Below are positions 1 to 64,000 of a DNA stretch of 64,000 nt, in pieces. The DNA is taken from sequence record PQ309151.1; one strand, given 5' to 3'. How positions within the stretch are numbered: position 1 is the first letter of the stretch; each line of letters starts with the position of its first letter. The position numbers and the translations under genes are program-made. Below the pieces are notes generated by a model. It was not told the DNA's origin, searched no databases, and worked only from the letters and a program-made list of their open reading frames with translations.

Positions 1-187
1 CTTTCCAGAGTTCCTCGATGTCCGAATTTGGAGTGATGTCGTTTGCTTCCGACTCCAAAGTGATACGTCGAGTTGCAGCACCTATAAGATCCACCTGAAT
101 GGGTTTGTTGACCTGAGCCTTACGGTACTCGATGGGTGCACCGAGAAAACCGTTCGGATAGAGTTTCAACCCACCGAAGATTTTCAT
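1..187 (-). CDS. 5' part of a probable virion/head protein (runs off the window)
   Basis: Manual translation MKIFGGLKLYPNGFLGAPIEYRKAQVNKPIQVDLIGAATRRITLESEAND...; ATG at 187-185 overlaps the TAA of the upstream ORF (TAATG coupling); open to the window edge. Confidence 0.65.
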   Translation of the reverse strand, partial: MKIFGGLKLYPNGFLGAPIEYRKAQVNKPIQVDLIGAATRRITLESEANDITPNSDIEELWK

Positions 188-1077
188 TACCGCATCTCCT
201 CTTCGGCCTTGTTGATTTTGTAAATCAAACCTTCCGACTTGTCGCGCAGGAGTTTGATCTCCTTCTCGACGCTCGGGTTCGACTTACCGGCCTGAGCTTC
301 TTCCAGGAGCAGGATACGCGACTGGATGCGACGGAGGTCTTCCTGTGCTTCCTTGTAGCGCCATGCCTGGAATTCGACGATCCACTTGCCGATGTGGAAG
401 AACGGGTTCAGGCTGACCGGGATGAAACCCATCTTGAACGGGTCCATCTTCAGTTTGCCAAACAGCGCGTTGTTATCGTCGCTGTCCACGTCCACCTTCA
501 CGTTGGGGATGTCGTCGAACTTCGCCTTAAACTTGTCATCCGACAGCGATGCGAGGACTTCCAGGAAGAACGGGAAACGCGAATCGACCCAGGCAGCTTC
601 GCCTTTGGTCATGTTGTCCTTCTGATAGTCCTCGTACATGCCGATAGCATCGGTCTCGTACACCGTGACTGCTTCGATGAACTTGCGGCTGAAGCGATTC
701 AGGAACGAAGCGCTGTCCACCAGTTGCATCATCACAGCCGAGCGGTGATCGATCGTTGCTTGCGACACGGTGTCAGGCATCGACTTGCGGATTTCCTGAG
801 CCAGGATATCCAGGTTCTTGGCGACGTGGTGGAGACGTTCCTTCAGGTCTTCGATGACAGCCGCGTTGCGTCCCAGACGGAATGCTTCGCGATACTTTTC
901 TTCGTAACCGAGGACCATCTCCGACTTCGGCTTGTGGGTTTTGAACGCCGCAGCAGCAGTAGTGACGATCGGCAAGGTCTTGGTGCTCAGATCCTGCTGG
1001 ACCACATCCAGCGCGGTAAGCACTTCGTCCTTGCTCGTCACACCTTTGAGCGACTTGACGTAAGCGTTGATGTTCAT
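187..1077 (-). CDS. Virion inner-head/inner-body protein (phiKZ gp90-like by size and synteny)
   Basis: 296 aa, helical, C-terminal coiled coil; lies in the head-protein operon. Confidence 0.6.
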   Translation of the reverse strand: MNINAYVKSLKGVTSKDEVLTALDVVQQDLSTKTLPIVTTAAAAFKTHKPKSEMVLGYEEKYREAFRLGRNAAVIEDLKERLHHVAKNLDILAQEIRKSMPDTVSQATIDHRSAVMMQLVDSASFLNRFSRKFIEAVTVYETDAIGMYEDYQKDNMTKGEAAWVDSRFPFFLEVLASLSDDKFKAKFDDIPNVKVDVDSDDNNALFGKLKMDPFKMGFIPVSLNPFFHIGKWIVEFQAWRYKEAQEDLRRIQSRILLLEEAQAGKSNPSVEKEIKLLRDKSEGLIYKINKAEEEMR

Positions 1078-1090
1078 GGTGGCGTGCCTT

Positions 1091-2191
1091 TTAGAAACTC
1101 GGTGCGTTGCCGAGCTGGTAAGCTTTCAGAATATCGGTGATCGACGTGCTTTCCTTCTGGTTGGCTGCCTTGCACTCACGGATCGACAGATCCGACACCG
1201 ACGGGATACCGGTCGTGTAAAACTGCACACGGTCGTATTCCGTATCCATCACCGCCACGATGAACAGACCCGTTGCGTCGAACAGCCGCTGGCGCGCCTT
1301 GAAGTTGCTGAACTTGTCGTTCATCGCCAGTTCAACCTTCTTGATGGTTTCCGTCGTGGTCACCACCAGGTTCGTCGAATTGGCCACCGACGGGTTGAGC
1401 GACAGCATGCCGGCAAACTTGTTGTTGCGGCGCTGATTCGCCAATGCCGTGTAGACGCCCGTCTTGTCCTGCATCAGGGTCTTCTTGTGTTCCTTCACGA
1501 GGTCACGTGCCGTGAGCAGATCGACCAGATTGATCTGACCGCTACGGTACTTGATCCAGCGCGAGGACACATCGTTGTCGACGTGACCGGTCGAGAGCAG
1601 CTTCGACAGCAGGTCCGGGACCATCGTCGAGGCTTGCAGGCGGATCATGATCGGCAGTGTGCCCTTGTTGCCACCGGCCGAGATCTGCACTTCCAGGAGC
1701 TTGCCCACCGACAGGTTGGACGCTTCCTTGATCACCTCCGTCGAACGTGCTGCCAGGCCACCCGGTTCCGAGATTTCATTCTCGCCACCGAGCATCTGCG
1801 TAGCTTCGTTCGAAATCGACTTGAACGACGGCAACTTGTGCTTGAAGCTTTCGTTGGACATCGTCCAGATTGCGCCAGCAGTATCGATGGCACTGTCTTT
1901 GGGCGAACGGTTCGGATTGAGCTTGTCCAGGTGACGCGCGACCGCGATGTTGTCGATGCTAGCCTGGAGCATGTTCCAGGACAGCAGATAGTATGCCGAA
2001 AAAGCCGAATGCAGTGACTGGGTCACTGTGGGCGTATTTTCGTTGAAGAGCACACTGGAGTCGACGATCATCAGAGGTTCGACGCGCGCAGGACGGGTGT
2101 AGTCGACGTACGAATCGGCAGTGCCGGAACGCATTGCGTCGATTACTTTGCCAGCGGTAACGAGGCCGGCTTCTCCAAGCTTTTCAAGCAT
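1091..2191 (-). CDS. Major inner-head structural protein (phiKZ gp89-like)
   Basis: 366 aa; YTRPARVEPLMIVD motif recalled from phiKZ-like head proteins; S-N-E motifs resembling prohead protease sites; synteny. Confidence 0.65.
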   Translation of the reverse strand: MLEKLGEAGLVTAGKVIDAMRSGTADSYVDYTRPARVEPLMIVDSSVLFNENTPTVTQSLHSAFSAYYLLSWNMLQASIDNIAVARHLDKLNPNRSPKDSAIDTAGAIWTMSNESFKHKLPSFKSISNEATQMLGGENEISEPGGLAARSTEVIKEASNLSVGKLLEVQISAGGNKGTLPIMIRLQASTMVPDLLSKLLSTGHVDNDVSSRWIKYRSGQINLVDLLTARDLVKEHKKTLMQDKTGVYTALANQRRNNKFAGMLSLNPSVANSTNLVVTTTETIKKVELAMNDKFSNFKARQRLFDATGLFIVAVMDTEYDRVQFYTTGIPSVSDLSIRECKAANQKESTSITDILKAYQLGNAPSF

Positions 2192-2224
2192 GATTTCATT
2201 CCTCGGGATAACAGGACTTTTAAA

Positions 2225-3493
2225 GTGGATAACAGATTAGATCTAACGATCGACCAGATCTATTCACTCGGCAAAAACGGGTCAGAGACCCTCCAGGCTG
2301 GGCTGGATCGAATCTATAATTCGACCCCGCTTGGTCCGCTGCCGAGTAATATGGTCAACACGATTTACGGTATCAACCACCGACAGACTCAGTTGGCTTT
2401 GCCTTTCAACCGCGACAATTATGGTTTAACATTTTTTACGCGGCCGAGGATGAACCTGACCACCAACAACATTCGTTTTGTTCGGCAAATGTATCCGTTG
2501 TTGAACACGGAGCCACGGTCTATTCAGCGGATCATTCGCTGTTTGCTGGACCCCTCACTGGCATTTCCAGACACGCAGTATACACAGATCCAACCCGTCA
2601 AGTCGCCCTATGTGGACGACATGAATATGTTTATTCCACTGCTGTCAAACCTCTGTCTGACAATTTCCGGCTGGCCTGATTTCGTCGTAGATACTCATAC
2701 GACGCCCGAGGGACATTACCGGGAATCGCACAGCATGGTAGACAGCAGTATTGAAGTAAGAAACACATACGAATTGTCGGCTTCCTTTCGGAACATACCG
2801 AATAATCCGGTCACATTATTGTTTTATTTCTGGATCTTCTACGCATCGAAGGTCTTCGAAGGTGAAATGATTCCGTATGGCTCCTCGCTGTACGAAAATG
2901 AGATCGATTACAACACACGAATCTACCGTCTGATCCTGGATCCGACCAAGCGATATGTTCAACATATCTTGTCGACGGGAGCTTCTTTCCCCCTCAATGC
3001 ACCCGTTGGTGCCCTGGGTAACTTCGACCACGACCAGCCCTTCAATGAATCAGGGGACAACGTTAACATCCGCTTCCAGTGTATCGGGATGGATTACAAC
3101 GATCCGATCCAGATTCAGGAGTTCAACGCCGCTGTGTCGCTCTTGAATCCTGGCATGGGTGATGGTTACCGTGACCAGTATTACATCAAGATCCCTTATC
3201 AGATCCTCTCGTTCTTTAACATGCGTGGTTATCCTCGTATCGAGAAGAGCACGATGGAACTGGAGTGGTACGTGTCCTATGCGATGTTCAATTCGTACGC
3301 TCAGCAGTTGGCTGACTTCGCGAATATCCAGGGTATGCGCAACCAGACTTTCTTGCAATATATTTCCGCAGGCGACTCTACTAATTATAAGAAAGCCTTG
3401 GATGACCTGGATACCGAAAACCTGAACCAAGTCTTTAATGGCGGTGTCGTAAGACAACCGGTCAATGGAGACTCGGGTTCTTCTCAGACTTAA
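2225..3493 (+). CDS. Virion structural protein, tail/baseplate-associated (phiKZ gp88-like)
   Basis: 422 aa, GTG start; GINHRQ...NYGLTFFTRPRMNL motif recalled from phiKZ-like structural proteins; divergent from the head operon. Confidence 0.6.
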   Translation: MDNRLDLTIDQIYSLGKNGSETLQAGLDRIYNSTPLGPLPSNMVNTIYGINHRQTQLALPFNRDNYGLTFFTRPRMNLTTNNIRFVRQMYPLLNTEPRSIQRIIRCLLDPSLAFPDTQYTQIQPVKSPYVDDMNMFIPLLSNLCLTISGWPDFVVDTHTTPEGHYRESHSMVDSSIEVRNTYELSASFRNIPNNPVTLLFYFWIFYASKVFEGEMIPYGSSLYENEIDYNTRIYRLILDPTKRYVQHILSTGASFPLNAPVGALGNFDHDQPFNESGDNVNIRFQCIGMDYNDPIQIQEFNAAVSLLNPGMGDGYRDQYYIKIPYQILSFFNMRGYPRIEKSTMELEWYVSYAMFNSYAQQLADFANIQGMRNQTFLQYISAGDSTNYKKALDDLDTENLNQVFNGGVVRQPVNGDSGSSQT

Positions 3494-3507
3494 CTGGAGC
3501 CATTTGA

Positions 3508-6426
3508 ATGGGCACTATTCGTGACATCATGAACGACGCACTGGCTGCGTCGTATGACCCTAGTGGTCAGTTCAGAGCGTCAATGCGTACACTAGTTGCG
3601 ATTATGGGGGGAGAGATCGATAATGTTTCTCCAGCCAACCCGGTAGTAGCCACTATTGAAAGCACTGGAGCACTGATTGCAGCTTTCACTGAGAGCATGC
3701 AGACTCAGACACAACGTCTCCTGCAAGTGAATGCCCTGACGCCTGAGGATCTCTATCCGCATATGGCGGACATTCATTTCACCAACATCTTCAACCTGCC
3801 TGCGAAGACGACTTTCACTCTGATTCTGGATAAGAAGGAAATCCTGAATTCGATGAAGCCGATTGCCGGTACGATGTCGAGTAAGGTGACGATCCCGAGG
3901 GATACGTACTTCACCATCTCGGATTATGTCTTCGGTATTCACTATCCGATTGACATCGTCCAGCAGGTGCACGGTGGCATTCGTGTTCAGTACGACACGA
4001 GTGAGACGACGGCACTGCAGGCACTCTCCACCAACATCCTGAATACCCGTGAAGTCCAACGCGATGGCGTGACGTATCTCGCAATCGACATTGATGTCTT
4101 TAACTTCACGATCACGAGCAAAACGCCGACGGTCACGCAAGGTACGACCTTTAGCTTCAACGTGGCGATCACGGATCTGTATTACGCAACCCGTGTCTAC
4201 ATGACGAATGCTGATGGTTCGTCCACCGAGATCCCGGTGACCTACAGCGAGAAGATCTATGATCCTCTCAAACCGTGTGCTGTGGTGAAGTTGAGTGATG
4301 GGAATGTAAACATTTCCGTTCCGCAAATCTACATCAACCAGGGTGTCATTCTGGGTGTGTTGCGTTGCGACGTTTACACCACGAAGGGTCCTTTGCAGAC
4401 TGATTTCTCCAGCTTTGCCATTGGCTCGGTTGGGTATCGCTTCAGAGACCTCGATAAGAACGCTGTAACGACGTATACGGCCCCGATGCAGCAATTGGAT
4501 ACCTGCACCCTACTCGCAGAGAAGCCAGTCTCTGGGGGCGCTCTGGCGATGACCTTCGACGAGTTGCGCACAGCCGTGATTGCAGATGCGATTGGGGACC
4601 CCAACATCCCGATCACGCCTGCTCAGATCCAGAACTTCATCACCCGTCTGGGTTATGACGTCATCAAGAACACCGACATCGTCACCGACCGTGTGTTCCT
4701 GGGTACGAAGAACATGCCGGACCCGACGGATCCGTCTTTACTCACTGCTGCGAACGCTTCTATCGAAACGATGAATGCGGCGTTCTCCGATCTGATCGGC
4801 AACTCGGCAGTGTTGGACAACACGTCGGATTCCAACTCCATTACCTTGACGCCTAAGGCCATTTATCAGCTGGTCGACGGTATGCTCAAGCTGGTGGATG
4901 ATTCCACGCTCGCTTCGATCAATGCAATGCGCAGCGATCTGAAGGCAACGTACATCACCAATGGTGGTTTCCTCTATTCGCCGTATTACTACGTGCTGGA
5001 TAAGAGCAACAACCAGTTCCGTCTGGCTCCGTACTACCTGGATAATCCCCAGGTTCTGTCGCAGACATTCGTGGCCGACAACGAAGGCACGCTCCTGCAA
5101 GTCAACACCAACGGTTACACGCTGGAGAAGACCGATACGGGCTACAAACTTCGACTCACGGTCAAGTCCAATGACGACTACAAGGCTTTGCTGGATACGG
5201 ACGTACAGTGTATCCTCGGCTTCAAGTCGCCGACAGAAGAAGACCGCTGCTGGATGGTTGGTACGCTTTATGGCACCGACCCTCAAAGCAAGGAACGGAT
5301 CTATGAATTCGATCTGAACTCCAACTTCGCGATGGATGTGACGGATCGTATCGATTTCCGTAACTTCAAGATGTACGACACGACCAACAAGACGATCTTT
5401 GCGGATCTCACGCAAGACTTCACGGTTATCTATGCGTCCCAATCGCAAATGGGTAACCTCTTCGTGCCTGGTTTGATTGACGCACTGCTTCCGCGTTATC
5501 TTGTCGGCATGAACAGCAAGGCAATCTGTCAGGAAAAGCTTTCGCTGCAATTCGGTCAGGCTTTGTCCAACCTCTGGGCACGTGCTCGTTCGGTTGCTTC
5601 CACGATCGAATACGAAACGTATCCGACTGACGTTATCCTGCGTTACCCGGATGATGTCTGGAAGGTGGATCCTGCCACCAACAGCCAGATCTTCATGGTC
5701 AATGGTCAGCCCACTCGCATCAAGCTGCACGCGAAGGATGATCCGATGCTGGACGTGAACGGTCATCAGCAAGTCCAGTATCCGGCAGGTTCGATCAAGT
5801 ATGACTACACACAGAACCCGCCTGTACCGATCGTGAAGAACGTTCGTTATCTGAAACATCGCTTCGAGTTGTTCCTGATCGAAGGTGTCTATGCGTTCAG
5901 TAACGACGACATCGCGGTTGCCTATCGTAACACTGTTGCTCAAACGGTGGCTTCGTGGGTGACGACCGACATGGTGAACGTTCAGAAGGCTTCGATGGAT
6001 AAGACGCGAGTCTACTTCTATCCGAAGACTATCTTCGGCACCATCGAGGTTGTGGTGGCCGATGGCATCATCCAGCAAATCTCGGCAGGTCAGCGTTTCG
6101 ACGTTGCACTGACTGTGACGAAGGAAGTTTACCAGGATGATGTCAAACGTCAGCTGTTGACTGATCAGACGACGACGGTAATCGCCGCCTATCTGAAAGG
6201 TCGGACGCTCTCCAATAGCGATATCGTGGAGAAGCTGCGTGACAGCTACGGTGACGACGTGCTGGATGCTCAGGTGTCGCTCTTTGGCGATGCTGCGAAC
6301 ATTCCGGTCATGCAGCTGGTCAATGAAGTTCACTGCTGTGGTATTCGGAAACGACTGGTGTCGCGTGACGACAACAAGCTGGTCGTGGAAGAAGACATCA
6401 ACGTGACCTTCACGATGATTCAGTAA
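3508..6426 (+). CDS. Large baseplate (wedge-like) structural protein (phiKZ gp87-like)
   Basis: 972 aa, beta-rich; ITPAQIQNF segment reminiscent of baseplate-wedge motifs; size and synteny. Confidence 0.6.
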   Translation: MGTIRDIMNDALAASYDPSGQFRASMRTLVAIMGGEIDNVSPANPVVATIESTGALIAAFTESMQTQTQRLLQVNALTPEDLYPHMADIHFTNIFNLPAKTTFTLILDKKEILNSMKPIAGTMSSKVTIPRDTYFTISDYVFGIHYPIDIVQQVHGGIRVQYDTSETTALQALSTNILNTREVQRDGVTYLAIDIDVFNFTITSKTPTVTQGTTFSFNVAITDLYYATRVYMTNADGSSTEIPVTYSEKIYDPLKPCAVVKLSDGNVNISVPQIYINQGVILGVLRCDVYTTKGPLQTDFSSFAIGSVGYRFRDLDKNAVTTYTAPMQQLDTCTLLAEKPVSGGALAMTFDELRTAVIADAIGDPNIPITPAQIQNFITRLGYDVIKNTDIVTDRVFLGTKNMPDPTDPSLLTAANASIETMNAAFSDLIGNSAVLDNTSDSNSITLTPKAIYQLVDGMLKLVDDSTLASINAMRSDLKATYITNGGFLYSPYYYVLDKSNNQFRLAPYYLDNPQVLSQTFVADNEGTLLQVNTNGYTLEKTDTGYKLRLTVKSNDDYKALLDTDVQCILGFKSPTEEDRCWMVGTLYGTDPQSKERIYEFDLNSNFAMDVTDRIDFRNFKMYDTTNKTIFADLTQDFTVIYASQSQMGNLFVPGLIDALLPRYLVGMNSKAICQEKLSLQFGQALSNLWARARSVASTIEYETYPTDVILRYPDDVWKVDPATNSQIFMVNGQPTRIKLHAKDDPMLDVNGHQQVQYPAGSIKYDYTQNPPVPIVKNVRYLKHRFELFLIEGVYAFSNDDIAVAYRNTVAQTVASWVTTDMVNVQKASMDKTRVYFYPKTIFGTIEVVVADGIIQQISAGQRFDVALTVTKEVYQDDVKRQLLTDQTTTVIAAYLKGRTLSNSDIVEKLRDSYGDDVLDAQVSLFGDAANIPVMQLVNEVHCCGIRKRLVSRDDNKLVVEEDINVTFTMIQ

Positions 6427-6437
6427 CATAGATGAAC

Positions 6438-6471
6438 CATACACACCTGGGCTTACGCCCAGGTGTGTATG
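6438..6471. terminator. Hairpin between convergent genes (CATA-stem-GTAA loop-stem-TATG)
   Basis: CATACACACCTGGGC-TTAC-GCCCAGGTGTGTATG, perfect 15-bp inverted repeat, no U-tract. Confidence 0.7.
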
Positions 6472-6482
6472 TGCTCTTTCGT

Positions 6483-8267
6483 TTATTCGTCAGTCTTTTG
6501 ACCCGTGACGATCTTCAAGGCTTTACCAGCCTCTTCGGTCGACATGGTGATCGAAGGACGATCATCATCTTCATCATCCGAGCCGCCAAACGACACCTTC
6601 AGGTGCTTGACGGAGACGAACGGAAGCATGTGTTGGTTGACCACCGCTTCTTTCGTTTCTTTACTCAGATGCGACAGATCGTCGACCAGTTCTTCCAGTG
6701 ACGGAGGAACCATCTCGCCTTCGTTGTTGTAGAGTGCCACGAGACCTGCGGCATTCTTGCGCAACGTATTGACGACTTCAGCAGCGTTCTTGGTGACTTC
6801 CGTGTAAACACGGGAGATCTCCGCATACACTCGCATCAGACCAGCGTAGTTCTCGGTCAGAATGCGTTGCAGACGAATGATCGACTCAGCCTGAGCTTTG
6901 CGTTCAGGACGTGACGGATCACGTGCCGACGTTTTCTGAAGACCCTTGGCGGCTTCTTCAAGTTTCTGCAAAGCCGGTTGGGACTTCTTCAGAAGCTCGA
7001 TAAAGACGATCATGCCACGCCAGTTGACTTCCTTCAGACGACGCACACCGATCTGGTAACCAGAGAGCAGTTCTTCCAGGTCGTTGAAGTTCGGCTCTTG
7101 CGAACCTTCTTCATGGATCTTGTTCTTCAGATCCATCGCCCATTCGTTGGCAGTCATGTAGGTATGGGTGCCGATCTTGAACGCAGCAGGACGCTCGTCC
7201 GAAATACTAGCCAGAGTCAGAAGGCTGGAACGCTCCTTCTCATAGGCTTGACTCGGGACCGGATTGGAGTTCGTGAAGGCGGACATCATTTCCTTGCCAG
7301 CCGCGAACGCTTCTTCCAGTGCATCCAGTTCCGACGCCATGATCTTGCTGTAGCTGTTGAAGCCTTCGAACGAAGCCGTAACCAGGTTCATTGCTTCACC
7401 GCGCGTTGTCGCGAACACGATACGAGCGTATCGGCTCGGTTTGCGCATGAACTCCAGCACCTGCTGACCGCCTTCGAGACCCAGCAAAGCTTCAGACAGG
7501 TTGATCTTCAGGAAGTGGGCGCGCTTCGATCCCGGATCGATCTTGGTGTTATCCAACAGATCCGGGATCTCCTTGATGATCTGGTCTTGAACCGACTGGG
7601 GCAGAGACGAGTTGCGAATCTTCTCGTGACTGATAGCCGACGGAAGACCGATGCTGACTTCTTTGCCTCGGACCGCACGCACTTTCGAAACAGTCCGCTC
7701 CAGCGCCTTTTCTTGTTGATCGACCTTCTTCTCGGTTTCCTTGATGCCCTGTTCCGCTTTGTCGAGCGAACCGCCACCCGAACCGCCACTGGAGCCATTG
7801 CCATCGCCGAACAGCCAGCTGATGAACTTGTAGATGATCGCAACCAGGAATGCTGCTGCTGCTGCAATCACTACCCACATCTGGGTCGAGATCGATTCCA
7901 GACTGGCTTCATAGCCGACGCCCGAAACATCTTCCGTGAAGTAGTTGGGTTTGACGTGGGATTCGAGAGACGGAATCAATTCCACCAACTCGTAAGCCAT
8001 CCCACGGCTCATACCCTTCGCCTTCTTCATCCGCTTTTCAAAATCGATCAGACGGTTGATGTACGACTCGGTCGAGATGATCAGATCGATGTCATCCTTC
8101 ATCTCCGGAAACTGGTTGGCCAATTCCGGTTGTTTGAAGAAGTCCGTATCCGGCAACTCGAAACCGCTGTTGGGTCCGCCCTCAGCCGCTGATTGCATGG
8201 CTTGAGCACGGATCTCCTCGTTATCGTTGAACTTGTCCCACGTGAAGATGGAATCACCCCGCATCAT
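6483..8267 (-). CDS. Inner-head/ejection-type virion protein with one hydrophobic segment
   Basis: 594 aa; acidic propeptide-like N-terminus with STE/GYE/SLE motifs, then MWVVIAAAAAFLVAIIYKFISWLF and a Gly/Ser linker. Confidence 0.6.
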   Translation of the reverse strand: MMRGDSIFTWDKFNDNEEIRAQAMQSAAEGGPNSGFELPDTDFFKQPELANQFPEMKDDIDLIISTESYINRLIDFEKRMKKAKGMSRGMAYELVELIPSLESHVKPNYFTEDVSGVGYEASLESISTQMWVVIAAAAAFLVAIIYKFISWLFGDGNGSSGGSGGGSLDKAEQGIKETEKKVDQQEKALERTVSKVRAVRGKEVSIGLPSAISHEKIRNSSLPQSVQDQIIKEIPDLLDNTKIDPGSKRAHFLKINLSEALLGLEGGQQVLEFMRKPSRYARIVFATTRGEAMNLVTASFEGFNSYSKIMASELDALEEAFAAGKEMMSAFTNSNPVPSQAYEKERSSLLTLASISDERPAAFKIGTHTYMTANEWAMDLKNKIHEEGSQEPNFNDLEELLSGYQIGVRRLKEVNWRGMIVFIELLKKSQPALQKLEEAAKGLQKTSARDPSRPERKAQAESIIRLQRILTENYAGLMRVYAEISRVYTEVTKNAAEVVNTLRKNAAGLVALYNNEGEMVPPSLEELVDDLSHLSKETKEAVVNQHMLPFVSVKHLKVSFGGSDDEDDDRPSITMSTEEAGKALKIVTGQKTDE

Positions 8268-8278
8268 GGCGATTCACC

Positions 8279-8755
8279 TTACGACAGGCTGATCTTGTTG
8301 TTCTGCCGCAGCTTGCTGATCAGCAGGTTGGCCAGTTGGAGCACGCTGGAAGCCTGCATACCGACTTCCTTGATCGCATTCCACACTTCGACCGGCATGA
8401 CCGGTGCAATACCCAACGCCGTGGCCAGGAAATCGAATTCCGGGTTGACGTTGTAGTCGCACGCATCGCCATTCAGGATACGGCTGCGCAGCAGGAACAT
8501 CATCTTCGCGGCTTCGCAGGTCGTCATCACGTCGATGAGGATTTCCTCGTTGAGGAACGACACCGTACGTGCCACGTTTGCCGTGTGGGCATCTGCGAAC
8601 ACCGTCATGGGGTTCAGTTCGTTGCCGATCTTCGGAACGAGGTGATTGCCGATTGCCATACCGATGATGTACGGCAGAATCAGGCGACGCTTGGCGGAAT
8701 CGGGCAGCATGAGGCTGACCTTGCCAGCGAATTCTTGGACTTCGAAATTCTGCAT
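8279..8755 (-). CDS. Small virion protein (phiKZ gp85-like by synteny)
   Basis: 158 aa, closely spaced in the head operon, strong codon bias. Confidence 0.5.
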   Translation of the reverse strand: MQNFEVQEFAGKVSLMLPDSAKRRLILPYIIGMAIGNHLVPKIGNELNPMTVFADAHTANVARTVSFLNEEILIDVMTTCEAAKMMFLLRSRILNGDACDYNVNPEFDFLATALGIAPVMPVEVWNAIKEVGMQASSVLQLANLLISKLRQNNKISLS

Positions 8756-8770
8756 GATGGTGACCTGTTG

Positions 8771-10081
8771 TTAAGCGTGACGGAACTTGTTTGCGTAGTA
8801 GAACAGCTTGTTGGACGCCATGTCCTCCAGCTGTTGCTGGAATTCAATCTGTTTGCGTTTGTTGACGCCCGACGGAATCAGGTAGTCATAGACCAGGCCC
8901 ACGAGTTGGGTATGGTCCTTGAAGGCTTCGTTGGTCTTGTCGATGACCTCGATGTCTTCACGGATGCGGGCCGAGTCTTCTTTCGTCAGACCCGGTTCCT
9001 TCAGTTCGTTCACGAGATCGTTGCGGATACGCGTGAAACGACGACCAGCCTTGTCGTACCAGTCGTGGTGGCTGTCAGCCAGCAGGAGACCAGCGAGCAG
9101 CACGAACGTCGTGTACGCACCGTAGACCTGTCCGATTGCGATTTCGAAGATGCCGAGCGCCAGAACACAGACCTTCACGAATTCCATGAAGAAGTAGCCG
9201 AGCCAGCCACGACGATAAATCGTGCCCTTGTACATCTTGTCCAGAGCCGTCACGAGATCTCGTCCTGCGCCATGGCGCGTTGCGAACTGATCCGAGAGCG
9301 CTTCGAAGCTGTTGATGTCGTAGCCTTCCATGCCCGATTGGCTCTTGTTGTTGCGTGCCAGGTTCGAGATGATGACCGTGTAGATCGTCGTGTTGTTCTT
9401 GTTCGACAGATCCTGAGCGTCCACGTTCTTCAGGCCCAGCAGATCGCCGGCTTCCTTGATAACGAGTTCACGTTTGCCATGATCGGTCGTGCCATCGAGC
9501 TCACGCACCATGCCGATGAGGATCTGGTTCGTCGTACGGAAACGCACGAGGAATTCGAAGAACGCCCAGACGTGGCCGATTTCATGCAGAATGATTGCCG
9601 AGAGTTCCGGGCTCGTGTATTCACGGCCATCGAACAGCTTGTACAGAAGACCCTTGTTGCCGTAGATCATCGCGGCATTCAGGTACATCTTGATCGGGGG
9701 CAGTTCTGCGAAGTAGCCATCCACCCAGCCAGCGTTCAGATCCAGGAAGCCGCGGACTTCCTTATCCTTGTTCTTGCGGATGTCTGCGAGGCTGTGCTTG
9801 GAGAGCGTCGTGTCTTTCCAGCCATAGCCTTCGAGCAGCGGGCTGTTCTTATCGATATGCGGGGGCTGCGTCATCATCGGCATGTCGCCGACCGAGATGT
9901 CGAAGTTGATGTTCGTGTTGTCTTTGATGCACTTGGCAACAGCGATCTCGAACTCGGTACGAGCATTACCGCCACTGTTGGTGCGGTACTTATCGATGAT
10001 CGCCGTCAACTCGCGATGGAAGCGATCGTTCTGGAACGAAATGCTCTCCGGCGAGTAGATGGGATTGATGGTTGTAAACAT
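8771..10081 (-). CDS. Virion head protein with HExGH zincin-like motif (phiKZ gp84-like)
   Basis: 436 aa; IILHEIGH motif, EALSDQFA segment, hydrophobic stretch near aa 290-330. Confidence 0.6.
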   Translation of the reverse strand: MFTTINPIYSPESISFQNDRFHRELTAIIDKYRTNSGGNARTEFEIAVAKCIKDNTNINFDISVGDMPMMTQPPHIDKNSPLLEGYGWKDTTLSKHSLADIRKNKDKEVRGFLDLNAGWVDGYFAELPPIKMYLNAAMIYGNKGLLYKLFDGREYTSPELSAIILHEIGHVWAFFEFLVRFRTTNQILIGMVRELDGTTDHGKRELVIKEAGDLLGLKNVDAQDLSNKNNTTIYTVIISNLARNNKSQSGMEGYDINSFEALSDQFATRHGAGRDLVTALDKMYKGTIYRRGWLGYFFMEFVKVCVLALGIFEIAIGQVYGAYTTFVLLAGLLLADSHHDWYDKAGRRFTRIRNDLVNELKEPGLTKEDSARIREDIEVIDKTNEAFKDHTQLVGLVYDYLIPSGVNKRKQIEFQQQLEDMASNKLFYYANKFRHA

Positions 10082-10132
10082 GTTTGGCCGACCTTTTGGT
10101 AACGGTAATTAAAAATCAGACGACACAATGTT

Positions 10133-12274
10133 GTGCCTGAAATTGTCCTACGCCTCATAAAAAAGGTGCGAAATAGAATGGATAATATTCTGTTGCTCAA
10201 CAAGCGACATAAAACCGCAGTTTACCCCAGTGATCTACTGGTAGTTGACATCGATAGAACCTGTCCTATCCTTGGAAATCCTTTTCCATTGAAAGACCAC
10301 AATGACGATGAAGAACGCGATTCTGTAATCCGCGAATACCGTCGTCATTTCGAAAAAGAATACGCTGCTAACGGTGTACTCACGAAACGAATTCATGAAT
10401 TAACGGACCTGGTTCTCTCTGGTAAGCGGATCGGTCTTAGATGCTGGTGTAGCCCTAAACGGTGTCACGGCAATGTAATCATTTCAAAAATCCGAGAACT
10501 ACTGGAAGGAAACATGTCTGAATCGCCGCAAAATCCCAGTAAAGAGTTTCTGAACTATCCTTTCGCAAAGGAAGACATCGACTATACGGAATGCCGGTTT
10601 GCGATCCACATTCCGAAAAACAAACATGACGAGAAGGGTATCGACCTTCACATGGTGAAGGAAGTCATCCACTTCAAGGATGGCACGGTCAAACCGTGGG
10701 TTCGATACATTCCGAACTACCAGTGCAAATTCTGGACGACGAAGCCTCATGTTCGTAACGGCAAGTTTGCACACAAGCAGAAGAAAGAGTGGGAATCACT
10801 CGACAATCTGGTTGAAGGTCAAGCTACGGCTTCCGGAATGGGCTTTGCAGTTGCTCGTGCATTGGACCAGATGCGTCTTGCTGATCGTATCTTCGATCTG
10901 AAAGATTCGCCTTACGTCTACGGTCTGGATATTCCGTCGACAGTGCAGTTGAAGCACGACTACACTGTGCGGATGCAAGGTAAGGCAGATACGCCGTTTA
11001 CCATTGCCTATTCGGATACGGAAACGAACATGCTGGGCATCGAAGAAGGTGCAAGCAAACACATCATCATGCAGTCCCTCTTCCATGAAGATGGTCGACT
11101 GTTCACGGTGATCCTCGAAGACTTCGTGAAGACCCTGCCTAACCCGCAGAAAGATCTTCGTGCCCTCTACGACGAACACATGCCTGCTCAGGGCAAGGAT
11201 CTCGTTAAAGAGTGGGAAATCGCAATCGTCAAAGAACCGATCGACATCGTCAAGGCAATTTTGCAACGTTGCCATACGTGGCAGCCTGACTTCCTGTCGT
11301 TCTGGAACATGATCTTCGACTTGGACAAGATGATCGAATGCGTGGAGAACGCTGGTTATCGTGTCGAAGACATCTTCTGCGATCCTCGTCTGCCGCGTGA
11401 GTTACGCTATGCTTTCTTAAAGCGTGCTAATCCGTCCAAGACGTCGGCTTCAGGCCGTTTGATGACCAAGAAGCCTGCTGACCAATGGCATAGCTTCCTG
11501 TGTCCTGCCTCGTTTTACATCATTGACCAGATGGCTACCTACCGCTTCGTTCGTAAGTCGAAGCAGTTGGAAAAGTCTTACGGTCTGGATGACATTCTGG
11601 GCAAGGAACTCGAAGGTCTGGGTAAGCTCAAGCACAAGCCTGCTGAAGGTTTGACTAAAGCTGAATTCCACATCTTCATGCAACAGAAGTATCCTGGCGA
11701 GTATGTGATCTATCACATCTGGGATGCGGTCTGTATGCACCTGTTGACGTTGAAGACGAAGGATCTGTCATTCTCGTTGCCAGGTACGACGGAGTTCTCG
11801 GACTTCGTGAGCTTTGAATCGGAACCGAAGCGCTATATCCACAAGTTCCATTTCTACGCATTGGAAAACCATCGATGCGTGACTGGTGTATCCAGTAAAG
11901 CTCTGGTGCAAGCGTACGACGAGATGACTATCTCCACCAAAGGTCACATCGTCACACTTGAACCACACTTGACTGTAGATTCTGGGATGAAGATCTTCAA
12001 CGATTATCCCGAGTTACAGACAAACTTCTACGGCCACAATGCTGACCTGGATGTGAAGTCCAGTTATCCGTACGGCCAGTGGGTTTTCAACATGTCGCGT
12101 CAAACGACTGTTCGTGAACTCATCGAGATCGAAGGTGTGCGAGATCATACTCGTCGCATCCAAGGTCTTAACATCTCCGGTGGACGCAGTAACGCAGTTG
12201 AATTCTGTACTGAGGTGTTCGGTCTTCCGACTCTTGCTGAACTCGACAAAATCTACGATCAGGCAAATGCATAA
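10133..12274 (+). CDS. polB: Split family-B DNA polymerase, 3'-5' exonuclease subunit (phiKZ gp82-like), with an in-frame N-terminal DUF4326-like domain
   Basis: ExoI SDTET, ExoII NMIFD, ExoIII YHIWD and pol motif A DVKSSYP; N-terminal GNPF...LRCWCSPKRCHG; likely starts at ATG 10178 and an internal ATG at 10514 with a GGAAGGA RBS. Confidence 0.85.
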   Translation: MPEIVLRLIKKVRNRMDNILLLNKRHKTAVYPSDLLVVDIDRTCPILGNPFPLKDHNDDEERDSVIREYRRHFEKEYAANGVLTKRIHELTDLVLSGKRIGLRCWCSPKRCHGNVIISKIRELLEGNMSESPQNPSKEFLNYPFAKEDIDYTECRFAIHIPKNKHDEKGIDLHMVKEVIHFKDGTVKPWVRYIPNYQCKFWTTKPHVRNGKFAHKQKKEWESLDNLVEGQATASGMGFAVARALDQMRLADRIFDLKDSPYVYGLDIPSTVQLKHDYTVRMQGKADTPFTIAYSDTETNMLGIEEGASKHIIMQSLFHEDGRLFTVILEDFVKTLPNPQKDLRALYDEHMPAQGKDLVKEWEIAIVKEPIDIVKAILQRCHTWQPDFLSFWNMIFDLDKMIECVENAGYRVEDIFCDPRLPRELRYAFLKRANPSKTSASGRLMTKKPADQWHSFLCPASFYIIDQMATYRFVRKSKQLEKSYGLDDILGKELEGLGKLKHKPAEGLTKAEFHIFMQQKYPGEYVIYHIWDAVCMHLLTLKTKDLSFSLPGTTEFSDFVSFESEPKRYIHKFHFYALENHRCVTGVSSKALVQAYDEMTISTKGHIVTLEPHLTVDSGMKIFNDYPELQTNFYGHNADLDVKSSYPYGQWVFNMSRQTTVRELIEIEGVRDHTRRIQGLNISGGRSNAVEFCTEVFGLPTLAELDKIYDQANA

Positions 12275-12276
12275 AG

Positions 12277-12320
12277 CATAGGCTCCTACTCCTAGCCGCA
12301 AGGCTAGGAGTAGGTCTATG
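12277..12320. terminator. Hairpin between convergent genes (GCAA loop, CATA/TATG flanks)
   Basis: CATA-ggct-CCTACTCCTAGCC-GCAA-GGCTAGGAGTAGG-tc-TATG. Confidence 0.7.
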
Positions 12321-12324
12321 TCTG

Positions 12325-13029
12325 TCAGCTAACGAATTCAAGACAAGGACGCCAGCCGTAAGCTGCAGTGCCTCCACCGCTGGTATATGTCTGTTGAGCA
12401 CAATTCGCGATGGTGGATGTATTACCTCGTATTCCTGCCGTTGTGGTGTATCCAGAACCTGAAAGAACGTTTGCGACCCATTCATTGTACCCAGTCAAAC
12501 TTGCATCGAAGCCCAAATCAATCAATGCATAGGGACTTGCTATTTTAGAGCCACTATAAGTGGTTATGTGAGAATCAGTAACGATCGGATAAAACAGGTT
12601 ATTCCATTCACTACCGACCGTCGCCGCGGTGTCTGTTCCATTTACTGGTCCAGGTACCGGATTAGCCAGAAACCCTTGGAGGAGTCGAACTTTGTAAATA
12701 TGGGACGCAATCGTAACCTGAGCGGTCTGAGCGACAGCCGATTGACCGGATGGTATCGGATCGCCTGTGCCACCGGAACCATAAACCGCTTTGGCATTAT
12801 AGATACTTGTCCAGGAAACTCCTTGACGCACTGGCAGTTTCGGGACGTACAGCGTTTTTCCATTGTAAGAAAACTTCAACCAATTTGTTGCTGTATTGAT
12901 CGCAGTTCCGATAGACAATCCAATGGCTGAGGCTAGACTCACCCCGTCGATAAAATTAGCGGATGTAACTTCACCTAAAAAAGGGATTGTACTGGTGATT
13001 TTCTTTTTGAGTAATAGAGCCGATAACAT
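12325..13029 (-). CDS. phiKZ gp131-like paralog family virion (tail/baseplate fibre) protein with LLLKKK N-terminal tag
   Basis: FLGEV...IDGVSLASAIGL...WLKF...LYVPK.P.R..VSW..IY....VYG and C-terminal GWRPCLE match my recollection of this family. Confidence 0.7.
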   Translation of the reverse strand: MLSALLLKKKITSTIPFLGEVTSANFIDGVSLASAIGLSIGTAINTATNWLKFSYNGKTLYVPKLPVRQGVSWTSIYNAKAVYGSGGTGDPIPSGQSAVAQTAQVTIASHIYKVRLLQGFLANPVPGPVNGTDTAATVGSEWNNLFYPIVTDSHITTYSGSKIASPYALIDLGFDASLTGYNEWVANVLSGSGYTTTAGIRGNTSTIANCAQQTYTSGGGTAAYGWRPCLEFVS

Positions 13030-13032
13030 AAC

Positions 13033-13614
13033 TCACCATGAACTAAAACCAGACGGCGGCGGGTACTGAAACGTCGTAGTCAGGTCCACAATCGATGAAC
13101 CTGCAGACCCGTATGGGCTACAGCACATGGGATAGAACGTCGTTCCGGCACTATAAGCCGACAGAGTAAGCAAGCCTTGTGCGACTCCATTCCTATAAAA
13201 CTGCAGCTGATTATTAGTAAAGTTAAGGGCGACGCCGATATAATCACCGGTGGTGAAGGTCGTCAGGCCATAAGGCGCACGGGTATTTGCCCCGTAAATG
13301 ACCTGTCCTCCAGAACCGTACCAGAGAACTTCCTGGATCCCGTTCTGGAAAGGAATCGCCAAGCTTGTAGATGTAGTACAGATCCCCACCAGCGGAGTGT
13401 ACGGACCTTCGCTTTGTATGATCTTGGCTTCAAAATACCACTTGCCTGTCGACGCATGGCTTATGGTTCCTCTTGCTCCTGCACCATAAGGCGTAAACGT
13501 CGCTCTTAGATTACCATTTGATAGAGTACCACCAGATCCCACTGCTGCCGGATCCCAAGTAACAGCACTCGATGTAGCAACGACTTTCTTTTTTAACAAT
13601 AGAGATTCATGCAT
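13033..13614 (-). CDS. SPRY/B30.2 domain protein, LLLKKK-tagged
   Basis: TWDP...LSNGNL...GKWYFE...VGI...GDYIGVAL...FYRNG...YP; ends PSGFSSW. Confidence 0.8.
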   Translation of the reverse strand: MHESLLLKKKVVATSSAVTWDPAAVGSGGTLSNGNLRATFTPYGAGARGTISHASTGKWYFEAKIIQSEGPYTPLVGICTTSTSLAIPFQNGIQEVLWYGSGGQVIYGANTRAPYGLTTFTTGDYIGVALNFTNNQLQFYRNGVAQGLLTLSAYSAGTTFYPMCCSPYGSAGSSIVDLTTTFQYPPPSGFSSW

Positions 13615-13617
13615 GAT

Positions 13618-14196
13618 TCACCAGAGCCCATAACCTGAAGGCATTGAACCGAAGTACTTCGGTGTATCTGGAATCGTGACGATCGATGTACCTTGAGTGG
13701 ACTGAGGACTCGCTGCACCAAACCAGAACGTCGTGACGGTCGGCAAGTACGTATTAAGATTCAACTGCGTCATCGCCACATTGTTTCTGAAAAACTGAAG
13801 CAGTCTGGCATCCAGATCGACTGCAAATGCAACCGTATCACCCGTCGTAAACGATCCATAACCAAAACGAATATTGGCGCCGTAGATGATCTGTGGTCCT
13901 GAACCATACCACATCAATTCACCAGCACTGATCCATGGAGTATTGAATGTCGTGTTTTGAGAAACCAGACCAATCAATGGCGTGAAGCTGCCTTCTGACT
14001 GAGTGATGACGCATTCGAAATACCATTTCCCAGAACTACGGGAAGTAGTACCAAAAGCACAACCTCCTGAGTTACCAAGATTGGCTGTCCTGTTGTTGTT
14101 TGATAGAGTAGCCGCGTTGCTCTTCATTGCAGGATTAAATGTACTTCCTGTCGCTGCAATTACTTTCTTTTTCAAAAGCAATGAGGATTCGAACAT
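13618..14196 (-). CDS. SPRY/B30.2 domain protein, LLLKKK-tagged
   Basis: TFNP...LSNNN...SGKWYFE...GDTVAFAVDLD...FFRNN; ends PSGYGLW. Confidence 0.8.
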   Translation of the reverse strand: MFESSLLLKKKVIAATGSTFNPAMKSNAATLSNNNRTANLGNSGGCAFGTTSRSSGKWYFECVITQSEGSFTPLIGLVSQNTTFNTPWISAGELMWYGSGPQIIYGANIRFGYGSFTTGDTVAFAVDLDARLLQFFRNNVAMTQLNLNTYLPTVTTFWFGAASPQSTQGTSIVTIPDTPKYFGSMPSGYGLW

Positions 14197-14199
14197 AGT

Positions 14200-14793
14200 T
14201 CACCAGAGACTATATCCAGATGGACAGTACTGAGGTGCCGCGATCCAGTCGACGATTGTGGTACCAGTTGCCGAGTTTGGACTCGATGTACAGGGGAAAA
14301 ACGTAGTTGCCAATGAGTAGTTATTGGGTGACCCATAGGTAATGGTCGGTTGTGCTACGCCATTTCTGATGTAGAAGATCGTTTTGGCAGTAAAATCAAT
14401 CGCGCATCCGATCACATCGAGCATCGCAGGCGTTGTGCCGTAATTGATTCGCTGATTGGCCTGATAGATAAGCTGAGCGCTACCCGAACCACCGTAGTAC
14501 CAGAACAACTCATTCGAGTTGGTATTCCATGGAGACTGGTAATTATAAGCACCCATTACGCCGACCATTGGCATAAACGAAAAGCTATTACCTTCAAACT
14601 GGGTAAGTTTTACTTCGAAATACCACTTACCTGAGTTATGCGATACGTTGGCAAAAACCGCGCCACCAGAATTACCACAGTTGGCTCTAAGATTCCCGTT
14701 CGAAAGCGTAACGCTAGCCGCTTTGTTTGAAGGACTCCACGTGGTAGTCGTGCCTGCCAACTTCTTCTTGGAAAGGAGAAATGATTCCTGCAT
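14200..14793 (-). CDS. SPRY/B30.2 domain protein, LLLKKK-tagged
   Basis: TWSP...LSNGNL...SGKWYFE...DVIGCAIDF...YIRNG; ends PSGYSLW. Confidence 0.8.
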   Translation of the reverse strand: MQESFLLSKKKLAGTTTTWSPSNKAASVTLSNGNLRANCGNSGGAVFANVSHNSGKWYFEVKLTQFEGNSFSFMPMVGVMGAYNYQSPWNTNSNELFWYYGGSGSAQLIYQANQRINYGTTPAMLDVIGCAIDFTAKTIFYIRNGVAQPTITYGSPNNYSLATTFFPCTSSPNSATGTTIVDWIAAPQYCPSGYSLW

Positions 14794-14833
14794 AGGAAAC
14801 CCGTATTAGAAGTTCAGTGTCATAGGATCCGAA

Positions 14834-14872
14834 CATAGACCTCCTACTGGGCTTTCGCCCAGTAGGAGTGTC
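14834..14872 (-). terminator. GAAA-loop hairpin followed by TATG on the minus strand
   Basis: CATA-gac-CTCCTACTGGGC-TTTC-GCCCAGTAGGAG. Confidence 0.65.
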
Positions 14873-14873
14873 A

Positions 14874-15611
14874 TTACACCAACATGTCGATCACTCGGCC
14901 AACAGAAGCCTTTACGTCGTCCAGAGAGCGTGTTGCGTCGATGGAGAAGAGCGGTCCCATTTCCAGGAACGAGCGGTTCTTCCATTGAAGCGAAAAGTTC
15001 TGGATGAGATTCTGGAAGAATTCATCCGGCTTCGTTTCGAATGCGTCTTTGGCGACCGACGTAATGTCCGTACGCGCATTCACGCGTGCCCGCGAAGTTG
15101 CGACATCGATGTCCAGATAGATCGCGACGTATTCCTGGATCTGCTTGTACAGCCAGGCACGTTTGTCTTGCGGAAACTGGGCGAGGATGTTGGGGATGTT
15201 CAGATGGTAATCGAACATCGCATCCATCATCTTCTTCGGGATGCCTTGGGTGTAATGCTGATACACCCAGGTCGTATCGTTCCAGCGGTCGCTGATGACG
15301 ACCTTGCCTGCCAGCAAGGCCGGAATGATTTCTTCAATCAGAACACGGCGACGCAGATACAGAATACAGGATAGAACAGCCGGCATCGGAATACGCTGAT
15401 TGATCCATGCATCACGCATGAACTTCGCTTCATCCCCCGACGGATAAGCTGCCACAACCACATGGTCGATCCCCTTAGTCGCCAGCACATCGCTGATGTG
15501 CATGACCATCGTCCCTTTACCGCTTCCGTCAATACCTTCGACGGCCCAGAAGCGCGATACGTTGTTGTACTTGATGTTAGCCAGCCCTACCGTCTGCACA
15601 TCCATGATCAT
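14874..15611 (-). CDS. tmk: Thymidylate (dTMP) kinase
   Basis: P-loop VEGIDGSGKGT, VISDRW motif, IYLDID...R lid region. Confidence 0.9.
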   Translation of the reverse strand: MIMDVQTVGLANIKYNNVSRFWAVEGIDGSGKGTMVMHISDVLATKGIDHVVVAAYPSGDEAKFMRDAWINQRIPMPAVLSCILYLRRRVLIEEIIPALLAGKVVISDRWNDTTWVYQHYTQGIPKKMMDAMFDYHLNIPNILAQFPQDKRAWLYKQIQEYVAIYLDIDVATSRARVNARTDITSVAKDAFETKPDEFFQNLIQNFSLQWKNRSFLEMGPLFSIDATRSLDDVKASVGRVIDMLV

Positions 15612-15712
15612 CCCCCATAGTTAAGATCAAGTTATTTCGACATCTAATAAAAAATAAGGCAAAAAAAAATCCCCGGAATTACCCGGGGAAAAATCACGCA
15701 CCGCAGAGGGCA

Positions 15713-16483
15713 CTACATGCGGCGCATGTAGAGGCTCAACGGCACGTAGGACGGATTCACAAAACGGTACATTGCAGCAGATGCTTGTTCTTTTTCGCGA
15801 AGATTATTCGCGTAGCGAACGAAGTGCTCAAGCTCGCCCTTGGTCTTGGCTGTGCCGACGTATACCGAATTACGTTCCGAGATGGAACTGTAGTACACTT
15901 CGACGCCGCCTTCCTTGGAGCGAGCATATGCCTGAACGCCATCAGGGATGACGATGTCGTGAACGGTCTTGATGTAGTTCCGGTTGTACTTCACCGGATA
16001 CCACAGGGACTTGTTCACTTCGCTGGTGAACTGCTTCAGGTTCTCGAAGTAGTAGTTCGCCGCTTCCAGGACCATATGCTTGTAGTCCGGGCTGTGGAAT
16101 TCCTGCGCAAGTTCACTGCCCGAAAAGACTCGGACGACGACCTTACGAGGACCCCGCATTGAGGCGACCATCTTCGAAGGCAGAATGAAAACGCCATGGC
16201 CAGGAATGACCTTGACGCCTTCTTCCTTCTTGTCGAACAGCTGACGCAGCTTCCCACGCGAATGGAAAGCCTTCGACTGACCGAGCGCGACGTTATACTC
16301 GCGGAATGCTTCAGCCGACACTTCATCGTTCACGATGGGCGTGAACACATGGCTTTGGCGAACACTGTTCACCCGCCATGCTTTATTGCCATCGAATGCG
16401 CTGGTGATGGTCAGGTCCGAATCGATTGGGAATTCACGATTCATGATGCGCACTACGTTTTTGCCGACGGAGATCTGTTGCAT
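15713..16483 (-). CDS. Hypothetical protein
   Basis: 256 aa, AAGGA RBS upstream, phage-like codon bias; no recognised motif. Confidence 0.6.
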   Translation of the reverse strand: MQQISVGKNVVRIMNREFPIDSDLTITSAFDGNKAWRVNSVRQSHVFTPIVNDEVSAEAFREYNVALGQSKAFHSRGKLRQLFDKKEEGVKVIPGHGVFILPSKMVASMRGPRKVVVRVFSGSELAQEFHSPDYKHMVLEAANYYFENLKQFTSEVNKSLWYPVKYNRNYIKTVHDIVIPDGVQAYARSKEGGVEVYYSSISERNSVYVGTAKTKGELEHFVRYANNLREKEQASAAMYRFVNPSYVPLSLYMRRM

Positions 16484-16517
16484 GTCGATTTTATCCTTAC
16501 GTTTTGAAAGTTGAAGC

Positions 16518-17273
16518 TTAAGCGGCGGTGTTGCCGATTTCCTCAGAGTTTGCTGCTTCCGGACTTTCGCCCGATGCTGCCTTTTGACGAGCCTTGATGA
16601 TGCAGATCGCCATGTCCACGGCCACCAGGAAGTGAGCGTGGGAAGTCATATACGGATTCTTGGGAACAGAAACCGTACTTGCCAGCCGCCGCGGATCACC
16701 GGCTTCTTCATAGTTCTCCAGCGGCGCAGTCGTCTGATACGCATCGATCATTTCCTTGGTAGCGGCAATGACTGTGTCGACCCAGACATACTTCTTTTTC
16801 CATGCAGCCTTGTAATAGCGCTTGGCGTCCTCGACACTATAGCCGGCCAGAGCGAGCGTCGCCAGGCAGCCTTGTTCGAAGATCGCACGGGTGCGAACAG
16901 ACAGTGGAAGCGCGACGATCGTTCGCCCAACTTCCTTCTCGTCTTGCTTGCGGATATTTACCCGCAGATCCCATTCGCCGATGCGATGCGGAACGCGGCT
17001 CCAGCCGTGGAAGAATTGCACCAGGTCCTTCTGGCGTCCTTCCCCGACGATCTTTTCGATCTCTGCTACGGCCGCTTCGTCAGCGGGGCTTGCGAGAGTT
17101 ACAGGTGCCGGACGGTGAGCCGGGCGATGCACAGCTTGATGGTTGGTTCCACGACTGAACGTCGAAACATGCGGCCGATGCCGCTGGCCTTCTTGAGACT
17201 GGGGCGTATTCTTTTTGTTGCCACCGAATCGATGTGCCATATTGAGATAAGTCATAACAGACTCCCAAGACAT
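16518..17273 (-). CDS. Hypothetical protein with basic, disordered N-terminus
   Basis: 251 aa; first gene downstream of an early-type promoter. Confidence 0.6.
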   Translation of the reverse strand: MSWESVMTYLNMAHRFGGNKKNTPQSQEGQRHRPHVSTFSRGTNHQAVHRPAHRPAPVTLASPADEAAVAEIEKIVGEGRQKDLVQFFHGWSRVPHRIGEWDLRVNIRKQDEKEVGRTIVALPLSVRTRAIFEQGCLATLALAGYSVEDAKRYYKAAWKKKYVWVDTVIAATKEMIDAYQTTAPLENYEEAGDPRRLASTVSVPKNPYMTSHAHFLVAVDMAICIIKARQKAASGESPEAANSEEIGNTAA

Positions 17274-17353
17274 AATTTTGGTAAGCGAGGAATTCGCTTG
17301 TTTTCACCAACAGAACAGAACTCGGCAAAAGGTTTTAGCCGGAAATTCATTTT

Positions 17354-17379
17354 GATTATATATTGTTGATTTTTTCTGC
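17354..17379 (-). promoter_or_regulatory. Early-type phage promoter motif
   Basis: Minus strand GCAGAAAAAATCAACAATATATAATC; resembles the copies at 44569 and 54325. Confidence 0.5.
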
Positions 17380-17411
17380 ATTATATCTGCATGTCAGACA
17401 AATAAAAACAG

Positions 17412-17449
17412 ACATAGACCAATACCGGAGGCCTCTCGGCCTCCGGTAT
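17412..17449 (-). terminator. GAGA-loop hairpin followed by TATG and a T-rich run
   Basis: ATACCGGAGGCC-TCTC-GGCCTCCGGTAT with CATA at 17413-17416. Confidence 0.7.
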
Positions 17450-17451
17450 CG

Positions 17452-18003
17452 TCATTTCTTTGGCGGTTGATTACCCGACTGTTGAGCCAACATCTTCTCC
17501 AATTGCTTGATGGCGCTGCTTCCACCACCCAGCAATTTGGCACTATGCTTCTTGGCCGAGTTAATCACCTTCAAGAAATCGCGTCGAGGATAACGAATTA
17601 ACTCATCGAACGAAAACCCGAAGATTTCATGCACGCGGTTCTCAGCGAACTGGTCGAGACGGAAGTCCAACGGATCCACACGAGCCAGATCCTCAAGCGG
17701 CGAGCAGAAGAGCAGAGGCCACGGAACGTTCTTGTCGTCCGGGGCATCGTGATTGTAAATGCCAAAAGCGGTTTCGTACTTCATCCGCATGAACAATTCC
17801 GCATCCACCACGTTGGGTAGCTTGGCGTTGGTCATGGCATCCAGAATCACGTTTACCGGAGACCGGTTTCTGTCTTCTACTCTCGCCAACTCGGGTTCTA
17901 GTCCGATGTGTCCTCCAGACTCCTCGATGAGAGTCCAAGCAACTTCTGCTCGACCAGCTGAAAAAAAACCGATACCGCATCGACCGCGATGAGGCGAGGC
18001 CAC
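17452..18003 (-). CDS. Probable conserved phiKZ-like protein; true start probably downstream, near 17830-17890
   Basis: The first ~35 codons overlap the upstream gene; the core AELFMRMKYETAFGIY...FGFSFDELIRYP looks coding. Confidence 0.5.
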   Translation of the reverse strand: MASPHRGRCGIGFFSAGRAEVAWTLIEESGGHIGLEPELARVEDRNRSPVNVILDAMTNAKLPNVVDAELFMRMKYETAFGIYNHDAPDDKNVPWPLLFCSPLEDLARVDPLDFRLDQFAENRVHEIFGFSFDELIRYPRRDFLKVINSAKKHSAKLLGGGSSAIKQLEKMLAQQSGNQPPKK

Positions 18004-19424
18004 TTGTCGCCGGACACCGTGTCCTCGTACTCGTTGACCGAGGTCGTCGCAATAATTGCGACTTGTGTGTTGTTGATGTAATCGCTGATCGCCTTGAAGA
18101 ACTTCTTGGAGATCGAGTCGGAAGCCGACAAGGACACGAGAACCTTGTCCACGTTTTCACGCGTGGTGTACAGTTCGCCGTCTTCCTCGATCGACTTGAC
18201 GTAGTGCGAATACTGGCGCAGACGGGAAGCCTTAGCCAACTGGCTAATGTACTGCATGCGCTTCTGGTCGGTTGCTTCTGCGCCGAGAGCTTCGTGAACC
18301 GCAGCGTTGATCTCGTTGATCCACTTCTCGCCGGAGTCGAAGTACTCTCGCAGGCTGGGCGTGTACAGATGCAACTTCACGCCATCGCCGATGTCGACAA
18401 CCGTGTTCTGGTTGAAGACGAACTGGTCCTTGTAGTCCTTGATCGTCTTGAGCGTCATCGGCTGTTCGATACGCTTGACCATGTGTGCCAGTTGCTCATC
18501 CTTGAACATCTTGCCGTTCATGAAGAGCGCCTTGCGCAGGTCGATGATCTGCGAGATTTCTTCCTTCGGCAGCTTCGTGTCTTCTGTGAAGACCGCCCGG
18601 GACATCGGGAAGCCATTCGGGTAGACCGAGTTTGCGACCGACAGAGCGATCAGAGGCAAGTCGTTGATCGTGATATGGTCGACCAGGTTTTCCTTGGGCA
18701 GGTCGTTGACAGTCGTTTCGACGAGCGATGCGAGCCATGCTTCGGTAACAGCTTTGGCCGTGAAGACCGCGTTGTTCGCGAACATGAGACCATGCGTTGC
18801 GCGGCCGAGTTTGATCGGCTCAGCAATGATCGTGCGCCACAGACCGATGATGTCGTATTCTTCCAGCGGCTTGACAGTCGCGTAGAAGCCCGAACCCACC
18901 AGCGGAACCTGAACGGGCGAACCCAGTCCCAGTCGAGCACGCACCGACAACGTCAGGCGTTCCGAACTCATCTTCGAGCCACGACCCTTGTTCGAGAACT
19001 TGGGACGACCCACGTTGATGTTCTGGCCGGCGTACGTCAGAGCATTGCGCCATTCAGCATTCGGATCTGCCAGTGCGTCTTCGAATACGCCATGAGCAGG
19101 AACCGAACGGAAGCCGTTGAGCAGCGTCTGATACCAGTTCACCGCGTCTTCGTTGACATCGACGTCACCCATCTTGGATGCAGCCATGTCGTCGTTGACG
19201 CGACTTGCCGTGTCAGGCAGAAGAGGAATCAGGATACCCTGAAACTCCTTCAGTTCTTCTTCACCCGGAGCAGGCGACATGAGAGGCGTCTTGCTCTCCC
19301 AGTTCTTTGCCTGCTTGGGCGTCACGACGTTCTGCGGGTCGATGCTGACCGGCGTTTCGTCGGGCATGCGCAGTTCGGCATCATCTGCCGGACTTTGATT
19401 TTCGTCTTCAGGAGCGATTGCCAT
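17898..19424 (-). CDS. Conserved virion/baseplate-hub-like protein (phiKZ gp77-like)
   Basis: 508 aa; GLGSPVQVPLVGSGF motif recalled from phiKZ-like phages; synteny next to the vRNAP subunit. Confidence 0.5.
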   Translation of the reverse strand: MAIAPEDENQSPADDAELRMPDETPVSIDPQNVVTPKQAKNWESKTPLMSPAPGEEELKEFQGILIPLLPDTASRVNDDMAASKMGDVDVNEDAVNWYQTLLNGFRSVPAHGVFEDALADPNAEWRNALTYAGQNINVGRPKFSNKGRGSKMSSERLTLSVRARLGLGSPVQVPLVGSGFYATVKPLEEYDIIGLWRTIIAEPIKLGRATHGLMFANNAVFTAKAVTEAWLASLVETTVNDLPKENLVDHITINDLPLIALSVANSVYPNGFPMSRAVFTEDTKLPKEEISQIIDLRKALFMNGKMFKDEQLAHMVKRIEQPMTLKTIKDYKDQFVFNQNTVVDIGDGVKLHLYTPSLREYFDSGEKWINEINAAVHEALGAEATDQKRMQYISQLAKASRLRQYSHYVKSIEEDGELYTTRENVDKVLVSLSASDSISKKFFKAISDYINNTQVAIIATTSVNEYEDTVSGDKWPRLIAVDAVSVFFQLVEQKLLGLSSRSLEDTSD

Positions 19425-19439
19425 GTAACTGGTTCCTTG

Positions 19440-20201
19440 TTAGCCGAGTTTCGCGGTGGCTTCTTCGACCGCCGGCAGCGTGAACGAAGCATCCTTGACG
19501 CCCGGTTCCAGACTCACAGGCGCTGCGTCGAGGAACTTCGCACCTTCAGCCGGAGCATTGATGATTTCCTGCACCGACAGCGCGTCGCCTGCGATACCTT
19601 CCATGCCTTCGGCCGGCGCTTCGACTTCCTTGGCCATTGCCGGAACATCGCCTTCCTTGAACACGACGTCCGTCACGCCAGATGCACGCGCGGCTTCGAT
19701 CTGCTCGATCGTCAGTGCGTCTTGCGCTTCGAGCAACTGCTTGAGCGCGGCGTTGTAGATCAGGTTCAGTTCGCCGATGAGCGGCTGGAACTTGTTGAAG
19801 AGGTCGATGTCGAATGCCTGGTAGGCTTCGAAGATGCGGTAGGCTTTCGAGAGCTCTTCGTAGCTCAGGCACAGCTTGCGGATGTTGCCGTGGCTGTCCC
19901 AGAGATCCTGGAAGTCCTTGGCCATTTCGGCGGCCAGCGGCGGGATCTTCGCCTGGATTTCGTTGAACTGGGTTTCCTGGCCGTTCTTGGCGATCTTGGC
20001 CAAGACGATCGGGTGGTTGTACTGTGCGAACAGTTCAGCCAGCTTGACGATGTTCTTCTGGCTGCGTGCGTGTATTTCTTTCAGCTGGTACCAGCAGCGG
20101 GAGGTCTTCTCGCGGTCAAACGTTTTCTTGCCGCCCGTGATGCCGGCTGCGGCACGACGTTCTGCGTCTTTCTGACGGCGGCTTGCGGATTTCTGCGTCA
20201 T
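19440..20201 (-). CDS. Helical protein with basic N-terminus and acidic A/E/P-rich C-terminus
   Basis: 253 aa, strong codon bias, RBS upstream. Confidence 0.55.
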   Translation of the reverse strand: MTQKSASRRQKDAERRAAAGITGGKKTFDREKTSRCWYQLKEIHARSQKNIVKLAELFAQYNHPIVLAKIAKNGQETQFNEIQAKIPPLAAEMAKDFQDLWDSHGNIRKLCLSYEELSKAYRIFEAYQAFDIDLFNKFQPLIGELNLIYNAALKQLLEAQDALTIEQIEAARASGVTDVVFKEGDVPAMAKEVEAPAEGMEGIAGDALSVQEIINAPAEGAKFLDAAPVSLEPGVKDASFTLPAVEEATAKLG

Positions 20202-20316
20202 TTGTCATATCCCCAGTAGGAATTTTAGATGGTTCACCAGACGATAACTCAGGGCAAATAAAAAAGTATTTATTTACTCTGTTGTGTAGATCCTCTGATG
20301 AATAAGGAGAACCACT

Positions 20317-21213
20317 ATGCTCGATCAGAGCTTGGACAACTTTTTGGAACAGGCATTGCCACCGGAGAAGTACCGCCTCTACGTGGACATTATCTCCTAC
20401 TTGGAGAGCATAGAATACGACACCATCGAGAGTGAGCTTTTGAATCTCATTTACATGTCGATTGGCGACGAGAACGAAAAGGTTCCGAAGCCTGAATCGA
20501 CCTGTGTGGACGAGATCTACGGCCACCTGCGTGAATGCATGATCTCCCAGCTTTCGCAAAGCGGCATTGTCGCGAACGAAGAGGTCAAGCTAAAGGATGT
20601 GTACGATTTGGCCATTGGCCTTTTCCACATCTCGACCCACGAAGACATTGCAGGCATTGTTGCTTGCTGCAGTCTCGATGAGGCACCGATCCATCAGCTG
20701 TGCGAAGTACTCCAGTTGGTGACGACGGTTAGCGCGGATCACTGGATGACTGTGATCGACGAAATTCAACCCGAAGTCATTTCGCGTATTGTCGAAATGA
20801 GTAAACAGACGATCGACTCCGAGTATCAAGTTATGGAGGAGACGGCTGAATATTTACAGAAGCTGCGGATCTATTCCGAGTACTGCGTCAAGAAGGGCTT
20901 TACTGACCTGAAAGTATTCAAGCTGGTTGGCGAAGTTGTTCTCGGCCAGGACTTCACGACGTATCTGGATTCGGGCGTCCTGCATGAACTCTTCGAAGGT
21001 GATCAGATGGAACGTCTGGCGCTGGAGATGTATGGCATGGCGCTGATGTCCAACGATGCATCGAAGGATCCGATCGGTTCTATCCGCACTGTCGTCGAGT
21101 CGTATATCGAAGATACGCGGCGTATCGTTGCCTTGAACTCGCAAGTTGGGTTGGTCAATGCTGAGTTCGTCAAGTTCTTCCAAATTACCAGCCAGGGCCT
21201 GAACAATGGATAA
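20317..21213 (+). CDS. Conserved virion-associated protein (phiKZ gp79-like)
   Basis: 298 aa, acidic; AAGGAG RBS; overlaps the start of the vRNAP subunit gene. Confidence 0.55.
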   Translation: MLDQSLDNFLEQALPPEKYRLYVDIISYLESIEYDTIESELLNLIYMSIGDENEKVPKPESTCVDEIYGHLRECMISQLSQSGIVANEEVKLKDVYDLAIGLFHISTHEDIAGIVACCSLDEAPIHQLCEVLQLVTTVSADHWMTVIDEIQPEVISRIVEMSKQTIDSEYQVMEETAEYLQKLRIYSEYCVKKGFTDLKVFKLVGEVVLGQDFTTYLDSGVLHELFEGDQMERLALEMYGMALMSNDASKDPIGSIRTVVESYIEDTRRIVALNSQVGLVNAEFVKFFQITSQGLNNG

Positions 21214-22504
21214 ACGTGACTTTTTCATGCTCTGCATGAAAGAACACAAGTATCGGAATAAGCGCTGGGTGTTGCGTGCTTTCGCTTTGGTGCGAGAGAA
21301 CAAGACACCTGAGACTTCCGCTGCTCTTGACATCATTCAAACGCCTGCCGGACACTTTTACAAGCACCCGGAAACGGGTGAGCTTGAACAGATTCGTGGT
21401 GATGTGAAACCTGGAAAGCCGATGTATGGCATCAAGGAAAAACTCACTGTGAAGAAGGGAGAGCTTCCCGGCATTCTCAAGGACGAGGAAACTGACTACG
21501 GTCGTATCCTCTACTACTGCATCGTCTTCCTCCATTCATTTGACGGGCACGTGCCCTTTAAAAATCAGCAAATGGACATGGGGAAATTTGAAGATGAGCT
21601 CGCTGCTAAACTACAGGACGATGTCGAAGAGGGTCAGCAAGAGAACCCTGCTCTTTTCTATCCTCGTCAACTCGTACGTTATTACGAGGCCATGGCTTAC
21701 ACACGGGGTCTTGCCATGCTCTGCGTACCTGCCGCTTCTCCGAAATCGATGACCATCGATCCGAAGGTATTGAAGCGTCGGGATGAGATCTTCAATGATC
21801 CGAGCATTGACCTGAACAATCAGGCAGTGGCGGCATCAGTGGAGAAGGAACTGGTGGACATGGACCGCGATTCGTTCAAGGACGATTCGGCCTCCGGCTT
21901 CCTTATCAACAAAAAAGACTTCGCGGTTATTCGCAAGAAGCGTTTCATTTCATTCGGCTCGGGGGCTGGCCTCACACCTGACTCCAAGACAGCATACGTT
22001 AAGAGTAGCTTGAACGAAGGTGTGGATGTAAAACAGTTCAAGGACTACAACGATGAAATGCGTACTGGTTCGTATAAGCGCGGCGTTGAAACGATGTTCG
22101 GTGGTGAACTGGACAAGTGGCTCGTGCGCGAATCTTCGAACATCCGCGTTCTACCGGATGACTGTGGTAGCGTTGTCGGTATTCCAACCCTCATCACGGA
22201 ACTCAACAAAACCCAGTGGCTTGGCTTCAACATCGTCGAAGGACGTGGTGTCGGCAAGCTGACTGAAGATAACATCGGCACTTATATGGGCAAGGTTGTT
22301 CTGCGTCGCTCACCAGCTGCATGCTGGGCTGCGAAGCCGGACTATTGCACGGTGTGCCTGGGCGAAAAGCTCTCGATGAACCCGGACGCAATTTCCATCG
22401 CGTTCTCGCAATATGGTCACGATTTCATGGGTGAATCCATGTCCGCAATGCACGGCAAGTCATTGTCGATTGCTCGGATGGATCTCGTGGCTGAAGCTTC
22501 TTAA
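21206..22504 (+). CDS. rpoC: Virion RNA polymerase beta'-like subunit (phiKZ gp80-like)
   Basis: 432 aa; bridge-helix-like RTGSYKRGVET...GELDK, DDCGS and the Zn site RSPAAC...DYCTVCLG. Confidence 0.8.
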   Translation: MDKRDFFMLCMKEHKYRNKRWVLRAFALVRENKTPETSAALDIIQTPAGHFYKHPETGELEQIRGDVKPGKPMYGIKEKLTVKKGELPGILKDEETDYGRILYYCIVFLHSFDGHVPFKNQQMDMGKFEDELAAKLQDDVEEGQQENPALFYPRQLVRYYEAMAYTRGLAMLCVPAASPKSMTIDPKVLKRRDEIFNDPSIDLNNQAVAASVEKELVDMDRDSFKDDSASGFLINKKDFAVIRKKRFISFGSGAGLTPDSKTAYVKSSLNEGVDVKQFKDYNDEMRTGSYKRGVETMFGGELDKWLVRESSNIRVLPDDCGSVVGIPTLITELNKTQWLGFNIVEGRGVGKLTEDNIGTYMGKVVLRRSPAACWAAKPDYCTVCLGEKLSMNPDAISIAFSQYGHDFMGESMSAMHGKSLSIARMDLVAEAS

Positions 22505-22530
22505 ATCTTTTCTTTCTGGAGAATATTCTC

Positions 22531-23550
22531 ATGGCAACGGAACAACAAGCTGGTACGCAAGACGGCGCAACGCAAGATCAGGAAGCAGCGAAGGCAGCTG
22601 CCGCCGATCAAGCCGCTCAGCAACAAGAGCAACAGGACAACGCTGGCGATGCAGCCAAGGAAGGCACGACTGTGTCTGGCGATTCGAAGGGCGAAACGCA
22701 GACGGTTGCCAAGGAAGACGTCGGCAGCGTGACGGACGCTCTCGGTCTGGGTCTCGCCGGTGATGCTGCGACCGCAGCAATCGCAAGCGCTACCGACGCA
22801 GCTGCGGCACAAGCTGCTGCCGACAAACAAGCTCAAGCCGACGCAGCCGCAAAGCAGGCACAAGCAGATGCAGATGCACAAGCTGCTGCCAAGGCTGCCG
22901 CTGCCGCTGCTCCTGCTACGGCAACGGTTCGCAAGACCATCCCCGCTCCGGCAAACGTCGCAACGGGCGCAAAAGCACCGGCTCCGACCACGGCAACGAC
23001 TCCTGCTGCTGCTGTTGTCACGCAACAAGTCGCGGCCGCTGCAACGGTCACCAACACGGCTGCCGCTGCTCCCGCGAACGATCGCGATCTGCCCGAAGTC
23101 GTCGCTGCAATGAAGGTTGCGAAGCCGCAAACGCAATCGGCGTTGTATCAGGTCATTCAGTACGCTGCTGATCTGAACCCGCTCAAGCGGGTGGAACTGT
23201 CGACGATCGAACAAGCCCAGATCAATCTGCGCTCGAATCTGTTCACGATCCTGTCGGCGGAAGACACGAACTTCAAGGTCGTGTACCAGGCACTGCTCGC
23301 AATCGTCCGTGCACACAAGAACAACTGCTTCGCGATCACGGCTCGCAACCGCGGCCTGAACACGGTCAGCGTAGCAGCGCTCGACAACAAGGGCATGCGT
23401 TTCCTGACGAAGATCGTCGATCTGCTCGTTCTCACCGCCGGCACCAACAATCTCGAACAAGTCAAGGCTCACTACGACTTCTCGAAGATGGCTGAATGGT
23501 GCCCGAACGTGCGCATCCAGCAGAACCTGACGTCGTACTACTCGGCTTAA
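22531..23550 (+). CDS. Protein with ~190-aa A/Q/D/T-rich disordered N-terminus and a folded C-terminal domain
   Basis: 339 aa; GGAGA RBS; sharp compositional break at about DRDLPEVV. Confidence 0.7.
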   Translation: MATEQQAGTQDGATQDQEAAKAAAADQAAQQQEQQDNAGDAAKEGTTVSGDSKGETQTVAKEDVGSVTDALGLGLAGDAATAAIASATDAAAAQAAADKQAQADAAAKQAQADADAQAAAKAAAAAAPATATVRKTIPAPANVATGAKAPAPTTATTPAAAVVTQQVAAAATVTNTAAAAPANDRDLPEVVAAMKVAKPQTQSALYQVIQYAADLNPLKRVELSTIEQAQINLRSNLFTILSAEDTNFKVVYQALLAIVRAHKNNCFAITARNRGLNTVSVAALDNKGMRFLTKIVDLLVLTAGTNNLEQVKAHYDFSKMAEWCPNVRIQQNLTSYYSA

Positions 23551-23565
23551 TCGCAGCAATGCGGT

Positions 23566-23609
23566 CATAGACATCCTCCTGGCGCAAGCCAGGAGGATGT
23601 CTAGTTATG
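23566..23609. terminator. Hairpin between convergent genes (GCAA loop, CATA/TATG flanks)
   Basis: AGACATCCTCCTGGC-GCAA-GCCAGGAGGATGTCT, 15 bp. Confidence 0.7.
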
Positions 23610-23613
23610 CCGT

Positions 23614-24474
23614 TTAGGCGTAATGCATCTTGCGTGCTTTGCGATTCTGCTTCTTGATGCGAGCAGAACGCTGACGACGGTTCTTCTGATGCTCCTGGTT
23701 ATCCAGGCGTGCTTGCGTTTGATAATTCTCACGCTCGACATGTTTCACAGCACCAGCGAAGTAATCGTCAATGCCGCGACGGAAGAACTCAGTCTGCACA
23801 CTTTCCCACGTCGAGAGGTCTTCATCTTCCTTGCAACGATCGAACGGAACCGTGCAGGACATGATGACGCCTTGGGAGATGGGGCGGCCGAAGAATTCCA
23901 GAATCGCAACAGCCATGCATTCGCAACGATCAGCGTAGTGCAAATGCTGACGGTGACGATACAGAACGCCATTGAGATTCCTGATACGGAAGTGATGCTC
24001 GACGAACTGCATGAGATCCATACCGATGGCTTGTAAGCCTTTACGACCGGAATACTCGATGATCGCCTGCATGCCATGCATCATGATGACTGCGTAGTAA
24101 TTCGGCATGTACTGCTCGATCAAATGCGTTTTCGTGCAGGCGCCTTCATACGCGATCAGTTCATCTTCGATCAGATCGAGTACTTGCTTGGTGAAACGTA
24201 CCAGCGAGTATTGGTGAAGCTTGCCGGTTTCGTTCAGCTTCTTGAGAGCGTCTTTGAACGCGTCGTAACGTTGGAACTGACACGCTCGTTCGACACTTCT
24301 CTGCATTGCGTCGACATGAAGCAGACGTTTGAGTTCTCGTCTGTCTTTACGCGACAACTTCTTTTCTTTCTTCGGTCTCTTCCAGGACATGAAAGCTTTG
24401 ATCGCGATGACAACGATCAGACACAACAGCCCTGCTACCCCAACACCCACAGCGTTCAAGTTATACATTTTCAA
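23614..24474 (-). CDS. N-terminally membrane-anchored protein with basic termini
   Basis: Hydrophobic VGVGVAGLLCLIVVIAIKAFM followed by KRPKKEKK; K/R-rich C-terminus. Confidence 0.65.
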   Translation of the reverse strand: MKMYNLNAVGVGVAGLLCLIVVIAIKAFMSWKRPKKEKKLSRKDRRELKRLLHVDAMQRSVERACQFQRYDAFKDALKKLNETGKLHQYSLVRFTKQVLDLIEDELIAYEGACTKTHLIEQYMPNYYAVIMMHGMQAIIEYSGRKGLQAIGMDLMQFVEHHFRIRNLNGVLYRHRQHLHYADRCECMAVAILEFFGRPISQGVIMSCTVPFDRCKEDEDLSTWESVQTEFFRRGIDDYFAGAVKHVERENYQTQARLDNQEHQKNRRQRSARIKKQNRKARKMHYA

Positions 24475-24491
24475 ACTCTTCTTAGTTTATG

Positions 24492-24896
24492 TCATTCAGG
24501 AATGTAGGAAAGAACTACGTACGCAATACCAGGTTCGAGACCGATCTTGTCACCTAAGATCGGAATCAAGCTAATGCCGGCCAGAGTCGACAGATACAGC
24601 GCTGTCAATCCAGCCTTGTCGTCTTCGAAAGTACATTCACAAGTGAACGCACCATCGTCCTCGACTATTTTACCAGCTACAATGCACTGGCTAAAATCCG
24701 TTTTGCCGGGATTCTTCTCCCGGATGTACTGCTGGAGTGCGTAGGCCAAACGAGCCGGTCTGGAGCCCTCGTTGTAAGCCGCAAAGTGCTTCCTCCACTC
24801 ATCCAGCGTGGTCTCGTACTCAGGCGGCAGAAAAATGTCCACGACCTGATTAGTACGAGACCGGATAGTCTTTTGAACTAACCGGTCAAGACTCAT
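24492..24896 (-). CDS. Hypothetical protein
   Basis: 134 aa; GAGGAG RBS; stop-start spacing of 1 nt from the upstream gene. Confidence 0.6.
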   Translation of the reverse strand: MSLDRLVQKTIRSRTNQVVDIFLPPEYETTLDEWRKHFAAYNEGSRPARLAYALQQYIREKNPGKTDFSQCIVAGKIVEDDGAFTCECTFEDDKAGLTALYLSTLAGISLIPILGDKIGLEPGIAYVVLSYIPE

Positions 24897-24897
24897 A

Positions 24898-25173
24898 TTA
24901 CTCCTCGTTCAGATGCTTAATTACCTTGTCAAAGACGTCTTGCCAGGTAGAGAACGGACCATCGAGAAAACCGATATCCAATTCATCTTCCAGTTCAGAC
25001 ATGATGTCCATGTGATCCAGCGAATCCAGATCCCCGCTCTGGAAAGGCAACGCCAGGAACTCACGGAACTCCGTACTGTTCTCGACCGCGGTCTTGCGAA
25101 CCGTTTTCGTGTCGTACGACGATACTACTTGAACGAGCACTCGACGTGCCTTCTGTGCTTTGGCCTCAGCCAT
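24898..25173 (-). CDS. Acyl carrier protein-like
   Basis: DLDSLDHMDIMSELEDELDI aligns with the ACP signature GADSLDTVELVMALEEEFD (Ser retained); VENSTEF ~ VTNNASF; STWQDVFD ~ TTVQAAID; 91 aa, acidic. Confidence 0.75.
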   Translation of the reverse strand: MAEAKAQKARRVLVQVVSSYDTKTVRKTAVENSTEFREFLALPFQSGDLDSLDHMDIMSELEDELDIGFLDGPFSTWQDVFDKVIKHLNEE

Positions 25174-25228
25174 TTTAAAAACCCCTGCTTGTTATTACTG
25201 TTACTGGTTTCGGTCGAAAACCAAATAA

Positions 25229-25426
25229 TCAGTCTCGGGTTATGTTGTATAAATCTTTCAGTTCGGGATGGAATACACGAAGCTGAAGCATGTCTCGGCA
25301 ATTGGGGATTTCGTTGAATTCGAAGAACATGTTGAAGGCTTGTCCTTTCTCATCAACCAGTTGACAGAGGAAGTGTCTGTCTTGAGGTAGCTTCTTCATC
25401 AATTCGATTACGTCTGCCGGTGTCAT
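25229..25426 (-). CDS. Small hypothetical protein
   Basis: 65 aa; GAGG RBS; begins just after the terminator at 25455-25498. Confidence 0.55.
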   Translation of the reverse strand: MTPADVIELMKKLPQDRHFLCQLVDEKGQAFNMFFEFNEIPNCRDMLQLRVFHPELKDLYNITRD

Positions 25427-25454
25427 AAAACCTCAAAAAAATAAGTAGACAGCA

Positions 25455-25498
25455 AAAAGGGCGGTACAGAGAGGCCGAAGCCTCCCCATACCGTGCCT
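25455..25498 (-). terminator. Rho-independent terminator (UUCG loop plus U-tract)
   Basis: Minus strand GGCACGGTATGGGGAGGC-TTCG-GCCTCTCTGTACCGCCC-TTTTT. Confidence 0.8.
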
Positions 25499-25499
25499 A

Positions 25500-25990
25500 A
25501 GATGAAACTGAACTTACAATCCAAGGTCGTCGCATCACCACAAGGAAATGACGAGTGACGACTATGGGCTGTAAGCTTGGCAGCGAGCGTCTCCCGACGT
25601 TTCGCATAGCTTACAACTGTCCCGGAAAGACCCCTTACAGACGATACGGGCTTAACACACACGAAGGCCCGAGTGCTCAATACGCAGCCGCGAACGCGCG
25701 CGGCAGCGATACGGCAAGACATCACTGAACTCTTAAAGAGATCTCATATCGGCGGCACTAAGAGGCGGCCATGAGACGTGACTGCGCTGCGGGTAGAGGA
25801 CACGATATCTCTTGATCGAACCTCAGCCGCAATACGACGTGTGTGTTTCGCGGGCCTTTCACCCGAGTGAAGAGTAGCGGCGTAACGCCGGCCCTAACAC
25901 CTCTGCCTCGAACAGATCTTCAGAAGCCCTCTTGTTAAAGAACGAACAGGCGGAACGATCCCTCACGAGATTGGTCCCGCCAGCAGACTA
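25500..25990 (-). ncRNA. Candidate large structured non-coding RNA
   Basis: ~490 nt with no credible ORF; multiple helices, GGGA/GAAA/GTGA tetraloops on the minus strand, 10-nt and 8-nt long-range complementarities, downstream terminator. Confidence 0.55.
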
Positions 25991-25993
25991 CGC

Positions 25994-27346
25994 TTACGGT
26001 TGCAGCGTGTCGGTTTCGTCAGCAGCAGCTGCGCCGTCTGCATCTGCCTTCACTTCGGTTTGAGCCGGAGCTTGTGCATCTGCTTGCGGTGCGACTTCTG
26101 CCGTACCTTCAGCAGCCGGGGCTGCGTCGACAGCGGGAGCAGCGACTTGTTCAGCCGTTGTGTCCACTGCCGGCGTTTCCACGGCCGGAACTTCTGCTTG
26201 CGCTTGTGCAGCGTCGGTTTCCACCGGCGCAGCCGTTTGCGCTGCGTCAGCAGCTTGTTCCACCGGAGCAGCGTCGACCGGAGCGCCTGCGAGTGCAGCT
26301 GCCGTTGCCGGATCTGCATTCACTTCAGGCGTTTGGGCCAGAGCTTCGGGCGAGTGATCGACTTCAGCCGGAGCATCGGCGGTTTGTTCCACCGCAGGAG
26401 CTTCGGTTTGAGCCACATCACCAGCCGGTGCGGTTGCTTGTTCTGCAGCGGGGACTTCAGCTTGAGCAGCGTCTGCTGCCGGGGCATCCACCTGTGCTGC
26501 AACTTCCGGTGCTGCTTGCTCGCCGGCGGCGGGGTCGACTTCCGGGGCAGCTTCTTGAGCCACGCCTTCGTCGGCTGCGCCAGCCGGTTGAGCTTGTTCA
26601 GCAGCAGTGTCGGTCGTTTCAGCTGCAGCTTGGGCCGGTACTTCGGCTTGAGCATCTGCTGCTTGATCGACGACTTGCGGAGCTGCGTCAACCGGGGTTT
26701 CAGCTTGCGCTTCGCCAGCGGCCGGATCCGTTTCTGCTACTGCGGGAGCTTCCGGCGTTTCCACCGGTGCTACGTCTGCGGGCTGTTCCACTGCGGGTGC
26801 AGCTTGTTCAGCCGTACCTGCATCCGTGCCCGCTGCCGGATCTTGAGCAGCGTCGCCAGCAACTGCGGGAGCCGCATCTGCCGGTTGTTCTGCTTGTGCG
26901 TCGCCTGCCGGCGCTGCATCGGTCGTGCCAGCGTCAGCCGGTGCGTCGACTTGTGCCGGGGCATCGCCCGTCGGTTGTGGTGCATCGGCGCCAGTGTTGT
27001 CTGCCGGAGTAGCAGCCTGGTCACCCGTCGATGCGTCCGCTTGCGAAGCGTCCGTACCTGCGTCTTGTTGTGCTGCGCCGTCAGCGATCTGGTTGTCCAG
27101 TTCAGCTGCGGCTGCGCCAGCGGCTGCGGCGGCTGCCGTACCATTGTCGCCCAGACCGAGTGCTTCGTTCGTGGTGTCGCCGAGAGGTGCGTCTTCGGCT
27201 GCCGGCGGAACGATCGGATGGTCTTCTTTCTTCTTGTGGAAGAGGCTGATAACGCGGTCGAGCACGTGCTCGGGCAGTGCGGCGAGGGCTTCGATCGCCA
27301 GGATTTCGGTCTTCAGTTCGTCGAGAACTTTGTGGATGAGGCTCAC
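25994..27346 (-). CDS. Acidic Ala/Pro/Glu/Asp/Gln-rich intrinsically disordered protein with degenerate repeats
   Basis: 450 aa; AAGGA RBS; ~40-aa helical N-terminus, then ~400 aa almost devoid of K/R and aromatic residues. Confidence 0.8.
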   Translation of the reverse strand: MSLIHKVLDELKTEILAIEALAALPEHVLDRVISLFHKKKEDHPIVPPAAEDAPLGDTTNEALGLGDNGTAAAAAAGAAAAELDNQIADGAAQQDAGTDASQADASTGDQAATPADNTGADAPQPTGDAPAQVDAPADAGTTDAAPAGDAQAEQPADAAPAVAGDAAQDPAAGTDAGTAEQAAPAVEQPADVAPVETPEAPAVAETDPAAGEAQAETPVDAAPQVVDQAADAQAEVPAQAAAETTDTAAEQAQPAGAADEGVAQEAAPEVDPAAGEQAAPEVAAQVDAPAADAAQAEVPAAEQATAPAGDVAQTEAPAVEQTADAPAEVDHSPEALAQTPEVNADPATAAALAGAPVDAAPVEQAADAAQTAAPVETDAAQAQAEVPAVETPAVDTTAEQVAAPAVDAAPAAEGTAEVAPQADAQAPAQTEVKADADGAAAADETDTLQP

Positions 27347-27419
27347 GATTTTTCCTTAGAAAGGAGTGTTTTAAAAAGACTGCTGGACCAGCAAAAACGT
27401 TGTTACTGGCTCATACAAT

Positions 27420-27785
27420 TTACGGGTGCCAGACGACGGTAAAAGCGGGTAATGCAAGGCTCAGAGCGAAGAGGAGTTTGCATGCAATATGCAGCCCCTG
27501 ATCGGTCATTGCGCCGATGAAATTCTTGACCCGGAACATGTCGATGACCCAGTGCCAGATGAATTCACAGAAGCCGATTACGAATGCGGCTTTCGGAACA
27601 AACAACCACGCAACAGATCCCGTAGCCACGCCTTGAATCAAAGCGTGAACCGTCAAGCCGTACCACCAGGGGAAGATTTCCACACGACCACTCTTCATGG
27701 CGGACAGGAATTCTCCTTGGCCAGGAAAGTCGAAGAATGCGTGAACTGCCAGCAGAACAGCGAGGACTACGAGAAAGTGCTGCAT
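27420..27785 (-). CDS. DUF3307-like membrane protein
   Basis: HAFFDFPGQ, HALIQ, HWVID and DQGLH motifs within hydrophobic helices. Confidence 0.7.
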   Translation of the reverse strand: MQHFLVVLAVLLAVHAFFDFPGQGEFLSAMKSGRVEIFPWWYGLTVHALIQGVATGSVAWLFVPKAAFVIGFCEFIWHWVIDMFRVKNFIGAMTDQGLHIACKLLFALSLALPAFTVVWHP

Positions 27786-27822
27786 GTTGTTATCCTTATC
27801 GGGGTGAAGGCGCAGCCTGAGG

Positions 27823-28170
27823 TTAGTTATCTAGGAACGAAAGCAAGAGTTTGCGAGCCTCGGTAGGACGCCAGTCATCCCGGCCATACACCAGCAGCAT
27901 TTCCTCAAAGCTTTCATAGTACTCCGGCTCCCACTGATCTTCGAGACCGAAACATGAGCAGTGTGATCCGTACACTTCGAAGAATTGCTTCTTCTCATGG
28001 TCGTAACCAAACACAACTGATGATCCGGAGTAATCCTCATACGTGTATCCTGCGTACAGGAGTTGGTACTTTGGATCGTCCTCGATTCCGAATTGTTCAA
28101 AGACATCTTGACGCTTTTCGAATTCATCGTGGAAAACGGGTTCTTTTGACAACAGTGTGATAACAGACAT
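27823..28170 (-). CDS. Phage protein with SHCSCxGLE motif
   Basis: YEDYSGSS...FFEVYGSHCSCFGLEDQWEPE, a pattern I recall from many phage hypothetical proteins. Confidence 0.7.
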   Translation of the reverse strand: MSVITLLSKEPVFHDEFEKRQDVFEQFGIEDDPKYQLLYAGYTYEDYSGSSVVFGYDHEKKQFFEVYGSHCSCFGLEDQWEPEYYESFEEMLLVYGRDDWRPTEARKLLLSFLDN

Positions 28171-28171
28171 G

Positions 28172-28490
28172 ATAATTCCAGTATTGAGTTAGAAAGCATT
28201 TCTCTCTTTACTGGACTTCTCGATACCTAACCACACCCAAGCTGCGCCTTCGGAGAAGGGTGGTCCGAGATCTATATCGCTACACGTAGCGCTTTGTTGA
28301 GCCGCACACCGTGGGAGGTTGGAGTATGCGCTCGAACTCGATCTCAAGACCGAAAAAAAAATGCAGGAAGGCATCTTCCTGCAAAAGGGGGGTTGCCCAG
28401 AACGCATGCCTTGTTTAAGGGCGCATCCCGATGGGTCTGAGGCTGCCGCTGGTGCGAGCTGCAATCGAGACGATCGTTCTGGGCAAATCA
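28172..28490 (-). ncRNA. Candidate structured RNA island: two multibranch units separated by a terminator
   Basis: 12-bp stem 28393-28404/28475-28486 enclosing hairpins; terminator at 28352-28383; further stems GAGATC/GATCTC, CGCTAC/GTAGCG and TCCAGTA/TACTGGA. Confidence 0.4.
28352..28383 (-). terminator. Rho-independent terminator
   Basis: TGCAGGAAG-(ATGC)-CTTCCTGCA followed by about 9 T on the minus strand. Confidence 0.8.
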
Positions 28491-28518
28491 TAGCTAAAGC
28501 ATTTATTTTTTTATAGTC

Positions 28519-29034
28519 TTACAGTTCGACAAAGTCGACTTTAGGACCATACCTCAGACCGCCAGACCATTCGCTGCTATCACGCAGCTTACCATGAATG
28601 GTTGAACGAATAATACTCTCGCGATCTGATTTGCGGTAATACAACCGAGGGATGTACATATCGCATTCTACTGCGATATTGTCGACGGACACCAGCACTT
28701 TAACTGGCAGCATGTGATCGTGACGACCCATGTTCTCCTTGTCATTCAGCGCTTCCGCAATCTTCAGGAAGAGATTACGCTGTTCTGCAAGGAACTTCCA
28801 GGCCGGATCATGCACGCCGCAGTCTTGTGCTAGCTGGTCGTTTTCATTAACGAGTTTGATACACTCGTCGTAGGAAATTTGGCCAATGGTTTTCATGTAA
28901 AACGGAAGCATCAGATTGGCGCGTTGCTTCAGTCTTTCACTACCTGGACCACGATCCTCCATCAGGTCCTTGAGATGTTTTTCACGACGAAGACGCATCT
29001 GGTCTTCGAGTTCAGTACGGGAAAGCATATTCAA
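28519..29034 (-). CDS. Hypothetical protein
   Basis: 171 aa; overlaps the stop of the upstream gene. Confidence 0.6.
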   Translation of the reverse strand: MNMLSRTELEDQMRLRREKHLKDLMEDRGPGSERLKQRANLMLPFYMKTIGQISYDECIKLVNENDQLAQDCGVHDPAWKFLAEQRNLFLKIAEALNDKENMGRHDHMLPVKVLVSVDNIAVECDMYIPRLYYRKSDRESIIRSTIHGKLRDSSEWSGGLRYGPKVDFVEL

Positions 29035-29720
29035 CCCTTGTAAAGTCGGAACAGCTCAACAATCAATTCCCGTTGGTCGATGTCGTTCATCTCGAAGTCG
29101 TTATAGAGCGAAGTCGCATCCATGTAAAGATCATGGATGTTGCCTTCCACATGCATGCGTTTACCTTTCATGGTAAGTGCGCAGACTTCGGGAACTTCTT
29201 CACCCTGCATCGCCATCAAGAGACGGCCATTGGTCGGGTGTTCGTAAATCGACAACGGTTCCAGATGCGTTAGCACGTCAATGCCAACGACAATTTGCTG
29301 CTCACTGCCTGAAGAACGAGCGCGTTGAACAGCCATCACGCTCAGACCCAACTGTTTGAAAAGGACGAGATTATGCAGCTGACGCAGATAATCGAAACAG
29401 CCCTTCATCAGGACACTTGATGCGGGATTAGACGCAACGAATGCCAATGCTTCGAAACCATCCGACGACGGATGAACGAAGAGATGCTGAAGCGGCACGC
29501 CGTAGAACATCTGGTTCCACTTGTTTTGATGTTCCTTGACAAAGTGAGAACCGAATGGACCGACGTGGATGAACTCTTCAAGCAAGAAGCCGACGAGATG
29601 GTTAAGCTCTTCGTCTTGCGGAGCTTCGGGAGAACGCATGAACCAGAAATCGGTGGAACGGAAATTGATATCCCCTTCCATCTCATCGAAGCGTTCCTTG
29701 TGTTCAGAACCTAAAAGCAT
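29031..29720 (-). CDS. Hypothetical protein
   Basis: 229 aa; GGAGG RBS. Confidence 0.6.
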   Translation of the reverse strand: MLLGSEHKERFDEMEGDINFRSTDFWFMRSPEAPQDEELNHLVGFLLEEFIHVGPFGSHFVKEHQNKWNQMFYGVPLQHLFVHPSSDGFEALAFVASNPASSVLMKGCFDYLRQLHNLVLFKQLGLSVMAVQRARSSGSEQQIVVGIDVLTHLEPLSIYEHPTNGRLLMAMQGEEVPEVCALTMKGKRMHVEGNIHDLYMDATSLYNDFEMNDIDQRELIVELFRLYKG

Positions 29721-29801
29721 AGGCCCTCCATTTGAAATAGCCAGCTTATTAGTGCTGACATTAGAAAAAAAGATCCCGTCGTACTGACCGGGACCACATG
29801 C

Positions 29802-30476
29802 TTAATGACCGCCCGTCATCGCATGGATGAGCTTGAGCGTCGCCAGACCACTGGCCCTGCCGAGCATGAAGCTTGACGTCGGACGACCCGGCGGAATGAT
29901 GACTTCGTTCGTCGACTTGTCATACGGGAAGCCGAACATCCCAGCCATCACAACCAGGTCATGCGTATTGCCATTGCGCCAATCGGGTTCCATGCGGTTG
30001 GCGAGCTTGGACCCTTCGACGCACGAGAGCAGATCGACTGCGTAGCCGATCTTGTCGATACTCGTGTTCTTCTCGAAGTACACCACGTTCAGGCCCGGAT
30101 AGGCGACAGCGATGTACAGAAGACGATCGTTCTTTGCGTCGAACAGATTAATCGTCGAGCACGGCGGAACCGGAGTACCATCCAGCTGGACGAACATCGC
30201 GTTAACGAGACGTCCATAATACTCTTCCAAATTCGTCACCTTCTCAGTGAAGATGATTTCATTGGTCGTGAGTGTCGACTCCGGGAAATGCACCGAGCCC
30301 GAGAAGTCCGCGCACGAACAACCTGCCTGGAAGACAGCCCGCAGATCTTCAGTGCGCTCGCTGTATTCCGAGATCAAATACTCGGCACTCCTGATTACCA
30401 TTTCCGCCGTAACCGGAACGACACGGAAAATATTCACTTGCGAAAGATTAACCGACATTTTAAATCCCCTGATCAT
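29802..30476 (-). CDS. Hypothetical protein
   Basis: 224 aa (start probably MSVNL); phage-like codon bias. Confidence 0.6.
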   Translation of the reverse strand: MIRGFKMSVNLSQVNIFRVVPVTAEMVIRSAEYLISEYSERTEDLRAVFQAGCSCADFSGSVHFPESTLTTNEIIFTEKVTNLEEYYGRLVNAMFVQLDGTPVPPCSTINLFDAKNDRLLYIAVAYPGLNVVYFEKNTSIDKIGYAVDLLSCVEGSKLANRMEPDWRNGNTHDLVVMAGMFGFPYDKSTNEVIIPPGRPTSSFMLGRASGLATLKLIHAMTGGH

Positions 30477-30526
30477 TTATAAAAAGAAAAAGGCCCCGAA
30501 GGGCCTCTTGTACTACGTGATACGGA

Positions 30527-31453
30527 TTACTTGCTCAGACGGCGTTGCAGCGACGCCATGCGAACGAAGAGGTTTTCCGGACGGTTGTACGGAGCGTAGA
30601 CTTGGCCCGGCACAGAACGGTCGAGTTCCAGACCGAAGAAGTTCGCAGCCGAAACAACATCGGTTGCGTTCTGACACCAGGCGGGCGACATGCCGATGAT
30701 GTTGCGAACGCTCAGCGACCCGTCCGTCAGCACCAGGACCATCTGGCTGTCATCACCTGTACGCTTGTAGCGGTCGTGAATGATGACATTCTTTCCCTTG
30801 CTCATCACGACGATGTAGCAGCACCGCTGAGACTTGTTGTCCAGATAGCGAATCGACGTACCCATCTGAGTAACTGCTTCGCCGTTGAAGTAGAAAACTG
30901 CGTCGCACAGGCCATCGTAGTAGCCCGTACCATTGCCGACTTCTTCACCTTCCAGAGCGTCGTCTTCGAAATAGAAGTCAGCGCCCGTCATTGCTGCAGT
31001 CATGACGTCAGCCAACAGCTGCGACTTCGGCATGACCGAGCGCATTTCTGCGAAGGTTGCGTTAACATCATCGTCGCTGTTTTGCTTCAGCGTGATTGCG
31101 ATTGCGTTATCCATGTTCTTCTCCCTGTGAATGCGGCGTTCAGTCGATGCATCGTCAATGATGATTTCAGCGGGCGGTGCTGCGAGTTCTTGTGCCGGTT
31201 CCAGAAAAATCGACAGGTTCTTGCGAGCGGTCGTCGAGAGTTCCCATGCGTCCCAGTCATTGCTGTTCTTCGTCTTGACGAGAGCGCCGTTAGCAACCAA
31301 CGCTTCCAGCTGATTCTCCACATCTGCGTGCGTGGCATCGATTTCAGCCTTCAAGACATGCAGCTTGATTGCTGAGAACGTGCTGCGCGTTTCCTGGCCG
31401 TTGTTGAAGAGGGCGTTAAGGATGACGGTCTTGATGGCGGTTGCGTTATTCAT
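30527..31453 (-). CDS. Hypothetical protein with a possible N-terminal winged-helix domain
   Basis: TFSAIK...DVENQLEALVANGALVKT...WEL pattern; AAGGAG RBS. Confidence 0.55.
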   Translation of the reverse strand: MNNATAIKTVILNALFNNGQETRSTFSAIKLHVLKAEIDATHADVENQLEALVANGALVKTKNSNDWDAWELSTTARKNLSIFLEPAQELAAPPAEIIIDDASTERRIHREKNMDNAIAITLKQNSDDDVNATFAEMRSVMPKSQLLADVMTAAMTGADFYFEDDALEGEEVGNGTGYYDGLCDAVFYFNGEAVTQMGTSIRYLDNKSQRCCYIVVMSKGKNVIIHDRYKRTGDDSQMVLVLTDGSLSVRNIIGMSPAWCQNATDVVSAANFFGLELDRSVPGQVYAPYNRPENLFVRMASLQRRLSK

Positions 31454-31520
31454 GTTCTTCTCCTTGAAGAATTGTGGCGGGGATTATTCCCCATTAGGGT
31501 TTTACTGCTACTGCTACTAC

Positions 31521-31757
31521 TTATTCGGTCAGGGCTTGCCAGAAGGTCTGACCTTCCTGTTGTTCGCCATTGACCCAACGATAGCAGGAATCACGACGCA
31601 TGTCGATCTTCCCACCATTCATGCAGTACTTCTCAATCATGGCATTGGTGTGAGCGTTCAGATGCTCATGAGTACGTTTGCCGAAAACCGTGAAGGACAG
31701 ACCCCATGCGAGAATCACTGCGAGAACCAGATACGTAGCAACGTTCGAGGCTTTCAT
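31521..31757 (-). CDS. Small membrane-anchored/exported protein
   Basis: 78 aa; N-terminal hydrophobic helix; two Cys; AAGGAG RBS. Confidence 0.55.
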   Translation of the reverse strand: MKASNVATYLVLAVILAWGLSFTVFGKRTHEHLNAHTNAMIEKYCMNGGKIDMRRDSCYRWVNGEQQEGQTFWQALTE

Positions 31758-31769
31758 CTTGTTATCTCC

Positions 31770-32003
31770 TTAGGCCAGAGCCGTTTCAAACTTCAGGGTT
31801 TCCAGCTTACCTGCACGGAACAGAGCGCTTTCGACGCGGCGAAGCTGACGACCAAACTTCTTGCGCATCGTTTCAGCTTCGCCCAGCGTGATGTTCATTC
31901 CGCGGGTTGCTTCCATCTTGGCAAGCAGCTCTTCACGAGCTTTGACCAGCTTCTTGACGCGGATCGAAAAGAGGACGGTATTCTTGAGGATGTTCTTAAA
32001 CAT
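31770..32003 (-). CDS. Small basic protein
   Basis: 77 aa; AGGAG RBS; K/R-rich. Confidence 0.55.
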   Translation of the reverse strand: MFKNILKNTVLFSIRVKKLVKAREELLAKMEATRGMNITLGEAETMRKKFGRQLRRVESALFRAGKLETLKFETALA

Positions 32004-32085
32004 GTTGTTCTCCTGGGTACTAAATTTTGGCCATGCATTTTAGATTAGGATTGGCAAAAGCCAATCCCAGAATACTGCGAACCGC

Positions 32086-32298
32086 TCACCAATCTTCCAG
32101 TGTCCACTTCTCGAAGACACTGTTGTGACCGGGAGTACGACCCGTCTTCAGCTTGGTGTCCGGACCAACATACACCTCCGTATACGGGGGCAGATCGACT
32201 CCATCCATCTGGAGCCGAGCCTTATGCAGATCATCGCCCGACAGGGTGTTCAAAGCGACCAGCGAAACGTCAACGATCTTCGACATAATGCTCTCCAA
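32086..32298 (-). CDS. Small hypothetical early protein
   Basis: 70 aa; GGAGAG RBS before MSKIV; directly downstream of the early promoter. Confidence 0.5.
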   Translation of the reverse strand: MESIMSKIVDVSLVALNTLSGDDLHKARLQMDGVDLPPYTEVYVGPDTKLKTGRTPGHNSVFEKWTLEDW

Positions 32299-32337
32299 TA
32301 AAAGGTTATTCAGTCATCATTGCTGAATGTCACCCGA

Positions 32338-32364
32338 GTTATATATAGCTGAATTCTTCTGGAA
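32338..32364 (-). promoter_or_regulatory. Early-type phage promoter motif
   Basis: Minus strand TTCCAGAAGAATTCAGCTATATATAAC. Confidence 0.5.
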
Positions 32365-32390
32365 TGCGATTTTAGAGACAAAAAAATAAA

Positions 32391-32426
32391 GCACACTACC
32401 AGGGCTTTCGCCCTGGTAGTGTATGC
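32391..32426 (-). terminator. GAAA-loop terminator after the helicase gene
   Basis: ACACTACCAGGGC-TTTC-GCCCTGGTAGTGT; T-tract on the minus side and TATG on the plus side. Confidence 0.75.
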
Positions 32427-34067
32427 TTAAAGACCAAGTGTTGCAGTGTGATGCATTGTCGTAGAGATCAATGCCCGCTCTTTCATCAGTTCTTTCTTTG
32501 ACTTATGATAAGCCATGTGTTTCGTTATGTTCATGCACGCAAGGTACACAAACGTCGGAACACGATCGGAACCGTAAAGCTTCTTCAGATCGCGTAAGCG
32601 GCCCAAAGCTTGCAGGTTAGACTGAATCGAATCAATAGCCACTGTCATGATAACTGTGGTCAGATTCGGGATGTCGATAGCAGTGCCAGCCTTTTGCAAG
32701 GTAGCAATGATCACATCCGCACCTAGAGCATCAACCAATGAATCACCCTGGTTGTACTTCGCGAACTTCAGGTCAGGCATCATCTGCTTGTAGTAATACA
32801 TAGCGTCTTCGCACATCTTTCGAGTTGCGAAGTAGATGAGACACTTCTCGCCTTCCTTTCTTTCGAAGAAATACGTCTTGCGCATGATGTCATACACCAT
32901 CAGCAGATACTGTTTCATCAGCTTGGTGCTACGCTGCACAGACTTTTCGAACTCCACATGGGAATAAGACGTCCTTCCCCGAGCCGTTGTTTTAAGACGG
33001 CGTGGTTCATGAATATCAAACATCCACGCGATAGAGCGAATGTATTTCCTGTACTCTGGAACCTTCATCCGATTTTCCATCGGATAGGCCATCCTGTACA
33101 TGTCCATGATGAACTGGTTACGGTTCACCAATGTTGCGGACAACGAAAGAGACTGCTCGATATGGCAATACAGATCGAACAGGTAGTTCGCATGAAAGTC
33201 CTGGTGCGTTTCGTCAATGATCCGGAAACCAAAGCCGCACGCCTGCATGAACTCCCAGGGATAGATTCTGAATCCAGGAACGTATTCGCCCGGAGGCAAC
33301 TTCTCTTGTTCCGAGATCCAGTTACGCATAGTGGCGTTTGAGATCAACACGATGGTAGGCTCAAGCCATCCATCCATGAGACCATTAATCAGCCAGGCCA
33401 GTCGATCAGATCCGCCTTTGTTATTCTCACCACCGATGGTGATGATCTGTGTTGGTGCGATATCGCACTGTTTGTTGATATCGTCGACCCATTTATCCAG
33501 GTAACCTGGCTTCATGAATGCGACGGTTCTCAATCCCCAATGAGCAGCAGCGAACAGCGAGAGCGCCGATTTACCGCCACCAGTCTGGAGACCCAGGAGC
33601 TTCGATACGATTTCCGGATTCTTCAGCTGTTCCAGAATGTCTACCTGTTCCGGGAAAGGCTTAAAGAAGTCCTTGATCTTGATCTCTACTCGCGCCGACT
33701 CATAGAGTGGCTCAGTTGTATAAGTTACATCCTCAGGTCTAGCGCCTGCTCGCTCCAGGATTTTCTTGAAGTCGGGCAAGCTGTTTATGTGAAAACGATA
33801 CTCCAGATCAGGGTGATTCCAATCTGTTTCGAGTGGAGGGTCGTTTAGACTTGTTCTTGTCGGCGGGGAAGAGTAGGAATCCTGGAAGTCGAGATACTTT
33901 TCGCCACCAGCTTCTTCCCAGTCCCAATACTCGAACCAGGAAGCAAATTTTCCCACGATCTTTCTCGCCGCCGGTGAATCTTCTCCAAACTTCACTGAAT
34001 AGTGATGGCTGAAGATCCGGACGTTTAGCTTACTCATCGTGCAAAAAACCCCATAGGCATAGCTCAA
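32427..34067 (-). CDS. Superfamily 2 helicase (phiKZ gp75-like)
   Basis: Walker A LQTGGGKS, Walker B IIDETH, motif III SLSAT, motif VI QALGRLR. Confidence 0.9.
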   Translation of the reverse strand: MSYAYGVFCTMSKLNVRIFSHHYSVKFGEDSPAARKIVGKFASWFEYWDWEEAGGEKYLDFQDSYSSPPTRTSLNDPPLETDWNHPDLEYRFHINSLPDFKKILERAGARPEDVTYTTEPLYESARVEIKIKDFFKPFPEQVDILEQLKNPEIVSKLLGLQTGGGKSALSLFAAAHWGLRTVAFMKPGYLDKWVDDINKQCDIAPTQIITIGGENNKGGSDRLAWLINGLMDGWLEPTIVLISNATMRNWISEQEKLPPGEYVPGFRIYPWEFMQACGFGFRIIDETHQDFHANYLFDLYCHIEQSLSLSATLVNRNQFIMDMYRMAYPMENRMKVPEYRKYIRSIAWMFDIHEPRRLKTTARGRTSYSHVEFEKSVQRSTKLMKQYLLMVYDIMRKTYFFERKEGEKCLIYFATRKMCEDAMYYYKQMMPDLKFAKYNQGDSLVDALGADVIIATLQKAGTAIDIPNLTTVIMTVAIDSIQSNLQALGRLRDLKKLYGSDRVPTFVYLACMNITKHMAYHKSKKELMKERALISTTMHHTATLGL

Positions 34068-34104
34068 AGGATTGAGAATGCTGTATGTTTTATCGAGGTC
34101 CGAT

Positions 34105-34140
34105 TAGAAAAAATAATGGGAGGACCGAAGCCCTCCCATC
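34105..34140 (-). terminator. UUCG-loop rho-independent terminator
   Basis: Minus strand ATGGGAGGGC-TTCG-GTCCTCCCAT-TATTTTTT. Confidence 0.7.
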
Positions 34141-34143
34141 TCC

Positions 34144-34968
34144 TTATACTACTTCAGTAGGCGTGCGTGTACCAGACACGCCGTAGCCGTTTGCGTAAAA
34201 CTGCTTGATGAACGCATGCAGCTTCGGATCTTCCTGCATCTCAAATCGCAACGATTGCCAACCACGATCCTGGTAGACTCGCTGAATTTGAAAACGATAC
34301 GGCTGCGACTTGATGTGAACTTGAGATTCGCCTGATGGGTCGTTGTGACGGACCACATCCTTCGGCGTACCGCCAATCGTCCACGCTACCCGGATGGTGC
34401 GAATATCCGGATAGTAGTTCAAAGTCCGAGGAGTGTTGTAGATGGTGTTTTCCGCATCATCATGAAACCGAGTATAAACGGCAGGCCGATCATACTGGTA
34501 ATCGTTTTCACGCAACACTTCATGGATGTCGCATCCAGAAAGATGCTTGTACGCACTTGACATCAGAACGAGTTCCGGGTGCGCGAACACAACCTGCGGC
34601 TCGAAACTCTTTTCTTCACGCCCCATCGAACGATATAGCGGCATGTTATACAGGCATGCCAGATACGCTCTGCGCATTCCTTCAGCGATGCGCATCAGGG
34701 GACCCGGACCGATGCCCACCAATTGCTCAGGCACTTTGATCTTGGATGACCCGCTGTCGCCGCTTACAAAAAACGGAATCTGGATGAAACGAGCGTCACT
34801 GCCGACACCATAGTTCTCCAGATCACTCTTGTAAGACAGATACATCGAGTTCAACCCAGCAGGGCCGCCCGATAGAATTACTCCTTCCTTACCACTATTC
34901 AAACCGTCAAGAATAGGAAAGGTATCAACGATCAGGCACTGCATAACAACTTTTTCAACGTGATTCAT
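34144..34968 (-). CDS. Hypothetical protein
   Basis: 274 aa between the RNAP and helicase genes; no recognised motif. Confidence 0.6.
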   Translation of the reverse strand: MNHVEKVVMQCLIVDTFPILDGLNSGKEGVILSGGPAGLNSMYLSYKSDLENYGVGSDARFIQIPFFVSGDSGSSKIKVPEQLVGIGPGPLMRIAEGMRRAYLACLYNMPLYRSMGREEKSFEPQVVFAHPELVLMSSAYKHLSGCDIHEVLRENDYQYDRPAVYTRFHDDAENTIYNTPRTLNYYPDIRTIRVAWTIGGTPKDVVRHNDPSGESQVHIKSQPYRFQIQRVYQDRGWQSLRFEMQEDPKLHAFIKQFYANGYGVSGTRTPTEVV

Positions 34969-35053
34969 TCTAAAACTCCATTACGGATTTACGCACCCTA
35001 ATTAGGGAGCAAAGGGAACGCCGCTTTAACCCGCGGCTAAGGGTTTACTGCAC

Positions 35054-37060
35054 TTACACCTTCGGAAGCAATTCCGGATGAAGGATTGCGTCCATCGGAT
35101 GATCAGGTCTGTTCTTGTTAATGAACGACTCGACCGAACTGAAGATGATGGTGTGCTTTTCGAAAGCCATCGTAGCCGCGAGCGACCGCATAGCCATTGC
35201 ACGAGACATCACACCAATACCACGCTTACTCCACGGCTTGCTGAGTGCGTAGTTACCTTCCTTCGCAGAACGTACCGAGATGCCGTAAACTGCAACAGAG
35301 ACTTGTGCCATGTTGATGGTCAGTTCACTATTGAGAAGTTCGTAGGTATCCAGCAGGAATTGATCCACGTCGGTAAACTGATCGCGGATCTCTTCACGTT
35401 TCACTTCAGACTCAATGTGGGATTTGAAGCCCAGCGAGAAGTCAATCAGCGAATCGTTCTTCATCGGTACATATGCAAACGGTTTCGTGTAATCCCATTT
35501 GCTCATGTCGATCACGAAGTTGTTCTTATCGTCGATCTCCCAATACTGCTCCTTCACATACTTCAGCATGTCGTGACTGAACGACGCCATGCGTTTGCCG
35601 GTGCCGAGGATGAACGGGCGACGGTCCACATACTCGACCTTGCCTTTGTGTTCCACTTCCAGAGCCATCGAGCCGATTTCCGTAATACGACCGATAGAAA
35701 CACGATCGATATCGGTGAGATACATCACGTCGGTCAACGATTTTCCTTCGTCGTGACTGATGATCATCTTGTAATTCAAGCCCTTCATGTTCTCTGTGAA
35801 GTAATACGAAATACCATCGCGACCTACTTCGAGATATTGCGCATCTTCCTCAGCAATACGCAGCTTCTGCACAACGCTATTAGCCAGGTAATGCTTCTTC
35901 GACAACTGACGCTGAATAATGAACGCGTACAGGTCGGTGGTCATCAGCTGACCGAGATTGGTACGTTTGGGGATCGTGAGACTGATCGCGCCGAGACAGC
36001 ACTCACACACGCCATTCGGATCAGGGTGCGCGCAGTGGTTGATGTTGCGAGCATGAATGATTTTCCCGATCAGATGCTCATCGGTACTCTTCAATTCATA
36101 CAGCGTCTCGGTCGGATCTTCGGGCAGATAGTAATACACGCCCTCGTTCAGTTCCAGATCGCTTGCGGTGAGATCGTTCTGCTCACGAATCTTGAACGGA
36201 ATGAACCCCTTCGTACCACAGTCGCCAGGATGCACATTCATCAGGATTTCATTCAAAATCTCCTGACGCCGTGACTGATACACCGCATCTTCCAACTCAG
36301 CTTTGGTAGCTTCGATGGCTTGCGATGCCTTGCGCGACTCGACCATGTTGTCATACAGACTCCGATGGCCGTCGGTATAATTCGACATCAGCGGATACTT
36401 GAAGATCTCACCTCCCAGATCCTCAATGTAACCAGTCGGCGCAATTGCCTGAACCAACTGATTCGTCTTGATGACGCCCGCTCGCGCCATGCGAACCGCA
36501 CGGTTATTCATGATCTCAGGAATCTGGGACTTCGAGATCAGATTGGTAATGCCCTTAGTCGTTCCCAACACCGACTCTTCCGTGGGTCGCATCTTCTCCA
36601 ACAGTTCTGCGATCTCAGGGACCCTGAACAACTTGATGACGTCCTTGATGGACACAGTCGAAACCGACGTACCCATCTTGACTGCCAGCAGATTGTACAT
36701 GACATTCCCATGCTCGTAGAACTCTTTCGTGAGTTGTTCGAGCAGGTCATAATCTCCGAAGCGTCCCGTGGTCTTATACGCTTCGTAGATGTCCCAGTGA
36801 ATGATGTTCAACAAGTCCATGTGCATGTTCTTGTGGAACGTCTTCTTTGCCATCGAGTTGGAAATATGATGGCGCTTTTTCAACGGGATCGGACGATTGC
36901 GAATCCAATCCCACATCGGCATCGTGAAGTTGGTTTCACGATCGTTGGTGAGCAACTGGCCGTCCGAGAACTCCAGATAAAACTCACCCGTCAATACTTC
37001 ACTAATCTGCTTATGCGAATACTTCAGCAGATCTTCGGCTGGAAAGATAATGTCCGACAC
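35054..37060 (-). CDS. rpoC: Non-virion RNA polymerase beta' C-terminal subunit (phiKZ gp74-like)
   Basis: 668 aa; HPGDCGT, Zn site CAHPDPNGVCECCLG, trigger-loop-like QRQLSKKHY; directly follows the beta subunit gene. Confidence 0.85.
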   Translation of the reverse strand: MSDIIFPAEDLLKYSHKQISEVLTGEFYLEFSDGQLLTNDRETNFTMPMWDWIRNRPIPLKKRHHISNSMAKKTFHKNMHMDLLNIIHWDIYEAYKTTGRFGDYDLLEQLTKEFYEHGNVMYNLLAVKMGTSVSTVSIKDVIKLFRVPEIAELLEKMRPTEESVLGTTKGITNLISKSQIPEIMNNRAVRMARAGVIKTNQLVQAIAPTGYIEDLGGEIFKYPLMSNYTDGHRSLYDNMVESRKASQAIEATKAELEDAVYQSRRQEILNEILMNVHPGDCGTKGFIPFKIREQNDLTASDLELNEGVYYYLPEDPTETLYELKSTDEHLIGKIIHARNINHCAHPDPNGVCECCLGAISLTIPKRTNLGQLMTTDLYAFIIQRQLSKKHYLANSVVQKLRIAEEDAQYLEVGRDGISYYFTENMKGLNYKMIISHDEGKSLTDVMYLTDIDRVSIGRITEIGSMALEVEHKGKVEYVDRRPFILGTGKRMASFSHDMLKYVKEQYWEIDDKNNFVIDMSKWDYTKPFAYVPMKNDSLIDFSLGFKSHIESEVKREEIRDQFTDVDQFLLDTYELLNSELTINMAQVSVAVYGISVRSAKEGNYALSKPWSKRGIGVMSRAMAMRSLAATMAFEKHTIIFSSVESFINKNRPDHPMDAILHPELLPKV

Positions 37061-37063
37061 GAA

Positions 37064-39343
37064 TTAACCTTCCTTATTTTTAAAGAGATTGCGAACGAAG
37101 CCGCTGGCCTTGCGAGCCATATTCACTGCCGTGCGTGCCATACGTTGGAACGTGCTGGTCGCTTCGAACAGATACTCGCGCTTCTTGTCGATATAGGCAT
37201 CGCGGTGCTGGATGTCCGGGTCCTTGTACTTCTGGAATACGAACTTGTAGCCGTTGCAGTCGAGAATGTGCTTGAAGAGTTTGAGGGCCCGATTGTTGCC
37301 AAGCGGGACGTGATTGCGATCGACACCACGTTCGATGTTGGTCGGCGTTTTCGAATTGAGAATCGAGTACACATACTCGCGGTGAGTTGCGAGAGAATTG
37401 TTTCGATCCAGCAGATCGGCTGCCACCTGCCCACCACAATACGACATGATGATTCGAAGTTCTGCTTCGGAAATTGCCTTGACTGCCTGAGTCTTCGCCG
37501 GGTTCGAATATTTGTCCGAACTCGTAACCTGACCGAGAACACCCAGATGCTGAACCTTCGCCGTATTGGTTGCGATCCAGTCGTCCGAAATCTTCTCCAG
37601 CAACATGAAGTACTTGTGACCCATCTCGATGTCTTCTTCGGTCCATACCCACTGACCAGAATAATCGCGATATTCCACAGGCCCAACACGAGGCGGGAAT
37701 TCCTTTTCACATGCTTCAACCGCCTGACGCCATGCGGTCATGTTGTGCGTCGGACTGAGGATATGGATGCATGGGAACTTCATCAGCCATGACAAGTGCA
37801 GAGCACGTTTCTCATCCGAATCAAATTCCGGACTCGTATAGTGTTCATGCATCGTCGGACTGAGAATCTCATACAGACGTGTGAGATCGCTCCACACATT
37901 GTCGTATGCCGCTTGACGCTTCGGCATATCCTCGATGATCTGCTTTTGCGAAGGCTGATCATCCGGTCCAAGTTCGATCGTGTCACGAACCGTCACCAGG
38001 AACTCACGAGTTACCTGATTGAAATACGGCTCATACAGACCGCCGAAGTTTTGCCGGTTGAACGGCGACTCAGGCGACATGACCACTTCTGCGCGCACAC
38101 CGAATTCATTACGCGGCATTTCATTGTCAGGCAGAACATGGCACACAACGCCCTTATCGCCTGCACAACCAGTTGCCTTGTTACCGATGTTCGGCAGAAC
38201 CTTGTACTGAATCTTGAACTCGACACGCCAATCATCGATCGGTGCTTTGTGATACAATTTCTGCACCACATCGCCGATGTCATAATCGGTCATTGCACAT
38301 GCTTCGAGCACGAGCCGATGGAACTCATCGGTCAGATGCATTTCGCCACGACGCTGACGATACTGCTCGTTATAGACTGCCAGGATTTCCCGATAGAAGC
38401 GATCGGTCAATTCCTTGTAATACTCGACCTGATCATTCATGCCGTTAGGCAGTGAACGATTATCGTGATAGACCATCACGTCGATGATCGTGCCGTCTCC
38501 TGCACGAGTATACAGCTTGTCATCGTACGTCATGTCCAGCATCATGGTATCGGAAATACCCATGCTGCAGACCGCGAGCCGTTCATCGAACTCGCGAGTA
38601 GCCATCAGCAGGCCGTCAGGACGAATGCGCTCGCCAACATCCTTGAAGATTTTATAACGCTTGCGCGGGTCTTCACTCCGCGGGTCGCCGAACATATTCA
38701 GGCCATAACGGTTTTGACCCCAGCTGGCAGTACGAGTCTCAATCATGTTGAAACTCATCTTCTCCAAAGCCGATTCCGAAATCAGAATACCGTCTTCAGA
38801 TACTGCCGGGTGACTCATGTTGGCGAACATGAGATTCAGGCCATAACCATATCCGCCACCGGACTTGATGGACGGTGATGTGAGGAATTCAGTACCTTCC
38901 TCGAAACTTGCTCCTTTTGAAATGAGGCCGAATTCTTTGGTCTTGTTATATTTGAAGCCGAAGTACTGATGCTCCAGCGAATAGTCGCGCAGATCGAGAC
39001 AACCGATCAGGCGTTTCGGATGCTTCAGGTCAACATAGATCGCGATCCTTTGAGGATTCGTGATCGTGCTGCCGGCCGTACGCGATCGCGGAAAGCGATC
39101 GATCACTGCAATAATCTCGATGTCGCTCGGCGCTTTAACCGAGAAACAATACTCCCCGAATCGTGCTTCAGTTCCGGTCTGCCAGTAACGCTCCTCCGAA
39201 CCAGAGATGACCAGTGCTTGCGGCAAGTGCCCAGCGAACATCACCTTCCGAGGACCGCTATTTACATCTACCCATGGATCCATGGAATTGTTTGAGAGAA
39301 ACTCCGCGTGGAGCTCGCTTGGATGACGGGCTAATATTGTCAT
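37064..39343 (-). CDS. rpoB: Non-virion RNA polymerase beta C-terminal subunit (phiKZ gp71-73-like), uninterrupted
   Basis: 759 aa; SGPRKVM...H..Q, EDGILISES, GNKATGCAGDKGVV (cf. GDK...GNKGVV), ISEAELR. Confidence 0.9.
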   Translation of the reverse strand: MTILARHPSELHAEFLSNNSMDPWVDVNSGPRKVMFAGHLPQALVISGSEERYWQTGTEARFGEYCFSVKAPSDIEIIAVIDRFPRSRTAGSTITNPQRIAIYVDLKHPKRLIGCLDLRDYSLEHQYFGFKYNKTKEFGLISKGASFEEGTEFLTSPSIKSGGGYGYGLNLMFANMSHPAVSEDGILISESALEKMSFNMIETRTASWGQNRYGLNMFGDPRSEDPRKRYKIFKDVGERIRPDGLLMATREFDERLAVCSMGISDTMMLDMTYDDKLYTRAGDGTIIDVMVYHDNRSLPNGMNDQVEYYKELTDRFYREILAVYNEQYRQRRGEMHLTDEFHRLVLEACAMTDYDIGDVVQKLYHKAPIDDWRVEFKIQYKVLPNIGNKATGCAGDKGVVCHVLPDNEMPRNEFGVRAEVVMSPESPFNRQNFGGLYEPYFNQVTREFLVTVRDTIELGPDDQPSQKQIIEDMPKRQAAYDNVWSDLTRLYEILSPTMHEHYTSPEFDSDEKRALHLSWLMKFPCIHILSPTHNMTAWRQAVEACEKEFPPRVGPVEYRDYSGQWVWTEEDIEMGHKYFMLLEKISDDWIATNTAKVQHLGVLGQVTSSDKYSNPAKTQAVKAISEAELRIIMSYCGGQVAADLLDRNNSLATHREYVYSILNSKTPTNIERGVDRNHVPLGNNRALKLFKHILDCNGYKFVFQKYKDPDIQHRDAYIDKKREYLFEATSTFQRMARTAVNMARKASGFVRNLFKNKEG

Positions 39344-39402
39344 TTAACCATCCATTTCTGTTTTGAAAGTTGAACTGTCGAAGACTTCTAGACAGTATCT
39401 GT

Positions 39403-39429
39403 ATGATAATATATGAGTCTAAAATTTTA
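39403..39429 (-). promoter_or_regulatory. Early-type promoter-like motif upstream of the nvRNAP beta gene
   Basis: Minus strand TAAAATTTTAGACTCATATATTATCAT. Confidence 0.4.
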
Positions 39430-39440
39430 TAGGAAAGCTT

Positions 39441-39779
39441 ATGCCCGCCATCCTTGATAACATCGATGACCAGGGTCCGGCGATTTATTACACGGATGCC
39501 TTTAGGCAGATGGTCGAAGATCACCTGACTATTCTCAAGACAACGAATATCCAGACTCGCATCATCACCGATGATGATTGGGCTACATTGTACAAATATG
39601 AAGGAGACTTCTACGGCCTCCTGAACGCATTGCAGATCGGTCGACAGTATCACTGGACCGTAATGCGAATGAACGGTTATCGTAGCCGCTTCGAAGCTAC
39701 GGCCGATATCGCACAGTTGATCACTCCTGACTGGGCGTATGTGAACAAGCTGGCACAACTGGCTAAAGAGAAGAAGTAA
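39441..39779 (+). CDS. Small conserved protein, LysM-like/baseplate-wedge-like
   Basis: YKYEGDFYGLL...YHWTVMRMNG pattern resembles LysM-fold baseplate proteins; AGGAAAG RBS. Confidence 0.45.
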   Translation: MPAILDNIDDQGPAIYYTDAFRQMVEDHLTILKTTNIQTRIITDDDWATLYKYEGDFYGLLNALQIGRQYHWTVMRMNGYRSRFEATADIAQLITPDWAYVNKLAQLAKEKK

Positions 39780-39794
39780 AAGAACAAAAGAAAA

Positions 39795-39833
39795 TACTAC
39801 TGGATCCCGTGAGGGATCCAGTAGTACCTTATG
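39795..39833. terminator. Hairpin between convergent genes (GTGA loop, TATG)
   Basis: TACTACTGGATCCC-GTGA-GGGATCCAGTAGTA-cct-TATG. Confidence 0.7.
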
Positions 39834-39838
39834 CCGTC

Positions 39839-41476
39839 TTAACGACGGTAGTAGCGGTCGCGACGATCGTAGCGATCATCATCATCGTAATCGCGATCTC
39901 GACGAGCGCGGTCACGGATGTCGCGAATACCACGACGGCGACCACTACGATCGTAGTCGCGGTCATCCCGATCGTAATCACGGCCACGACGTGAACCGCG
40001 ATATTCACGATCTTCTTCGTCACGCAATGCCGAACGCAATGCCGGATTGTCTTCGAAGATGTCACCAGTACGACGGTCACGATCATCTCGGTCATCCCGG
40101 TCACGACGATCCCGCCGGTCGCGATCACGGTCTCGATCATCACGATCGTAATCACGATCGCGTGAACGACGATCATCATAGTCGCGTTCGCGACGACGTT
40201 CACGCAGCTCGCGCTCTTCTTCTTCACGCTCTTCGCGGCGCAGACGTTCTTCACGTTCACGCAACTCACGCTCACGCCGTTCAATTTCACGACGTTCGCG
40301 ATCTGCTGCACTGCGTGCTTCACGTTCACTCGTTACTGCCCGATCAGTACCGGAAGCGGGGGTTCTGTCGGGCTGTGCTTTTCCCAGGCTTTCACCAGTC
40401 GTCGGAGCCGCTGCCGGAGCACCGAGAACCATCCGACCACGCGGAGCCGAGGATGCTGCACTGGACGATGTAGCTGCGCCGAGACGGCCATGCCCACGGA
40501 CTTCTTCAGCGTGTCCCATGTCGCGTTCTTCACGACGGGTTTCACGACGCGCTTCGACTTCCTTTTCACGATCCATCTCTTCTCCGACTTCATTGGAGTT
40601 GAGAGCGGGAATCGTGCGGGCGAGCTTTTCGACCATGTCCTTGCTGTCGAAGATTTCCTTCCAGATCCCGAGTTCTTCCGGGAAAGTCAGGATTTCCGGC
40701 AGATCGACGATGCCCATGTAAGGCTGCGCCGTTTCCACCAGAGCGTCAACGACGTTCAGGACTGCACGCACGAGCGACTCGATGAACGGAGCCGAACGCG
40801 AGTTGATGCCGACGTTGAAGAATTCCGGATCTGCCAGCAGAGTCGGGAACACGAACTCGTAGAGCTTGATCAGCATCTCGCGGTTCTTGTTCGTCAACTT
40901 CACGCCGTTGATCGGTTCCTTCTCCGGCTTCTTCAGCGATTCGTAGATCGGGAATGTGACGATGCCAGCACGGCCATACGTCACACCCTTCACTACACCG
41001 CCGCGCTTGATGAAGATGTTGATGAACATGTCCGCATTGTTGCGGGACTTCGTCGACTTCTGGATCGATTCGAAATCCTTCACAAGCGACGCATCACACT
41101 TCGACAGCGCGTTCAGAACTTGCGACTGTTCGGTCGACAGGTTCTTCTGGTTGTCCTGGTCATACGCGATCGCAATGAGCTCCTTCATCAGGTAAGCGAT
41201 CGACGCGTTCAGACGTTGAACGAACTGGTCACGCAACGTGGCCACCATGTCACTGATGCCCAGGTTGAATGCTTCGCGCAGCGGATGGAAGCCCACGCGA
41301 GTTTTCCAGTCTTGATTCTTCATCTGCGCCCGGGTAGGCAGAACCACACGCATGCCATTGATCGTGGCAGGCATGAGTTGATCGCCGAGCTTTACCGACA
41401 CGTTCCCATCTTCGTCGGCAACCATCCACCCCAGGTCCAGCAGAATCTTGTAATAATCGATGATCTTATCACGCAT
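39839..41476 (-). CDS. Conserved nucleus-block protein (phiKZ gp70-like) with a long R/E/D mixed-charge C-terminal tail
   Basis: 545 aa; folded N-terminal ~330 aa, then ~160 aa of RE/RD repeats with DYD units. Confidence 0.7.
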   Translation of the reverse strand: MRDKIIDYYKILLDLGWMVADEDGNVSVKLGDQLMPATINGMRVVLPTRAQMKNQDWKTRVGFHPLREAFNLGISDMVATLRDQFVQRLNASIAYLMKELIAIAYDQDNQKNLSTEQSQVLNALSKCDASLVKDFESIQKSTKSRNNADMFINIFIKRGGVVKGVTYGRAGIVTFPIYESLKKPEKEPINGVKLTNKNREMLIKLYEFVFPTLLADPEFFNVGINSRSAPFIESLVRAVLNVVDALVETAQPYMGIVDLPEILTFPEELGIWKEIFDSKDMVEKLARTIPALNSNEVGEEMDREKEVEARRETRREERDMGHAEEVRGHGRLGAATSSSAASSAPRGRMVLGAPAAAPTTGESLGKAQPDRTPASGTDRAVTSEREARSAADRERREIERRERELREREERLRREEREEEERELRERRRERDYDDRRSRDRDYDRDDRDRDRDRRDRRDRDDRDDRDRRTGDIFEDNPALRSALRDEEDREYRGSRRGRDYDRDDRDYDRSGRRRGIRDIRDRARRDRDYDDDDRYDRRDRYYRR

Positions 41477-41489
41477 TTTTTAATTTACC

Positions 41490-42947
41490 TTAATAGCTGA
41501 AGTTACGGCCCGAACCGCCTGCGTTCATTCCAGTTGTCGAAAGGATTTCTTCGAACAGGCTGTTATAGTCACGGGCCGCATCGCGGATGTCTTGCCGACT
41601 GTTGGTCAGAATCGGCGACGTAAGAGAATTGCAGAAGCACGGGAATACATAGCGGCCATGGTTCTCGCCATCATAGAACAGCTTGAAGTCGATTTCCCCG
41701 AACACACGGCACTTGACTTGCAGGCCGATAGTTACGCGGTCTTCCGCGGTGATCGGATACATCAGTTCATCGATGATGCGATCTTCGAACTGGTCAACGA
41801 ACCAGGCCAGATCCACGTCCTTTACGAACGACTTCGCGGTTGTCGGAACGAACTCGAACGGCTGTTCGTGCGAGGCTGTCTGATTATGAATCTGGAAGTC
41901 CAGTCGATGAAGACCGGTTTCCATCATCAGAGCAGGAACAGCAACCTGAATCAGGGATGCAATCTTGTCCCATTCTTCACCGCCGTTCACATCGTTGGAA
42001 TCGAGGTGATACTCGGTCATCGCCTTCGACTCATTGTCGAACAACTTCGTTTCCGTACGACGTTCTGCTTCCGGATCGATATACAGCAGATCCTTGAACG
42101 TGAAGTTGTCGGTGGTGGTCGACAGATTGCGCGCGTTCGAGATTGCACGCAGGAATACGTCATCGGACGTATACGACTCCTGCACATAACCTTGAGCCGT
42201 CGCATTGACGTCGAGTACCGAACCGCCGAACTCGGTGTTGTCGATTGCCTTGCGGCGCGATTCGAGAACACGCGACATATACCGCGAACCGATACGATTC
42301 GAAGTCGAGCTCTTCACAGAGTTCTTCGACAGAGTCGTACGCAGATCCGTGAGATCGTCCACCAGCTGACCAGTCTCTTCAGCATCCAGCGACGAATAGA
42401 TATCTTCCGGACGCATCGTGTACAGCGTTTCGCCACGACGACGCAGGCCGGCGTTTTCACGATCCGACAGAACGTCTGCTGCGCGAGCCGGCATGTACAT
42501 GCGACGGAAACCGCCACGAGAATCCGGGATCATCCGTTCTTCGAGCATGAACGTATTGTTGACATAGAACTCCATGTCATGATCCACGTTACGCGTGGTA
42601 AAGCCGACCGAGTTGGTATAACCCATCACGACCTGCTTGAGCCTGTCGCCGGTTCCGATCTGGATATCCAGCGTCAGAATGAAACGACCACGCCGTGCAT
42701 CCCAACCATTCGGCACGTCAATGATGCCGCGCGTATTGAACGACGGAACCATGAACTGGTTGGCGATCTGTGCCAGCATCGACGGCGTGAAACGCCTGGT
42801 CTTTTTGTAACGTTCTTCGACACTGTCGAGGAGCCCACCGGAGAAGTGGGTTTCATACGGACGGAGAAACTGATCCTGAAACGTAGCCGACTCCGCAATG
42901 ATCAGCTCTTCAACGTAAATCTTGATGTCTTGACGACCTTGGCGCAT
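41490..42947 (-). CDS. picA: Phage-nucleus protein import factor PicA/Imp1-like (phiKZ gp69-like)
   Basis: 485 aa; FLRPYET and MRPEDI motifs; position between gp68-like and gp70-like genes (recalled synteny). Confidence 0.65.
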   Translation of the reverse strand: MRQGRQDIKIYVEELIIAESATFQDQFLRPYETHFSGGLLDSVEERYKKTRRFTPSMLAQIANQFMVPSFNTRGIIDVPNGWDARRGRFILTLDIQIGTGDRLKQVVMGYTNSVGFTTRNVDHDMEFYVNNTFMLEERMIPDSRGGFRRMYMPARAADVLSDRENAGLRRRGETLYTMRPEDIYSSLDAEETGQLVDDLTDLRTTLSKNSVKSSTSNRIGSRYMSRVLESRRKAIDNTEFGGSVLDVNATAQGYVQESYTSDDVFLRAISNARNLSTTTDNFTFKDLLYIDPEAERRTETKLFDNESKAMTEYHLDSNDVNGGEEWDKIASLIQVAVPALMMETGLHRLDFQIHNQTASHEQPFEFVPTTAKSFVKDVDLAWFVDQFEDRIIDELMYPITAEDRVTIGLQVKCRVFGEIDFKLFYDGENHGRYVFPCFCNSLTSPILTNSRQDIRDAARDYNSLFEEILSTTGMNAGGSGRNFSY

Positions 42948-42963
42948 CTTTTAGCCCTCTATT

Positions 42964-44535
42964 TTAAAAAGTGTACAACGAAATGTAGTTCGCATTTCGC
43001 CCTTGTACGTAAATGGCATAATCAGCCAATCGGTTCCGAATGTCGTACCCCACTCGGTAAGTTTTGTTTGCAGCGCTCTGACGAAACTCTGCGATTTGCT
43101 CCTCGGGCAGATTCAGAAACCATGTATGGTCAGACAACAGCTGAGCCAGATCCATGATCTCATTCACTGCATCGTTGTTGGGCTTTACCTGTTTCTTCGT
43201 CGGATGGCGACGGTAGTACGGGTAGAGCTCATTGAGTTTATCGATCTTGTCCTTCGTGATGTGGGCACGGGACTCCTGACTATACGAACCATAGCCTTCT
43301 GCGTTCATGCTGCGTGCAGTCGGCAAACCGGCCAGATCCTTGAACTCGGTGTTCCACAGAACGAACTGAGCGATGCCTGCCAAGCGCAAGATGCTGGACT
43401 TGTTGATGTCCCACAGCGCACGCGGACTGACGATCGGATTGACCACCCACTGAATCAGACGGATCTGACATTCTTCCAGTGTGTGGGTCGCCATGTGTTC
43501 TGCTGAGTCCATTGCCTTTTCGAGTTCTGCTGCCTGTTCTTCAGACAGTTCGTTCTGAAGCAACAGACGCGCTGCGATCTCCCGATAATACTCGGTCCAC
43601 TTTTCGATCGCAGTGAACTCACCCGGAGGCACCAGGGGTTTGTTCTTGTACTTCTCCGCACGAGACGAGGAGTCTTCACTCGAATCATCTTCGTTCGGAT
43701 TGATCTTCTCCAGAATCGCGTTCTGATGGCTGTCGTTTTGCGACAACCGATTGCGAAGCGACTTGTGGATGATCTGCACCAGATGCGTATCCGACGGATG
43801 TCGCGTGAAGCTTGCGATCACGAGAGCACGAACGAGAATGTTCGCAACCAGGTTCGTCTGAAACACATCCGAGCCAATGCCGTCGATCGAGGAACGGATG
43901 TTGATGTCGTCCTGCTTCACGTTCTTCGCCACATAGTGACTCAAACGCTGCATTGCAGGAGACTCTTCGATCGAAGACTTCGAGATCGTGAAATACGTAT
44001 TCAGATCTCGGAAGGTCGGGCCCGATTCCTTCTTGGTGATTTCCGAGAACTCACCCCAGATCGGCGCGATTGCTCGAAGCTTGATCACCATGAACACGAG
44101 TTCCCAATAGTCGGCGACCAGATAAGTCTGTTCGCGGCTGCCAGGTTTCTCGTGTGTGAACTTGTACTCCACATCCAGATCTTCAGGAATCCAGATGCCA
44201 CCATGATACCGAGTCCAACGCTCGAAATCTTCAGTATCGTGGATGTTGACGATCTCGTTGATGATCGGCCGCAAAGCCAGAATCAACGGATTCACATTGA
44301 ACGTTTCGTTGAAGACGTTCTTTGCCTGGCGATACAGATCGAAGATTTTGTCCTGAAGTTCGATGTCGATCCGCTGCCAATACTTATTGATTTGCTGAAA
44401 CGGTTCGTACGTTCCTTTCTTGAAAGCTTGTCCATAAACTGCTCCACTGAACTCCAGGGTCTCCCCACGGTGTTCGATGTAGATCATCCCGTTTCCAGCG
44501 ACGCCTGCGTGTTGGAATTTCGCTTGCATCGACAC
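42964..44535 (-). CDS. Non-virion RNAP promoter-specificity (sigma-like) subunit, phiKZ gp68-like
   Basis: 523 aa, matching the recalled size of gp68; helical; syntenic between ChmC-like and PicA-like genes. Confidence 0.7.
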   Translation of the reverse strand: MSMQAKFQHAGVAGNGMIYIEHRGETLEFSGAVYGQAFKKGTYEPFQQINKYWQRIDIELQDKIFDLYRQAKNVFNETFNVNPLILALRPIINEIVNIHDTEDFERWTRYHGGIWIPEDLDVEYKFTHEKPGSREQTYLVADYWELVFMVIKLRAIAPIWGEFSEITKKESGPTFRDLNTYFTISKSSIEESPAMQRLSHYVAKNVKQDDINIRSSIDGIGSDVFQTNLVANILVRALVIASFTRHPSDTHLVQIIHKSLRNRLSQNDSHQNAILEKINPNEDDSSEDSSSRAEKYKNKPLVPPGEFTAIEKWTEYYREIAARLLLQNELSEEQAAELEKAMDSAEHMATHTLEECQIRLIQWVVNPIVSPRALWDINKSSILRLAGIAQFVLWNTEFKDLAGLPTARSMNAEGYGSYSQESRAHITKDKIDKLNELYPYYRRHPTKKQVKPNNDAVNEIMDLAQLLSDHTWFLNLPEEQIAEFRQSAANKTYRVGYDIRNRLADYAIYVQGRNANYISLYTF

Positions 44536-44568
44536 TCCTTTTAAAAATTTCTTAGCTATTACAGACGA

Positions 44569-44595
44569 ATGATATATCGTTGAAATCTGTTTAAA
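44569..44595 (-). promoter_or_regulatory. Early-type phage promoter motif
   Basis: Minus strand TTTAAACAGATTTCAACGATATATCAT, a near copy of 54325-54351. Confidence 0.65.
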
Positions 44596-44606
44596 AGAGG
44601 GTTTTC

Positions 44607-44632
44607 ACATGGAGGGCGAAAGCCCTCCATGT
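44607..44632. terminator. GAAA-loop hairpin
   Basis: ACATGGAGGGC-GAAA-GCCCTCCATGT. Confidence 0.65.
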
Positions 44633-44654
44633 GTTTAGTTTATGTGCTTACTGC

Positions 44655-45422
44655 TTAGAAGCTGATGTCGTCGAAATCGGAACCGCCTCCACCGAAGCCG
44701 CCACCCGATGATTCGCTATCATCGCTACCGCCACCACTGTTCCAGCCACCGCCTCCACCGCCACCGCCGTTACCACCGCGGTTATAGTTGCCGCCACCGC
44801 CTCCACCATTGCCCTTCCAGTTACCACCGCCGCCACCGCCGTTCGGCGTCTTCGGTTCCGGATGCTTGTACGTTGCCACCGAGACCATCGCGACGATACG
44901 CGTGACCAGGTTGTACATCGCACGCGCGGCGACGACCGAGACTGCTGCTTCCGACATCGGACCATCACCGCTGCCCAGGTGATGCCAGTACGTCGGCGCG
45001 AACGGGAAGTAGATCTTCGGACGACCGGACTTCAGCAGGTCTTCGACCATGATGTACACGACGCCGCCGGGGTTCTTGCCGACTTCGACGCGAGCGATGT
45101 CCGACTTCTTCTTGTCTTGACCGACCGGCGCCTGACAGAAGACGCTGAACTTGCACGGGTCCTTGCTTTCGGTCGCGATCTTCAGGTTCTCCATCAGGAT
45201 CTGCAGATCGAAGATACCGAACTTCGCCTGGATGCGGCCGAAGTTGTTGTCCTTGTCGTTGGGGTCACGGGTGTAGACCGTGATGCCCGGGTTGTCGTTG
45301 TTTGCGTAGAAGTGCAGTTCCGAGAAACCCTTTACGCCCTTCACGGGACAAGGGGTCGAAAGCACGATGCGCTTCGAATCCAGAAGGTTCTTGTCGCGTT
45401 GCTTGGGCTTGAAGTCAGCCAT
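44655..45422 (-). CDS. chmC: ChmC-like nucleic-acid-binding protein with G/N-rich tail ending SDFDDISF
   Basis: 255 aa; beta-rich N-domain (NNPGITVY-type motif), then a Gly/Asn/aromatic IDR; syntenic just upstream of the gp68-like gene. Confidence 0.6.
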   Translation of the reverse strand: MADFKPKQRDKNLLDSKRIVLSTPCPVKGVKGFSELHFYANNDNPGITVYTRDPNDKDNNFGRIQAKFGIFDLQILMENLKIATESKDPCKFSVFCQAPVGQDKKKSDIARVEVGKNPGGVVYIMVEDLLKSGRPKIYFPFAPTYWHHLGSGDGPMSEAAVSVVAARAMYNLVTRIVAMVSVATYKHPEPKTPNGGGGGGNWKGNGGGGGGNYNRGGNGGGGGGGGWNSGGGSDDSESSGGGFGGGGSDFDDISF

Positions 45423-45484
45423 GGTTGCCTCTTCGAAAATGGTTGGTTATCGTACTCCAGATCATAGATTGACCTGGTAAAAGA

Positions 45485-46321
45485 TTACATCATGTCCTTC
45501 ACCGTAGCGGTGTAGAACGGGTTTTTCAACTGATCCAGATTCATCCGGATACGAGCATCTGTCGTGAGAGCGCTCCAGCCGTATTTCGTTGCGAGTTCGA
45601 CAATGGCTTTTCTCAGCTTCGAGTCCATCGGCGAGAAGAATTCTTTTTCACCAAATATCCGGGCGAAGTATTGGGTGAAAGGAATCATCGAGAGTTCTTT
45701 CCCGTTGTTGAGTTTGGTGTACCACAACGAACGGTTCTTGATTGCTCCCGTGTGCGATTCGATCAGGTCCAGTTCCTCGAAGGCTTTATAGGACAACAGA
45801 TCCCACGCAATGTGAGTTTGGATCAGAAAGTTTCCATCCTTCTTATCCGGAGAGATGTCGGTATCGAATCCTTTTACGTAATCCTTACCGACGTCATTCA
45901 GGAATTGCTGAATGGAGTCTTCCATTCGCTTACGTTCTTCCACCTGTTTCGGCGTGATGTCCGATTTGAAGATGGAGTGATGCTTGTATCGCGAATAGAT
46001 GGCTTTATAATTGCAGAGATACAAGGTCGGGTCGATCTTGGTATCTGCGAGAACACGTTTCACCGCTTCCCATTCGTCATGCATGAGTTCCGCAATGACA
46101 CCCGGTTTAAGCAGAATATTGATGTCGGCCGAGAAAGAGCCAACGATGTTGCGGTACAGAGTCCTGGCATTCATCCAGTAATGCTGGTATTTCAGGTGAG
46201 GCGACTCATCCCACTTACGTTCAGGATGAATGTTCATCAGGCTTTCGAGAGCCAGTGAAGTCGGCACATTCACCGGATACTGCCCACGCGCCATCTTTTC
46301 AGTGAATGTGAAGACGTTCAT
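45485..46321 (-). CDS. Conserved core protein, possibly PIN/5'-nuclease-like fold (phiKZ gp66-like)
   Basis: 278 aa; TSLALESL...YWMNARTLYRNI motif recalled from phiKZ-like phages; fold assignment tentative. Confidence 0.45.
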   Translation of the reverse strand: MNVFTFTEKMARGQYPVNVPTSLALESLMNIHPERKWDESPHLKYQHYWMNARTLYRNIVGSFSADINILLKPGVIAELMHDEWEAVKRVLADTKIDPTLYLCNYKAIYSRYKHHSIFKSDITPKQVEERKRMEDSIQQFLNDVGKDYVKGFDTDISPDKKDGNFLIQTHIAWDLLSYKAFEELDLIESHTGAIKNRSLWYTKLNNGKELSMIPFTQYFARIFGEKEFFSPMDSKLRKAIVELATKYGWSALTTDARIRMNLDQLKNPFYTATVKDMM

Positions 46322-46518
46322 TGTATTTTATCCGTTAGCAAATGACGGGGGAGTCCGATGGAGTCCCAGAACTGTTGGAAGAAGTTCCACAGATCTTCTT
46401 CAAATTGTCTTTGATGAGCCAGGCTACCATAAGGAGATACCAGGCTAATCTCGAAAGGCGGATCGACATCTTTTTGCGGACCGATCACCACGGGCAAAGA
46501 ACGATCTGGATTGATCAT
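46318..46518 (-). CDS. Small hypothetical protein
   Basis: 66 aa; ATGA overlaps at both ends; GAAGGAG RBS. Confidence 0.55.
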   Translation of the reverse strand: MINPDRSLPVVIGPQKDVDPPFEISLVSPYGSLAHQRQFEEDLWNFFQQFWDSIGLPRHLLTDKIQ

Positions 46519-47018
46519 ACTCGAATGACTCCTTCTCGAATCAGACTATGGAACCACTCATGGTAGAACATAGCCTCTTCCGGCGTGATGTCAGTCGGGA
46601 ATGTCGGAATCGCCCGATGGCGTTTCGACTGATCGCCGTACGGCAAAATGTCGCTCGTGCCCAATGGGATCGACGGTTTGAAACGGAAACGCGAAGGACC
46701 TTTCGGCGGCAACGGATACTTCTGAAGAATCTTGTCGTAAGCCGCCCGCTGAATTTCTGCGACCGTCAGCGACTTGCCTGTAGCTCTCGACTTATAGACG
46801 AAATGCCATACGCCGGTGTCCGGGTTCACTGCCGTACCAACCTGAATTTCTTCAGGGTTGATGTAGAATTGGTTCGAGATCCAGTCCGTGCCTGGTGCTC
46901 GAACTTGTATTTCGTCATCGTGCCAATAACCGCCATACTTCGGTTTTTCTTGCTTTGGCAACGGCTCATGACCGTTACGCTTAAACTGATTGACGTGGGC
47001 GAAATTAATCTTGCTCAT
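46515..47018 (-). CDS. Hypothetical protein
   Basis: 167 aa; AGGAAA RBS; coupled to its neighbours. Confidence 0.55.
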   Translation of the reverse strand: MSKINFAHVNQFKRNGHEPLPKQEKPKYGGYWHDDEIQVRAPGTDWISNQFYINPEEIQVGTAVNPDTGVWHFVYKSRATGKSLTVAEIQRAAYDKILQKYPLPPKGPSRFRFKPSIPLGTSDILPYGDQSKRHRAIPTFPTDITPEEAMFYHEWFHSLIREGVIRV

Positions 47019-47157
47019 TTCGTTTCCTGTATTCTTTCAGGACTTCGTTCTTAATGACATCTGTGATTGTTTCCCCGATACGACGCTGGGCTTCAGGTGT
47101 CACGTCAAGGCATTTCTCAAGGTCAACCTCGACCGATTCGTATTGTTCAGCAGCCAC
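47005..47157 (-). CDS. Small protein below the ORF-track cutoff (50 aa)
   Basis: GTG start with GAGGT RBS right after the sbcD stop; MAAEQYESVEVDLEKCLDVTPEAQRRIGETITDVIKNEVLKEYRKRNEQD; fills the gap and overlaps the next start. Confidence 0.55.
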   Translation of the reverse strand: MAAEQYESVEVDLEKCLDVTPEAQRRIGETITDVIKNEVLKEYRKRNEQD

Positions 47158-47164
47158 AGATACC

Positions 47165-48361
47165 TCACATAACGGATGCCATTAGTTCATCGAAGTACTG
47201 CTGCTCAGCATCATTGTTGAGCGTAATACCAAGACGTTCCATGACGATTGTTTTGATGTTTGACGAATCGATCGTGAAGGGCACGTAATCAGCTTCGTCG
47301 GTAGTTTCTAACACAGTCGTCGTATCGACTTCTTCTTCATCGATAACTTTCTTCGAGAAATGAAGGAAGGGATATATCGACTGATAAGACTCTATTCCAG
47401 CCAGAACCGGATGTCCGCGACGAGCAGCAATCCTAAGGTGATTATGAGGCCGCAGAGAATCGCAGGTGTCCATGACCTGCTTGTGCGCAGCATCAAGATC
47501 CTCATCAACCTCCACTGTCTTAAAGTCCATCGCATTTTCATTCACCTGAAACGTAGCAGTGTAGGAACCATCCCGGTTCACTACTGCATGGACGAAGCCC
47601 TTAGGCGTTTCCATTCCATGTCTCTGACGATCTGGAGAGCCCTGAATGATGATGCGACCTTCTCTACGGAACTCGTGATCGTGTCCAATAAAGATCAGGT
47701 AGCGAACGATATTCAGGTAAGCTTCCGAACTATGAAACCGTGAGTGACGACCCACGGGAACCTGAAATTCGAAAAAGCCATGCATGATTGCGAAGTCCAC
47801 TTTCTCAAGTGCGCGTGCTTCCATCATGTCCATGACTTGTCGGTACGTGATTTCGTCCGACGTATTCTTTTCATCGGGAATACAGAGAAGATGAATGTCA
47901 TACTTCTCGATATACTCGATTGTTACTTCCTTCACATAACGCAGTTCGCACTTGTCTTGAGGATCAGCCGCATCATTGATAGCGACGAACAGATGCGATT
48001 GCAGTCGGTCATGCGAAGGCGTACCTTCCAACACAACGACCGTGGTACCCGTCCTTGCGCAACGGGCAAGTAAACGACGGATCCACGATACGATAAACGG
48101 AACATCCCGATGGTTAACCGGGAGACCTCGATCGAAGACGTCACCGACGATAAAGAGAATGTTAATTCCCTTCAAGAAGTCGTATGTCAACATCGAATCG
48201 AGGCCCTTGACCATGAACTCGGCCGGATTGGACGGGCATCCCAGATGGATATCCGAGATGCTCGCAACCTTAATCTGTGTCCAGTTCGTAGTCGCCGACG
48301 TCTGCAGCGTTTGCACCGCTGCTTCCACCGAGGTCGATAGCTTTGTCTTTGTTGGGGTCAT
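47165..48361 (-). CDS. sbcD: SbcD/Mre11-family metallophosphoesterase nuclease
   Basis: SDIHLG, VGDVFD, EGTPSHD, IMHG and IGHDH motifs. Confidence 0.9.
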   Translation of the reverse strand: MTPTKTKLSTSVEAAVQTLQTSATTNWTQIKVASISDIHLGCPSNPAEFMVKGLDSMLTYDFLKGINILFIVGDVFDRGLPVNHRDVPFIVSWIRRLLARCARTGTTVVVLEGTPSHDRLQSHLFVAINDAADPQDKCELRYVKEVTIEYIEKYDIHLLCIPDEKNTSDEITYRQVMDMMEARALEKVDFAIMHGFFEFQVPVGRHSRFHSSEAYLNIVRYLIFIGHDHEFRREGRIIIQGSPDRQRHGMETPKGFVHAVVNRDGSYTATFQVNENAMDFKTVEVDEDLDAAHKQVMDTCDSLRPHNHLRIAARRGHPVLAGIESYQSIYPFLHFSKKVIDEEEVDTTTVLETTDEADYVPFTIDSSNIKTIVMERLGITLNNDAEQQYFDELMASVM

Positions 48362-48986
48362 TGTCGAGCATATTCCCGAGATTCAGGATCTTGTCGTGCT
48401 TGCCATAGCGCTCGAAGATCGCATTCCAGATACGCATGTTCGCGTAGACTTGCTCAGTCGGCTTGTCCTTGATGTGCAGACCCTGGAGCTTCTTGCTCAG
48501 GAAATGCTGGGAGCCGGCTGCGTCAAATTCCTTCAGACGCGAGTAGTGGCGTTCGATCAACGTCATCGATTCGCCGCCCGGTTTCGACTGTTCGAGAACC
48601 GACGTATCGAAAAGCGGAGGTACCGTGAAGAGAACAGCACCATCTTCAGCGATGATGTCGACCGAAACCTTCTCACCACCTGCAACCTTTTCGAGCCAGG
48701 TGCGATAGTTCACTTCGGCGGTCGGCTGGACTTCACCTGCGAAGAGCGGAAGGAAGTGCTCGATGAAGAGCGTTTCCGGGAACTGCGCGTTCTGCTCGAT
48801 TTGCGTGAGCGAGTTCGCGATGCCACGAATGTCGATGCCGATACCCATGCGACGTTGCTTCTGGAAGGTGGCAAAAACATCCATTGCCGCTTTCTGACGC
48901 GGATGCGGTTGAGCGACGTCCGTGGGCGTTTCGGGTTCGCGGGAGACCGTACGGTCCAGTTTATTGTCGAGTTCGCGTTGGTTCAT
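48270..48986 (-). CDS. Conserved core protein of unknown function
   Basis: 238 aa; PETLFIEHFLPLF and VLFTVPPL motifs recalled from phiKZ-like phages. Confidence 0.6.
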   Translation of the reverse strand: MNQRELDNKLDRTVSREPETPTDVAQPHPRQKAAMDVFATFQKQRRMGIGIDIRGIANSLTQIEQNAQFPETLFIEHFLPLFAGEVQPTAEVNYRTWLEKVAGGEKVSVDIIAEDGAVLFTVPPLFDTSVLEQSKPGGESMTLIERHYSRLKEFDAAGSQHFLSKKLQGLHIKDKPTEQVYANMRIWNAIFERYGKHDKILNLGNMLDNDPNKDKAIDLGGSSGANAADVGDYELDTD

Positions 48987-49399
48987 GTTGGGCTTCCTGT
49001 TGCATCGACGTTATAGATGCGCTGGACTTGAGTGCCCAGCAGGTCAATAGCTCGACCTAGATCATGGCGAATGCCCTGATCATCGGTGAAGCTACAACCT
49101 ATTGTTACCGTCAATGAAGTATTATCGTTCGGGTCAGTTTGACTCACGCTGCAGTCCATTTGCACATTGGAAAACTGCGTGGAGAAGTAATTGCCAAGAT
49201 ACTGATTCAGGTTGGACTGAAGTTCCCCATCCGAACCGGAATCTGCGAGAAGTGACTGATACGACGTCACATTCAGTTTGTCTTTATAGAAATGCGTCTG
49301 GCTCTTCTGCGTAGCGAAGAAGTGTGCCAGCATGTAGTCAGCTTTTTCGAGCGGATTCGAGACGAAACCACTGGGTGAGTAGGTCGGAAGCAAAGCCAT
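48983..49399 (-). CDS. Conserved small protein, possibly gp25-like baseplate fold
   Basis: 138 aa; GFV..PLEKADY.L.HFF motif; helix-then-three-strand C-terminus. Confidence 0.45.
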   Translation of the reverse strand: MALLPTYSPSGFVSNPLEKADYMLAHFFATQKSQTHFYKDKLNVTSYQSLLADSGSDGELQSNLNQYLGNYFSTQFSNVQMDCSVSQTDPNDNTSLTVTIGCSFTDDQGIRHDLGRAIDLLGTQVQRIYNVDATGSPT

Positions 49400-49424
49400 T
49401 TTCAGATCCAGAAAGCAAAAAAAA

Positions 49425-49450
49425 ATATGACCAGGTTTCCCTGGTCATAT
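49425..49450 (-). terminator. GAAA-loop terminator
   Basis: ATATGACCAGG-TTTC-CCTGGTCATAT with a T-tract on the minus strand. Confidence 0.7.
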
Positions 49451-49457
49451 CCGAACA

Positions 49458-50120
49458 TTACATGTTCTCGTTCAACACCGAAGACGGATCTTTCTTCTTC
49501 GCCTGGTACATTGCTTCAAGCACGTCCCAAGTCGAATGAATGTCGCCTTGCTCGATTACGTCCAGATCCCGTTCATCATCCACGGGAGCGTTCATATCCG
49601 AATACAAGACGAATGCGTCCTCGCCTTCACCGAGGCGATTGAAGTCATTCTTGATGCCGTGACGATCTTCCGTCCATACGACACCATCAATGACGCGCAT
49701 AAAGTCCGGGTCGTCGAACCCACGACGCTCAGGATGGGCTGTGCGATAGCTGTCCGACCATCCATCGATTGCCTGTTGTTCATACAGGATTCTCGACATG
49801 ATGTTAGCCATGAGATAACGTTGCATCACAGGCTTTGCATTCTGGATGGACTCGATCGTGTACAACGGTCGGATCACATCCTTACGCATCGGGTCAGCAG
49901 ACTGACGAACACGCGACCGAATGCGTCGCAATGCTCGCTCGCCATTATACCGCTCATACGCATCGCGCGAATCCTCAAAGAACCCATTGAAGAGTTCACT
50001 GATTCTCGGCGCATAGCGCTCCACTCGATCCCTCAGATAACTGAGAGTTCCCTGATGGGGTTCTCCAAACAATTCGGCGTCGATATCCTCTTCACTGATA
50101 TAACCGCCTCTGATTCCCAT
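49458..50120 (-). CDS. Conserved nucleus-block protein (phiKZ gp59-like by synteny)
   Basis: 220 aa; stop/start overlap with the beta' gene; YEQQAIDGWSDSY motif. Confidence 0.55.
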   Translation of the reverse strand: MGIRGGYISEEDIDAELFGEPHQGTLSYLRDRVERYAPRISELFNGFFEDSRDAYERYNGERALRRIRSRVRQSADPMRKDVIRPLYTIESIQNAKPVMQRYLMANIMSRILYEQQAIDGWSDSYRTAHPERRGFDDPDFMRVIDGVVWTEDRHGIKNDFNRLGEGEDAFVLYSDMNAPVDDERDLDVIEQGDIHSTWDVLEAMYQAKKKDPSSVLNENM

Positions 50121-51745
50121 TAGTGCAGTGTCCTTGTATTAAACATTTCGTGCATCCGCGCCAGCTTAGCTGGGTCGGGTCTGCGAGCTTGCTCGCTGTA
50201 GTTGTACAGATGGTTCACCACCGACGACACGATCGGCTTAGGCAACGGCATGTTGTCGCCAATCTTGCGCGGGCCGGACAGTTTCCACGCACCGAAGTGC
50301 GGAGCCAGATAACGGAGTTCGTCCGTCGTCCAGTTGTCCATAGTCAGGAAGCCGAACATCTGATCGCCATCGAAGTCCGCGTTCGGGCCAGCAACCGAGA
50401 TGATCGGATAACTGATCGACATGATCTTCGGATTGGTCTTGATCTTGGTCACGAACATCCGCTGGATCGAGGTACGATACATGGACGGATTGCGACCGAA
50501 GATAACAGGAATGCCGCGTTTCGGTTTCATCGCAGCTGCTGCGATTTCATCGATTGCAACACCTTGCATCTGACCATCAACGATCGACGCTTGAATCGTC
50601 GGAGACAATTCGTACGGCGACTCATCCAGAAGCTCGTCGAAGAGTTCTTCAAGCAGCGGATGATAGACGTGCGTATGCGCATTCAAGAAGTACGCTGCGT
50701 CGTTGTGGCCGAAACCACGTCGGAACAGCTTACCCATCAGGTGCAGACGGAACGTCGTGACTGCCAATGCCCACGGCAGGTGAATCTCATCGTGATGATG
50801 CGGCTCCGTGAGCGAATTGATAACCGCCCGGAAGCTGAACCAGCAGCGAGTTGCATAAACGTGTTTCCGTACCAAACCAGGCTTGCCGGCGATGAAGTTC
50901 TTTTCGTAGTCCCGTCCAAATTCGGACAGTGCTTCGGAAAGCTTGGACGCACGGTTTTCCTTTTGGGCAACCGTAAAGTCCTTGATCTCGCTGTCGATGC
51001 CGGAGATGTTCCGGACCGCATCGATAATCGTCTTCAGCGTGGTGTCCATGTAAGTACCGAACTTGGTGTTCTCGATCACCAGGATGGTCTTGTTGTGGAC
51101 TGGTACGTGTTGTGAGAAGATGCGATCGCGATACATTGCGATGAAGATCTGCATCTCCCTGAGTTTCTCCTTCTTGTCCCTCGTGGAACTGAATTGTGGA
51201 AATTCACAAAGTTGACCGATGATCCAGTCGAAGTTGTGATAGAAGAAGTTCAGCCCGCGTTCGATCCTGCGGTTTTCCAGTTCGTCCATCCATCGACCAT
51301 GATGTACACGATTGGGACGATAGTCCGTATTCGTGAGATACTTGATGATGTTGAACTTCTGGTTGCTGTTGTTCGAGAGACTGAAGAAGTCCGAGAGCAG
51401 TCGCCACGCCTGAGGATTAATCAGTGCATCGACGCCTCGTGGCGCTTCAACCCAGATGATGGGCTCAAGCGGTTTGTCCAGCACAGGCTGAACCATTTGC
51501 TTGCATTTTCGACAGATGGTCCCCTTACCGTTTCTGTCTACATGATGCTGACCGAACGTATGCCCACACGAACATTTCGGGATCGTATCGAGCAGGTCCG
51601 TATCGTTGTACGTCACGAAGAAGTTTTCGTCGAATGTTGACTTCTCCGTTTCAAGCGTGTCCAGTACCTTATTGACGATGATGGGGTCTGTTGTTATCTG
51701 CGAGAATAACTCGTCATAGTTCTGCATTTCCAAATGTGTGCCCAT
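50120..51745 (-). CDS. rpoC: Non-virion RNA polymerase beta' N-terminal/catalytic subunit (phiKZ gp55-like), uninterrupted
   Basis: Catalytic NADFDGD; Zn finger CSCG...CRKC; GKPGLVRKHVYATR; GRNPSM. Confidence 0.95.
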   Translation of the reverse strand: MGTHLEMQNYDELFSQITTDPIIVNKVLDTLETEKSTFDENFFVTYNDTDLLDTIPKCSCGHTFGQHHVDRNGKGTICRKCKQMVQPVLDKPLEPIIWVEAPRGVDALINPQAWRLLSDFFSLSNNSNQKFNIIKYLTNTDYRPNRVHHGRWMDELENRRIERGLNFFYHNFDWIIGQLCEFPQFSSTRDKKEKLREMQIFIAMYRDRIFSQHVPVHNKTILVIENTKFGTYMDTTLKTIIDAVRNISGIDSEIKDFTVAQKENRASKLSEALSEFGRDYEKNFIAGKPGLVRKHVYATRCWFSFRAVINSLTEPHHHDEIHLPWALAVTTFRLHLMGKLFRRGFGHNDAAYFLNAHTHVYHPLLEELFDELLDESPYELSPTIQASIVDGQMQGVAIDEIAAAAMKPKRGIPVIFGRNPSMYRTSIQRMFVTKIKTNPKIMSISYPIISVAGPNADFDGDQMFGFLTMDNWTTDELRYLAPHFGAWKLSGPRKIGDNMPLPKPIVSSVVNHLYNYSEQARRPDPAKLARMHEMFNTRTLH

Positions 51746-51798
51746 CCAACCTCCTTCAAAGCACGATTGTAAAAGTGTTTCTGCAGCAGTTCATACCT

Positions 51799-51822
51799 AT
51801 GATATATTGGCATGATTTTTTA
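51799..51822 (-). promoter_or_regulatory. Early-type promoter-like motif upstream of the nvRNAP beta' gene
   Basis: Minus strand AAAAAATCATGCCAATATATCAT. Confidence 0.45.
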
Positions 51823-51908
51823 CATATAAGGCTATGTATATAAAAAAACATAACAACATACCAAAAGAAAAATCCGCAACTAAAGCAGGATCTTTCTCTT
51901 CCCGTCCA

Positions 51909-52181
51909 TTAGAGGACAGGTGCCAACTGGTGATCATTGCTGCAGTTGACCGTTCTGTAAATTGCTGCTTGTGTTGCATTGAGTTCTCGTAGCTTGCGTT
52001 TTGCATAGTCGTTTTCGACCATGAAGAGCGCTGTTCCAATTTCAACGATCGGTAAATCAGGAAACTGGATGACCGTTGCCACCGTTGCTTCTCGAACTGT
52101 CTTACCTGCATCACGCTCCCTGTAATAAGCATCGCGAATGTTACCGAAAGCAGCGAGAGCGGAACTTCTTATGTTATTCAT
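51909..52181 (-). CDS. Small orphan protein between chmA and beta'
   Basis: ~90 aa from ATG 52181 (MNNIRSS...); AT-richer than its neighbours. Confidence 0.45.
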   Translation of the reverse strand: MNNIRSSALAAFGNIRDAYYRERDAGKTVREATVATVIQFPDLPIVEIGTALFMVENDYAKRKLRELNATQAAIYRTVNCSNDHQLAPVL

Positions 52182-52202
52182 CTCTGTTCTCAAGTTGACG
52201 GC

Positions 52203-52243
52203 AAAAAAGAAAATAGAGAGATCCCCGAAGGGATCTCTCTATT
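52203..52243 (-). terminator. chmA terminator (UUCG loop plus U-tract)
   Basis: AATAGAGAGATCCC-CGAA-GGGATCTCTCTATT followed by TTCTTTTTT on the minus strand. Confidence 0.8.
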
Positions 52244-52273
52244 AGTGGATTACTACTGGCTTACGCCGGCAGC

Positions 52274-54220
52274 TTACCAGCGGTTGTCGTTGCGATCCGC
52301 ACGATCGAAGTAACGATCGTCGTAACGGTCACGCGACTGACGCTGATTGCGATACAGACCACCGCTACCCGGACGGGCCAGGATCGTATCGATGTTGCCA
52401 TACGTGGTGCGATAGCGATCGCTGCCATCGCGGCTCGACGAGGTCGGGTTGAGCGACAGCTTGCAACGGCTGATTGCTTCGATCAGCGCTTCGTCGAAAC
52501 GGGTATCCCAGTTGTAACGCTGGAAGAAGCCCGTGATGACGGCGGTCGGCACGAAGTCACGGATGATTTCGTAGCGTTCCGATTGCGACAGCGTGTTGTC
52601 GTCGTTCGACGCAGCAGCCATGCCCCACTTCTGGATCAGAAGCAGGTCGTCTTCCTTTTCCGGACGCAGCATGTTCAGCAGCGCCAGATAGTCGAAGTCG
52701 CGCAGGTCGAGGCGCATGCCGCGATCGCCTTCCGTGTAGTAACCGCCATGGATCCGCTCGACGTGGCTGTCAAGGATCGGTTCCGTACGGTCGTACAGGT
52801 CTTCGAAGTGACCATCGGTCAGCACGCAGCACGCATCATAGATGCGGTCCATTGCCTTCTGGCTGCCTTGTGCAGCTGCCATCAGGTCAACGTGCTGCCA
52901 CGTGGACGAACCGCATTCCGGCACGTCGATCGAGTGGATCACACCCGGACGCACAGTGGTGCGGATCAGAGCTTGACGCTTCGCAGCGGTGAAGCTCGCG
53001 TTCTTCGTTTCCCAGCGCTCGCCGAAGCCGCGTTCCAGATCCTGGAGGTTGGGTTCGATGGCCAGCGCGCCGATGTTGCGCATGTCGTCTTCACCGACCG
53101 AGAGGTTCGGTTCGAAGGCACGCATGATCTCGGCCGACTCACCAACTGCATGAGCCGTGGCGTGAGCCAGCATCATGGTCGTCGGCGAGAAGTCGACGGT
53201 GTCGGTGAACGTGTTGATGAAGCGCAGTGCATACAGCTGGCACTCTTCGCTACGGCGATCGCCACGACGAGCGTAGAGATCGTTGCGGCTCGATGCGCCG
53301 TCCGCCGGAGCGTAGACGAAATCGAAGTAGCCGCCGACGCGGGAGATGCGGGTGCCCGTCACCAGCTGGTCGATCGGATCACGGCTGTTGCGGCCACGGT
53401 TTTCGCGGGACACCAGGTCGATGATCATGTCGGCACGGACCGGCAGATGGCCACGATCGTAGATGTGGTTCTGACGATGCTGGATGTGCACCGAGTTGTA
53501 GCTGTCGTCGTCGGCCGACAGACGCAGTTGCGGAGCGTCCGGGTCGTTGCGATCGATTGCCGTCTTGATGGCAGCGAACGAGTTCTTCACGCAATCGGCG
53601 ATTGCTTGCGGATCGTCCTTGGCCGTCGGGAAGCCACCATAGATGACTTCGGCATCTGCCGTGAACAGGTTCTCGCCCGGATACGCGTTGGCCAGAACTT
53701 CCTTGACCACGTCGCGAACCTTCGAGTCGTAGCCGTCGCCCGGCACTTGAACGACCGTCACGCGATTGCTGCGATAGCTTTCTTCACGCGGACGCAGCTC
53801 TTCGGCCGAACCGGCGAGCAGGAACGTGTGATAGCCGACGCCCAGCTTTTCCTTGCCACGCTTCTTGCCCGCGACGACGATGCAGGAGAACGGGATGCCG
53901 GCGACCGATGCATCGATCGGGAACAGCTGGCAGTCGAGCATGTTGTTGTCGGTCTTGGCCGGCATGGCTTCCACGAAGTCACGACGGAAGACTTCCAGCG
54001 CTTCGGCCGTACCCGTCATTGCGATGGGGGTCGGGTTCATGCGGCCGATGTTGCTCAGCGATGCGTAGCGTGCGCCGCCGGATTCACGGCTTTCTGCACG
54101 ACGCGACTGGCGTTCTTCTTGTGCTTGCTGATCTTGCTCGCGACGATCGCCACCCTTCTCTTGCGCACGGCGCATTGCGTCACGGACTTGCGATTGCTGA
54201 TCTTTGCCTTCGATGCTCAT
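52274..54220 (-). CDS. chmA: Chimallin, major phage nuclear shell protein
   Basis: 648 aa; immediately upstream of the NADFDGD subunit, as for phiKZ gp54; very strong codon bias; strong early promoter; disordered termini. Confidence 0.85.
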   Translation of the reverse strand: MSIEGKDQQSQVRDAMRRAQEKGGDRREQDQQAQEERQSRRAESRESGGARYASLSNIGRMNPTPIAMTGTAEALEVFRRDFVEAMPAKTDNNMLDCQLFPIDASVAGIPFSCIVVAGKKRGKEKLGVGYHTFLLAGSAEELRPREESYRSNRVTVVQVPGDGYDSKVRDVVKEVLANAYPGENLFTADAEVIYGGFPTAKDDPQAIADCVKNSFAAIKTAIDRNDPDAPQLRLSADDDSYNSVHIQHRQNHIYDRGHLPVRADMIIDLVSRENRGRNSRDPIDQLVTGTRISRVGGYFDFVYAPADGASSRNDLYARRGDRRSEECQLYALRFINTFTDTVDFSPTTMMLAHATAHAVGESAEIMRAFEPNLSVGEDDMRNIGALAIEPNLQDLERGFGERWETKNASFTAAKRQALIRTTVRPGVIHSIDVPECGSSTWQHVDLMAAAQGSQKAMDRIYDACCVLTDGHFEDLYDRTEPILDSHVERIHGGYYTEGDRGMRLDLRDFDYLALLNMLRPEKEDDLLLIQKWGMAAASNDDNTLSQSERYEIIRDFVPTAVITGFFQRYNWDTRFDEALIEAISRCKLSLNPTSSSRDGSDRYRTTYGNIDTILARPGSGGLYRNQRQSRDRYDDRYFDRADRNDNRW

Positions 54221-54324
54221 GATTGCTCTTTTCCTGTTTTGGAATAAATGAAAAGTAGGTACGCGTACCAGAATTAGTCACGTACGATAAAGAATTGATC
54301 GCATTACTAACGCAGATCAACTTT

Positions 54325-54351
54325 GTAATATATCAATGAAATTTGTTTAAA
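54325..54351 (-). promoter_or_regulatory. Early phage promoter for chmA
   Basis: Minus strand TTTAAACAAATTTCATTGATATATTAC; contains TATATTAC, the recalled phiKZ early promoter core. Confidence 0.75.
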
Positions 54352-54522
54352 TCGCACGATATACCACAACACGCGAACATAGGTGCTACAACACGCAGAT
54401 GGTTTCATCTGCACAGTATAGGGGAAAAACAATAAAGTTTTATATACCTGTACTTTCACCGCGACGCATGTTCATGCTATGACCACGATTGCTAGAAAAT
54501 TATCTTCCATGGATGTGATTGC

Positions 54523-55602
54523 ATGCTCAGCATCTTCAACGACCTTCAACCCAGAGTGAAAGGTATCATCAGCTTCCCTGAATGGACATTCATTCGTGAT
54601 GGCTTGATGATGAACCTGGATCACACAAACAAGTACTATCGCAGCAGTGCTTATGCGGTAGGTTCTGATCACGAACTGGTGAAACTGTTGTTCGGTTTGA
54701 CTACCAGTACGGAAGAAGATCTGAACACCTATTACAAACGCGTCGATGCCAAAGCGTTGACGGTTGCTCAACAATTGGGATTCACGACCTCTATCAGTAA
54801 GGGACACATGTTCAACAATGTGTTCTTCTCGGGTAAGAGCCGCGAAGTCATCATCGTTCATAACGAAGACTTCGATCCCCAGGAAGTTACGGAGAACTGG
54901 AGAGATGCTCGTCCGATTCAAATCCTGCGTCATGGCTTTGACTTCATCGATTGTTTTCCTATGCAAGGCCAGCTGGAAAGCAATGGAGTCTCAGTCTTCG
55001 CGATCAATCTGTCCATGCTCGGCGTGCAGTATCGAGCGTATCGCCAGTGGCAGAAAACGTTCGTAACGGAAGAGACGGGTCGAGCTTCGGTCTACTCTTT
55101 TCTGTTCAACTATCCGCTGAACAATCTGATTTACGATGCGATGGATCATGCGGTGTTTAACCGTCTGGTTCGACTGAGTCAGAATCTGCCCACGAGCGAT
55201 AATCAGTATCGTCATCCGTTCCATGTGACGAACTTCGTGGGACGAGTGGATCGAATCCTGGGTAAGGTTCTCGATGTACTGAACAACAACCCACTCGACT
55301 TTTACAACATCTGCGCCACGATCCCTCTCATCAATAGCGGCAGTCTGTTGAATCTGTTGAGACTTCCGGACCTCTATGAATCGCGGCAAATCAACTGGGC
55401 TATTTACATGGCTCGGATCGATATGCTCCTGTTCCTCTTGAGCTTCGAGAACAATCTGAAGATGATGAACCAGAGCGAACTGAGCAAGATTAAGTACGAA
55501 CTGAAGCTGTACCTGAAAGACGGTACGATTCAGTCTGCCGTGCCTCGCGATCTGTACGGTAAGCAAAAGCTCGTCATCGAACGACTCGTTGAAAAGATGT
55601 AA
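54523..55602 (+). CDS. Conserved virion-associated protein (phiKZ gp52-like by synteny)
   Basis: 359 aa, divergent from chmA; YYR...AV...H.LVKLL pattern. Confidence 0.55.
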   Translation: MLSIFNDLQPRVKGIISFPEWTFIRDGLMMNLDHTNKYYRSSAYAVGSDHELVKLLFGLTTSTEEDLNTYYKRVDAKALTVAQQLGFTTSISKGHMFNNVFFSGKSREVIIVHNEDFDPQEVTENWRDARPIQILRHGFDFIDCFPMQGQLESNGVSVFAINLSMLGVQYRAYRQWQKTFVTEETGRASVYSFLFNYPLNNLIYDAMDHAVFNRLVRLSQNLPTSDNQYRHPFHVTNFVGRVDRILGKVLDVLNNNPLDFYNICATIPLINSGSLLNLLRLPDLYESRQINWAIYMARIDMLLFLLSFENNLKMMNQSELSKIKYELKLYLKDGTIQSAVPRDLYGKQKLVIERLVEKM

Positions 55603-55604
55603 TT

Positions 55605-55643
55605 CATACACTACCATCCCTTGCGGGATGGTAGTGTATTTTT
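55605..55643. terminator. Hairpin between convergent genes (GCAA loop on minus strand, TATG)
   Basis: ATACACTACCATCCC-TTGC-GGGATGGTAGTGTAT, 15 bp. Confidence 0.7.
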
Positions 55644-55648
55644 GCTGT

Positions 55649-56302
55649 CTATAGTAACCACAACTGAAAACGCTTTAGCAATCCGACATAAGCATACGTC
55701 GAACTAAGGTCGTCCGAACATCCGAACGCCAGGTATGTGTCGCCCGGCTGAGTCAGATCAGAATACGTCGACGTGACGCCGGTTCGATTATTTTTGACGG
55801 TATACGTTCCGTTCTGTTTGGTGAGTACCATCTGTTCCAGTACAGCACCAGGGTAAGTTACACCACCCAGATAACACCGAGAAAATGTAGTACCTGTCGA
55901 CAGGAAAGCCTGGAAGTATTGACTCGTCTGATTCAGGTTAAGAAGAAGACCAGGCTGATTGCCGTGTGCGTTGTAATCGCCCGAACGGAACAAAACCTTG
56001 GACGAGGCTGCTGATTGAGGAACAAAATCAACCTCAAGCCGATAAGGTTTATTACTGAATTGAAGAAGGTTGGCGCAATCGAAATATGTCAGACCAGTGA
56101 ACTGGTAGCATTTTCCAAATGTCGGATCATTGATTACGCCGTCAGTTGGCGAACCAGAAATCACATGTCGAACAAATGTTCGAGCACCTGTACCATTGTC
56201 GACCAGGTTCTTATCCCCAACATTGGCGGAATCGAACTGGATACTGAGAACAGCTGTCGTTGCTGTCGCTGATTTCTTTTTTAACAATAAAGCTTCTTGC
56301 AT
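55649..56302 (-). CDS. ConA/LamG-like beta-sandwich protein, LLLKKK-tagged
   Basis: MQEALLLKKK; FGKCYQFTG...YRLEVDF...GLLKRFQLW pattern. Confidence 0.6.
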   Translation of the reverse strand: MQEALLLKKKSATATTAVLSIQFDSANVGDKNLVDNGTGARTFVRHVISGSPTDGVINDPTFGKCYQFTGLTYFDCANLLQFSNKPYRLEVDFVPQSAASSKVLFRSGDYNAHGNQPGLLLNLNQTSQYFQAFLSTGTTFSRCYLGGVTYPGAVLEQMVLTKQNGTYTVKNNRTGVTSTYSDLTQPGDTYLAFGCSDDLSSTYAYVGLLKRFQLWLL

Positions 56303-56306
56303 ATCG

Positions 56307-56909
56307 TCACCAGGCGCTATATCCGGCCGGAAGATTGTTAATCATATCCAATCCGGCTAAGAGTTGAGCTGAACTGTTCGTACCGCCCGCTGCTGCACCC
56401 GAGAGCATCGGATAAAATGTCGTGGCATTGCTGTATGCCGTCGTCGAGAAAGATGCCTGAGCAACACCATTCCGATAAAAGCGCACGGTCTTGGTTCCCA
56501 TGTCGAGTGCGACACCAATGACGTCGCCTACCCAAAAATAGGTACCATAAACAAAACGAGATCCGTTTGCATACAGCATGTACGAGTTAGTTGTGTTGTA
56601 GGAATACCAAAGAAGCTCGTCAGAACTTTGCCAGGCACGATACAGCGAAGTGGTTGAAGGTGCGATACCGATGCCGGGTGTATAGCCAGTGCTTCCACTT
56701 TCAGCGCCAAGTATTTTGACTTCGAAGTACCACTTGCCAGAAGAACGACCAATCGTTCCTCGAACTGCACCACCGACTGAAGAATCGAAGGTAACAGTTT
56801 TATTGTCGGTTGACAAAGTCACTCCACTGGAGTACTTGTCGTTCGTATTCAGAAGAAGACTCGACGGCTGTTTGACGGTCTTCTTATAAAGAAGGTTAGC
56901 AGCAAGCAT
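56307..56909 (-). CDS. SPRY/B30.2 domain protein with a variant tag (MLAANLLYKK)
   Basis: SGKWYFE...GDVIGVALDM...FYRNG...FYP; ends PAGYSAW. Confidence 0.8.
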   Translation of the reverse strand: MLAANLLYKKTVKQPSSLLLNTNDKYSSGVTLSTDNKTVTFDSSVGGAVRGTIGRSSGKWYFEVKILGAESGSTGYTPGIGIAPSTTSLYRAWQSSDELLWYSYNTTNSYMLYANGSRFVYGTYFWVGDVIGVALDMGTKTVRFYRNGVAQASFSTTAYSNATTFYPMLSGAAAGGTNSSAQLLAGLDMINNLPAGYSAW

Positions 56910-57580
56910 TAGATCAGTCCCCCTGCAGGAGGCGTGAAGTTAGCCGTAATGATGGCAGAATTCCAGAAGCCCCATTCGGCGGTATACAGGTTCGTACCGG
57001 ATTGACCGATAGTCATACTGTTGTAATTGATCACCGACGTGTTGTCGGAAAAGCTAGGATTGTTATATGTGCTACCAGTGCCGTTTGCTAGCTGGACCAG
57101 AGTACCATTAATGTAAACAGTATTTACTCCAGCTTTACGCTGCATTGCGACATGATACCATGCCGATGCCAGGTTGGTCGTAGTGATGCTGGTATCCCAA
57201 CAAGTGGCGATGGTACTCATGGCATAACCCATCTGAAGGCGCCAGCCAAATCCGCTATCTCCGGTACGGATCGTCATACCGCTACTCAAAAACGTCACAT
57301 AGTTACTGGCGCTAGTGAGTAATACGCGCATCATCACGGTGTAGTCAGCAGTACTAGATCTACTACCGGTCGCATAGTTGATTGTGTCTACCCCTTTCAT
57401 CGCCTGCGTATAACCAGCAAGCGAAATGGGAAGAGATACTGGTGTCCCAGCAGTATGACTCGTAGGCGTGATGGTTCCGGTCGATACGTTCGAGCTATAG
57501 TTCCAGCCCCAATAAGGCTGTATCGAGTTGAGCCCACCGCCGCTACTCACTTTCTTTTTCAAAAGTAGAGGTTCAAACAT
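56909..57580 (-). CDS. ConA/LamG-like protein, LLLKKK-tagged
   Basis: MFEPLLLKKK; YTVMMRV...WYHVAMQR...TVYING...ANFTPP. Confidence 0.7.
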   Translation of the reverse strand: MFEPLLLKKKVSSGGGLNSIQPYWGWNYSSNVSTGTITPTSHTAGTPVSLPISLAGYTQAMKGVDTINYATGSRSSTADYTVMMRVLLTSASNYVTFLSSGMTIRTGDSGFGWRLQMGYAMSTIATCWDTSITTTNLASAWYHVAMQRKAGVNTVYINGTLVQLANGTGSTYNNPSFSDNTSVINYNSMTIGQSGTNLYTAEWGFWNSAIITANFTPPAGGLI

Positions 57581-57581
57581 A

Positions 57582-58175
57582 TCAAATCCTGATCACCGTC
57601 AGTTCAAGAAGTTGCCAGGTACAAGGGAATGCATACGTTCCCTGGATAACCTGTTCGGCTCCATTCAGGTAGCTTCCTAACACCCAATCCCAGGTATTCG
57701 AGAATGTCCCAGGATAGTTCAGGGAATAAATCTGGGTGCCGTTGAGCGTAATGGTGTAAACACCATTGACTCTTTTAAAAACAAGAACCTGCTCAATTCC
57801 AAAACCTGAGATCGAGCCACTGGTTGTAGCCAGAAGGTTGTCATAAACATACTCGACTGCTTTATTTGCATTGACTGAGATCATCCACGAAGGAGCATCA
57901 TTGCCCTGTTTGTATCGTGAAAGAAGATCCAGTCGTGTTCCACCAATTGTAGTCACTTTAAAACGAATTGTGATCTGACAATTTTCAGCAACTGGTGAAG
58001 GTGTTCCAGAATAAGGAATTCGGATGTAGTCTACTACCGAGCCGCCTGCAAACGAATACGTGTTACCTGTTTTGGTCACTCCAGCTGAATTGGAAAGACC
58101 TCCGCCCCAGCTTGCGATAGTGATGCCTGAGCCGCCTACTACAGCAGACTTTTTCAGAAGGAAAGCTTCATGCAT
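57582..58175 (-). CDS. ConA/LamG-like protein, FLLKK-tagged (true start 58175)
   Basis: MHEAFLLKK; ITIRFK...LVFKRVNG.YTITLNG...WVLG. Confidence 0.65.
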   Translation of the reverse strand: MHEAFLLKKSAVVGGSGITIASWGGGLSNSAGVTKTGNTYSFAGGSVVDYIRIPYSGTPSPVAENCQITIRFKVTTIGGTRLDLLSRYKQGNDAPSWMISVNANKAVEYVYDNLLATTSGSISGFGIEQVLVFKRVNGVYTITLNGTQIYSLNYPGTFSNTWDWVLGSYLNGAEQVIQGTYAFPCTWQLLELTVIRI

Positions 58176-58213
58176 AAATGTCCCGCAATTGTATTCAATC
58201 ACAGTATCGACCA

Positions 58214-58239
58214 CCTACCTAGCCTTTCGGCTAGGTAGG
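58214..58239 (-). terminator. GAAA-loop hairpin after the DNA polymerase gene
   Basis: CCTACCTAGCC-TTTC-GGCTAGGTAGG. Confidence 0.6.
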
Positions 58240-58249
58240 ATGGATTCGA

Positions 58250-60400
58250 TCAATACGTATCGTAGATCATTCGCGTGTTCTTCTTGTTGCTCATGAAGAT
58301 GCCAAAAGTTTCAAGAATGTGGTAGTAAGCACCACAGCAATCCCGCACAATCTTCCGTGCGTTGGAACCAACCAGGATCTCATCCGGGATGCCAGACATC
58401 TGGATGATACTGACCGGAACGTAAATCGTCGTCATGTACTTGCGACCAATCTTGGCGCATTCGGCTTCGATATCTTTCACGAGATCTTTGTTCTTGATCT
58501 GTTCGAGATATATTTGCCAATCCGACACGTTTCCGATTTCCAGAGAAACCTTCATCGACGTGTATGGAGGTTCATCGACCATGCCGTAGATCTTACCGAA
58601 CGTATTGTTCCAGAAAATGTGATTCCAGTACGGCGTTCGATTCGGATCTTTGATTTTGTACGCATCAGCCTTCTTCAGATGAGCGGCACGGAAGTATTCC
58701 GTATTACCTGACTTAACGTCTTCATAGATCGTCCATTCTTCTTCGGCGACCATGTCGATGATTTCATTCAGGTTCAGTCCCTTACCGGCAACCACATCAA
58801 CCATGCATTGCAGCAGGAAGTCTTTCACTTCCTTCACAATCGCCCCAGGTGTAGCCGAGGAGATCATGTTCGCACCCTTCAGTTCCAGGTCAGGCTTACG
58901 GAATACGTTGCCTTCCTGAGCGGTCTTCATGGCGTAGTAATGCTTAGCCATCGAAGTCGGGCAGAAGATCTTGAACTTGTACTCGTTCTTCATCTGCACG
59001 TCGAACAGACGATCCGGATGGACGCCATAGTTCGCAGACATCATTGCATGCAGGTGAGATGACGTTTGTGCAGCAAGATACACCACGACGTCAGAAGTCG
59101 ATTCCATTTCGTCCGTGAAACCGATTGTGCCGTAAACACGACCAACCCATTCCTGAACCGTAAACAGAGTCGAGTCGGTATCGCCACCGAGAACCGAACG
59201 GCGAAGACTGGTTGGGAAGTTACCCGTGGATGCAGGCATGTTACCCGAGAGCCAGAATGCATCAATGATCGGCTGTACAGCACACAGCGTATTGTTGATG
59301 TTCTTGGCATTGGTTGCAAGTACGCCGTAGTTATGCGGCGATTCCTTCAGGATTTCCTTCGGCTTCTTACCGACGGAGAAGGAACGGCAAATCTGACGCG
59401 ACAGGTTAACGGTGTCTTCCGAAACCGTCTTAAGGACAAACTGCGCCTCATCGAGCGGCATCGTTTCATCGATAAACCGGGACAGCTGGTTCAGCAACGA
59501 GACAACGAAATCCTTGTTGTGTTTATAGAGGTGATAGAAGTCACCAACATAAACGAATGCTGCACGCTCAAGCGGTTTCATCGCATCGACGAAATCCCAC
59601 ACAGGCTGCATGTGCTGATTCGACTGGAAGTACAACTGACGACTACGTTCGATACACTCGTTGACGTCTTCTACAGTCGGCCAATGCAGACCGAACTTCG
59701 TCATTGCTTCTTCGACCTTATCCAGATCGCTGATAGCGCAGATCGACACGAGGTTGTTCAGGATCGTGTCGCGATCCATGTAGTGGCGGTTGCCTTCGAT
59801 GAACTTTTCGTTGTTCGCGTTTCCGTACGCAGTGGTGTTCCGGCAGTTTGTCGTAAGCGACGAATGCGAAGTCGGATTAAATAGAGCCGTCGACGGAGTG
59901 AGGGACGCTCCGGAGAGGGAGTTGTTTGTCGTCTTTGCATTGTTCTGTCCGAGATCCTTAAACACATAGAGAACCATGTCCCCAGCATTCTTGGCATCGA
60001 ACATCTGATCTTTGAGCACTGAACGCTTAACGATGTTATCCATCGTGTAAAGTGACAGCAGCGATTGCCGGACATCCGGCGAGCAGTACGACGTAAACGT
60101 CGGAGACATCGATTCGTTATTGTCGAACACGTCGGCAAGATAACGCGACATCGTGGTTTCTTTGAGCTCACGATCTTCGAAGTTTTCGCGATGGAGATAT
60201 TTCACCATCGGATCCCGGAACTCAAACAGACCGCCGGGTTTCATGTTCTTGATCACAAACTCACGTGCAGCTTGCATCGTGATTCCCTTTCTCTTGGAGA
60301 GAAAGAGCGATGCCTGGTCTACATAACCGTTGAGCACTTTCGTGTCACGGCGGTAGTCCTCTCGTTCTTTACGGAAAGTAACAGGTCGCAACTGATGCAT
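58250..60400 (-). CDS. polB: Split family-B DNA polymerase, catalytic (palm) subunit (phiKZ gp50-like)
   Basis: Motif B AKTTNNSLSG, motif C GGDTDSTLF, KHYY...ELKG; start at MHQLR (60400) has an AGGA RBS. Confidence 0.9.
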   Translation of the reverse strand: MHQLRPVTFRKEREDYRRDTKVLNGYVDQASLFLSKRKGITMQAAREFVIKNMKPGGLFEFRDPMVKYLHRENFEDRELKETTMSRYLADVFDNNESMSPTFTSYCSPDVRQSLLSLYTMDNIVKRSVLKDQMFDAKNAGDMVLYVFKDLGQNNAKTTNNSLSGASLTPSTALFNPTSHSSLTTNCRNTTAYGNANNEKFIEGNRHYMDRDTILNNLVSICAISDLDKVEEAMTKFGLHWPTVEDVNECIERSRQLYFQSNQHMQPVWDFVDAMKPLERAAFVYVGDFYHLYKHNKDFVVSLLNQLSRFIDETMPLDEAQFVLKTVSEDTVNLSRQICRSFSVGKKPKEILKESPHNYGVLATNAKNINNTLCAVQPIIDAFWLSGNMPASTGNFPTSLRRSVLGGDTDSTLFTVQEWVGRVYGTIGFTDEMESTSDVVVYLAAQTSSHLHAMMSANYGVHPDRLFDVQMKNEYKFKIFCPTSMAKHYYAMKTAQEGNVFRKPDLELKGANMISSATPGAIVKEVKDFLLQCMVDVVAGKGLNLNEIIDMVAEEEWTIYEDVKSGNTEYFRAAHLKKADAYKIKDPNRTPYWNHIFWNNTFGKIYGMVDEPPYTSMKVSLEIGNVSDWQIYLEQIKNKDLVKDIEAECAKIGRKYMTTIYVPVSIIQMSGIPDEILVGSNARKIVRDCCGAYYHILETFGIFMSNKKNTRMIYDTY

Positions 60401-60510
60401 TTGTTCCCTTTTCCTAAGGTTGACAGCAAAAAAAGATGAAATCCCGTAAAGCATCCGAAGATCACTTTACGGGACGGATTCAAACTATGCAGTGACCTAA
60501 CAAAAAAATA

Positions 60511-60936
60511 TCAGGTCGTGGTCGTCGTGTTACCGAACGTGATCTGGAAGTCGATGAAGCCAGCTTGCTTCAGCATGGTCGTGATGCGTGCCAGATCCGA
60601 AGTCGAAACATTCGGAACCAGAATTGCTGCAGCACTGACCTGAACTTCCACGATGGAAGTCGGATCGATCCACGGCTCACCAATGAGCGTGATCGAACCA
60701 TCGATTTTCTTGACCCGGTAGTAGTTATACTGACGCGGATCGTTGGGGAAACCCGCCGGCAAATTCCCGGACGAGACCACAGCTGCATGCACGGGCTGGA
60801 TATCGCCTTGGAGCATGACTGCAGTTTCGAACGGAAAGTAGCCGAGGATTTCGACGCGTTTGAAAGAAGTACCCAGGACACTCGGAGCATACGTCTCGAA
60901 GTCATAGATCTTCTTATTGTCCATCGCTTGTGACAT
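60511..60936 (-). CDS. Conserved small protein (phiKZ gp49-like by synteny)
   Basis: 141 aa; YDFETYAPSVLG and IGEPWID motifs recalled from phiKZ-like phages. Confidence 0.55.
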   Translation of the reverse strand: MSQAMDNKKIYDFETYAPSVLGTSFKRVEILGYFPFETAVMLQGDIQPVHAAVVSSGNLPAGFPNDPRQYNYYRVKKIDGSITLIGEPWIDPTSIVEVQVSAAAILVPNVSTSDLARITTMLKQAGFIDFQITFGNTTTTT

Positions 60937-60948
60937 TAGAGTTCACCC

Positions 60949-61326
60949 TTAATCGTCGAACGGAGTTTCGAATCTTTTCACCACAATAGAGCGGTTATTC
61001 CGGTTCAACTCAGGCGCGTACTCGAATCCATCACCAGCATACAGGCCGTGGGCACGCAATTGGCCTGCAATGTTTTTTACGAGAAGAAAAAAAGATTCAA
61101 GGAACCGCTGCATGAATCTTGGGTTCGGCTCCAGATGGTCACGATAGAAATTCCCAAGCTTTGAAAGCTCAGGTTCCTCGTGCACATCTTCGAGCTCGAA
61201 AATGATGACATCGAACACCATCAGTACGATGTCACTCAGGACGTAATCAGGTAGTTTTTGTTCTCCGACATCGTGACAGAAGTCACGAAGCGCGTGTCGG
61301 AGGTCGACAATTATCCGCTCAGACAT
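60949..61326 (-). CDS. Small protein, member 6 of a putative divergent paralog array
   Basis: 125 aa; IIVDL N-terminal strand, helical core, terminal strand. Confidence 0.6.
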   Translation of the reverse strand: MSERIIVDLRHALRDFCHDVGEQKLPDYVLSDIVLMVFDVIIFELEDVHEEPELSKLGNFYRDHLEPNPRFMQRFLESFFLLVKNIAGQLRAHGLYAGDGFEYAPELNRNNRSIVVKRFETPFDD

Positions 61327-61739
61327 TCCCCTTCACCATGTTGGTCAATCTCGTTTTCAGAAAAGATCTTGATGATCATGTCCATACCTACGAAGCCCTC
61401 GAATTTCAAAATGCTTGGAACCTCGGAACTCAGTAGGTCAAGCTCTTTCAGATAACTAAAAAGAGAGGTACAGAACTCGTAGGCCATTTGAGCCACGTCG
61501 TCCGTATACAACTCGTCCAGAATCCCCGTGTCCGTGAGTTCCACGGCCATTTTCATCGCAGCCTCAAGAAGCTCGATGTGTTGGTTGGTCTTCGCGTTCT
61601 TCTCATGATGCAACCACATGGTCATTGTGATCAGCATCTGCATCAGAACGAATTGATGCTCGTCCTCTCGGAAATATTCCTCGAAGACGCTTTTCCATTT
61701 CTGGATCCGATCTTTCGTCGGAACTATGAATTTTCGCAT
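61311..61739 (-). CDS. Small protein, array member 5
   Basis: 142 aa; overlaps the next gene. Confidence 0.6.
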   Translation of the reverse strand: MRKFIVPTKDRIQKWKSVFEEYFREDEHQFVLMQMLITMTMWLHHEKNAKTNQHIELLEAAMKMAVELTDTGILDELYTDDVAQMAYEFCTSLFSYLKELDLLSSEVPSILKFEGFVGMDMIIKIFSENEIDQHGEGECLSG

Positions 61740-61794
61740 GTTAACGATTCGCCGATAGGTGTCTCATAACCATTGCCGAACGATCGATGTATTT

Positions 61795-62151
61795 TTATTC
61801 GATCACCTCAAACTTCAACGACATAAAGCTGTCGCTGGGGATGAAGCTAACGTGCTGATGAATGAAACCTGCACGTTGCAATTCGCGGAGAATGTGCGCA
61901 CGGATCCTCATAAAGAAATCCATGATTCGCATCTGCTGCCCAACAGTAAATGGCTTGACTTCCTGATGACCCTGAAACCAGTAGTCACCATAAACCATTC
62001 TCCTGATGTACGCGCGATCTTCTTTATCTCCACGTATGCCTTCACACAGGTTGTCTAGGGTCTGAGGATAATCGATCAGTCCAAACTCCAGTGTGAAGAA
62101 CTCCCGGAACATTTTCAGAATTTGGATCTTATCGATCAAGACCACTTTCAT
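61795..62151 (-). CDS. Small protein, array member 4
   Basis: 118 aa; VVLID N-terminal strand; TGATG coupling. Confidence 0.6.
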   Translation of the reverse strand: MKVVLIDKIQILKMFREFFTLEFGLIDYPQTLDNLCEGIRGDKEDRAYIRRMVYGDYWFQGHQEVKPFTVGQQMRIMDFFMRIRAHILRELQRAGFIHQHVSFIPSDSFMSLKFEVIE

Positions 62152-62576
62152 CAGAACCTCAATCGCATTTTCAAAGCGTGAGCACTAGACCATTGGAGGC
62201 TGCGCTCATCGATGGCATAATCACCATGAACCTCGCGAATCAACGACATCGTATTGCGAACCATATCGTCTATGATTGCACCGATCTTCGTCGCTTCTCG
62301 AATCTCGTATTCTTCAACCGAGTAATTCCGATTGAAGGTGACATTGGAGTAGTACGACGATTCTTCTTCTTTAATCGTCCACTCGGCCATCGCATCGTTC
62401 ATCTCTCGGAAGATCTGTACGTCGCGTGCAGTTATATCTACTTCTCGCTGAGTCGCCATCACGCACGACTCGATAAAACCCTCCAGTTCATGCGGATAGA
62501 AATAAAGAAGATCCTCAGCGGGACCTACTCGCTCGAATACGTTTCGGAAGTCCACCAGGTAGGTTCGCTCGCCCAT
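62151..62576 (-). CDS. Small protein, array member 3 (probable start 62576; the ORF track begins at 62738)
   Basis: AAGGAGG RBS 8 nt before MGERTYLVDF. Confidence 0.55.
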   Translation of the reverse strand: MGERTYLVDFRNVFERVGPAEDLLYFYPHELEGFIESCVMATQREVDITARDVQIFREMNDAMAEWTIKEEESSYYSNVTFNRNYSVEEYEIREATKIGAIIDDMVRNTMSLIREVHGDYAIDERSLQWSSAHALKMRLRF

Positions 62577-62694
62577 ACGTCGATCCTCCTTTAGCACTTC
62601 GATTTCCTTCGGGTAACGCGTTGTGAAAAGTTTCCAACTACGGGATGACTCTTCCCTCATTGCCAGTCCCGGTCTCGTTTCCACCTGGACCAGC

Positions 62695-63120
62695 CTAGAA
62701 GAAGTAGCCTCGTTGTTCTTCATAACGTTCTGGAACATTGATAATCAACTCCAGTCTTTCGGTCAACCAGTACATGTCTTCAGGCAATTCGGCTGCAATG
62801 TTTGGAAACCATGCGAGCACTTCACCCAGTACCAGATGTTCGAGTTCTTGTTTTACATAGTCGGCTTCACCATTGATCATGCAATCGAGGTTAAGCGCGA
62901 GATCGAGTTCTTCCATCATCTCGGTATGATCCGACGTCAGATCAAATACCTTTTCCACGATTAGAGGAAGGATCTCCTTGATGTGGCAGGTCGAAAACGA
63001 TTTACCTTTTTCAGTAGCCCGTCTGACGTACCAGTTAATGGGACGATGCAGATCGACTAAATACTTACCACCACGATAAGGTGGTTTCGGATAGACGGGA
63101 TCATCGTCAAATGGTCTCAT
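62695..63120 (-). CDS. Small protein, array member 2 (probable start 63120)
   Basis: MRPFDDD...GKYLVDL; start overlaps the end of the upstream gene. Confidence 0.55.
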   Translation of the reverse strand: MRPFDDDPVYPKPPYRGGKYLVDLHRPINWYVRRATEKGKSFSTCHIKEILPLIVEKVFDLTSDHTEMMEELDLALNLDCMINGEADYVKQELEHLVLGEVLAWFPNIAAELPEDMYWLTERLELIINVPERYEEQRGYFF

Positions 63121-63682
63121 GCCGGTTAGCGATCTTTTCTTGTTCCGCTTTCGTCCACTGGATGACACGCCAGTCTGCATACTCCTCAATCATCAGAGTG
63201 CGCAGATCACGACCTTGCGTGAGGCGATGCAAGACGAAACGGTTCGGATTCATGTGCTTGGTCGTCAGTTCCAGCAACTGCTTGAGGACATCATCCAGCA
63301 TGTCCGCAGCTTTCTTGTTAGCCGGATCATTCAGATCCCAACGCAAATCTTCACGCAAGTCCGCTTCGATATCAAAGCCGATCAACTCACGAAGATTCAT
63401 GAGGTGGACTTGAAAGTCACAGTCTTCGCCATAAATCCATGCGCGACGACGATTGACAATCGCTTCCATGATCGTGATGACAACCTTACGGACGAGATGC
63501 GTGAGTGCCGGTTTTGTAAAATCTGCATCCTGAATGCTCGGCAGCATATCGAAGATGTTCATAACTGCAGCGATATGTTGCTGCGGATCGATGATGGTCA
63601 TCTTGAACGGATGATCGGAAATGACCGAGGTATCCATCCACATCTGTCCATTCGATGCTTTTGTGAATTCAGGTTCTTTCAC
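63107..63682 (-). CDS. Small protein, array member 1
   Basis: 191 aa; AGAGGAAG RBS; MTIID strand. Confidence 0.6.
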   Translation of the reverse strand: MKEPEFTKASNGQMWMDTSVISDHPFKMTIIDPQQHIAAVMNIFDMLPSIQDADFTKPALTHLVRKVVITIMEAIVNRRRAWIYGEDCDFQVHLMNLRELIGFDIEADLREDLRWDLNDPANKKAADMLDDVLKQLLELTTKHMNPNRFVLHRLTQGRDLRTLMIEEYADWRVIQWTKAEQEKIANRHETI

Positions 63683-63824
63683 CTAAGCTTCCTCTTTGTA
63701 AAATGCCTCTAAAAGCTGCAGAATGACCCCGTAGTGCATTTGATTAGTGTCGGATATAAGAATATACTTATAACCATTCCGAAGCCTTCAAAGCGCCTAA
63801 AATTTAAATAGAAAAATCTGGCAG

Positions 63825-63868
63825 CATAAGTGAACTACTCCAGAACCCCGTGAGGAGTTCTGGAGTAT
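63825..63868 (-). terminator. Hairpin followed by TATG after the PhuZ-like gene
   Basis: TACTCCAGAAC...GTGA...GTTCTGGAGTA with CATA at 63825. Confidence 0.55.
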
Positions 63869-63875
63869 CCCAGCT

Positions 63876-64000
63876 TTAGAACACCAGGCCGTTCGAAGTC
63901 TTCTTCGTGGTGCCGTTGGACAGCTTGTTCTTCACGACACGCGCACCTTCACGCGTTTCGTAATCCGCCAACTGCTTGCGCAGGTTCTTCATGACGGTGT
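63876..64000 (-). CDS. phuZ: C-terminus of probable PhuZ tubulin (partial)
   Basis: Manual translation ...TVMKNLRKQLADYETREGARVVKNKLSNGTTKKTSNGLVF*; long helix plus a GLVF end like PhuZ tails; expected synteny upstream of the polymerase. Confidence 0.55.
   Translation of the reverse strand, partial: TVMKNLRKQLADYETREGARVVKNKLSNGTTKKTSNGLVF

Follow-up and report, generated by a model that had tools for sequence, protein, structure and literature searches.

A short N-terminal peptide shared by SPRY and other small proteins of Ralstonia phage RsoM3USA is a candidate docking address on the virus particle

Introduction

Many small virion proteins of jumbo phages have no assigned role. RsoM3USA is a phiKZ-like jumbo phage and a genus-level relative of Chiangmaivirus. 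It is a member of the nucleus-forming group of phages and has a gene for PhuZ. Its host genus, Ralstonia, is a plant bacterium. In the sequence record of this phage (PQ309151.1), four adjacent genes open with nearly the same residues and then continue into different domains. What might a common N terminus do on proteins that otherwise differ?

The original prediction for these genes, made from the DNA letters, was a plug-in adhesin system in which a 10-residue docking peptide attaches interchangeable binding heads to the tail, baseplate or capsid. We analyzed a 64,000-nt stretch of the record, here called the window, and scanned the whole genome and its relatives for the N-terminal tag. We describe the tag, its distribution, its conservation at the protein level, the folds that follow it, the variability of its cassettes, and the homology of one tagged gene to phiKZ gp83 and SPN3US paralog family B.

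Results

The four genes form a compact block, cassette 1, on the minus strand (Table 1). Their N termini read exactly as predicted (MLSALLLKKK, MHESLLLKKK, MFESSLLLKKK and MQESFLLSKKK), and the genes are separated by 3-base gaps. The cassette had also been described as AT-richer than the core genes and flanked by hairpins. The difference in composition is real but modest (GC 0.472 vs 0.513 for the window), and GC3 in the cassette genes is 0.40-0.52, compared with 0.61 on average (sd 0.10). Hairpins are indeed present on both sides, but they are generic. Because they are two of 13 perfect-stem hairpins in 64 kb, the flanking hairpins are general intergenic elements of the RsoM3USA genome. The one next to the convergent DNA polymerase gene is likely a bidirectional terminator. 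A hairpin followed by TCTATG was considered as a mark of the cassette and rejected, as hairpins occur throughout the genome and TCTATG shows no enrichment (23 observed, ~29 expected).

Table 1. Coordinates of the tagged genes, their tags and neighboring features in the window.
Feature	Position	Strand	Remarks
DNA polymerase part, cassette 1 neighbor, convergent	10178..12274	+	start uncertain, ORF opens at 10133
Perfect hairpin between convergent DNA polymerase gene and cassette 1	12285..12314	.	
Tagged gene 1, 234 aa	12325..13029	-	tag, short linker, gp83-like / SPN3US-family-B-like domain
Tag codons 1-10, gene 1	13000..13029	-	
Tagged gene 2, 193 aa	13033..13614	-	SPRY; Pfam 53.1 bits, AF2 pLDDT 92.1, Foldseek SPRY matches E ~1e-12
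Tag codons 1-10, gene 2	13585..13614	-	
Tagged gene 3, 192 aa	13618..14196	-	SPRY; Pfam 19.0 bits (under cut-off), phrog_10080 at 4.7e-41
Tag codons 1-11, gene 3	14164..14196	-	
Tagged gene 4, 197 aa	14200..14793	-	SPRY; Pfam 40.8 bits
Tag codons 1-11, gene 4	14761..14793	-	
Hairpin downstream of tmk, upstream of cassette 1	14841..14868	-	then TCTATG ~40 nt before first ATG
Thymidylate kinase (tmk), upstream of cassette 1	14874..15611	-	bounds the variable locus, a position conserved in relatives
Second cassette, tagged gene, 217 aa	55649..56302	-	phrog_6011 'virion structural protein' over full length
Second cassette, tagged SPRY gene, 200 aa	56307..56909	-	
Second cassette, tagged Laminin_G_3-like gene, 223 aa	56909..57580	-	Pfam 25.4 bits, just under cut-off; phrog_3545
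Second cassette, tagged gene, 197 aa from tag ATG	57582..58175	-	body without family match

The tag is about 10 residues long. It opens with Met and a residue that varies, continues in most cases with Glu and then one or two further variable residues, and ends in two or three Leu/Met followed by two or three Lys. A short linker rich in Thr, Ala, Ser, Val and Gly follows, and then one compact beta-rich domain. Chance does not account for this pattern: it fits nine of the window's 62 proxy genes, whereas 2000 residue shuffles gave 0.17 matches on average and never more than 4. When 25 tagged proteins from 7 phages were compared, the positions before the basic run were Leu in 23/25 and 19/25, and those of the run itself were Lys in 24/25, 25/25 and 20/25. 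The tag is thus nearly invariant, whereas the bodies share no more than 30-50% identity, where they are related at all. At the DNA level, the Leu codons of the tag vary among paralogs (TTA, TTG, CTA, CTC, CTT and CTG). Variants of the tag persist in phiKZ gp83, PhiPA3 gp080/gp083, FLC1-1B gp119, PhiEaH1 (Erwinia) and Cronobacter phage CR3. This synonymous variation and the retention of variants in distant phages indicate that selection acts on the tag peptide, at the protein level.

A signal peptide or lipoprotein signal was rejected from the sequence, which has no hydrophobic core and no Cys. In the AF2 model of gene 2, residues 1-10 are unstructured or of low confidence and lie outside the confident SPRY sandwich, and in the model of gene 1 (pLDDT 65) the tag likewise lies apart from the domain. 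The tag is therefore predicted by these models to lie outside the folded domain.

Genes 2 to 4 encode three SPRY/B30.2 domains, as had been proposed. Two of them exceed the Pfam cut-off for SPRY (PF00622) of 26.3 bits and one falls below it (Table 1); phrog_10080 matches all three (E 1e-41 to 1e-52), and the SPRY below the cut-off, that of gene 3, is 43-44% identical to the other two. The AF2 model of gene 2 (pTM 0.88) is a bent beta-sandwich whose top Foldseek matches are the SPRY domains of RanBPM/RanBP10, Ash2L, TRIM and DDX1 (E 3e-13 to 1e-10, TM 0.67-0.76). SPRY domains of solved structure are mostly protein binders, which counts against virion display and fits an intracellular role as well. 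Related phage SPRYs include that of Burkholderia phage SURPRISE13 (80% identity to gene 3), one of FLC8 (64% to gene 4) and one of RSL2 (56% to gene 4). A shared scaffold with differing loops is a weakly true description of the three cassette 1 domains, with identities of 45% in strands vs 43% in loops. With the fourth SPRY of the genome, the values are 45% vs 36%, and indels among the SPRYs do fall in loops.

Gene 1 had been called gp131-like, a label that does not hold: BLASTP against phiKZ gp131 gives E = 2.3. The gp131 paralog family (tail-fiber base) was rejected for gene 1, as the N termini of gp131-gp135 are unrelated. A crystal structure of the gp131 C-terminal domain was reportedly published by Sycheva et al. 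in 2012. The gene 1 sequence has no match in the PDB, and a Foldseek search with its moderate model (pLDDT 65) found no PDB match at E <= 0.001. BLASTP matches gene 1 to PhiPA3 gp080 (4e-26), phiKZ gp83 (3e-13) and SPN3US gp145-153 (1e-8 to 4e-5), and its PHROG matches (1062, 16120, 3589 and 21620) are all 'virion structural protein'. With gp83 and family B it shares a domain of ~200 aa that ends in a conserved G-W-R-P-x-L-E and has invariant columns in the alignment. These data make gene 1 a homolog of the phiKZ gp83 N-terminal domain and of SPN3US paralog family B.

The location of these homologs bears on that of the tagged proteins. The record of phiKZ gp83 is annotated 'structural head protein', and PhiPA3 gp079-083 are annotated 'virion structural protein'. 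That homologs of the gp83-like domain are recorded as virion proteins counts for a place in the virion, and sequence comparison traces the tag itself back to gp83, a known head protein. Paralog numbers in this family are large and variable, with 2 in phiKZ and 20 in SPN3US (PMC5694885). All 20 SPN3US members were found in tailless particles, and the eight substrates of the prohead protease include none of them (PMC5694885). Related family members in RSL2 and SPN3US have FN3-like N termini. The SPN3US family B members lack the RsoM3USA tag, and therefore head location is not tied to the tag itself. phiKZ gp83 is in neither phiKZ cryo-EM model, and the 29 tail proteins listed in the phiKZ atlas do not include it. 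In the PDB, only its Kelch half finds matches, to unrelated Kelch proteins, and gp83 is in no deposited phiKZ model.

Scanning the genome and its relatives for the tag identified 14 tagged genes in RsoM3USA, and the relatives carry tagged genes too. The 14 comprise four SPRY, five Laminin-G-like, one discoidin, one gp83-like and three of no known family, so that the tagged bodies span at least four unrelated folds. One group of them forms a second cassette (Table 1), whose 217-aa product has homologs with older tag variants in PhiEaH1 and Cronobacter phage CR3. At the DNA polymerase-tmk locus, which holds cassette 1 in RsoM3USA, the number and lineage of tagged genes differ in RSL2, RSF1, SURPRISE13, FLC6, FLC4-4C, FLC8 and RsoM3USA. 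Such differences among seven phages count for interchangeable cassettes. The published papers on FLC6 and SURPRISE13 report no proteomics. An exact-pattern scan of IMG/VR with the back-translated tag hit at least 95 loci, with 94 matches located within those listed. Of these 94 listed matches, 86 are ORFs of <60 aa in AT-rich contigs (median GC 0.36), and among the matches listed only an RSF1 gene is a true case.

Genomic neighborhoods point in two directions. Three tagged genes directly follow structural genes: one a baseplate spike-like gene, one the gene for a 1011-aa virion protein, and one a phrog_3293 virion protein gene and then a DUF7194 gene. These positions count for a virion role. 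Against it, 8/14 tagged genes adjoin DNA polymerase genes, not structural genes. By PHROG matches, tagged bodies form parts of large virion and baseplate proteins in other phages. LamG, SPRY and discoidin domains of jumbo phages have already been linked to virion fibers and decorations (PMC7824862). This use of lectin folds in virion proteins elsewhere again counts for the virion. Distant stand-alone SPRY genes lie among tailspike genes, which counts against docking on the head and favors a tail site.

Discussion

Why do such different proteins begin alike? Our leading interpretation, a tentative one, is that the tagged proteins may be small accessory binding modules of the virus particle, with the peptide as their common docking address. 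Each protein would consist of the N-terminal peptide, a linker and one binding domain (SPRY, Laminin-G/ConA-like, discoidin, gp83-like or other), and the peptide would take all 14 products to one acceptor site on the particle. With a shared docking peptide, the bodies could be exchanged without a change of acceptor; they would duplicate, diverge and swap between related phages while the acceptor stayed as it was. They may face outward and act as lectin-like adhesins that bind surface polymers of the host or the environment. Virion incorporation, docking site, outward display and ligand are what we infer for these proteins. Of the adhesin system first proposed, the peptide common to unrelated folds and the interchangeable cassettes stand, now with 14 tagged genes; the anchor to gp131, and hence to the tail fiber or baseplate, was wrong, and what homology says about location points to the head.

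The tag and the gp83-like domain would be descended from phiKZ gp83 and SPN3US paralog family B. Because these are recorded head proteins, we lean slightly toward the head, rather than the tail, as the site of the acceptor. A more far-reaching version, which we regard as rather doubtful, is that one label from the gp83 head-protein family was copied onto at least five unrelated binding folds, giving a single capsid acceptor with a changeable repertoire of at least 12 lectin-like modules. Equally doubtful is its second half, a combinatorial surface display on the phage head that would have counterparts, with different variants of the tag, in phages of Erwinia and Pseudomonas and even in rV5-like phages.

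It seems unlikely that the tag instead docks the modules to the tail (baseplate periphery, fiber or sheath) as auxiliary receptor-binding heads. Other large phages do have stand-alone SPRY and LamG genes next to tailspike and tail-fiber genes (K1-lyase_C, Peptidase_S74, DUF4376), the LamG bodies match 'baseplate wedge subunit' PHROGs, one tagged gene comes right after the baseplate spike-like gene, and Klebsiella podophages offer a precedent in the short conserved N-terminal docking peptide of their secondary receptor-binding proteins (PMC6872550, PMC13352976). However, the gp131 link behind a tail location fails, and phiKZ gp83, the one tagged homolog whose location is on record, carries a head-protein annotation. 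The gp83 domain family of SPN3US is found in tailless particles (PMC5694885), and gp83 is missing from the tail proteins of the phiKZ atlas.

A head location would also suit a T4-like packaging signal, by which the modules would be internal, be ejected with the DNA and bind host proteins, for instance defense or takeover targets, their diversity reflecting an intracellular arms race. In its favor are the head location of the gp83-like family, the absence of gp83 from the ordered phiKZ capsid shell, the chiefly protein-protein interactions of solved SPRYs, and the T4 precedent of a short N-terminal sequence that targets unrelated polymorphic internal proteins to the prohead (PMC5694885). We nevertheless think that it probably does not apply. 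The end of the tag has no conserved protease-type site, its sole recurrent acidic residue being Glu at position 3, and SPN3US family B is outside the set of prohead-protease-processed proteins (PMC5694885). LamG and discoidin folds and the FN3-like N termini of the RSL2 and SPN3US relatives are typical of surface display, and comparative work puts these lectin folds on virion exteriors (PMC7824862).

Still less probable is that the proteins are non-virion and that the tag addresses an intracellular site (membrane, phage-nucleus shell or chaperone) or controls turnover. Such a role would fit the 8/14 genes that adjoin replication genes, the tag-like start of the DNA polymerase ORF, and the membership of this PhuZ-encoding phage in the nucleus-forming group. 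Yet one tag-like start in 62 genes is within chance (expected 0.17), homologs in several phages are annotated as virion proteins, the hydrophobic stretch of the tag is too short for a signal peptide or membrane anchor, and the bodies are lectin folds of extracellular type. Conservation at the nucleotide level with no role for the peptide is very improbable, whether as a signal for translation initiation or coupling, as a slippery A-run or as a joint at which cassettes recombine. The genes are indeed 3-4 nt apart, the conserved C-terminal Trp-stop of the SPRYs gives GGTGA just upstream of the next ATG, and the Lys run is AAA AAG AAA in 7/12 tags. Yet all six synonymous Leu codons are used, tags preceded by a gene other than a SPRY have unrelated upstream sequences, and the peptide motif is kept in distant genera with other codons and other neighbors.

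If the tag is a docking address, it would explain how families such as the 20-member SPN3US head family, without assigned function since 2017, grow and exchange bodies. It would also connect the phiKZ head protein gp83 with lectin-type surface display and give a simple sequence criterion by which accessory virion modules could be recognized in genomes. The 14 RsoM3USA genes are otherwise 'hypothetical' or mis-named 'thymidylate kinase'. Two annotation errors are corrected here, and a false tie to the gp131 tail-fiber family is removed.

The tag can be compared with several known systems. Gene 1 carries the same ~200-aa domain as gp83 and family B, and both phiKZ gp83 and PhiPA3 gp080/gp083 open with what is clearly an older form of the tag. 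In known members, however, the N-terminal domain bears a Kelch propeller or other extensions, whereas in RsoM3USA the tag is also found on SPRY, LamG, discoidin and other bodies without a gp83-like domain. The virion lectin folds surveyed in jumbo phages (Laminin G3, SPRY and discoidin) are the same folds in the same phage group, with a proposed role in adhesion (PMC7824862). That survey describes the domains without a common N-terminal tag or cassette-wise variation, and mostly inside large fiber proteins rather than as stand-alone proteins of ~200 aa.

The T4 capsid-targeting sequence is likewise a short N-terminal sequence common to otherwise unrelated proteins, as is the tag in the 25 proteins compared. 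In T4, it is removed by the prohead protease and the cargo is inside the head, whereas the RsoM3USA tag has no closing protease-type site and its bodies resemble surface lectins. The Klebsiella podophages of the KP32/KP34/K11 type belong to another phage group, and RsoM3USA differs from them in its 14 small lectin-like bodies and putative acceptor. In form the two are alike, with a variable binding body behind a short, conserved N-terminal peptide; in the podophages, the particle has a fixed acceptor to which this peptide attaches binding proteins that can be exchanged (PMC6872550, PMC13352976).

Tagged genes at the DNA polymerase-tmk locus

With genes for PhuZ tubulin, multisubunit RNA polymerases and a split DNA polymerase, RsoM3USA (PQ309151.1; 225,638 bp) is a phiKZ-like phage of bacteria. 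Closest to it are RSL2, RSF1, FLC6, FLC8 and FLC4-x, jumbo phages of the genus Chiangmaivirus, together with Burkholderia phage SURPRISE13. The window is record 124001-188000, and window 12000-15000 corresponds to record 136000-139000 at 100% identity.

Cassette 1, flanked by the DNA polymerase gene and tmk (thymidylate kinase), consists of four minus-strand ORFs spaced 3 nt apart, and their starts match exactly the N-terminal peptides quoted in the original prediction. Each begins with a tag of about 10 residues: Met, variable residues, a Leu run and a Lys run. Three SPRY domains had been claimed, and Pfam and PHROG matches, a confident model (AF2, pLDDT 92.1) and Foldseek agree on them; the model retrieved the SPRY domains of RanBPM, Ash2L and TRIM proteins (E about 1e-12). 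The idea that they share a scaffold and differ in loops fared less well: indels do lie in loops, but identity among the three is 45% in strands and 43% in loops, a weak contrast.

GenBank names two of these SPRY genes (13033-13614 and 13618-14196; record 137033-137542 and 137618-138196) 'thymidylate kinase', apparently copied from the adjoining true tmk, and the RSF1, FLC6 and FLC4-11C records share the misnaming. The CDS at record 137033-137542 is annotated from an internal start and loses the tag.

Tagged genes of cassette 1 (window coordinates) and outside the window (record coordinates)
Gene	Coordinates	Strand	Basis
gp83-like	window 12325-13029	-	ORF + homology
SPRY	window 13033-13614	-	ORF, Pfam/PHROG
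SPRY	window 13618-14196	-	ORF, Pfam/PHROG
SPRY	window 14200-14793	-	ORF, Pfam/PHROG
Tagged gene	record 17898-18557
Tagged gene	record 22720-23322
Tagged gene	record 42444-43172
Tagged gene	record 43240-43965
Tagged gene	record 43968-44438
Tagged gene	record 55083-55916

The tag exceeds chance and heads different folds

The tag expression matched 9 of 62 proxy genes in the window; 2000 shuffles gave 0.17 matches on average and never more than 4. The tag thus exceeds chance. The proposed whole-genome scan, run piece by piece, gave 14 tagged genes: four in cassette 1, another four in a second cassette (window 55649-58175) and six in the rest of the genome. As predicted, differing folds carry the tag. 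Four bodies are SPRY, five Laminin_G_3/ConA-like (one slightly below the Pfam cut-off), one F5/8-type-C discoidin and one gp83-like; three belong to no assigned family, and one of these matches, along its whole length, a PHROG annotated 'virion structural protein'.

In a set of 25 tagged proteins drawn from seven phages, the two Leu positions are kept in 23 and 19 and the three Lys positions in 24, 25 and 20; position 3 holds Glu 14 times, Ala 7 times and Asp 3 times. In contrast, the bodies behind the tag are unrelated or merely 30-50% identical.

Both window cassettes directly adjoin the two DNA polymerase genes (58250-60454 and 10133-12274; a divergent family B polymerase and the second polymerase part). 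A possible start in the polymerase ORF (10178-10213, plus strand) resembles the tag, with the residues Met, Asp, Asn, Ile, three Leu, Asn, Lys, Arg; a single hit of this kind in 62 genes is compatible with chance (0.17 expected), but the ORF is the immediate neighbour of cassette 1.

Gene content varies among relatives

The DNA polymerase-tmk locus is kept among relatives with varying content. RSL2, RSF1, FLC4-4C and FLC8 each carry two tagged SPRY genes; FLC6 has one and, in addition, a SPRY-like ORF that lacks the tag at its annotated start; SURPRISE13 has one gp83-like and one SPRY gene, and RsoM3USA one gp83-like and three SPRY genes. At least four SPRY lineages occur here in combinations that differ between phages, and SPRY 13618-14196 is 80% identical to that of SURPRISE13. 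RSL2 also has three gp83-like genes past tmk, including ORF185 (locus L002 5204-6232, minus strand), which bears a decayed tag (Met-Leu-Glu-Pro-Met-Leu, then Ala-Ala-Gly-Lys-Ser-Lys).

On L008, two tag-less genes (18561-19088, plus; 41753-42442, minus) each directly follow a tagged LamG gene. Their common N-terminus is built of Gly-x-Trp-Lys-x-Val repeats (phrog_25859 / phrog_36019), which suggests duplication of a two-gene module.

Composition distinguishes cassette 1 modestly. It is AT-richer, as claimed (GC 0.472 versus 0.513; GC3 1-2 sd under the mean), and hairpins do flank it, but the window has 13 intergenic hairpins of this kind, these two among them. The one at 12285-12314, between convergent genes, probably terminates transcription from both sides. 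At four of these 13 perfect hairpins (6438-6471, 12285-12314, 14841-14868, 17422-17449), (T)CTATG follows on the minus strand within 1-8 nt, which may represent a combined terminator and promoter; TCTATG as such is not enriched in the window.

The first cassette protein belongs to the gp83 family

The 234-residue product of 12325-13029 had been called gp131-like. We rejected this homology, as phiKZ gp131 scored E = 2.3 and the N-termini of gp131-135 differ. The protein is homologous to the first ~210 residues of phiKZ gp83 (3e-13), whose C-terminal half is a Kelch propeller, and to PhiPA3 gp080/081/083, FLC1-1B gp119, RSL2 ORF183-185 and SPN3US gp145-153. The phiKZ gp83 record reads 'structural head protein'. 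This protein is absent from the phiKZ capsid model, the 40-protein atlas and the PDB, and must thus be flexible, low-copy or internal. SPN3US gp145-153 fall in 'paralog family B', whose 20 members have no assigned function; all 20 were detected in tailless particles and none is processed by the prohead protease (PMC5694885). In SPN3US (locus L017 15394-33155), family B members have conserved N-termini of their own: one set shares a motif of ~25 residues with Asn-Pro at its end, and a second set has an FN3-like start also present in RSL2 ORF183/184.

The tag as a candidate docking peptide

In the SPRY model, residues 1-10 have pLDDT about 52 and lack secondary structure, and the sandwich begins at about residue 20; in the gp83-like model, residues 1-12 fall below 50. 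Thr, Ala, Ser, Val and Gly are abundant in the eight residues that follow the Lys run. Tagged proteins are thus predicted to comprise a tag, a flexible linker and a globular body.

We propose that the tag would be a common address by which interchangeable binding modules attach to one acceptor on the particle. A virion role is favored by gp83-family records and papers, by PHROG matches that align LamG, SPRY and discoidin bodies with segments of large virion and baseplate proteins, and by three tagged genes directly 3' of structural genes. A comparative survey places LamG, SPRY and discoidin lectin folds in jumbo-phage fibers and decorations (PMC7824862).

Judging from homology, the acceptor is somewhat more likely to be on the head than on the tail. 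Docking onto the tail would fit the distant stand-alone SPRY genes beside tailspike genes and the baseplate PHROG matches, but phiKZ gp83 and SPN3US family B point to the head, and we consider the tail unlikely. Equally unlikely, in our view, is a T4-like signal that packages proteins to be ejected; the modules are more probably displayed outward as lectin-like adhesins than packed inside. That the tag addresses proteins outside the virion, the proteins not being virion parts, is less probable still given the evidence for a virion role.

A conserved nucleotide-level element is nearly excluded. All six synonymous Leu codons occur among the paralogs, and sequences upstream of the tag show no similarity except where the preceding gene is SPRY. 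Tag variants recur in other genera: in phiKZ gp83 and PhiPA3 gp080/gp083, at the start of FLC1-1B gp119, on two LamG-like proteins of Erwinia phage PhiEaH1, on one protein of Cronobacter phage CR3 (rV5-like) and on metagenomic relatives. These comparisons show that selection acts on the peptide.

Seven of 12 tags encode the Lys run as AAA AAG AAA (e.g., window 13585-13599 and 56273-56287), and in three of these a preceding TTA creates the classic A-AAA-AAG slippery heptamer, probably mere codon choice. On other phage contigs (loci L018-L021), the distant stand-alone SPRY proteins P0010, P0013, P0015, P0016 and P0028 carry a different short N-terminal motif (small residues, Gln-Gln, then a Leu/Met-rich stretch), and their genes adjoin those for tailspikes or for portal/capsid proteins; they may have a tag system of independent origin.

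Comparison with known systems

The domain content, lectin folds in jumbo phages, is already known (PMC7824862). In the literature searched, we found no description of the common tag, of its descent from gp83 or of its occurrence in 14 genes with at least five types of body. Klebsiella podophages carry short docking peptides on secondary receptor-binding proteins (PMC6872550, PMC13352976). These peptides and the T4 capsid-targeting sequence, neither homologous as far as tested, are the mechanisms closest to the tag.

What the first reader, a model, noticed from the sequence alone, without database searches (positions are those of the whole stretch)
24898..25173. Phage-encoded acyl carrier protein-like gene
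The protein keeps the DSL serine (DLDSLD), the acidic helix II (MDIMSELEDELDI) and helix IV, with a ~7-aa insertion before the serine. No fatty-acid or PKS genes are in the window. ACP is established as the acyl donor in lipid synthesis and as a partner of SpoT and MukB. Inference: it supplies lipid for the early infection vesicle, acts as a decoy or mimic of host ACP for stringent-response or defence proteins, or acylates phage proteins.
Basis: partly seen in the sequence, partly recalled or inferred. Interest (0 to 1): 0.7.

Follow-up and report, generated by a model that had tools for sequence, protein, structure and literature searches.

The report
Phage ACP look-alike with dispensable serine
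A giant phage of the plant bacterium Ralstonia encodes a small protein that really has the acyl carrier protein fold, but close relatives often lack the cofactor serine, so the protein most likely works by binding other proteins and not by carrying fatty acids.

Summary
ORF 24898-25173 (-) is gene ACEO27_00169 of Ralstonia phage RsoM3USA, a Chiangmaivirus in the Chimalliviridae. It encodes a 91-aa acidic protein (pI 4.5). Its AlphaFold model (pLDDT 84.5) matches almost only acyl/peptidyl carrier proteins (Z up to 9.6). Sequence similarity to PP-binding is remote: the window protein gets no Pfam hit, but 13 of 24 relatives do, and a family profile finds only carrier proteins in the PDB.

The interpretation needs correction. 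The DSL serine is present here, but it is replaced in 12 of 30 family members (Ala, Thr, Val, Phe, Pro, Gln, Leu). At least 7 of these losses are independent. Serine-less alleles remain under purifying selection (dN/dS 0.17-0.28).

Asp50, Asp53, Asp56, Glu60 and Glu62 of helix II stay (nearly) invariant, as does a family-specific N-terminal helix. The phage genome has no PPTase, ligase, ketosynthase or acyltransferase.

Acyl carrying is therefore not the conserved function. A cofactor-independent docking or decoy role is most likely. The partner is unknown. The gene is tightly coupled to a 134-aa gene and followed by a basic membrane-anchored protein. A sister phage already annotates its copy as "ACP-like". 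This scan noted serine-less ACP look-alikes in other phages before.

The parts
24898..25173 (-). ACP-fold gene (91 aa plus stop); ACEO27_00169 / XHV16134.1
   Evidence: ORF list and record annotation. PHROG 31629 at E 1.5e-58. AF2 model plus carrier-protein structural matches. dN/dS 0.16-0.28 against relatives.
25114..25170 (-). Helix I including a ~7-residue N-terminal extension (residues 2-20, AEAKAQKARRVLVQVVSSY). This is the most conserved part of the family; Q7 and R10 are invariant.
   Evidence: DSSP of the model. Column statistics.
25021..25023 (-). Codon TCG of Ser51, the position equivalent to the phosphopantetheine serine. It is present here but variable in the family (S18 A4 T3 V1 F1 P1 Q1 L1 of 30).
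   Evidence: Sequence. Alignments. Codon comparison TCG/GCG/ACG/CCG. Tree.
24982..25023 (-). Helix II (residues 51-64), the acidic recognition helix. E60 and E62 are invariant and D53, D56 and I57 nearly so; the invariant D50 lies just before the helix.
   Evidence: Aligned to ACP helix II.
24904..24945 (-). Helix IV (residues 77-90), with invariant W77 and nearly invariant F81.
24894..24906 (-). Coupling junction GAGGAG-TAA-T-ATG. The last two codons of the ACP-like gene form a Shine-Dalgarno-like GAGGAG for the next gene, and stop and start are 1 nt apart.
   Evidence: Sequence. The same tight spacing (-4 to +3 nt) is seen in relatives L004, L007, L013, L014, L015 and L018. The gap is 45 nt in L003.
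24492..24896 (-). Downstream 134-aa gene (PHROG 35468, unknown function), always next to the ACP-like gene. Candidate partner (inferred only).
   Evidence: The model has pLDDT 68 and weak top matches to the prohead-protease fold, but the family has no invariant His or Ser.
23614..24468 (-). 284-aa protein with an N-terminal transmembrane helix and a very basic cytoplasmic part (pI 9.6, net +16.5). Third gene of the conserved run. Candidate partner by charge complementarity (inferred only).
   Evidence: Present in all relatives' loci.
25229..25426 (-). Upstream 65-aa gene (PHROG 35443, unknown function), first gene of the conserved run.
25462..25493 (-). Strong terminator-like hairpin (14 bp, then CCCTTTTTGC) just upstream of the four-gene run. 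It probably marks the boundary of the transcription unit.

Best explanation
The gene encodes a diverged member of the acyl carrier protein superfamily. It has been re-purposed as a small acidic docking or adaptor protein that works without the phosphopantetheine cofactor.

Shown: it has the ACP fold. The attachment serine is dispensable in the family. The acidic helix II and a family-specific N-terminal helix are under strong constraint. The phage encodes no enzyme that could load, use or modify a carrier.

Inferred: the protein binds a basic surface of a dedicated partner through helix II (D50, D53, D56, E60, E62) together with helix I and loop I (Q7, R10, Y20, D21, S33, F36). The most likely partner is encoded in the same conserved four-gene run. 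Candidates are the translationally coupled 134-aa protein and the basic, membrane-anchored 284-aa protein, which would give a complex at the cytoplasmic face of the membrane.

I put about 0.7 on the umbrella claim 'acts by binding, not by carrying'. I put 0.4 on the specific version with a dedicated, probably phage-encoded partner. In this phage the serine is still present, so the host AcpS may well modify the protein, but the family shows that this is not required.
For: Fold: model pLDDT 84.5. Essentially all of the top 50 exhaustive PDB structural matches are carrier proteins, with Z up to 9.6. Atlas neighbours are PP-binding clusters. Profile-to-PDB hits are all carrier proteins.

Serine dispensable: 10 of 24 members, and 12 of 30 with the extra members, have A/T/V/F/P/Q/L at position 51, while D50 is invariant. 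The tree needs at least 7 losses of Ser. Losses are not clustered and occur inside the window protein's own well-supported clade. dN/dS of the window gene is 0.28 against the Ala allele and 0.17 against the Thr allele, compared with 0.155 against a Ser allele. Serine-less alleles come from large phage contigs of 119-220 kb with the same gene order.

No carrier machinery: no ACPS, PP-binding, AMP-binding, ketoacyl-synthase or PlsC-type acyltransferase match in the 225.6-kb genome. None is annotated in the better-annotated sister phage SURPRISE13 over 1-203.7 kb; the last ~24 kb of that record were not read.

Family-specific interface: residues 1-40 are the most conserved part. Q7 and R10, on the N-terminal extension and helix I, are invariant and have no counterpart conservation in canonical ACPs.

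Operon context: the order 65 aa / ACP-like / 118-139 aa / ~280-320 aa is kept down to 37% identity. Stop-start spacing to the next gene is -4 to +3 nt in 7 of 8 loci. The third protein is basic (pI 9.6, +16.5) and has a TM anchor.

Precedent: the mitochondrial ACP of Plasmodium lacks the cofactor and acts as an essential binding subunit of Isd11-Nfs1 (PMC8547962).
Against: No partner was identified. The complex prediction for the ACP-like and 134-aa proteins gave no answer, which is not evidence either way.

Conserved gene order and tight spacing are common in related phage genomes and are weak evidence for physical association.

Eighteen of 30 members, including this one, keep a perfect D-S-L-D motif, so modification may matter in some lineages.

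The residues conserved on helix II are exactly those that canonical ACPs use for host enzymes, which fits a host-directed decoy as well as an adaptor.

All structural evidence rests on a predicted model. There are no expression data beyond one short RNA-library contig.
Confidence: 0.4

Rival explanations
1. Decoy of the host acyl carrier protein. The protein uses its ACP-like helix II to occupy host proteins that normally bind AcpP, such as AcpS, PlsB/PlsX, LpxA/LpxD, Fab enzymes, SpoT, MukB-type SMC proteins or IscS. This would block or redirect host lipid and envelope synthesis, the stringent response or a defence protein. The serine is irrelevant or even undesirable.
For: The canonical recognition positions are invariant or nearly so while the serine drifts. 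These are the equivalents of E. coli ACP D35, D38, E41 and E47; the mapping is from my own knowledge and the alignments. The protein is acidic like ACP (pI 4.5, -9). The phage has no carrier-using enzymes. From established knowledge (Keating, Carey and Cronan 1995, recalled and not read here), unmodified apo-ACP is a potent growth inhibitor in E. coli, acting on glycerol-3-phosphate acyltransferase. Unchecked notes of this scan report serine-less ACP look-alikes in unrelated phages, which would fit a common host target.
Against: The helix III region (residues 66-75), part of the usual ACP-client interface, is variable. The non-canonical N-terminal helix is the most conserved part, which points to a specific partner and not generic mimicry. 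Identity to real ACPs is only about 20-25%. No target was tested. Many decoys would be expected to lose the serine altogether, yet 60% keep it.
Confidence: 0.27
2. Genuine carrier protein in this phage. Host AcpS or an Sfp-type PPTase converts Ser51 to the holo form, and host or unrecognised phage enzymes load it with an acyl or aminoacyl group. The group is then used for lipid, envelope or protein modification during infection. Serine-less relatives would have changed or lost this function.
For: The window protein has an intact D-S-L-D motif at the N-terminus of helix II and the acidic residues that PPTases recognise. Eighteen of 30 members keep Ser. The hosts, Ralstonia and Burkholderia, have PPTases and ACP-dependent pathways (established knowledge). 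The genome contains two GNAT acetyltransferase genes in the sister phage and a radical-SAM/2OG-oxygenase cluster of unknown role.
Against: The serine was lost at least 7 times independently, including in the closest clade. Purifying selection on those alleles is unchanged and all other invariant residues are retained. No PPTase, ligase, ketosynthase, acyltransferase or thioesterase-type partner lies in the phage or next to the gene in any relative. True carriers essentially never tolerate loss of this serine.
Confidence: 0.2
3. An acidic nucleic-acid mimic, or a decaying remnant of a captured host or phage ACP gene with no ACP-related role.
For: Net charge is -9 and the protein is small, like some phage anti-restriction or anti-defence proteins. 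The family is confined to one phage clade.
Against: The charge is ordinary for an ACP and far from that of known DNA mimics. The gene is under clear purifying selection, has a constant 91-aa length and has 11 invariant columns across 24 members, so it is not decaying.
Confidence: 0.06

Closest known systems
Bacterial type II acyl carrier proteins (AcpP; Pfam PP-binding PF00550)
   Same: Four-helix bundle with Ser at the N-terminus of an acidic helix II. The D-S-L-D motif is present in the window protein. Best structural matches have Z 8.7-9.6. Remote profile similarity is centred on helix II to helix IV.
   Different: The window protein does not reach any curated threshold. It has a ~7-residue N-terminal extension and ~8 extra residues in loop I, and no predicted helix III. 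The serine is not conserved in the family. There is no fatty-acid, PKS or NRPS context and no PPTase in the genome.
Plasmodium falciparum mitochondrial ACP (cofactor-less ACP that stabilises Isd11-Nfs1; Falekun et al. 2021, PMC8547962)
   Same: An ACP homologue in a system without fatty-acid synthesis enzymes that lacks the Ppant group and acts as a binding subunit. One phage family member even has Phe, and one Leu, at the serine position.
   Different: It is eukaryotic and organellar, and its partner is an LYR-motif protein. No LYR-type partner is recognised here, and here the serine is facultative, not uniformly lost.
Other stand-alone ACP genes annotated in phages (PHROG 5934; Eneladusvirus Erwinia jumbo phages, PMC7760394; Flavobacterium jumbophages, PMC13573597)
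   Same: Small ACP-type genes in large phage genomes without lipid-synthesis genes. Function is untested in every case. PHROG 5934 matches weakly (E 0.014).
   Different: Different sequence family: this one is PHROG 31629, 'unknown function'. It is restricted to Chiangmaivirus-like phages and soil or root metagenomes. In Eneladusvirus the ACP was detected in virions by mass spectrometry; nothing comparable is known here.
Serine-less ACP look-alikes noted by this scan in other phages (Pseudomonas phage Lu11; a giant Burkholderia phage; N-terminal domains of rIIB in Aeromonas T4-like phages)
   Same: The same theme: ACP fold, cofactor serine missing, and presumed docking or decoy role (unchecked AI notes).
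   Different: No sequence relation was tested. Those cases have fixed Ser-to-Asp/Glu changes or are fused domains. Here the protein is free-standing and the serine comes and goes between close relatives.

Membership tests
Acyl carrier protein superfamily (PP-binding, PF00550 / SCOP ACP-like) | Four-helix, up-and-down bundle of about 75-90 residues | tested here: met
   AF2 model with pLDDT 84.5. Essentially all top-50 PDB matches are carrier proteins, Z 7.0-9.6. Atlas TM 0.60-0.68 to PP-binding clusters. Foldseek alone was weak: only 8gsa, E 0.17, probability 0.98.
Acyl carrier protein superfamily (PP-binding, PF00550 / SCOP ACP-like) | Sequence match to the family model above the curated threshold | tested here: inconclusive
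   The window protein has no PF00550 hit at E<=10, and NCBIfam ACP models score 15-17 bits against cut-offs of 66-71. At family level, 13 of 24 members hit PF00550 at E<=0.1, and P0020 scores 21.9 bits against a cut-off of 20.8. The family profile hits PDB carrier proteins at E down to 9e-4.
Acyl carrier protein superfamily (PP-binding, PF00550 / SCOP ACP-like) | Conserved serine (D-S-L) at the N-terminus of helix II as the phosphopantetheine attachment site | tested here: inconclusive
   Present in the window protein (Ser51, codon 25021-25023). It is not conserved in its family: 12 of 30 members have A/T/V/F/P/Q/L, through at least 7 independent changes.
Functional (holo) acyl carrier | Actual 4'-phosphopantetheinylation and acyl loading | not testable with these tools
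   Needs intact-mass spectrometry or in vitro AcpS/Sfp assays.
Functional (holo) acyl carrier | Cognate PPTase and carrier-using enzymes (ligase, ketosynthase, acyltransferase) encoded with it | tested here: not met
   No PF01648, PF00501, PF00109 or PF01553 match and no second PF00550 in the whole phage genome. No such gene lies beside it in any relative's locus. Host enzymes could substitute.
Cofactor-independent ACP subunits (Plasmodium mACP type) | ACP fold kept under selection without the attachment serine | tested here: met
   At family level, serine-less alleles have dN/dS 0.17-0.28 and keep all other invariant residues. The window's own allele still has Ser.
Cofactor-independent ACP subunits (Plasmodium mACP type) | Stable binding to a defined partner protein | tested here: inconclusive
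   The single complex prediction (ACP-like with the 134-aa neighbour) returned 'no answer'. No other partner was tested.

The most novel reading that the evidence does not exclude
The protein is a phage-made decoy of the host acyl carrier protein. It docks through its intact recognition helix onto a host ACP client, such as phospholipid or lipid A acyltransferases, AcpS, SpoT, or an SMC/MukB-like or other defence protein, and switches it off during infection. Together with the serine-less ACP look-alikes seen in unrelated phages, this would define a widespread and so far unrecognised host-takeover strategy aimed at the ACP interaction network.
Probability: 0.25. Interest if true: 0.75.

Novelty: new variant of a known kind. 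Interest (0 to 1): 0.5.

Why it matters
ACP is one of the most connected proteins in bacteria, and phage-encoded ACP genes have been annotated repeatedly but never explained. This family is a natural experiment. Close relatives differ only in whether the cofactor serine is present, yet all keep the recognition helix. That argues that phages use the ACP fold as a binding module.

The result turns a vague 'auxiliary metabolic gene' label into a specific and cheap set of tests: Ser-to-Ala phage mutant, helix II charge reversal, and pull-down. If the partner is a host ACP client, it would reveal a new takeover or anti-defence route in nucleus-forming jumbo phages that are being developed for biocontrol of Ralstonia and Burkholderia plant pathogens. 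If the partner is the neighbouring membrane protein, it would identify a new phage membrane complex. The practical annotation lesson is that such genes should not be counted as lipid-metabolism AMGs.

Tried and rejected
- Pfam on the window protein alone gave only a chance-level DUF1892 hit.
- Foldseek against PDB and Swiss-Prot AFDB was nearly blank: one ACP at E 0.17, the rest noise. The fold only became clear with the exhaustive aligner.
- The feature-based Atlas search gave leads only (score 0.89-0.90).
- Complex prediction of the ACP-like protein with the coupled 134-aa protein returned 'no answer' (score 0.00, controls not run). It counts neither for nor against binding.
- The 134-aa neighbour has no Pfam, PDB-sequence or Atlas lead. 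Its model (pLDDT 68) weakly resembles prohead or herpesvirus proteases (Z 6.1 and 4.9; Foldseek E 0.01), but the family has no invariant His or Ser, so I do not call it a protease.
- The 284-aa neighbour has no Pfam or Atlas lead.
- A search for paralogues in the phage genome found none.
- IMG/VR added only RSL2, RSF1 and one 218.7-kb UViG.
- Laying public runs gave one 215-nt contig from a root metatranscriptome library over 25000-25214. This is at best a weak hint of transcription, because DNA can be present in such libraries.
- The sigma-70 promoter scan found nothing above the shuffle expectation (3 sites against a mean of 1.8), and chimallivirus promoters are not covered by it.
- The whole genome could not be placed in the Python box because no G000 is held.
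- I considered the radical-SAM/2OG-oxygenase cluster as a possible carrier-using pathway. I set it aside because it lies more than 110 kb away and nothing links it to the ACP-like gene.

Full report
**What and where.** The window is a stretch of Ralstonia phage RsoM3USA (PQ309151.1, 225,638 bp; window coordinate + 124000 = record coordinate). Its relatives are RSL2, RSF1, FLC6, FLC8, FLC4-x and Burkholderia phage SURPRISE13. The SURPRISE13 paper places these in the genus Chiangmaivirus, family Chimalliviridae (PMC11898562). The ORF 24898..25173 on the minus strand (91 aa) is annotated there as 'hypothetical protein' ACEO27_00169. The SURPRISE13 orthologue (gp207) is annotated 'acyl carrier protein-like superfamily protein'. 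One JGI and one NCBI metagenomic member carry the name 'acyl carrier protein'. It is a single-copy gene in the phage.

**Is it ACP-like?** Sequence evidence for the window protein alone is weak.
- It has no PF00550 hit.
- It matches PHROG 31629 ('unknown function') at E 1.5e-58 and the ACP PHROG 5934 only at E 0.014.
- NCBIfam ACP models score 15-17 bits, against cut-offs of 66-71.
- PDB ACPs score E 0.15-0.75, always aligned on DSLD plus helix II.

At family level the link is consistent.
- Thirteen of 24 members hit PF00550 at E<=0.1 (best 3e-5), and one passes the gathering score.
- A family profile finds 112 PDB sequences at E<=1, and the 60 listed are all carrier proteins.
- The exhaustive profile search of 1.84 billion representatives finds, after 8 family clusters, bona fide PP-binding proteins at E 2e-4 to 1e-3.

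Structure settles the question. The AF2 model (pLDDT 84.5, pTM 0.74) has helices 2-20, 27-30, 33-40, 51-64 and 77-90. When it is aligned against 48,161 PDB representatives, essentially every one of the top 50 matches is an acyl or peptidyl carrier protein or domain (Z 7.0-9.6, rmsd 2.1-3.2 A, 68-82 residues). Shape neighbours in the ESM Atlas are PP-binding clusters. Foldseek alone nearly missed this.

**The serine.** I collected 30 distinct family members and aligned 24 of them.
- Asp50 is invariant, and Asp53, Asp56 and Ile57 are nearly so. Glu60, Glu62 and Trp77 are invariant.
- Position 51 is Ser in only 18 of 30. The others are Ala (4), Thr (3), Val, Phe, Pro, Gln and Leu. Column entropy is 1.95 bits, next to columns at 0-0.25 bits.
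- On a maximum-likelihood tree the Ser state needs at least 7 changes. The labels are no more clustered than shuffled labels. The window protein's own well-supported six-member clade contains Ser, Thr and Ala alleles.
- The changes are single first-position substitutions: TCG to GCG, ACG or CCG.
- Serine-less alleles are not decaying. They come from 119-220 kb phage contigs with the same gene order, keep the 91-aa length and all other invariant residues, and show dN/dS of 0.28 (Ala) and 0.17 (Thr) against the window gene. The Ser allele of SURPRISE13 gives 0.155.

In true carriers this serine is the one indispensable residue. Here it is dispensable.

**No carrier machinery.** Six-frame searches of the complete RsoM3USA genome find no 4'-phosphopantetheinyl transferase (PF01648), no second PP-binding domain, no AMP-binding ligase, no ketoacyl synthase and no PlsC-type acyltransferase. 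Positive controls rang in 10-14 reference genomes. The more richly annotated SURPRISE13 record lists none either over the 1-203.7 kb that I read. The phage does have four radical-SAM genes, with 2OG oxygenases, cupin and DHFR in SURPRISE13. They lie more than 110 kb away and nothing links them to this gene.

**What is conserved instead.** Two surfaces stand out.
- The first is the acidic helix II. By the alignments, and from my own knowledge of E. coli ACP numbering, its conserved residues correspond to D35, D38, E41 and E47. These are the residues canonical ACPs use to dock on basic patches of their client enzymes.
- The second is a family-specific surface: the N-terminal extension and helix I (M1, Q7 and R10 invariant; E3, L13, V17, Y20 and D21 nearly so) together with loop I (V25, A29, S33, F36, F39, L40).

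The helix III region (residues 66-75) and the loop just before the serine are variable. The protein is acidic (pI 4.5, net -9).

**Context.** The gene is the second of a four-gene minus-strand run that is conserved down to 37% identity:
- a 65-aa protein;
- the ACP-like protein;
- a 118-139-aa protein;
- a protein of about 280-320 aa.

This run is followed by the divergently transcribed non-virion RNA polymerase beta-prime block. A strong terminator-like hairpin (25462-25493) precedes the run.

The ACP-like stop and the next start are 1 nt apart, with GAGGAG as the last two codons. Seven of eight loci examined have -4 to +3 nt spacing.

The 134-aa protein has no recognisable family. Its modest model (pLDDT 68) resembles the prohead/herpesvirus protease fold only weakly, and the family has no invariant His or Ser. 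The 284-aa protein has an N-terminal transmembrane helix and a very basic remainder (pI 9.6, +16.5). That makes it an attractive partner for an acidic ACP-like protein on charge grounds alone, but this is inference.

The one complex prediction available to me (ACP-like with the 134-aa protein) returned 'no answer' and is not used as evidence. A 215-nt contig from a root metatranscriptome library covers 25000-25214, which is only a weak hint of transcription.

**Mechanism.** I put about 0.7 on the umbrella conclusion that the conserved function is protein binding without the cofactor, not acyl transport. Within that conclusion:
- Dedicated adaptor role (0.4). The non-canonical N-terminal surface is the most conserved part, and the gene is coupled to conserved neighbours.
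- Decoy of host AcpS or AcpP clients (0.27). The canonical recognition residues are retained. From recalled literature not read here, apo-ACP is toxic in E. coli.

A true holo-carrier role in Ser-bearing phages such as this one keeps 0.2, because the D-S-L-D motif is perfect and host PPTases are available.

**Comparison and novelty.** The closest characterised analogue in logic is the Plasmodium mitochondrial ACP. It has lost the cofactor and survives as an essential binding subunit (PMC8547962). Stand-alone ACP genes have been noted in other jumbo phages without functional work (PMC7760394, PMC13573597). This scan's own unchecked notes report serine-less ACP look-alikes in phage Lu11, in a giant Burkholderia phage and fused to rIIB in Aeromonas phages. 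The theme has therefore been seen before on other DNA.

The ACP-likeness of this family is already in public annotation. What is new here is the evidence that the serine is facultative within one closely knit family under continued selection. I rate it a new variant of a known kind, with moderate interest (0.5).

Noticed in passing
window 25455-25990 (-), hairpin 25462-25493: The largest gene-free gap next to the four-gene run ends in a strong 14-bp terminator-like hairpin followed by CCCTTTTTGC. I did not examine that claim.
   Followed up: no
window 25994-27346 (-): A 450-aa ORF of extreme composition: Ala/Asp/Pro/Glu/Gln/Thr-rich, pI 4.05, net charge about -80, with no Pfam or PHROG match. 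Its length varies between relatives (361-450 aa at the same position).
   Followed up: no
window 23614-24468 (-): A 284-aa protein with one N-terminal transmembrane helix and a very basic cytoplasmic part, including the C-terminal tail KNRRQRSARIKKQNRKARK (pI 9.6, +16.5). It is conserved in all relatives, and no family was found.
   Followed up: partly
window 24492-24896 (-): The model of the 134-aa protein (pLDDT 68) has T4 gp21 and herpesvirus assemblin-type proteases as its top, weak structural matches. The family has no invariant His or Ser. The invariant motif is L-P-P-E-Y.
   Followed up: partly
PQ309151.1 record 28.4-38.5 kb (outside the window); L009 23000-36300 in SURPRISE13: A cluster with four radical-SAM genes. 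In SURPRISE13 it also has two 2OG-Fe(II) oxygenases, a cupin and two DHFR-like genes. This is a sizeable enzymatic cassette of unknown product in these jumbo phages.
   Followed up: no
L012 2080-2325: The nearest bona fide PP-binding protein found by the family profile (P0028, 81 aa, with the motif IPDNAFITWKN like the phage family) also sits on a phage-like contig of small ORFs with NUDIX and GNAT genes and no lipid-synthesis genes.
   Followed up: partly
window 27420-27785 (-): A DUF3307 membrane protein (PHROG 2470) is conserved a few genes upstream of the ACP-like gene in all longer relatives' loci.
   Followed up: no

Follow-up and report, generated by a model that had tools for sequence, protein, structure and literature searches.

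Does the longest unannotated stretch in this part of a jumbo phage genome carry a functional RNA, and of what kind? The DNA analysed, 64,000 nucleotides in all (hereafter the window), is from Ralstonia phage RsoM3USA, which encodes PhuZ and belongs to the RSL2/RSF1 (Chiangmaivirus) group of jumbo phages, and the stretch in question (25427-25993, 567 nt) is kept in 10 of 10 relatives. A preliminary description had called it the largest ORF-free gap and had proposed a structured non-coding RNA: a scaffold, a decoy for a ChmC-like protein, a ribozyme or a riboswitch. It is indeed the largest unannotated stretch; it nevertheless holds one long ORF (25423-25725, minus strand, 100 aa), though this ORF is retained in none of the relatives, and indels among them have lengths that are not multiples of three and thus shift the frame. 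A small ORF starting at AUGGCUUCUGAAG was also considered and dropped because its AUG is missing in RsoM3USA.

Results

A conserved structured RNA on the minus strand

The conserved RNA unit extends from about 25945 to 25455 on the minus strand, the strand of every feature described below. Its consensus fold is more stable on this strand than on the plus strand (-162.6 vs -116.6 kcal/mol; z -11.3 vs -7.6), exceeding shuffled controls far more clearly than does the single sequence (z just -3.0). Curation yielded 124 pairs that are canonical in 96.9% of cells. Compensatory changes occur at 23 of them, whereas shuffles average 11, none of 500 attaining 23, and slid partners give 0-7. The same cells contain 149 G.U against 7 A.C combinations, the latter equivalent to G.U on the plus strand, meaning that selection for pairing acts on the minus-strand RNA alone. 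When L024, an uncultivated syntenic phage (RNAP beta' 70% identical), is added to the core domain, 25 of 61 pairs are compensatory (8.5 in shuffles, 2-6 for slid partners), in an alignment that had been fitted to the model. The stems listed in the preliminary description (GTCGTC/GACGAC, TGTAAGCT/AGCTTACA with its GGGA loop, GCCGCG/CGCGGC, TCTCAT/ATGAGA and CGGCG/CGCCG) all exist and most covary. With covariation and no conserved ORF, we regard a conserved structured minus-strand RNA as practically certain.

The full-length element lies in every case upstream of an ACP-like gene cluster while its upstream neighbour varies, SURPRISE13 and L024 having a different gene there; among the flanking genes, one of 65 aa is missing in three phages. 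The L024 copy is detected by nhmmer (E 2e-6) and by the CM (E 9e-12), and its RNA alone folds into the same architecture. The core junction described below is also found in six further viral contig lineages beyond L024, and compact relatives consist of 66-80-nt versions with the junction and nothing else. Four of the seven non-Chiangmaivirus lineages have the element within ~1.3 kb of tRNA genes; the compact relatives are located in tRNA regions and not ahead of the ACP-like operon. In Xoo-sp14, RP12 and 30 phage contigs that carry RNAP beta' and are more distantly related, nhmmer and CM searches of the regions in synteny gave no homologue beyond L024; metagenome and genome collections, scanned for the pattern of the 5' block, returned chance matches only, and nothing matched in a plasmid collection. 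The neighbouring proteins, used as anchors, are genus-specific families whose function is not known. Two matches were discarded: a pattern match in L060, a chance event within a protease-like coding region, and a weak nhmmer match to the 5' block at 35139-35096, inside a coding region. The 5' block has no repeat in the window that would mark it as a recurrent promoter.

Scanned over 25200-26300 with E up to 10, the Rfam 15 models gave two chance-level matches, both outside the gap; in the window no match reached the gathering score, and the element fits neither the covariance models of OLE, HEARO and raiA nor that of any further Rfam 15 family. No account of the element was found in the searchable literature. 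Potential mRNA targets, ranked by duplex energy, included no outlier, although this method is uninformative for a long RNA.

The core has the signature of a hammerhead

The core (25929-25648) shows the hammerhead signature in full, in the order stem I - CUGANGA - (hairpins) - C-GAA - A15.1...U16.1 - H17 - stem I' in all 11 lineages. Stem I pairs GGGCUU (25929-25924) with AAGCCC (25653-25648), with which the predicted 3' product would begin. The 5' strand is followed by CUGAAGA (25923-25917), which corresponds to core positions C3-A9 and fits CUGANGA in 11 of 11 lineages, with A, U or C at the variable position. After the hairpins comes C-GAA (25850-25847), a C followed by G12, A13 and A14 (GAA at 25849-25847), invariant in 11 of 11 lineages. 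Stem III then joins ACACACACG (25846-25838) to the covarying strand CGUGUGUGU (25663-25655); its first pair, A15.1 (25846) with U16.1 (25655), is A-U in 11 of 11 lineages. H17 is U25654 here and U, A or C across the 11 lineages (G in none), placing the predicted cleavage site, by hammerhead numbering, between 25654 and 25653, at the junction of GUGUU and AAGCCC.

Stem III had already been noticed, in another guise. The 10-bp complementarity of AACACACACG (25654-25663) with CGTGTGTGTT (25838-25847), the latter being the complement of the 5' strand plus A14 (25847), was read as a kissing loop or pseudoknot. The pairing itself is the best supported helix of the element, with a probability of 0.97 in every phage; it is nested, however, and closes a three-arm domain as stem III of the hammerhead. 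Its L024 counterpart is ACUCCCGUGU/ACACGGGAGU, and with L024 included 5 of the 12 pairs of this helix are compensatory and 99% of cells are paired, again in the alignment fitted to the model. The other pairings invoked for a non-nested fold are not supported: AAGGCCCG (25664-25671) with CGGGCCTT (25851-25858) has a pair probability of 0.00 in all phages and is broken in RSF1 and the FLC4 group, the RSF1 changes being compensated instead within a local hairpin (CAGG-UGAAAAG-CCUG), and the hairpin CGGGCTT...AAGGCCCG drawn around the 10-mer also has a probability of 0.00.

In the 11-lineage table of stem cells and core bases, which was transcribed by hand, all 55 cells of stem I are canonical, each of its five positions showing 3-4 pair types (GGCGU/ACGCC in RSF1, AUCUG/CAGAU in L024, and changes in six other lineages), as are all 47 cells of stem III. 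A hammerhead descriptor matches all lineages; applied to both strands of the window it returns one match, with C3 at 25923, compared to 0.13 in shuffled windows. The minimum free energy folds of compact L056 and L058 are hammerhead-shaped junctions. Because L024 and the compact relatives show stem I and the T hairpin (see below) at this place, a first consensus fold with a helix GCUUCUG/CAGAGGU and long-range pairs of 111-126 with 362-416 was abandoned. None of the examples attains the gathering score of an Rfam hammerhead model, the best match anywhere being a weak alignment of Hammerhead_3 to CUGAUGAG...CGAAAC of L056 (12.4 bits, threshold 48.5). The energy model gives stem I, which is short (5-6 bp), a probability of ~0 in full-length Chiangmaivirus RNAs, and the hammerhead-constrained fold lies 4.8-9.4 kcal/mol above their minimum. 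A possible distal extension of stem I (Ib) would pair CUUUAACAA (25940-25932), part of the invariant 5' block, with its complement UUGUAAGGG (25640-25632); the block being invariant, this helix shows no covariation, and its pair probability in the energy model is 0.

It is quite likely that this core is derived from, or equivalent to, a hammerhead. Although the element matches no Rfam family at threshold, the earlier statement that no known RNA family is recognisable is not supported, given the signature of the core. Of the functions then listed, the ribozyme has gained sequence evidence, catalysis being predicted.

A T-arm-like module at the stem II position

Hairpins occupy the segment between A9 and G12. 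A T-arm-like hairpin, UCUG-UUCGAGG-CAGA (25916-25902), has a 4-bp stem and a 7-nt UUCRAnn loop; its closing G-C pair is invariant while the stem covaries (UCUG/CAGA, CCGG/CCGG, GUGG/CCAC, GCCG/CGGC and GGGG/CCCC; 43 of 44 cells canonical). Hairpin Z, CGGG-UGAAAGG-CCCG (25865-25851), also covaries, its second stem pair changing from G-C to A-U in 4 of 11 lineages. Between these two loop hairpins lies a variable hairpin, V1 (25901-25867), formed from a different sequence in each lineage; L058 lacks it, L056 and L063 have a small version and L064 a long one. The two 7-nt loops covary with each other: position 2 of the T loop and position 6 of the Z loop are (U,G) in eight lineages and (G,A) in three.

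Several features recall the tRNA elbow: the hairpin shares with the T-arm the G-C closing pair and the 7-nt UUCRAnn loop (GGUUCAAGUCC in several lineages), and a second 7-nt loop ending in GG, like a D-loop, covaries with it. The element differs in lacking a cloverleaf, an acceptor end and an anticodon arm, and neither ARAGORN nor Rfam finds a tRNA or tmRNA in the window. RNase P and T-box RNAs make use of the T-arm/D-loop elbow as well. We hypothesize that the two loops touch like the T- and D-loops of the tRNA elbow and that this contact would replace the tertiary contact between stems I and II.

All lineages were searched for a 10.1-11.1 pair closing stem II, and none showed one: the base following A9 pairs inside the T hairpin, the invariant C ahead of G12 has no consistent partner, and the would-be pair is U.C, C.C, A.C or G-C. 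With this canonical closure missing, the element would be a new form of hammerhead rather than a proven family member.

Stem III insert, 3' domain and terminator

Stem III is capped in RsoM3USA by a 174-nt insert of three arms, 156-202 nt in the Chiangmaivirus group and L024; the L064 insert is multi-arm but different. Arm E (25837-25785) has six compensatory pairs; arm F (25782-25721) is branched and has conserved GGCCGCCUCU...GCCGCCGAU motifs that are retained in L024; arm G (25720-25667) has an invariant tip, GCGCGCGUUCGCG, and changes at two pairs (one G-C to C-G, another G-U to G-C). The insert may modulate the ribozyme or lend its 5' product a second function.

Downstream of the core, a Chiangmaivirus-specific 3' domain (25640-25510, absent from L024) contains hairpins GGUCUU/GGGACC and GUCGUC/GACGAC, the GGGA-loop hairpin, three copies of UGUAAG (25639-25634, 25615-25610 and 25518-25513) and one CUUACA (25575-25570); 4 of the 14 TGTAAG sites of the window fall in it. 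The segment AGCUUACA (25577-25570) pairs alternatively with UGUAAGCU (25616-25609) or UGUAAGUU (25518-25511). These mutually exclusive pairings lie within 1-7.5 kcal/mol of each other, have one compensatory change each and are both present in all lineages that have the 3' domain. The idea of two alternative folds therefore survives, at this place and not at the pairings for which it was put forward.

The GTGA-loop hairpin and the UUCG terminator proposed as boundaries are both present. The intrinsic terminator, of phage type (25497-25455; hairpin 25497-25460 followed by U5), consists of a UUCG loop on a 13-14-bp stem, plus CCCUUUUU, and has two compensatory pairs. The GUGA-loop hairpin (25984-25946), followed by UUCGUUCUUU, has six compensatory pairs and is directly preceded by the stop codon (25994-25996) of a 450-aa gene that lies upstream; its position is taken by an unrelated weak hairpin in SURPRISE13 and by none in L024. 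It is probably the terminator or 3' end of the 450-aa gene, outside the conserved RNA unit.

Discussion

Hammerheads are the best-studied small ribozymes. Type I hammerheads (Rfam RF00163, clan CL00010) share with our element the order of parts, the invariant core and covarying stems I and III; they differ in that the element has two or three hairpins instead of a closed stem II, carries 156-202 nt within stem III and scores below all Rfam thresholds. Hammerheads are common in phage intergenic regions, where they have been proposed to cut long phage transcripts and where weak stems and large loops are tolerated, and in one example, from mouse, a loop is very large (Perreault et al., 2011, PMC3088659). 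The intergenic phage location is shared, but the phage and prophage examples in that study keep a simple stem II of 1-5 bp, often with a loop I/stem II pseudoknot. Unexpected connectivity is not unprecedented either: non-circularly permuted hammerheads (SGC, CSG, GCS) have extra helices and still cleave (PMC10085705), while the present element keeps the classical C-G-S order of type I, its novelty residing in the stem II position and stem III. GOLLD and ROOL (PMC12286853) are similar in size (~500 nt), multi-arm build, phage origin and, for some relatives of our element, the vicinity of tRNA genes, but their Rfam models do not match (E up to 10) and the element has a recognisable ribozyme core. 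In the searchable literature we found neither a jumbo-phage hammerhead nor one that carries a T-arm-like module.

Taking the core motifs and covariation together, our preferred reading is that the minus-strand gap RNA is a self-cleaving ribozyme of hammerhead-like, type I topology in an expanded and unusual build, which we consider probable; by a slightly smaller degree, we also lean towards active self-cleavage during infection. Hammerheads with H17 = U in GUU or AUU triplets usually cleave more slowly than those with GUC. To our knowledge, no hammerhead with such a stem II junction has been tested.

The main competing interpretation, unlikely yet deserving of attention, is a stable non-catalytic RNA (scaffold, decoy or RNA-only assembly) in which the hammerhead-like junction is an architectural module or an inactivated relic. 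The RNA is large, arm F, the tip of arm G and the 5' block have conserved loop and junction sequences, it has a strong terminator of its own, it matches no Rfam family, and other large ornate phage-associated RNAs have no known function (PMC12286853); moreover, the non-canonical stem II position could have abolished catalysis. What this interpretation struggles with is the invariance of the core bases in 11 lineages despite complete turnover of the stems, the compact 66-80-nt versions included, which is hard to explain without selection on a catalytic core. For a decoy for a ChmC-like protein in particular, as for a riboswitch, there is no evidence either way. A cis-regulatory leader or 3' UTR acting by attenuation, antitermination or ligand sensing on the ACP-like operon, or stabilising the upstream mRNA, appears improbable. 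It would account for the constant position ahead of the ACP-like cluster under changing upstream neighbours, and two near-isoenergetic pairings do occur shortly before the terminator; neither of these (25616-25609 or 25518-25511 with 25577-25570) shares bases with it, however, and the terminator stem is perfect and formed in every predicted fold with no conserved competitor. Such a constitutive terminator speaks against a classical riboswitch. Also at odds with cis-regulation are the lack of the 3' domain in L024, the placement of the compact relatives in tRNA regions, and post-terminator signals that recur before other genes, suggesting separate downstream promoters.

A DNA-level element (replication origin, packaging site or cruciform) or an unannotated protein gene is strongly disfavoured: inverted repeats are dense and the cumulative GC skew has a local minimum near 26000, which might point to the former, but the G.U excess is a one-strand RNA signal and the skew has no inflection at the 64-kb scale; the ORF, for its part, is not conserved and suffers frame-shifting indels. 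A group I or II intron was rejected, as the flanking genes are independent and variable and the Rfam intron models unmatched.

If the ribozyme reading is correct, the RNA would cleave itself between 25654 and 25653. The 5' product would carry the ribozyme, end in a 2',3'-cyclic phosphate and, if read-through happens, also include the mRNA of the upstream gene. The 3' product would be a 199-nt 5'-OH RNA (25653-25455) ending at the terminator, which may refold between its two UGUAAG/CUUACA pairings. A more ambitious proposal, which we offer as speculative and rather doubtful in its entirety, is a new hammerhead class of large phages in which a tRNA-elbow mimic stands for stem II, the multi-arm domain in stem III (150-200 nt) acts as a sensor or protein-binding switch, cleavage is regulated during infection by nucleus-forming jumbo phages, and the bistable 199-nt 5'-OH RNA is the effector.

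The form of the element escapes all current covariance models, and its jumbo-phage stem III insert is three times the size of the ribozyme. An active ribozyme would show that the hammerhead core tolerates more structural variation than is known, provide a natural candidate for a regulated hammerhead and be the first candidate ribozyme of nucleus-forming jumbo phages, with a precisely predicted cut site, in a group whose RNA processing and export await explanation. If inactive, it would still be a new ~500-nt RNA with genus-wide conservation and a well-supported fold. That tRNA genes often lie nearby in other phages may point to a connection with tRNA biology. Finally, the terminator runs into a recurrent phage signal, UUUUGCUGUCUAC (25457-25445), whose motif TTTTGCYGTCWAC has 4 copies in the window vs 0.27 expected; the signal after the terminator is TTTTGCTGTCTAC here and TTATGC in L024, and both recur ahead of other genes.

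A structured minus-strand RNA in the largest gap

The genes of the window include a tubulin PhuZ, two RNA polymerase beta' pieces, DNA polymerases and a helicase, and for this reason Ralstonia phage RsoM3USA is a phiKZ-like and probably nucleus-forming jumbo phage. Positions 25300-26100 are 100% identical to PQ309151.1 (149300-150100) and match ten related records at 77-82% identity (RSL2, RSF1, FLC4-4C/-5C/-11C, FLC6, FLC8, SURPRISE13). Every gene from 23614 to about 35000 lies on the minus strand, and the gap at 25427-25993, correctly described before as the largest of the window, is annotated in none of the relatives. Upstream of it stands a 450-aa gene (25994-27346, minus), whose product has a short N-terminal domain (~45 ordered residues) followed by ~400 acidic low-complexity residues rich in Ala/Pro/Glu/Asp/Thr/Gln, without a match in Pfam or PHROG; RSF1, SURPRISE13 and the viral contig L024 have a shorter or different gene here. 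On the other flank, a 65-aa gene (25229-25426, minus) sits between the element and an ACP-like gene; it is lost as a clean deletion from FLC6, FLC8 and FLC4-11C, all three of which retain the element. Identities are mosaic: the RsoM3USA element has its best match in SURPRISE13 (85-90%), but for the ACP-like gene the nearest is the FLC4 group (97%), SURPRISE13 reaching only 76%.

A conserved ORF was sought in the gap across relatives and none was found; the 100-aa ORF of RsoM3USA is missing from every other relative, and lineages are set apart by gap indels of 1, 2, 5, 6, 15 and 17 nt. Single-sequence folding z-scores are modest (-3.0 minus strand, -3.8 plus strand). Across nine sequences, RNAalifold returns a fold of 163 pairs, 26 showing compensatory changes, at a consensus energy of -162.6 kcal/mol on the minus strand versus -116.6 on the plus strand, with column-shuffling z-scores of -11.3 and -7.6, respectively. 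Covariation among related phages, which the preliminary description had proposed looking for, gives a strong comparative signal: a curated structure of 124 pairs is canonical in 96.9% of cells, and 23 pairs change on both sides (shuffle mean 11; 0/500 shuffles attain 23; slid-partner control 0-7). This structure holds 149 G.U cells and 7 A.C cells on the minus strand; since the A.C cells are the would-be G.U pairs of the plus strand, the counts show that selection acts on pairing of the minus-strand RNA, not on DNA. The earlier observation holds for the most part; its interpretation as an undescribed structured phage RNA was right in kind, and it is narrowed below to one predicted scissile bond.

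Every stem listed in that description is present, and the 10-nt complementarity (25654-63 with 25838-47) is the most probable helix in all phages (P = 0.97). The second complementarity (25664-71 with 25851-58, AAGGCCCG/CGGGCCTT) and the hairpin proposed to enclose the 10-mer fared otherwise: both have P = 0.00 in the phages and are broken in RSF1 and the FLC4 group, the RSF1 changes being compensated within a local hairpin rather than in either pairing. The 10-bp helix is accordingly nested, not part of the non-nested arrangement proposed. It closes a three-arm domain comprising arms E (25837-25785), F (25782-25721) and G (25720-25667), all on the minus strand and all with compensatory changes.

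Scans for the pattern of the 5' block (the invariant segment around 25932-25940) and neighbour-protein searches found no homologue outside the genus. An RNA polymerase beta' profile search retrieved 33 viral contigs, among them L024, an IMG/VR contig of 218,660 bp whose beta' shares 70% identity with the window's. Its homologue is syntenic, upstream of the ACP-like gene (nhmmer E 2e-6; core-domain covariance model 47.8 bits, E 9e-12), and folds alone into the same architecture; the long-range helix becomes ACUCCCGUGU/ACACGGGAGU, with four pairs altered on both sides. On an alignment fitted to the model, and so leaning toward it, 25/61 pairs are compensatory (shuffles 8.5, slid partners 2-6). 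L024 lacks the entire 3' domain, which indicates that the conserved unit consists of the 5' block and the three-arm domain. L024 also carries a tRNA-Gly at 14767-14840.

A hammerhead-like core

A scan of viral contigs for GGGTGAAAGGCCCNCGAAAC, a motif common to L024 and the window, returned compact 66-80-nt elements in four further contigs of two lineages, adjoining tRNA genes. The hammerhead signature runs from a stem I strand through C3-A9, helices, G12-A14, the stem III opening A15.1-U16.1 and H17 to the stem I return strand. By sequence, the compact element of contig L058, UCGCA-CUGAUGA-(ACGGUUCAAGUCCGU)-GUAU-(GGGUGAAAGGCCCA)-C-GAA-ACUC(UACG)GAGU-C|UGCGA, has this order, and so does the window element, on the minus strand: the stem I 5' strand GGGCUU (25929-25924), C3-A9 as CUGAAGA (25923-25917), an invariant C plus G12-A14 (C-GAA, 25850-25847), stem III ACACACACG/CGUGUGUGU (25846-25838 with 25663-25655), H17 as U (25654) and the return strand AAGCCC (25653-25648).

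A simple descriptor recovers the arrangement in all lineages and also from three more contigs (L061, L062, L063); it misses L064, assigned by eye and MFE, because of two U.U mismatches in stem III. In the 64-kb window it has exactly one match on both strands, against 0.13 in shuffled windows at loose thresholds. Over 11 lineages, counted from a hand-transcribed table of descriptor matches plus the L064 reading, stem I is canonical in 55/55 cells (three or four kinds of pair at each position) and stem III in 47/47; no variation occurs at A15.1-U16.1 or at any core base, and at H17 the bases seen are U, A and C. Within the genus, stem I changes compensatorily in RSF1 (U-A to G-C). The MFE fold of the compact versions is the junction itself. 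Their stem III loop is just 2-9 nt, and the large multi-arm stem III insert is common to the window, L024 and L064 (a 172-kb contig).

Compact or expanded copies of the junction lie at L055 7375-7440, L058 3893-3960, L059 325-395, L056 3425-3500, L063 2645-2720, L061 130-205, L062 4330-4415 and L064 about 8585-8830, on viral contigs (12-310 kb) that are unrelated. For several, the distance to tRNA genes (Asp, Asn, Lys, Thr) is 0.5-1.3 kb; in L058, the ~1 kb between the element and a tRNA array contains no long ORFs.

Departures from the canonical hammerhead

In the canonical hammerhead, a single helix leads from A9 to G12, closed by the 10.1-11.1 pair. Here, two hairpins and an optional third replace this stem II helix, and the would-be 10.1 and 11.1 positions do not pair with each other in the lineages compared. 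The hairpin right after A9 (25902-25916) is closed by an invariant G-C pair; its 7-nt loop reads UUCRAGK or UGCAAGU and, in several lineages, coincides with the tRNA T-arm consensus GGUUCAAGUCC. The optional hairpin (25867-25901) is 35 nt in the window. The last (25851-25865) has the loop UGAAAGG or UGAAAAG, then the invariant C. Since T-loop position 2 and second-loop position 6 covary, (U,G) in 8 lineages and (G,A) in RSF1, L062 and L063, we infer that the two loops contact each other much as the T-loop and D-loop do in the tRNA elbow. Such a contact could, we infer, hold the junction together, in the role that a stem I/stem II tertiary contact normally plays.

Rfam hammerhead models never reached threshold on any example (best 12.4 bits vs 48.5). 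In a nearest-neighbour model of the full-length phage RNAs, the hammerhead-constrained fold lies 4.8-9.4 kcal/mol over the MFE and stem I probability is near zero, so that the support for stem I is its covariation. The element is most likely a hammerhead-like variant that works like a hammerhead; it is not classed as a proven one because a defining feature, the 10.1-11.1 closing pair, was looked for and not found. GGGUGAAAGG (25858-25849, minus) appears to be identical to a 10-mer of E. coli M1, in the T-loop-motif region of the RNase P RNA specificity domain. No RNase P model matches around 25858-25849, and the likeness may reflect convergence on a T-loop, or chance.

Predicted cleavage and the 3' domain

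The RNA would be transcribed off the minus strand, possibly by read-through from the upstream gene past a GUGA-loop hairpin, and would fold into the junction, with self-cleavage predicted after U25654. The 5' product would retain the ribozyme and three-arm insert and carry a terminal cyclic phosphate; its 3' counterpart (25653-25455, 199 nt) would start with a 5'-OH and end at the terminator. In phages, hammerheads have been proposed to divide long transcripts into units, and large hammerhead loops to be possible control points (PMC3088659); hammerhead cores in non-standard connectivities have been shown to cleave (PMC10085705). Our literature search turned up neither a jumbo-phage hammerhead nor any hammerhead that has a T-loop module; transcriptome papers on jumbo phages describe small RNAs only.

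The ~190 nt 3' of the predicted cut are found in the Chiangmaivirus group (the RSL2/RSF1 group of Ralstonia jumbo phages). They contain UGUAAG three times and CUUACA once; counted over both strands, the window has 14 TGTAAG sites, of which these are 4. The first UGUAAG could pair with CUUUAACAA of the 5' block and extend stem I distally, in a stretch that shows no variation. The two alternative folds suggested previously have a real counterpart here, at other segments than those named: AGCUUACA (25577-25570, minus) may pair with UGUAAGCU (25616-25609), yielding a GGGA-loop hairpin, or with UGUAAGUU (25518-25511), enclosing the GUCGUC/GACGAC hairpin. Both pairings persist in all lineages, with one compensatory change each, and their forced folds are only 1-7.5 kcal/mol apart.

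Terminators and recurrent intergenic signals

The element ends at an intrinsic terminator (minus; 13-14 bp stem, UUCG loop, CCCUUUUU). Its tail TTTTGCTGTCTAC is part of a signal seen four times in the window (0.27 expected), every copy intergenic and directly after a hairpin. This signal, the motif TTTTGCYGTCWAC (25445-25457, 52194-52206 and 60419-60431, minus; 55640-55652, plus), stands 15-30 nt ahead of three gene starts; it looks like a terminator tail combined with a promoter-like signal of RsoM3USA. The gap at 55603-56014 (plus, 412 nt) starts with a perfect 15-bp terminator hairpin, then the same TTTTGCTGTCTAT signal, its remainder being not notably structured (z -1.7).

In Xanthomonas phage Xoo-sp14 (L020), an unannotated 486-nt gap (11281-11766), one gene beyond the RNA polymerase beta' homologue, has a very strong fold (z -7.7) made up of several terminator-like hairpins. 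Neither sequence nor profile comparison links it to the element, and the phage collection contains no relatives of it.

Hairpins rich in GC and capped by GNRA or UUCG loops, with TCTATG or TTATGC a few bases later, recur in intergenic regions of the window (12275-12324, 14794-14873, 17256-17451, 23551-23613, 39780-39838, 63683-63875) and of L024 (13920-13960). These signals resemble the short TATG late-promoter motif of phiKZ. Other gaps carry AT-rich ATATAT(A/C)A boxes. The unannotated gap at 28171-28518 (minus, 348 nt; folding z-score -3.65) has a long hairpin, UUGCCCAGAACG...CGUUCUGGGCAA, then an internal terminator, GCAGGAAGAUGCCUUCCUGC plus U9, and may encode a small RNA or an unannotated 100-aa ORF (28189-28491).
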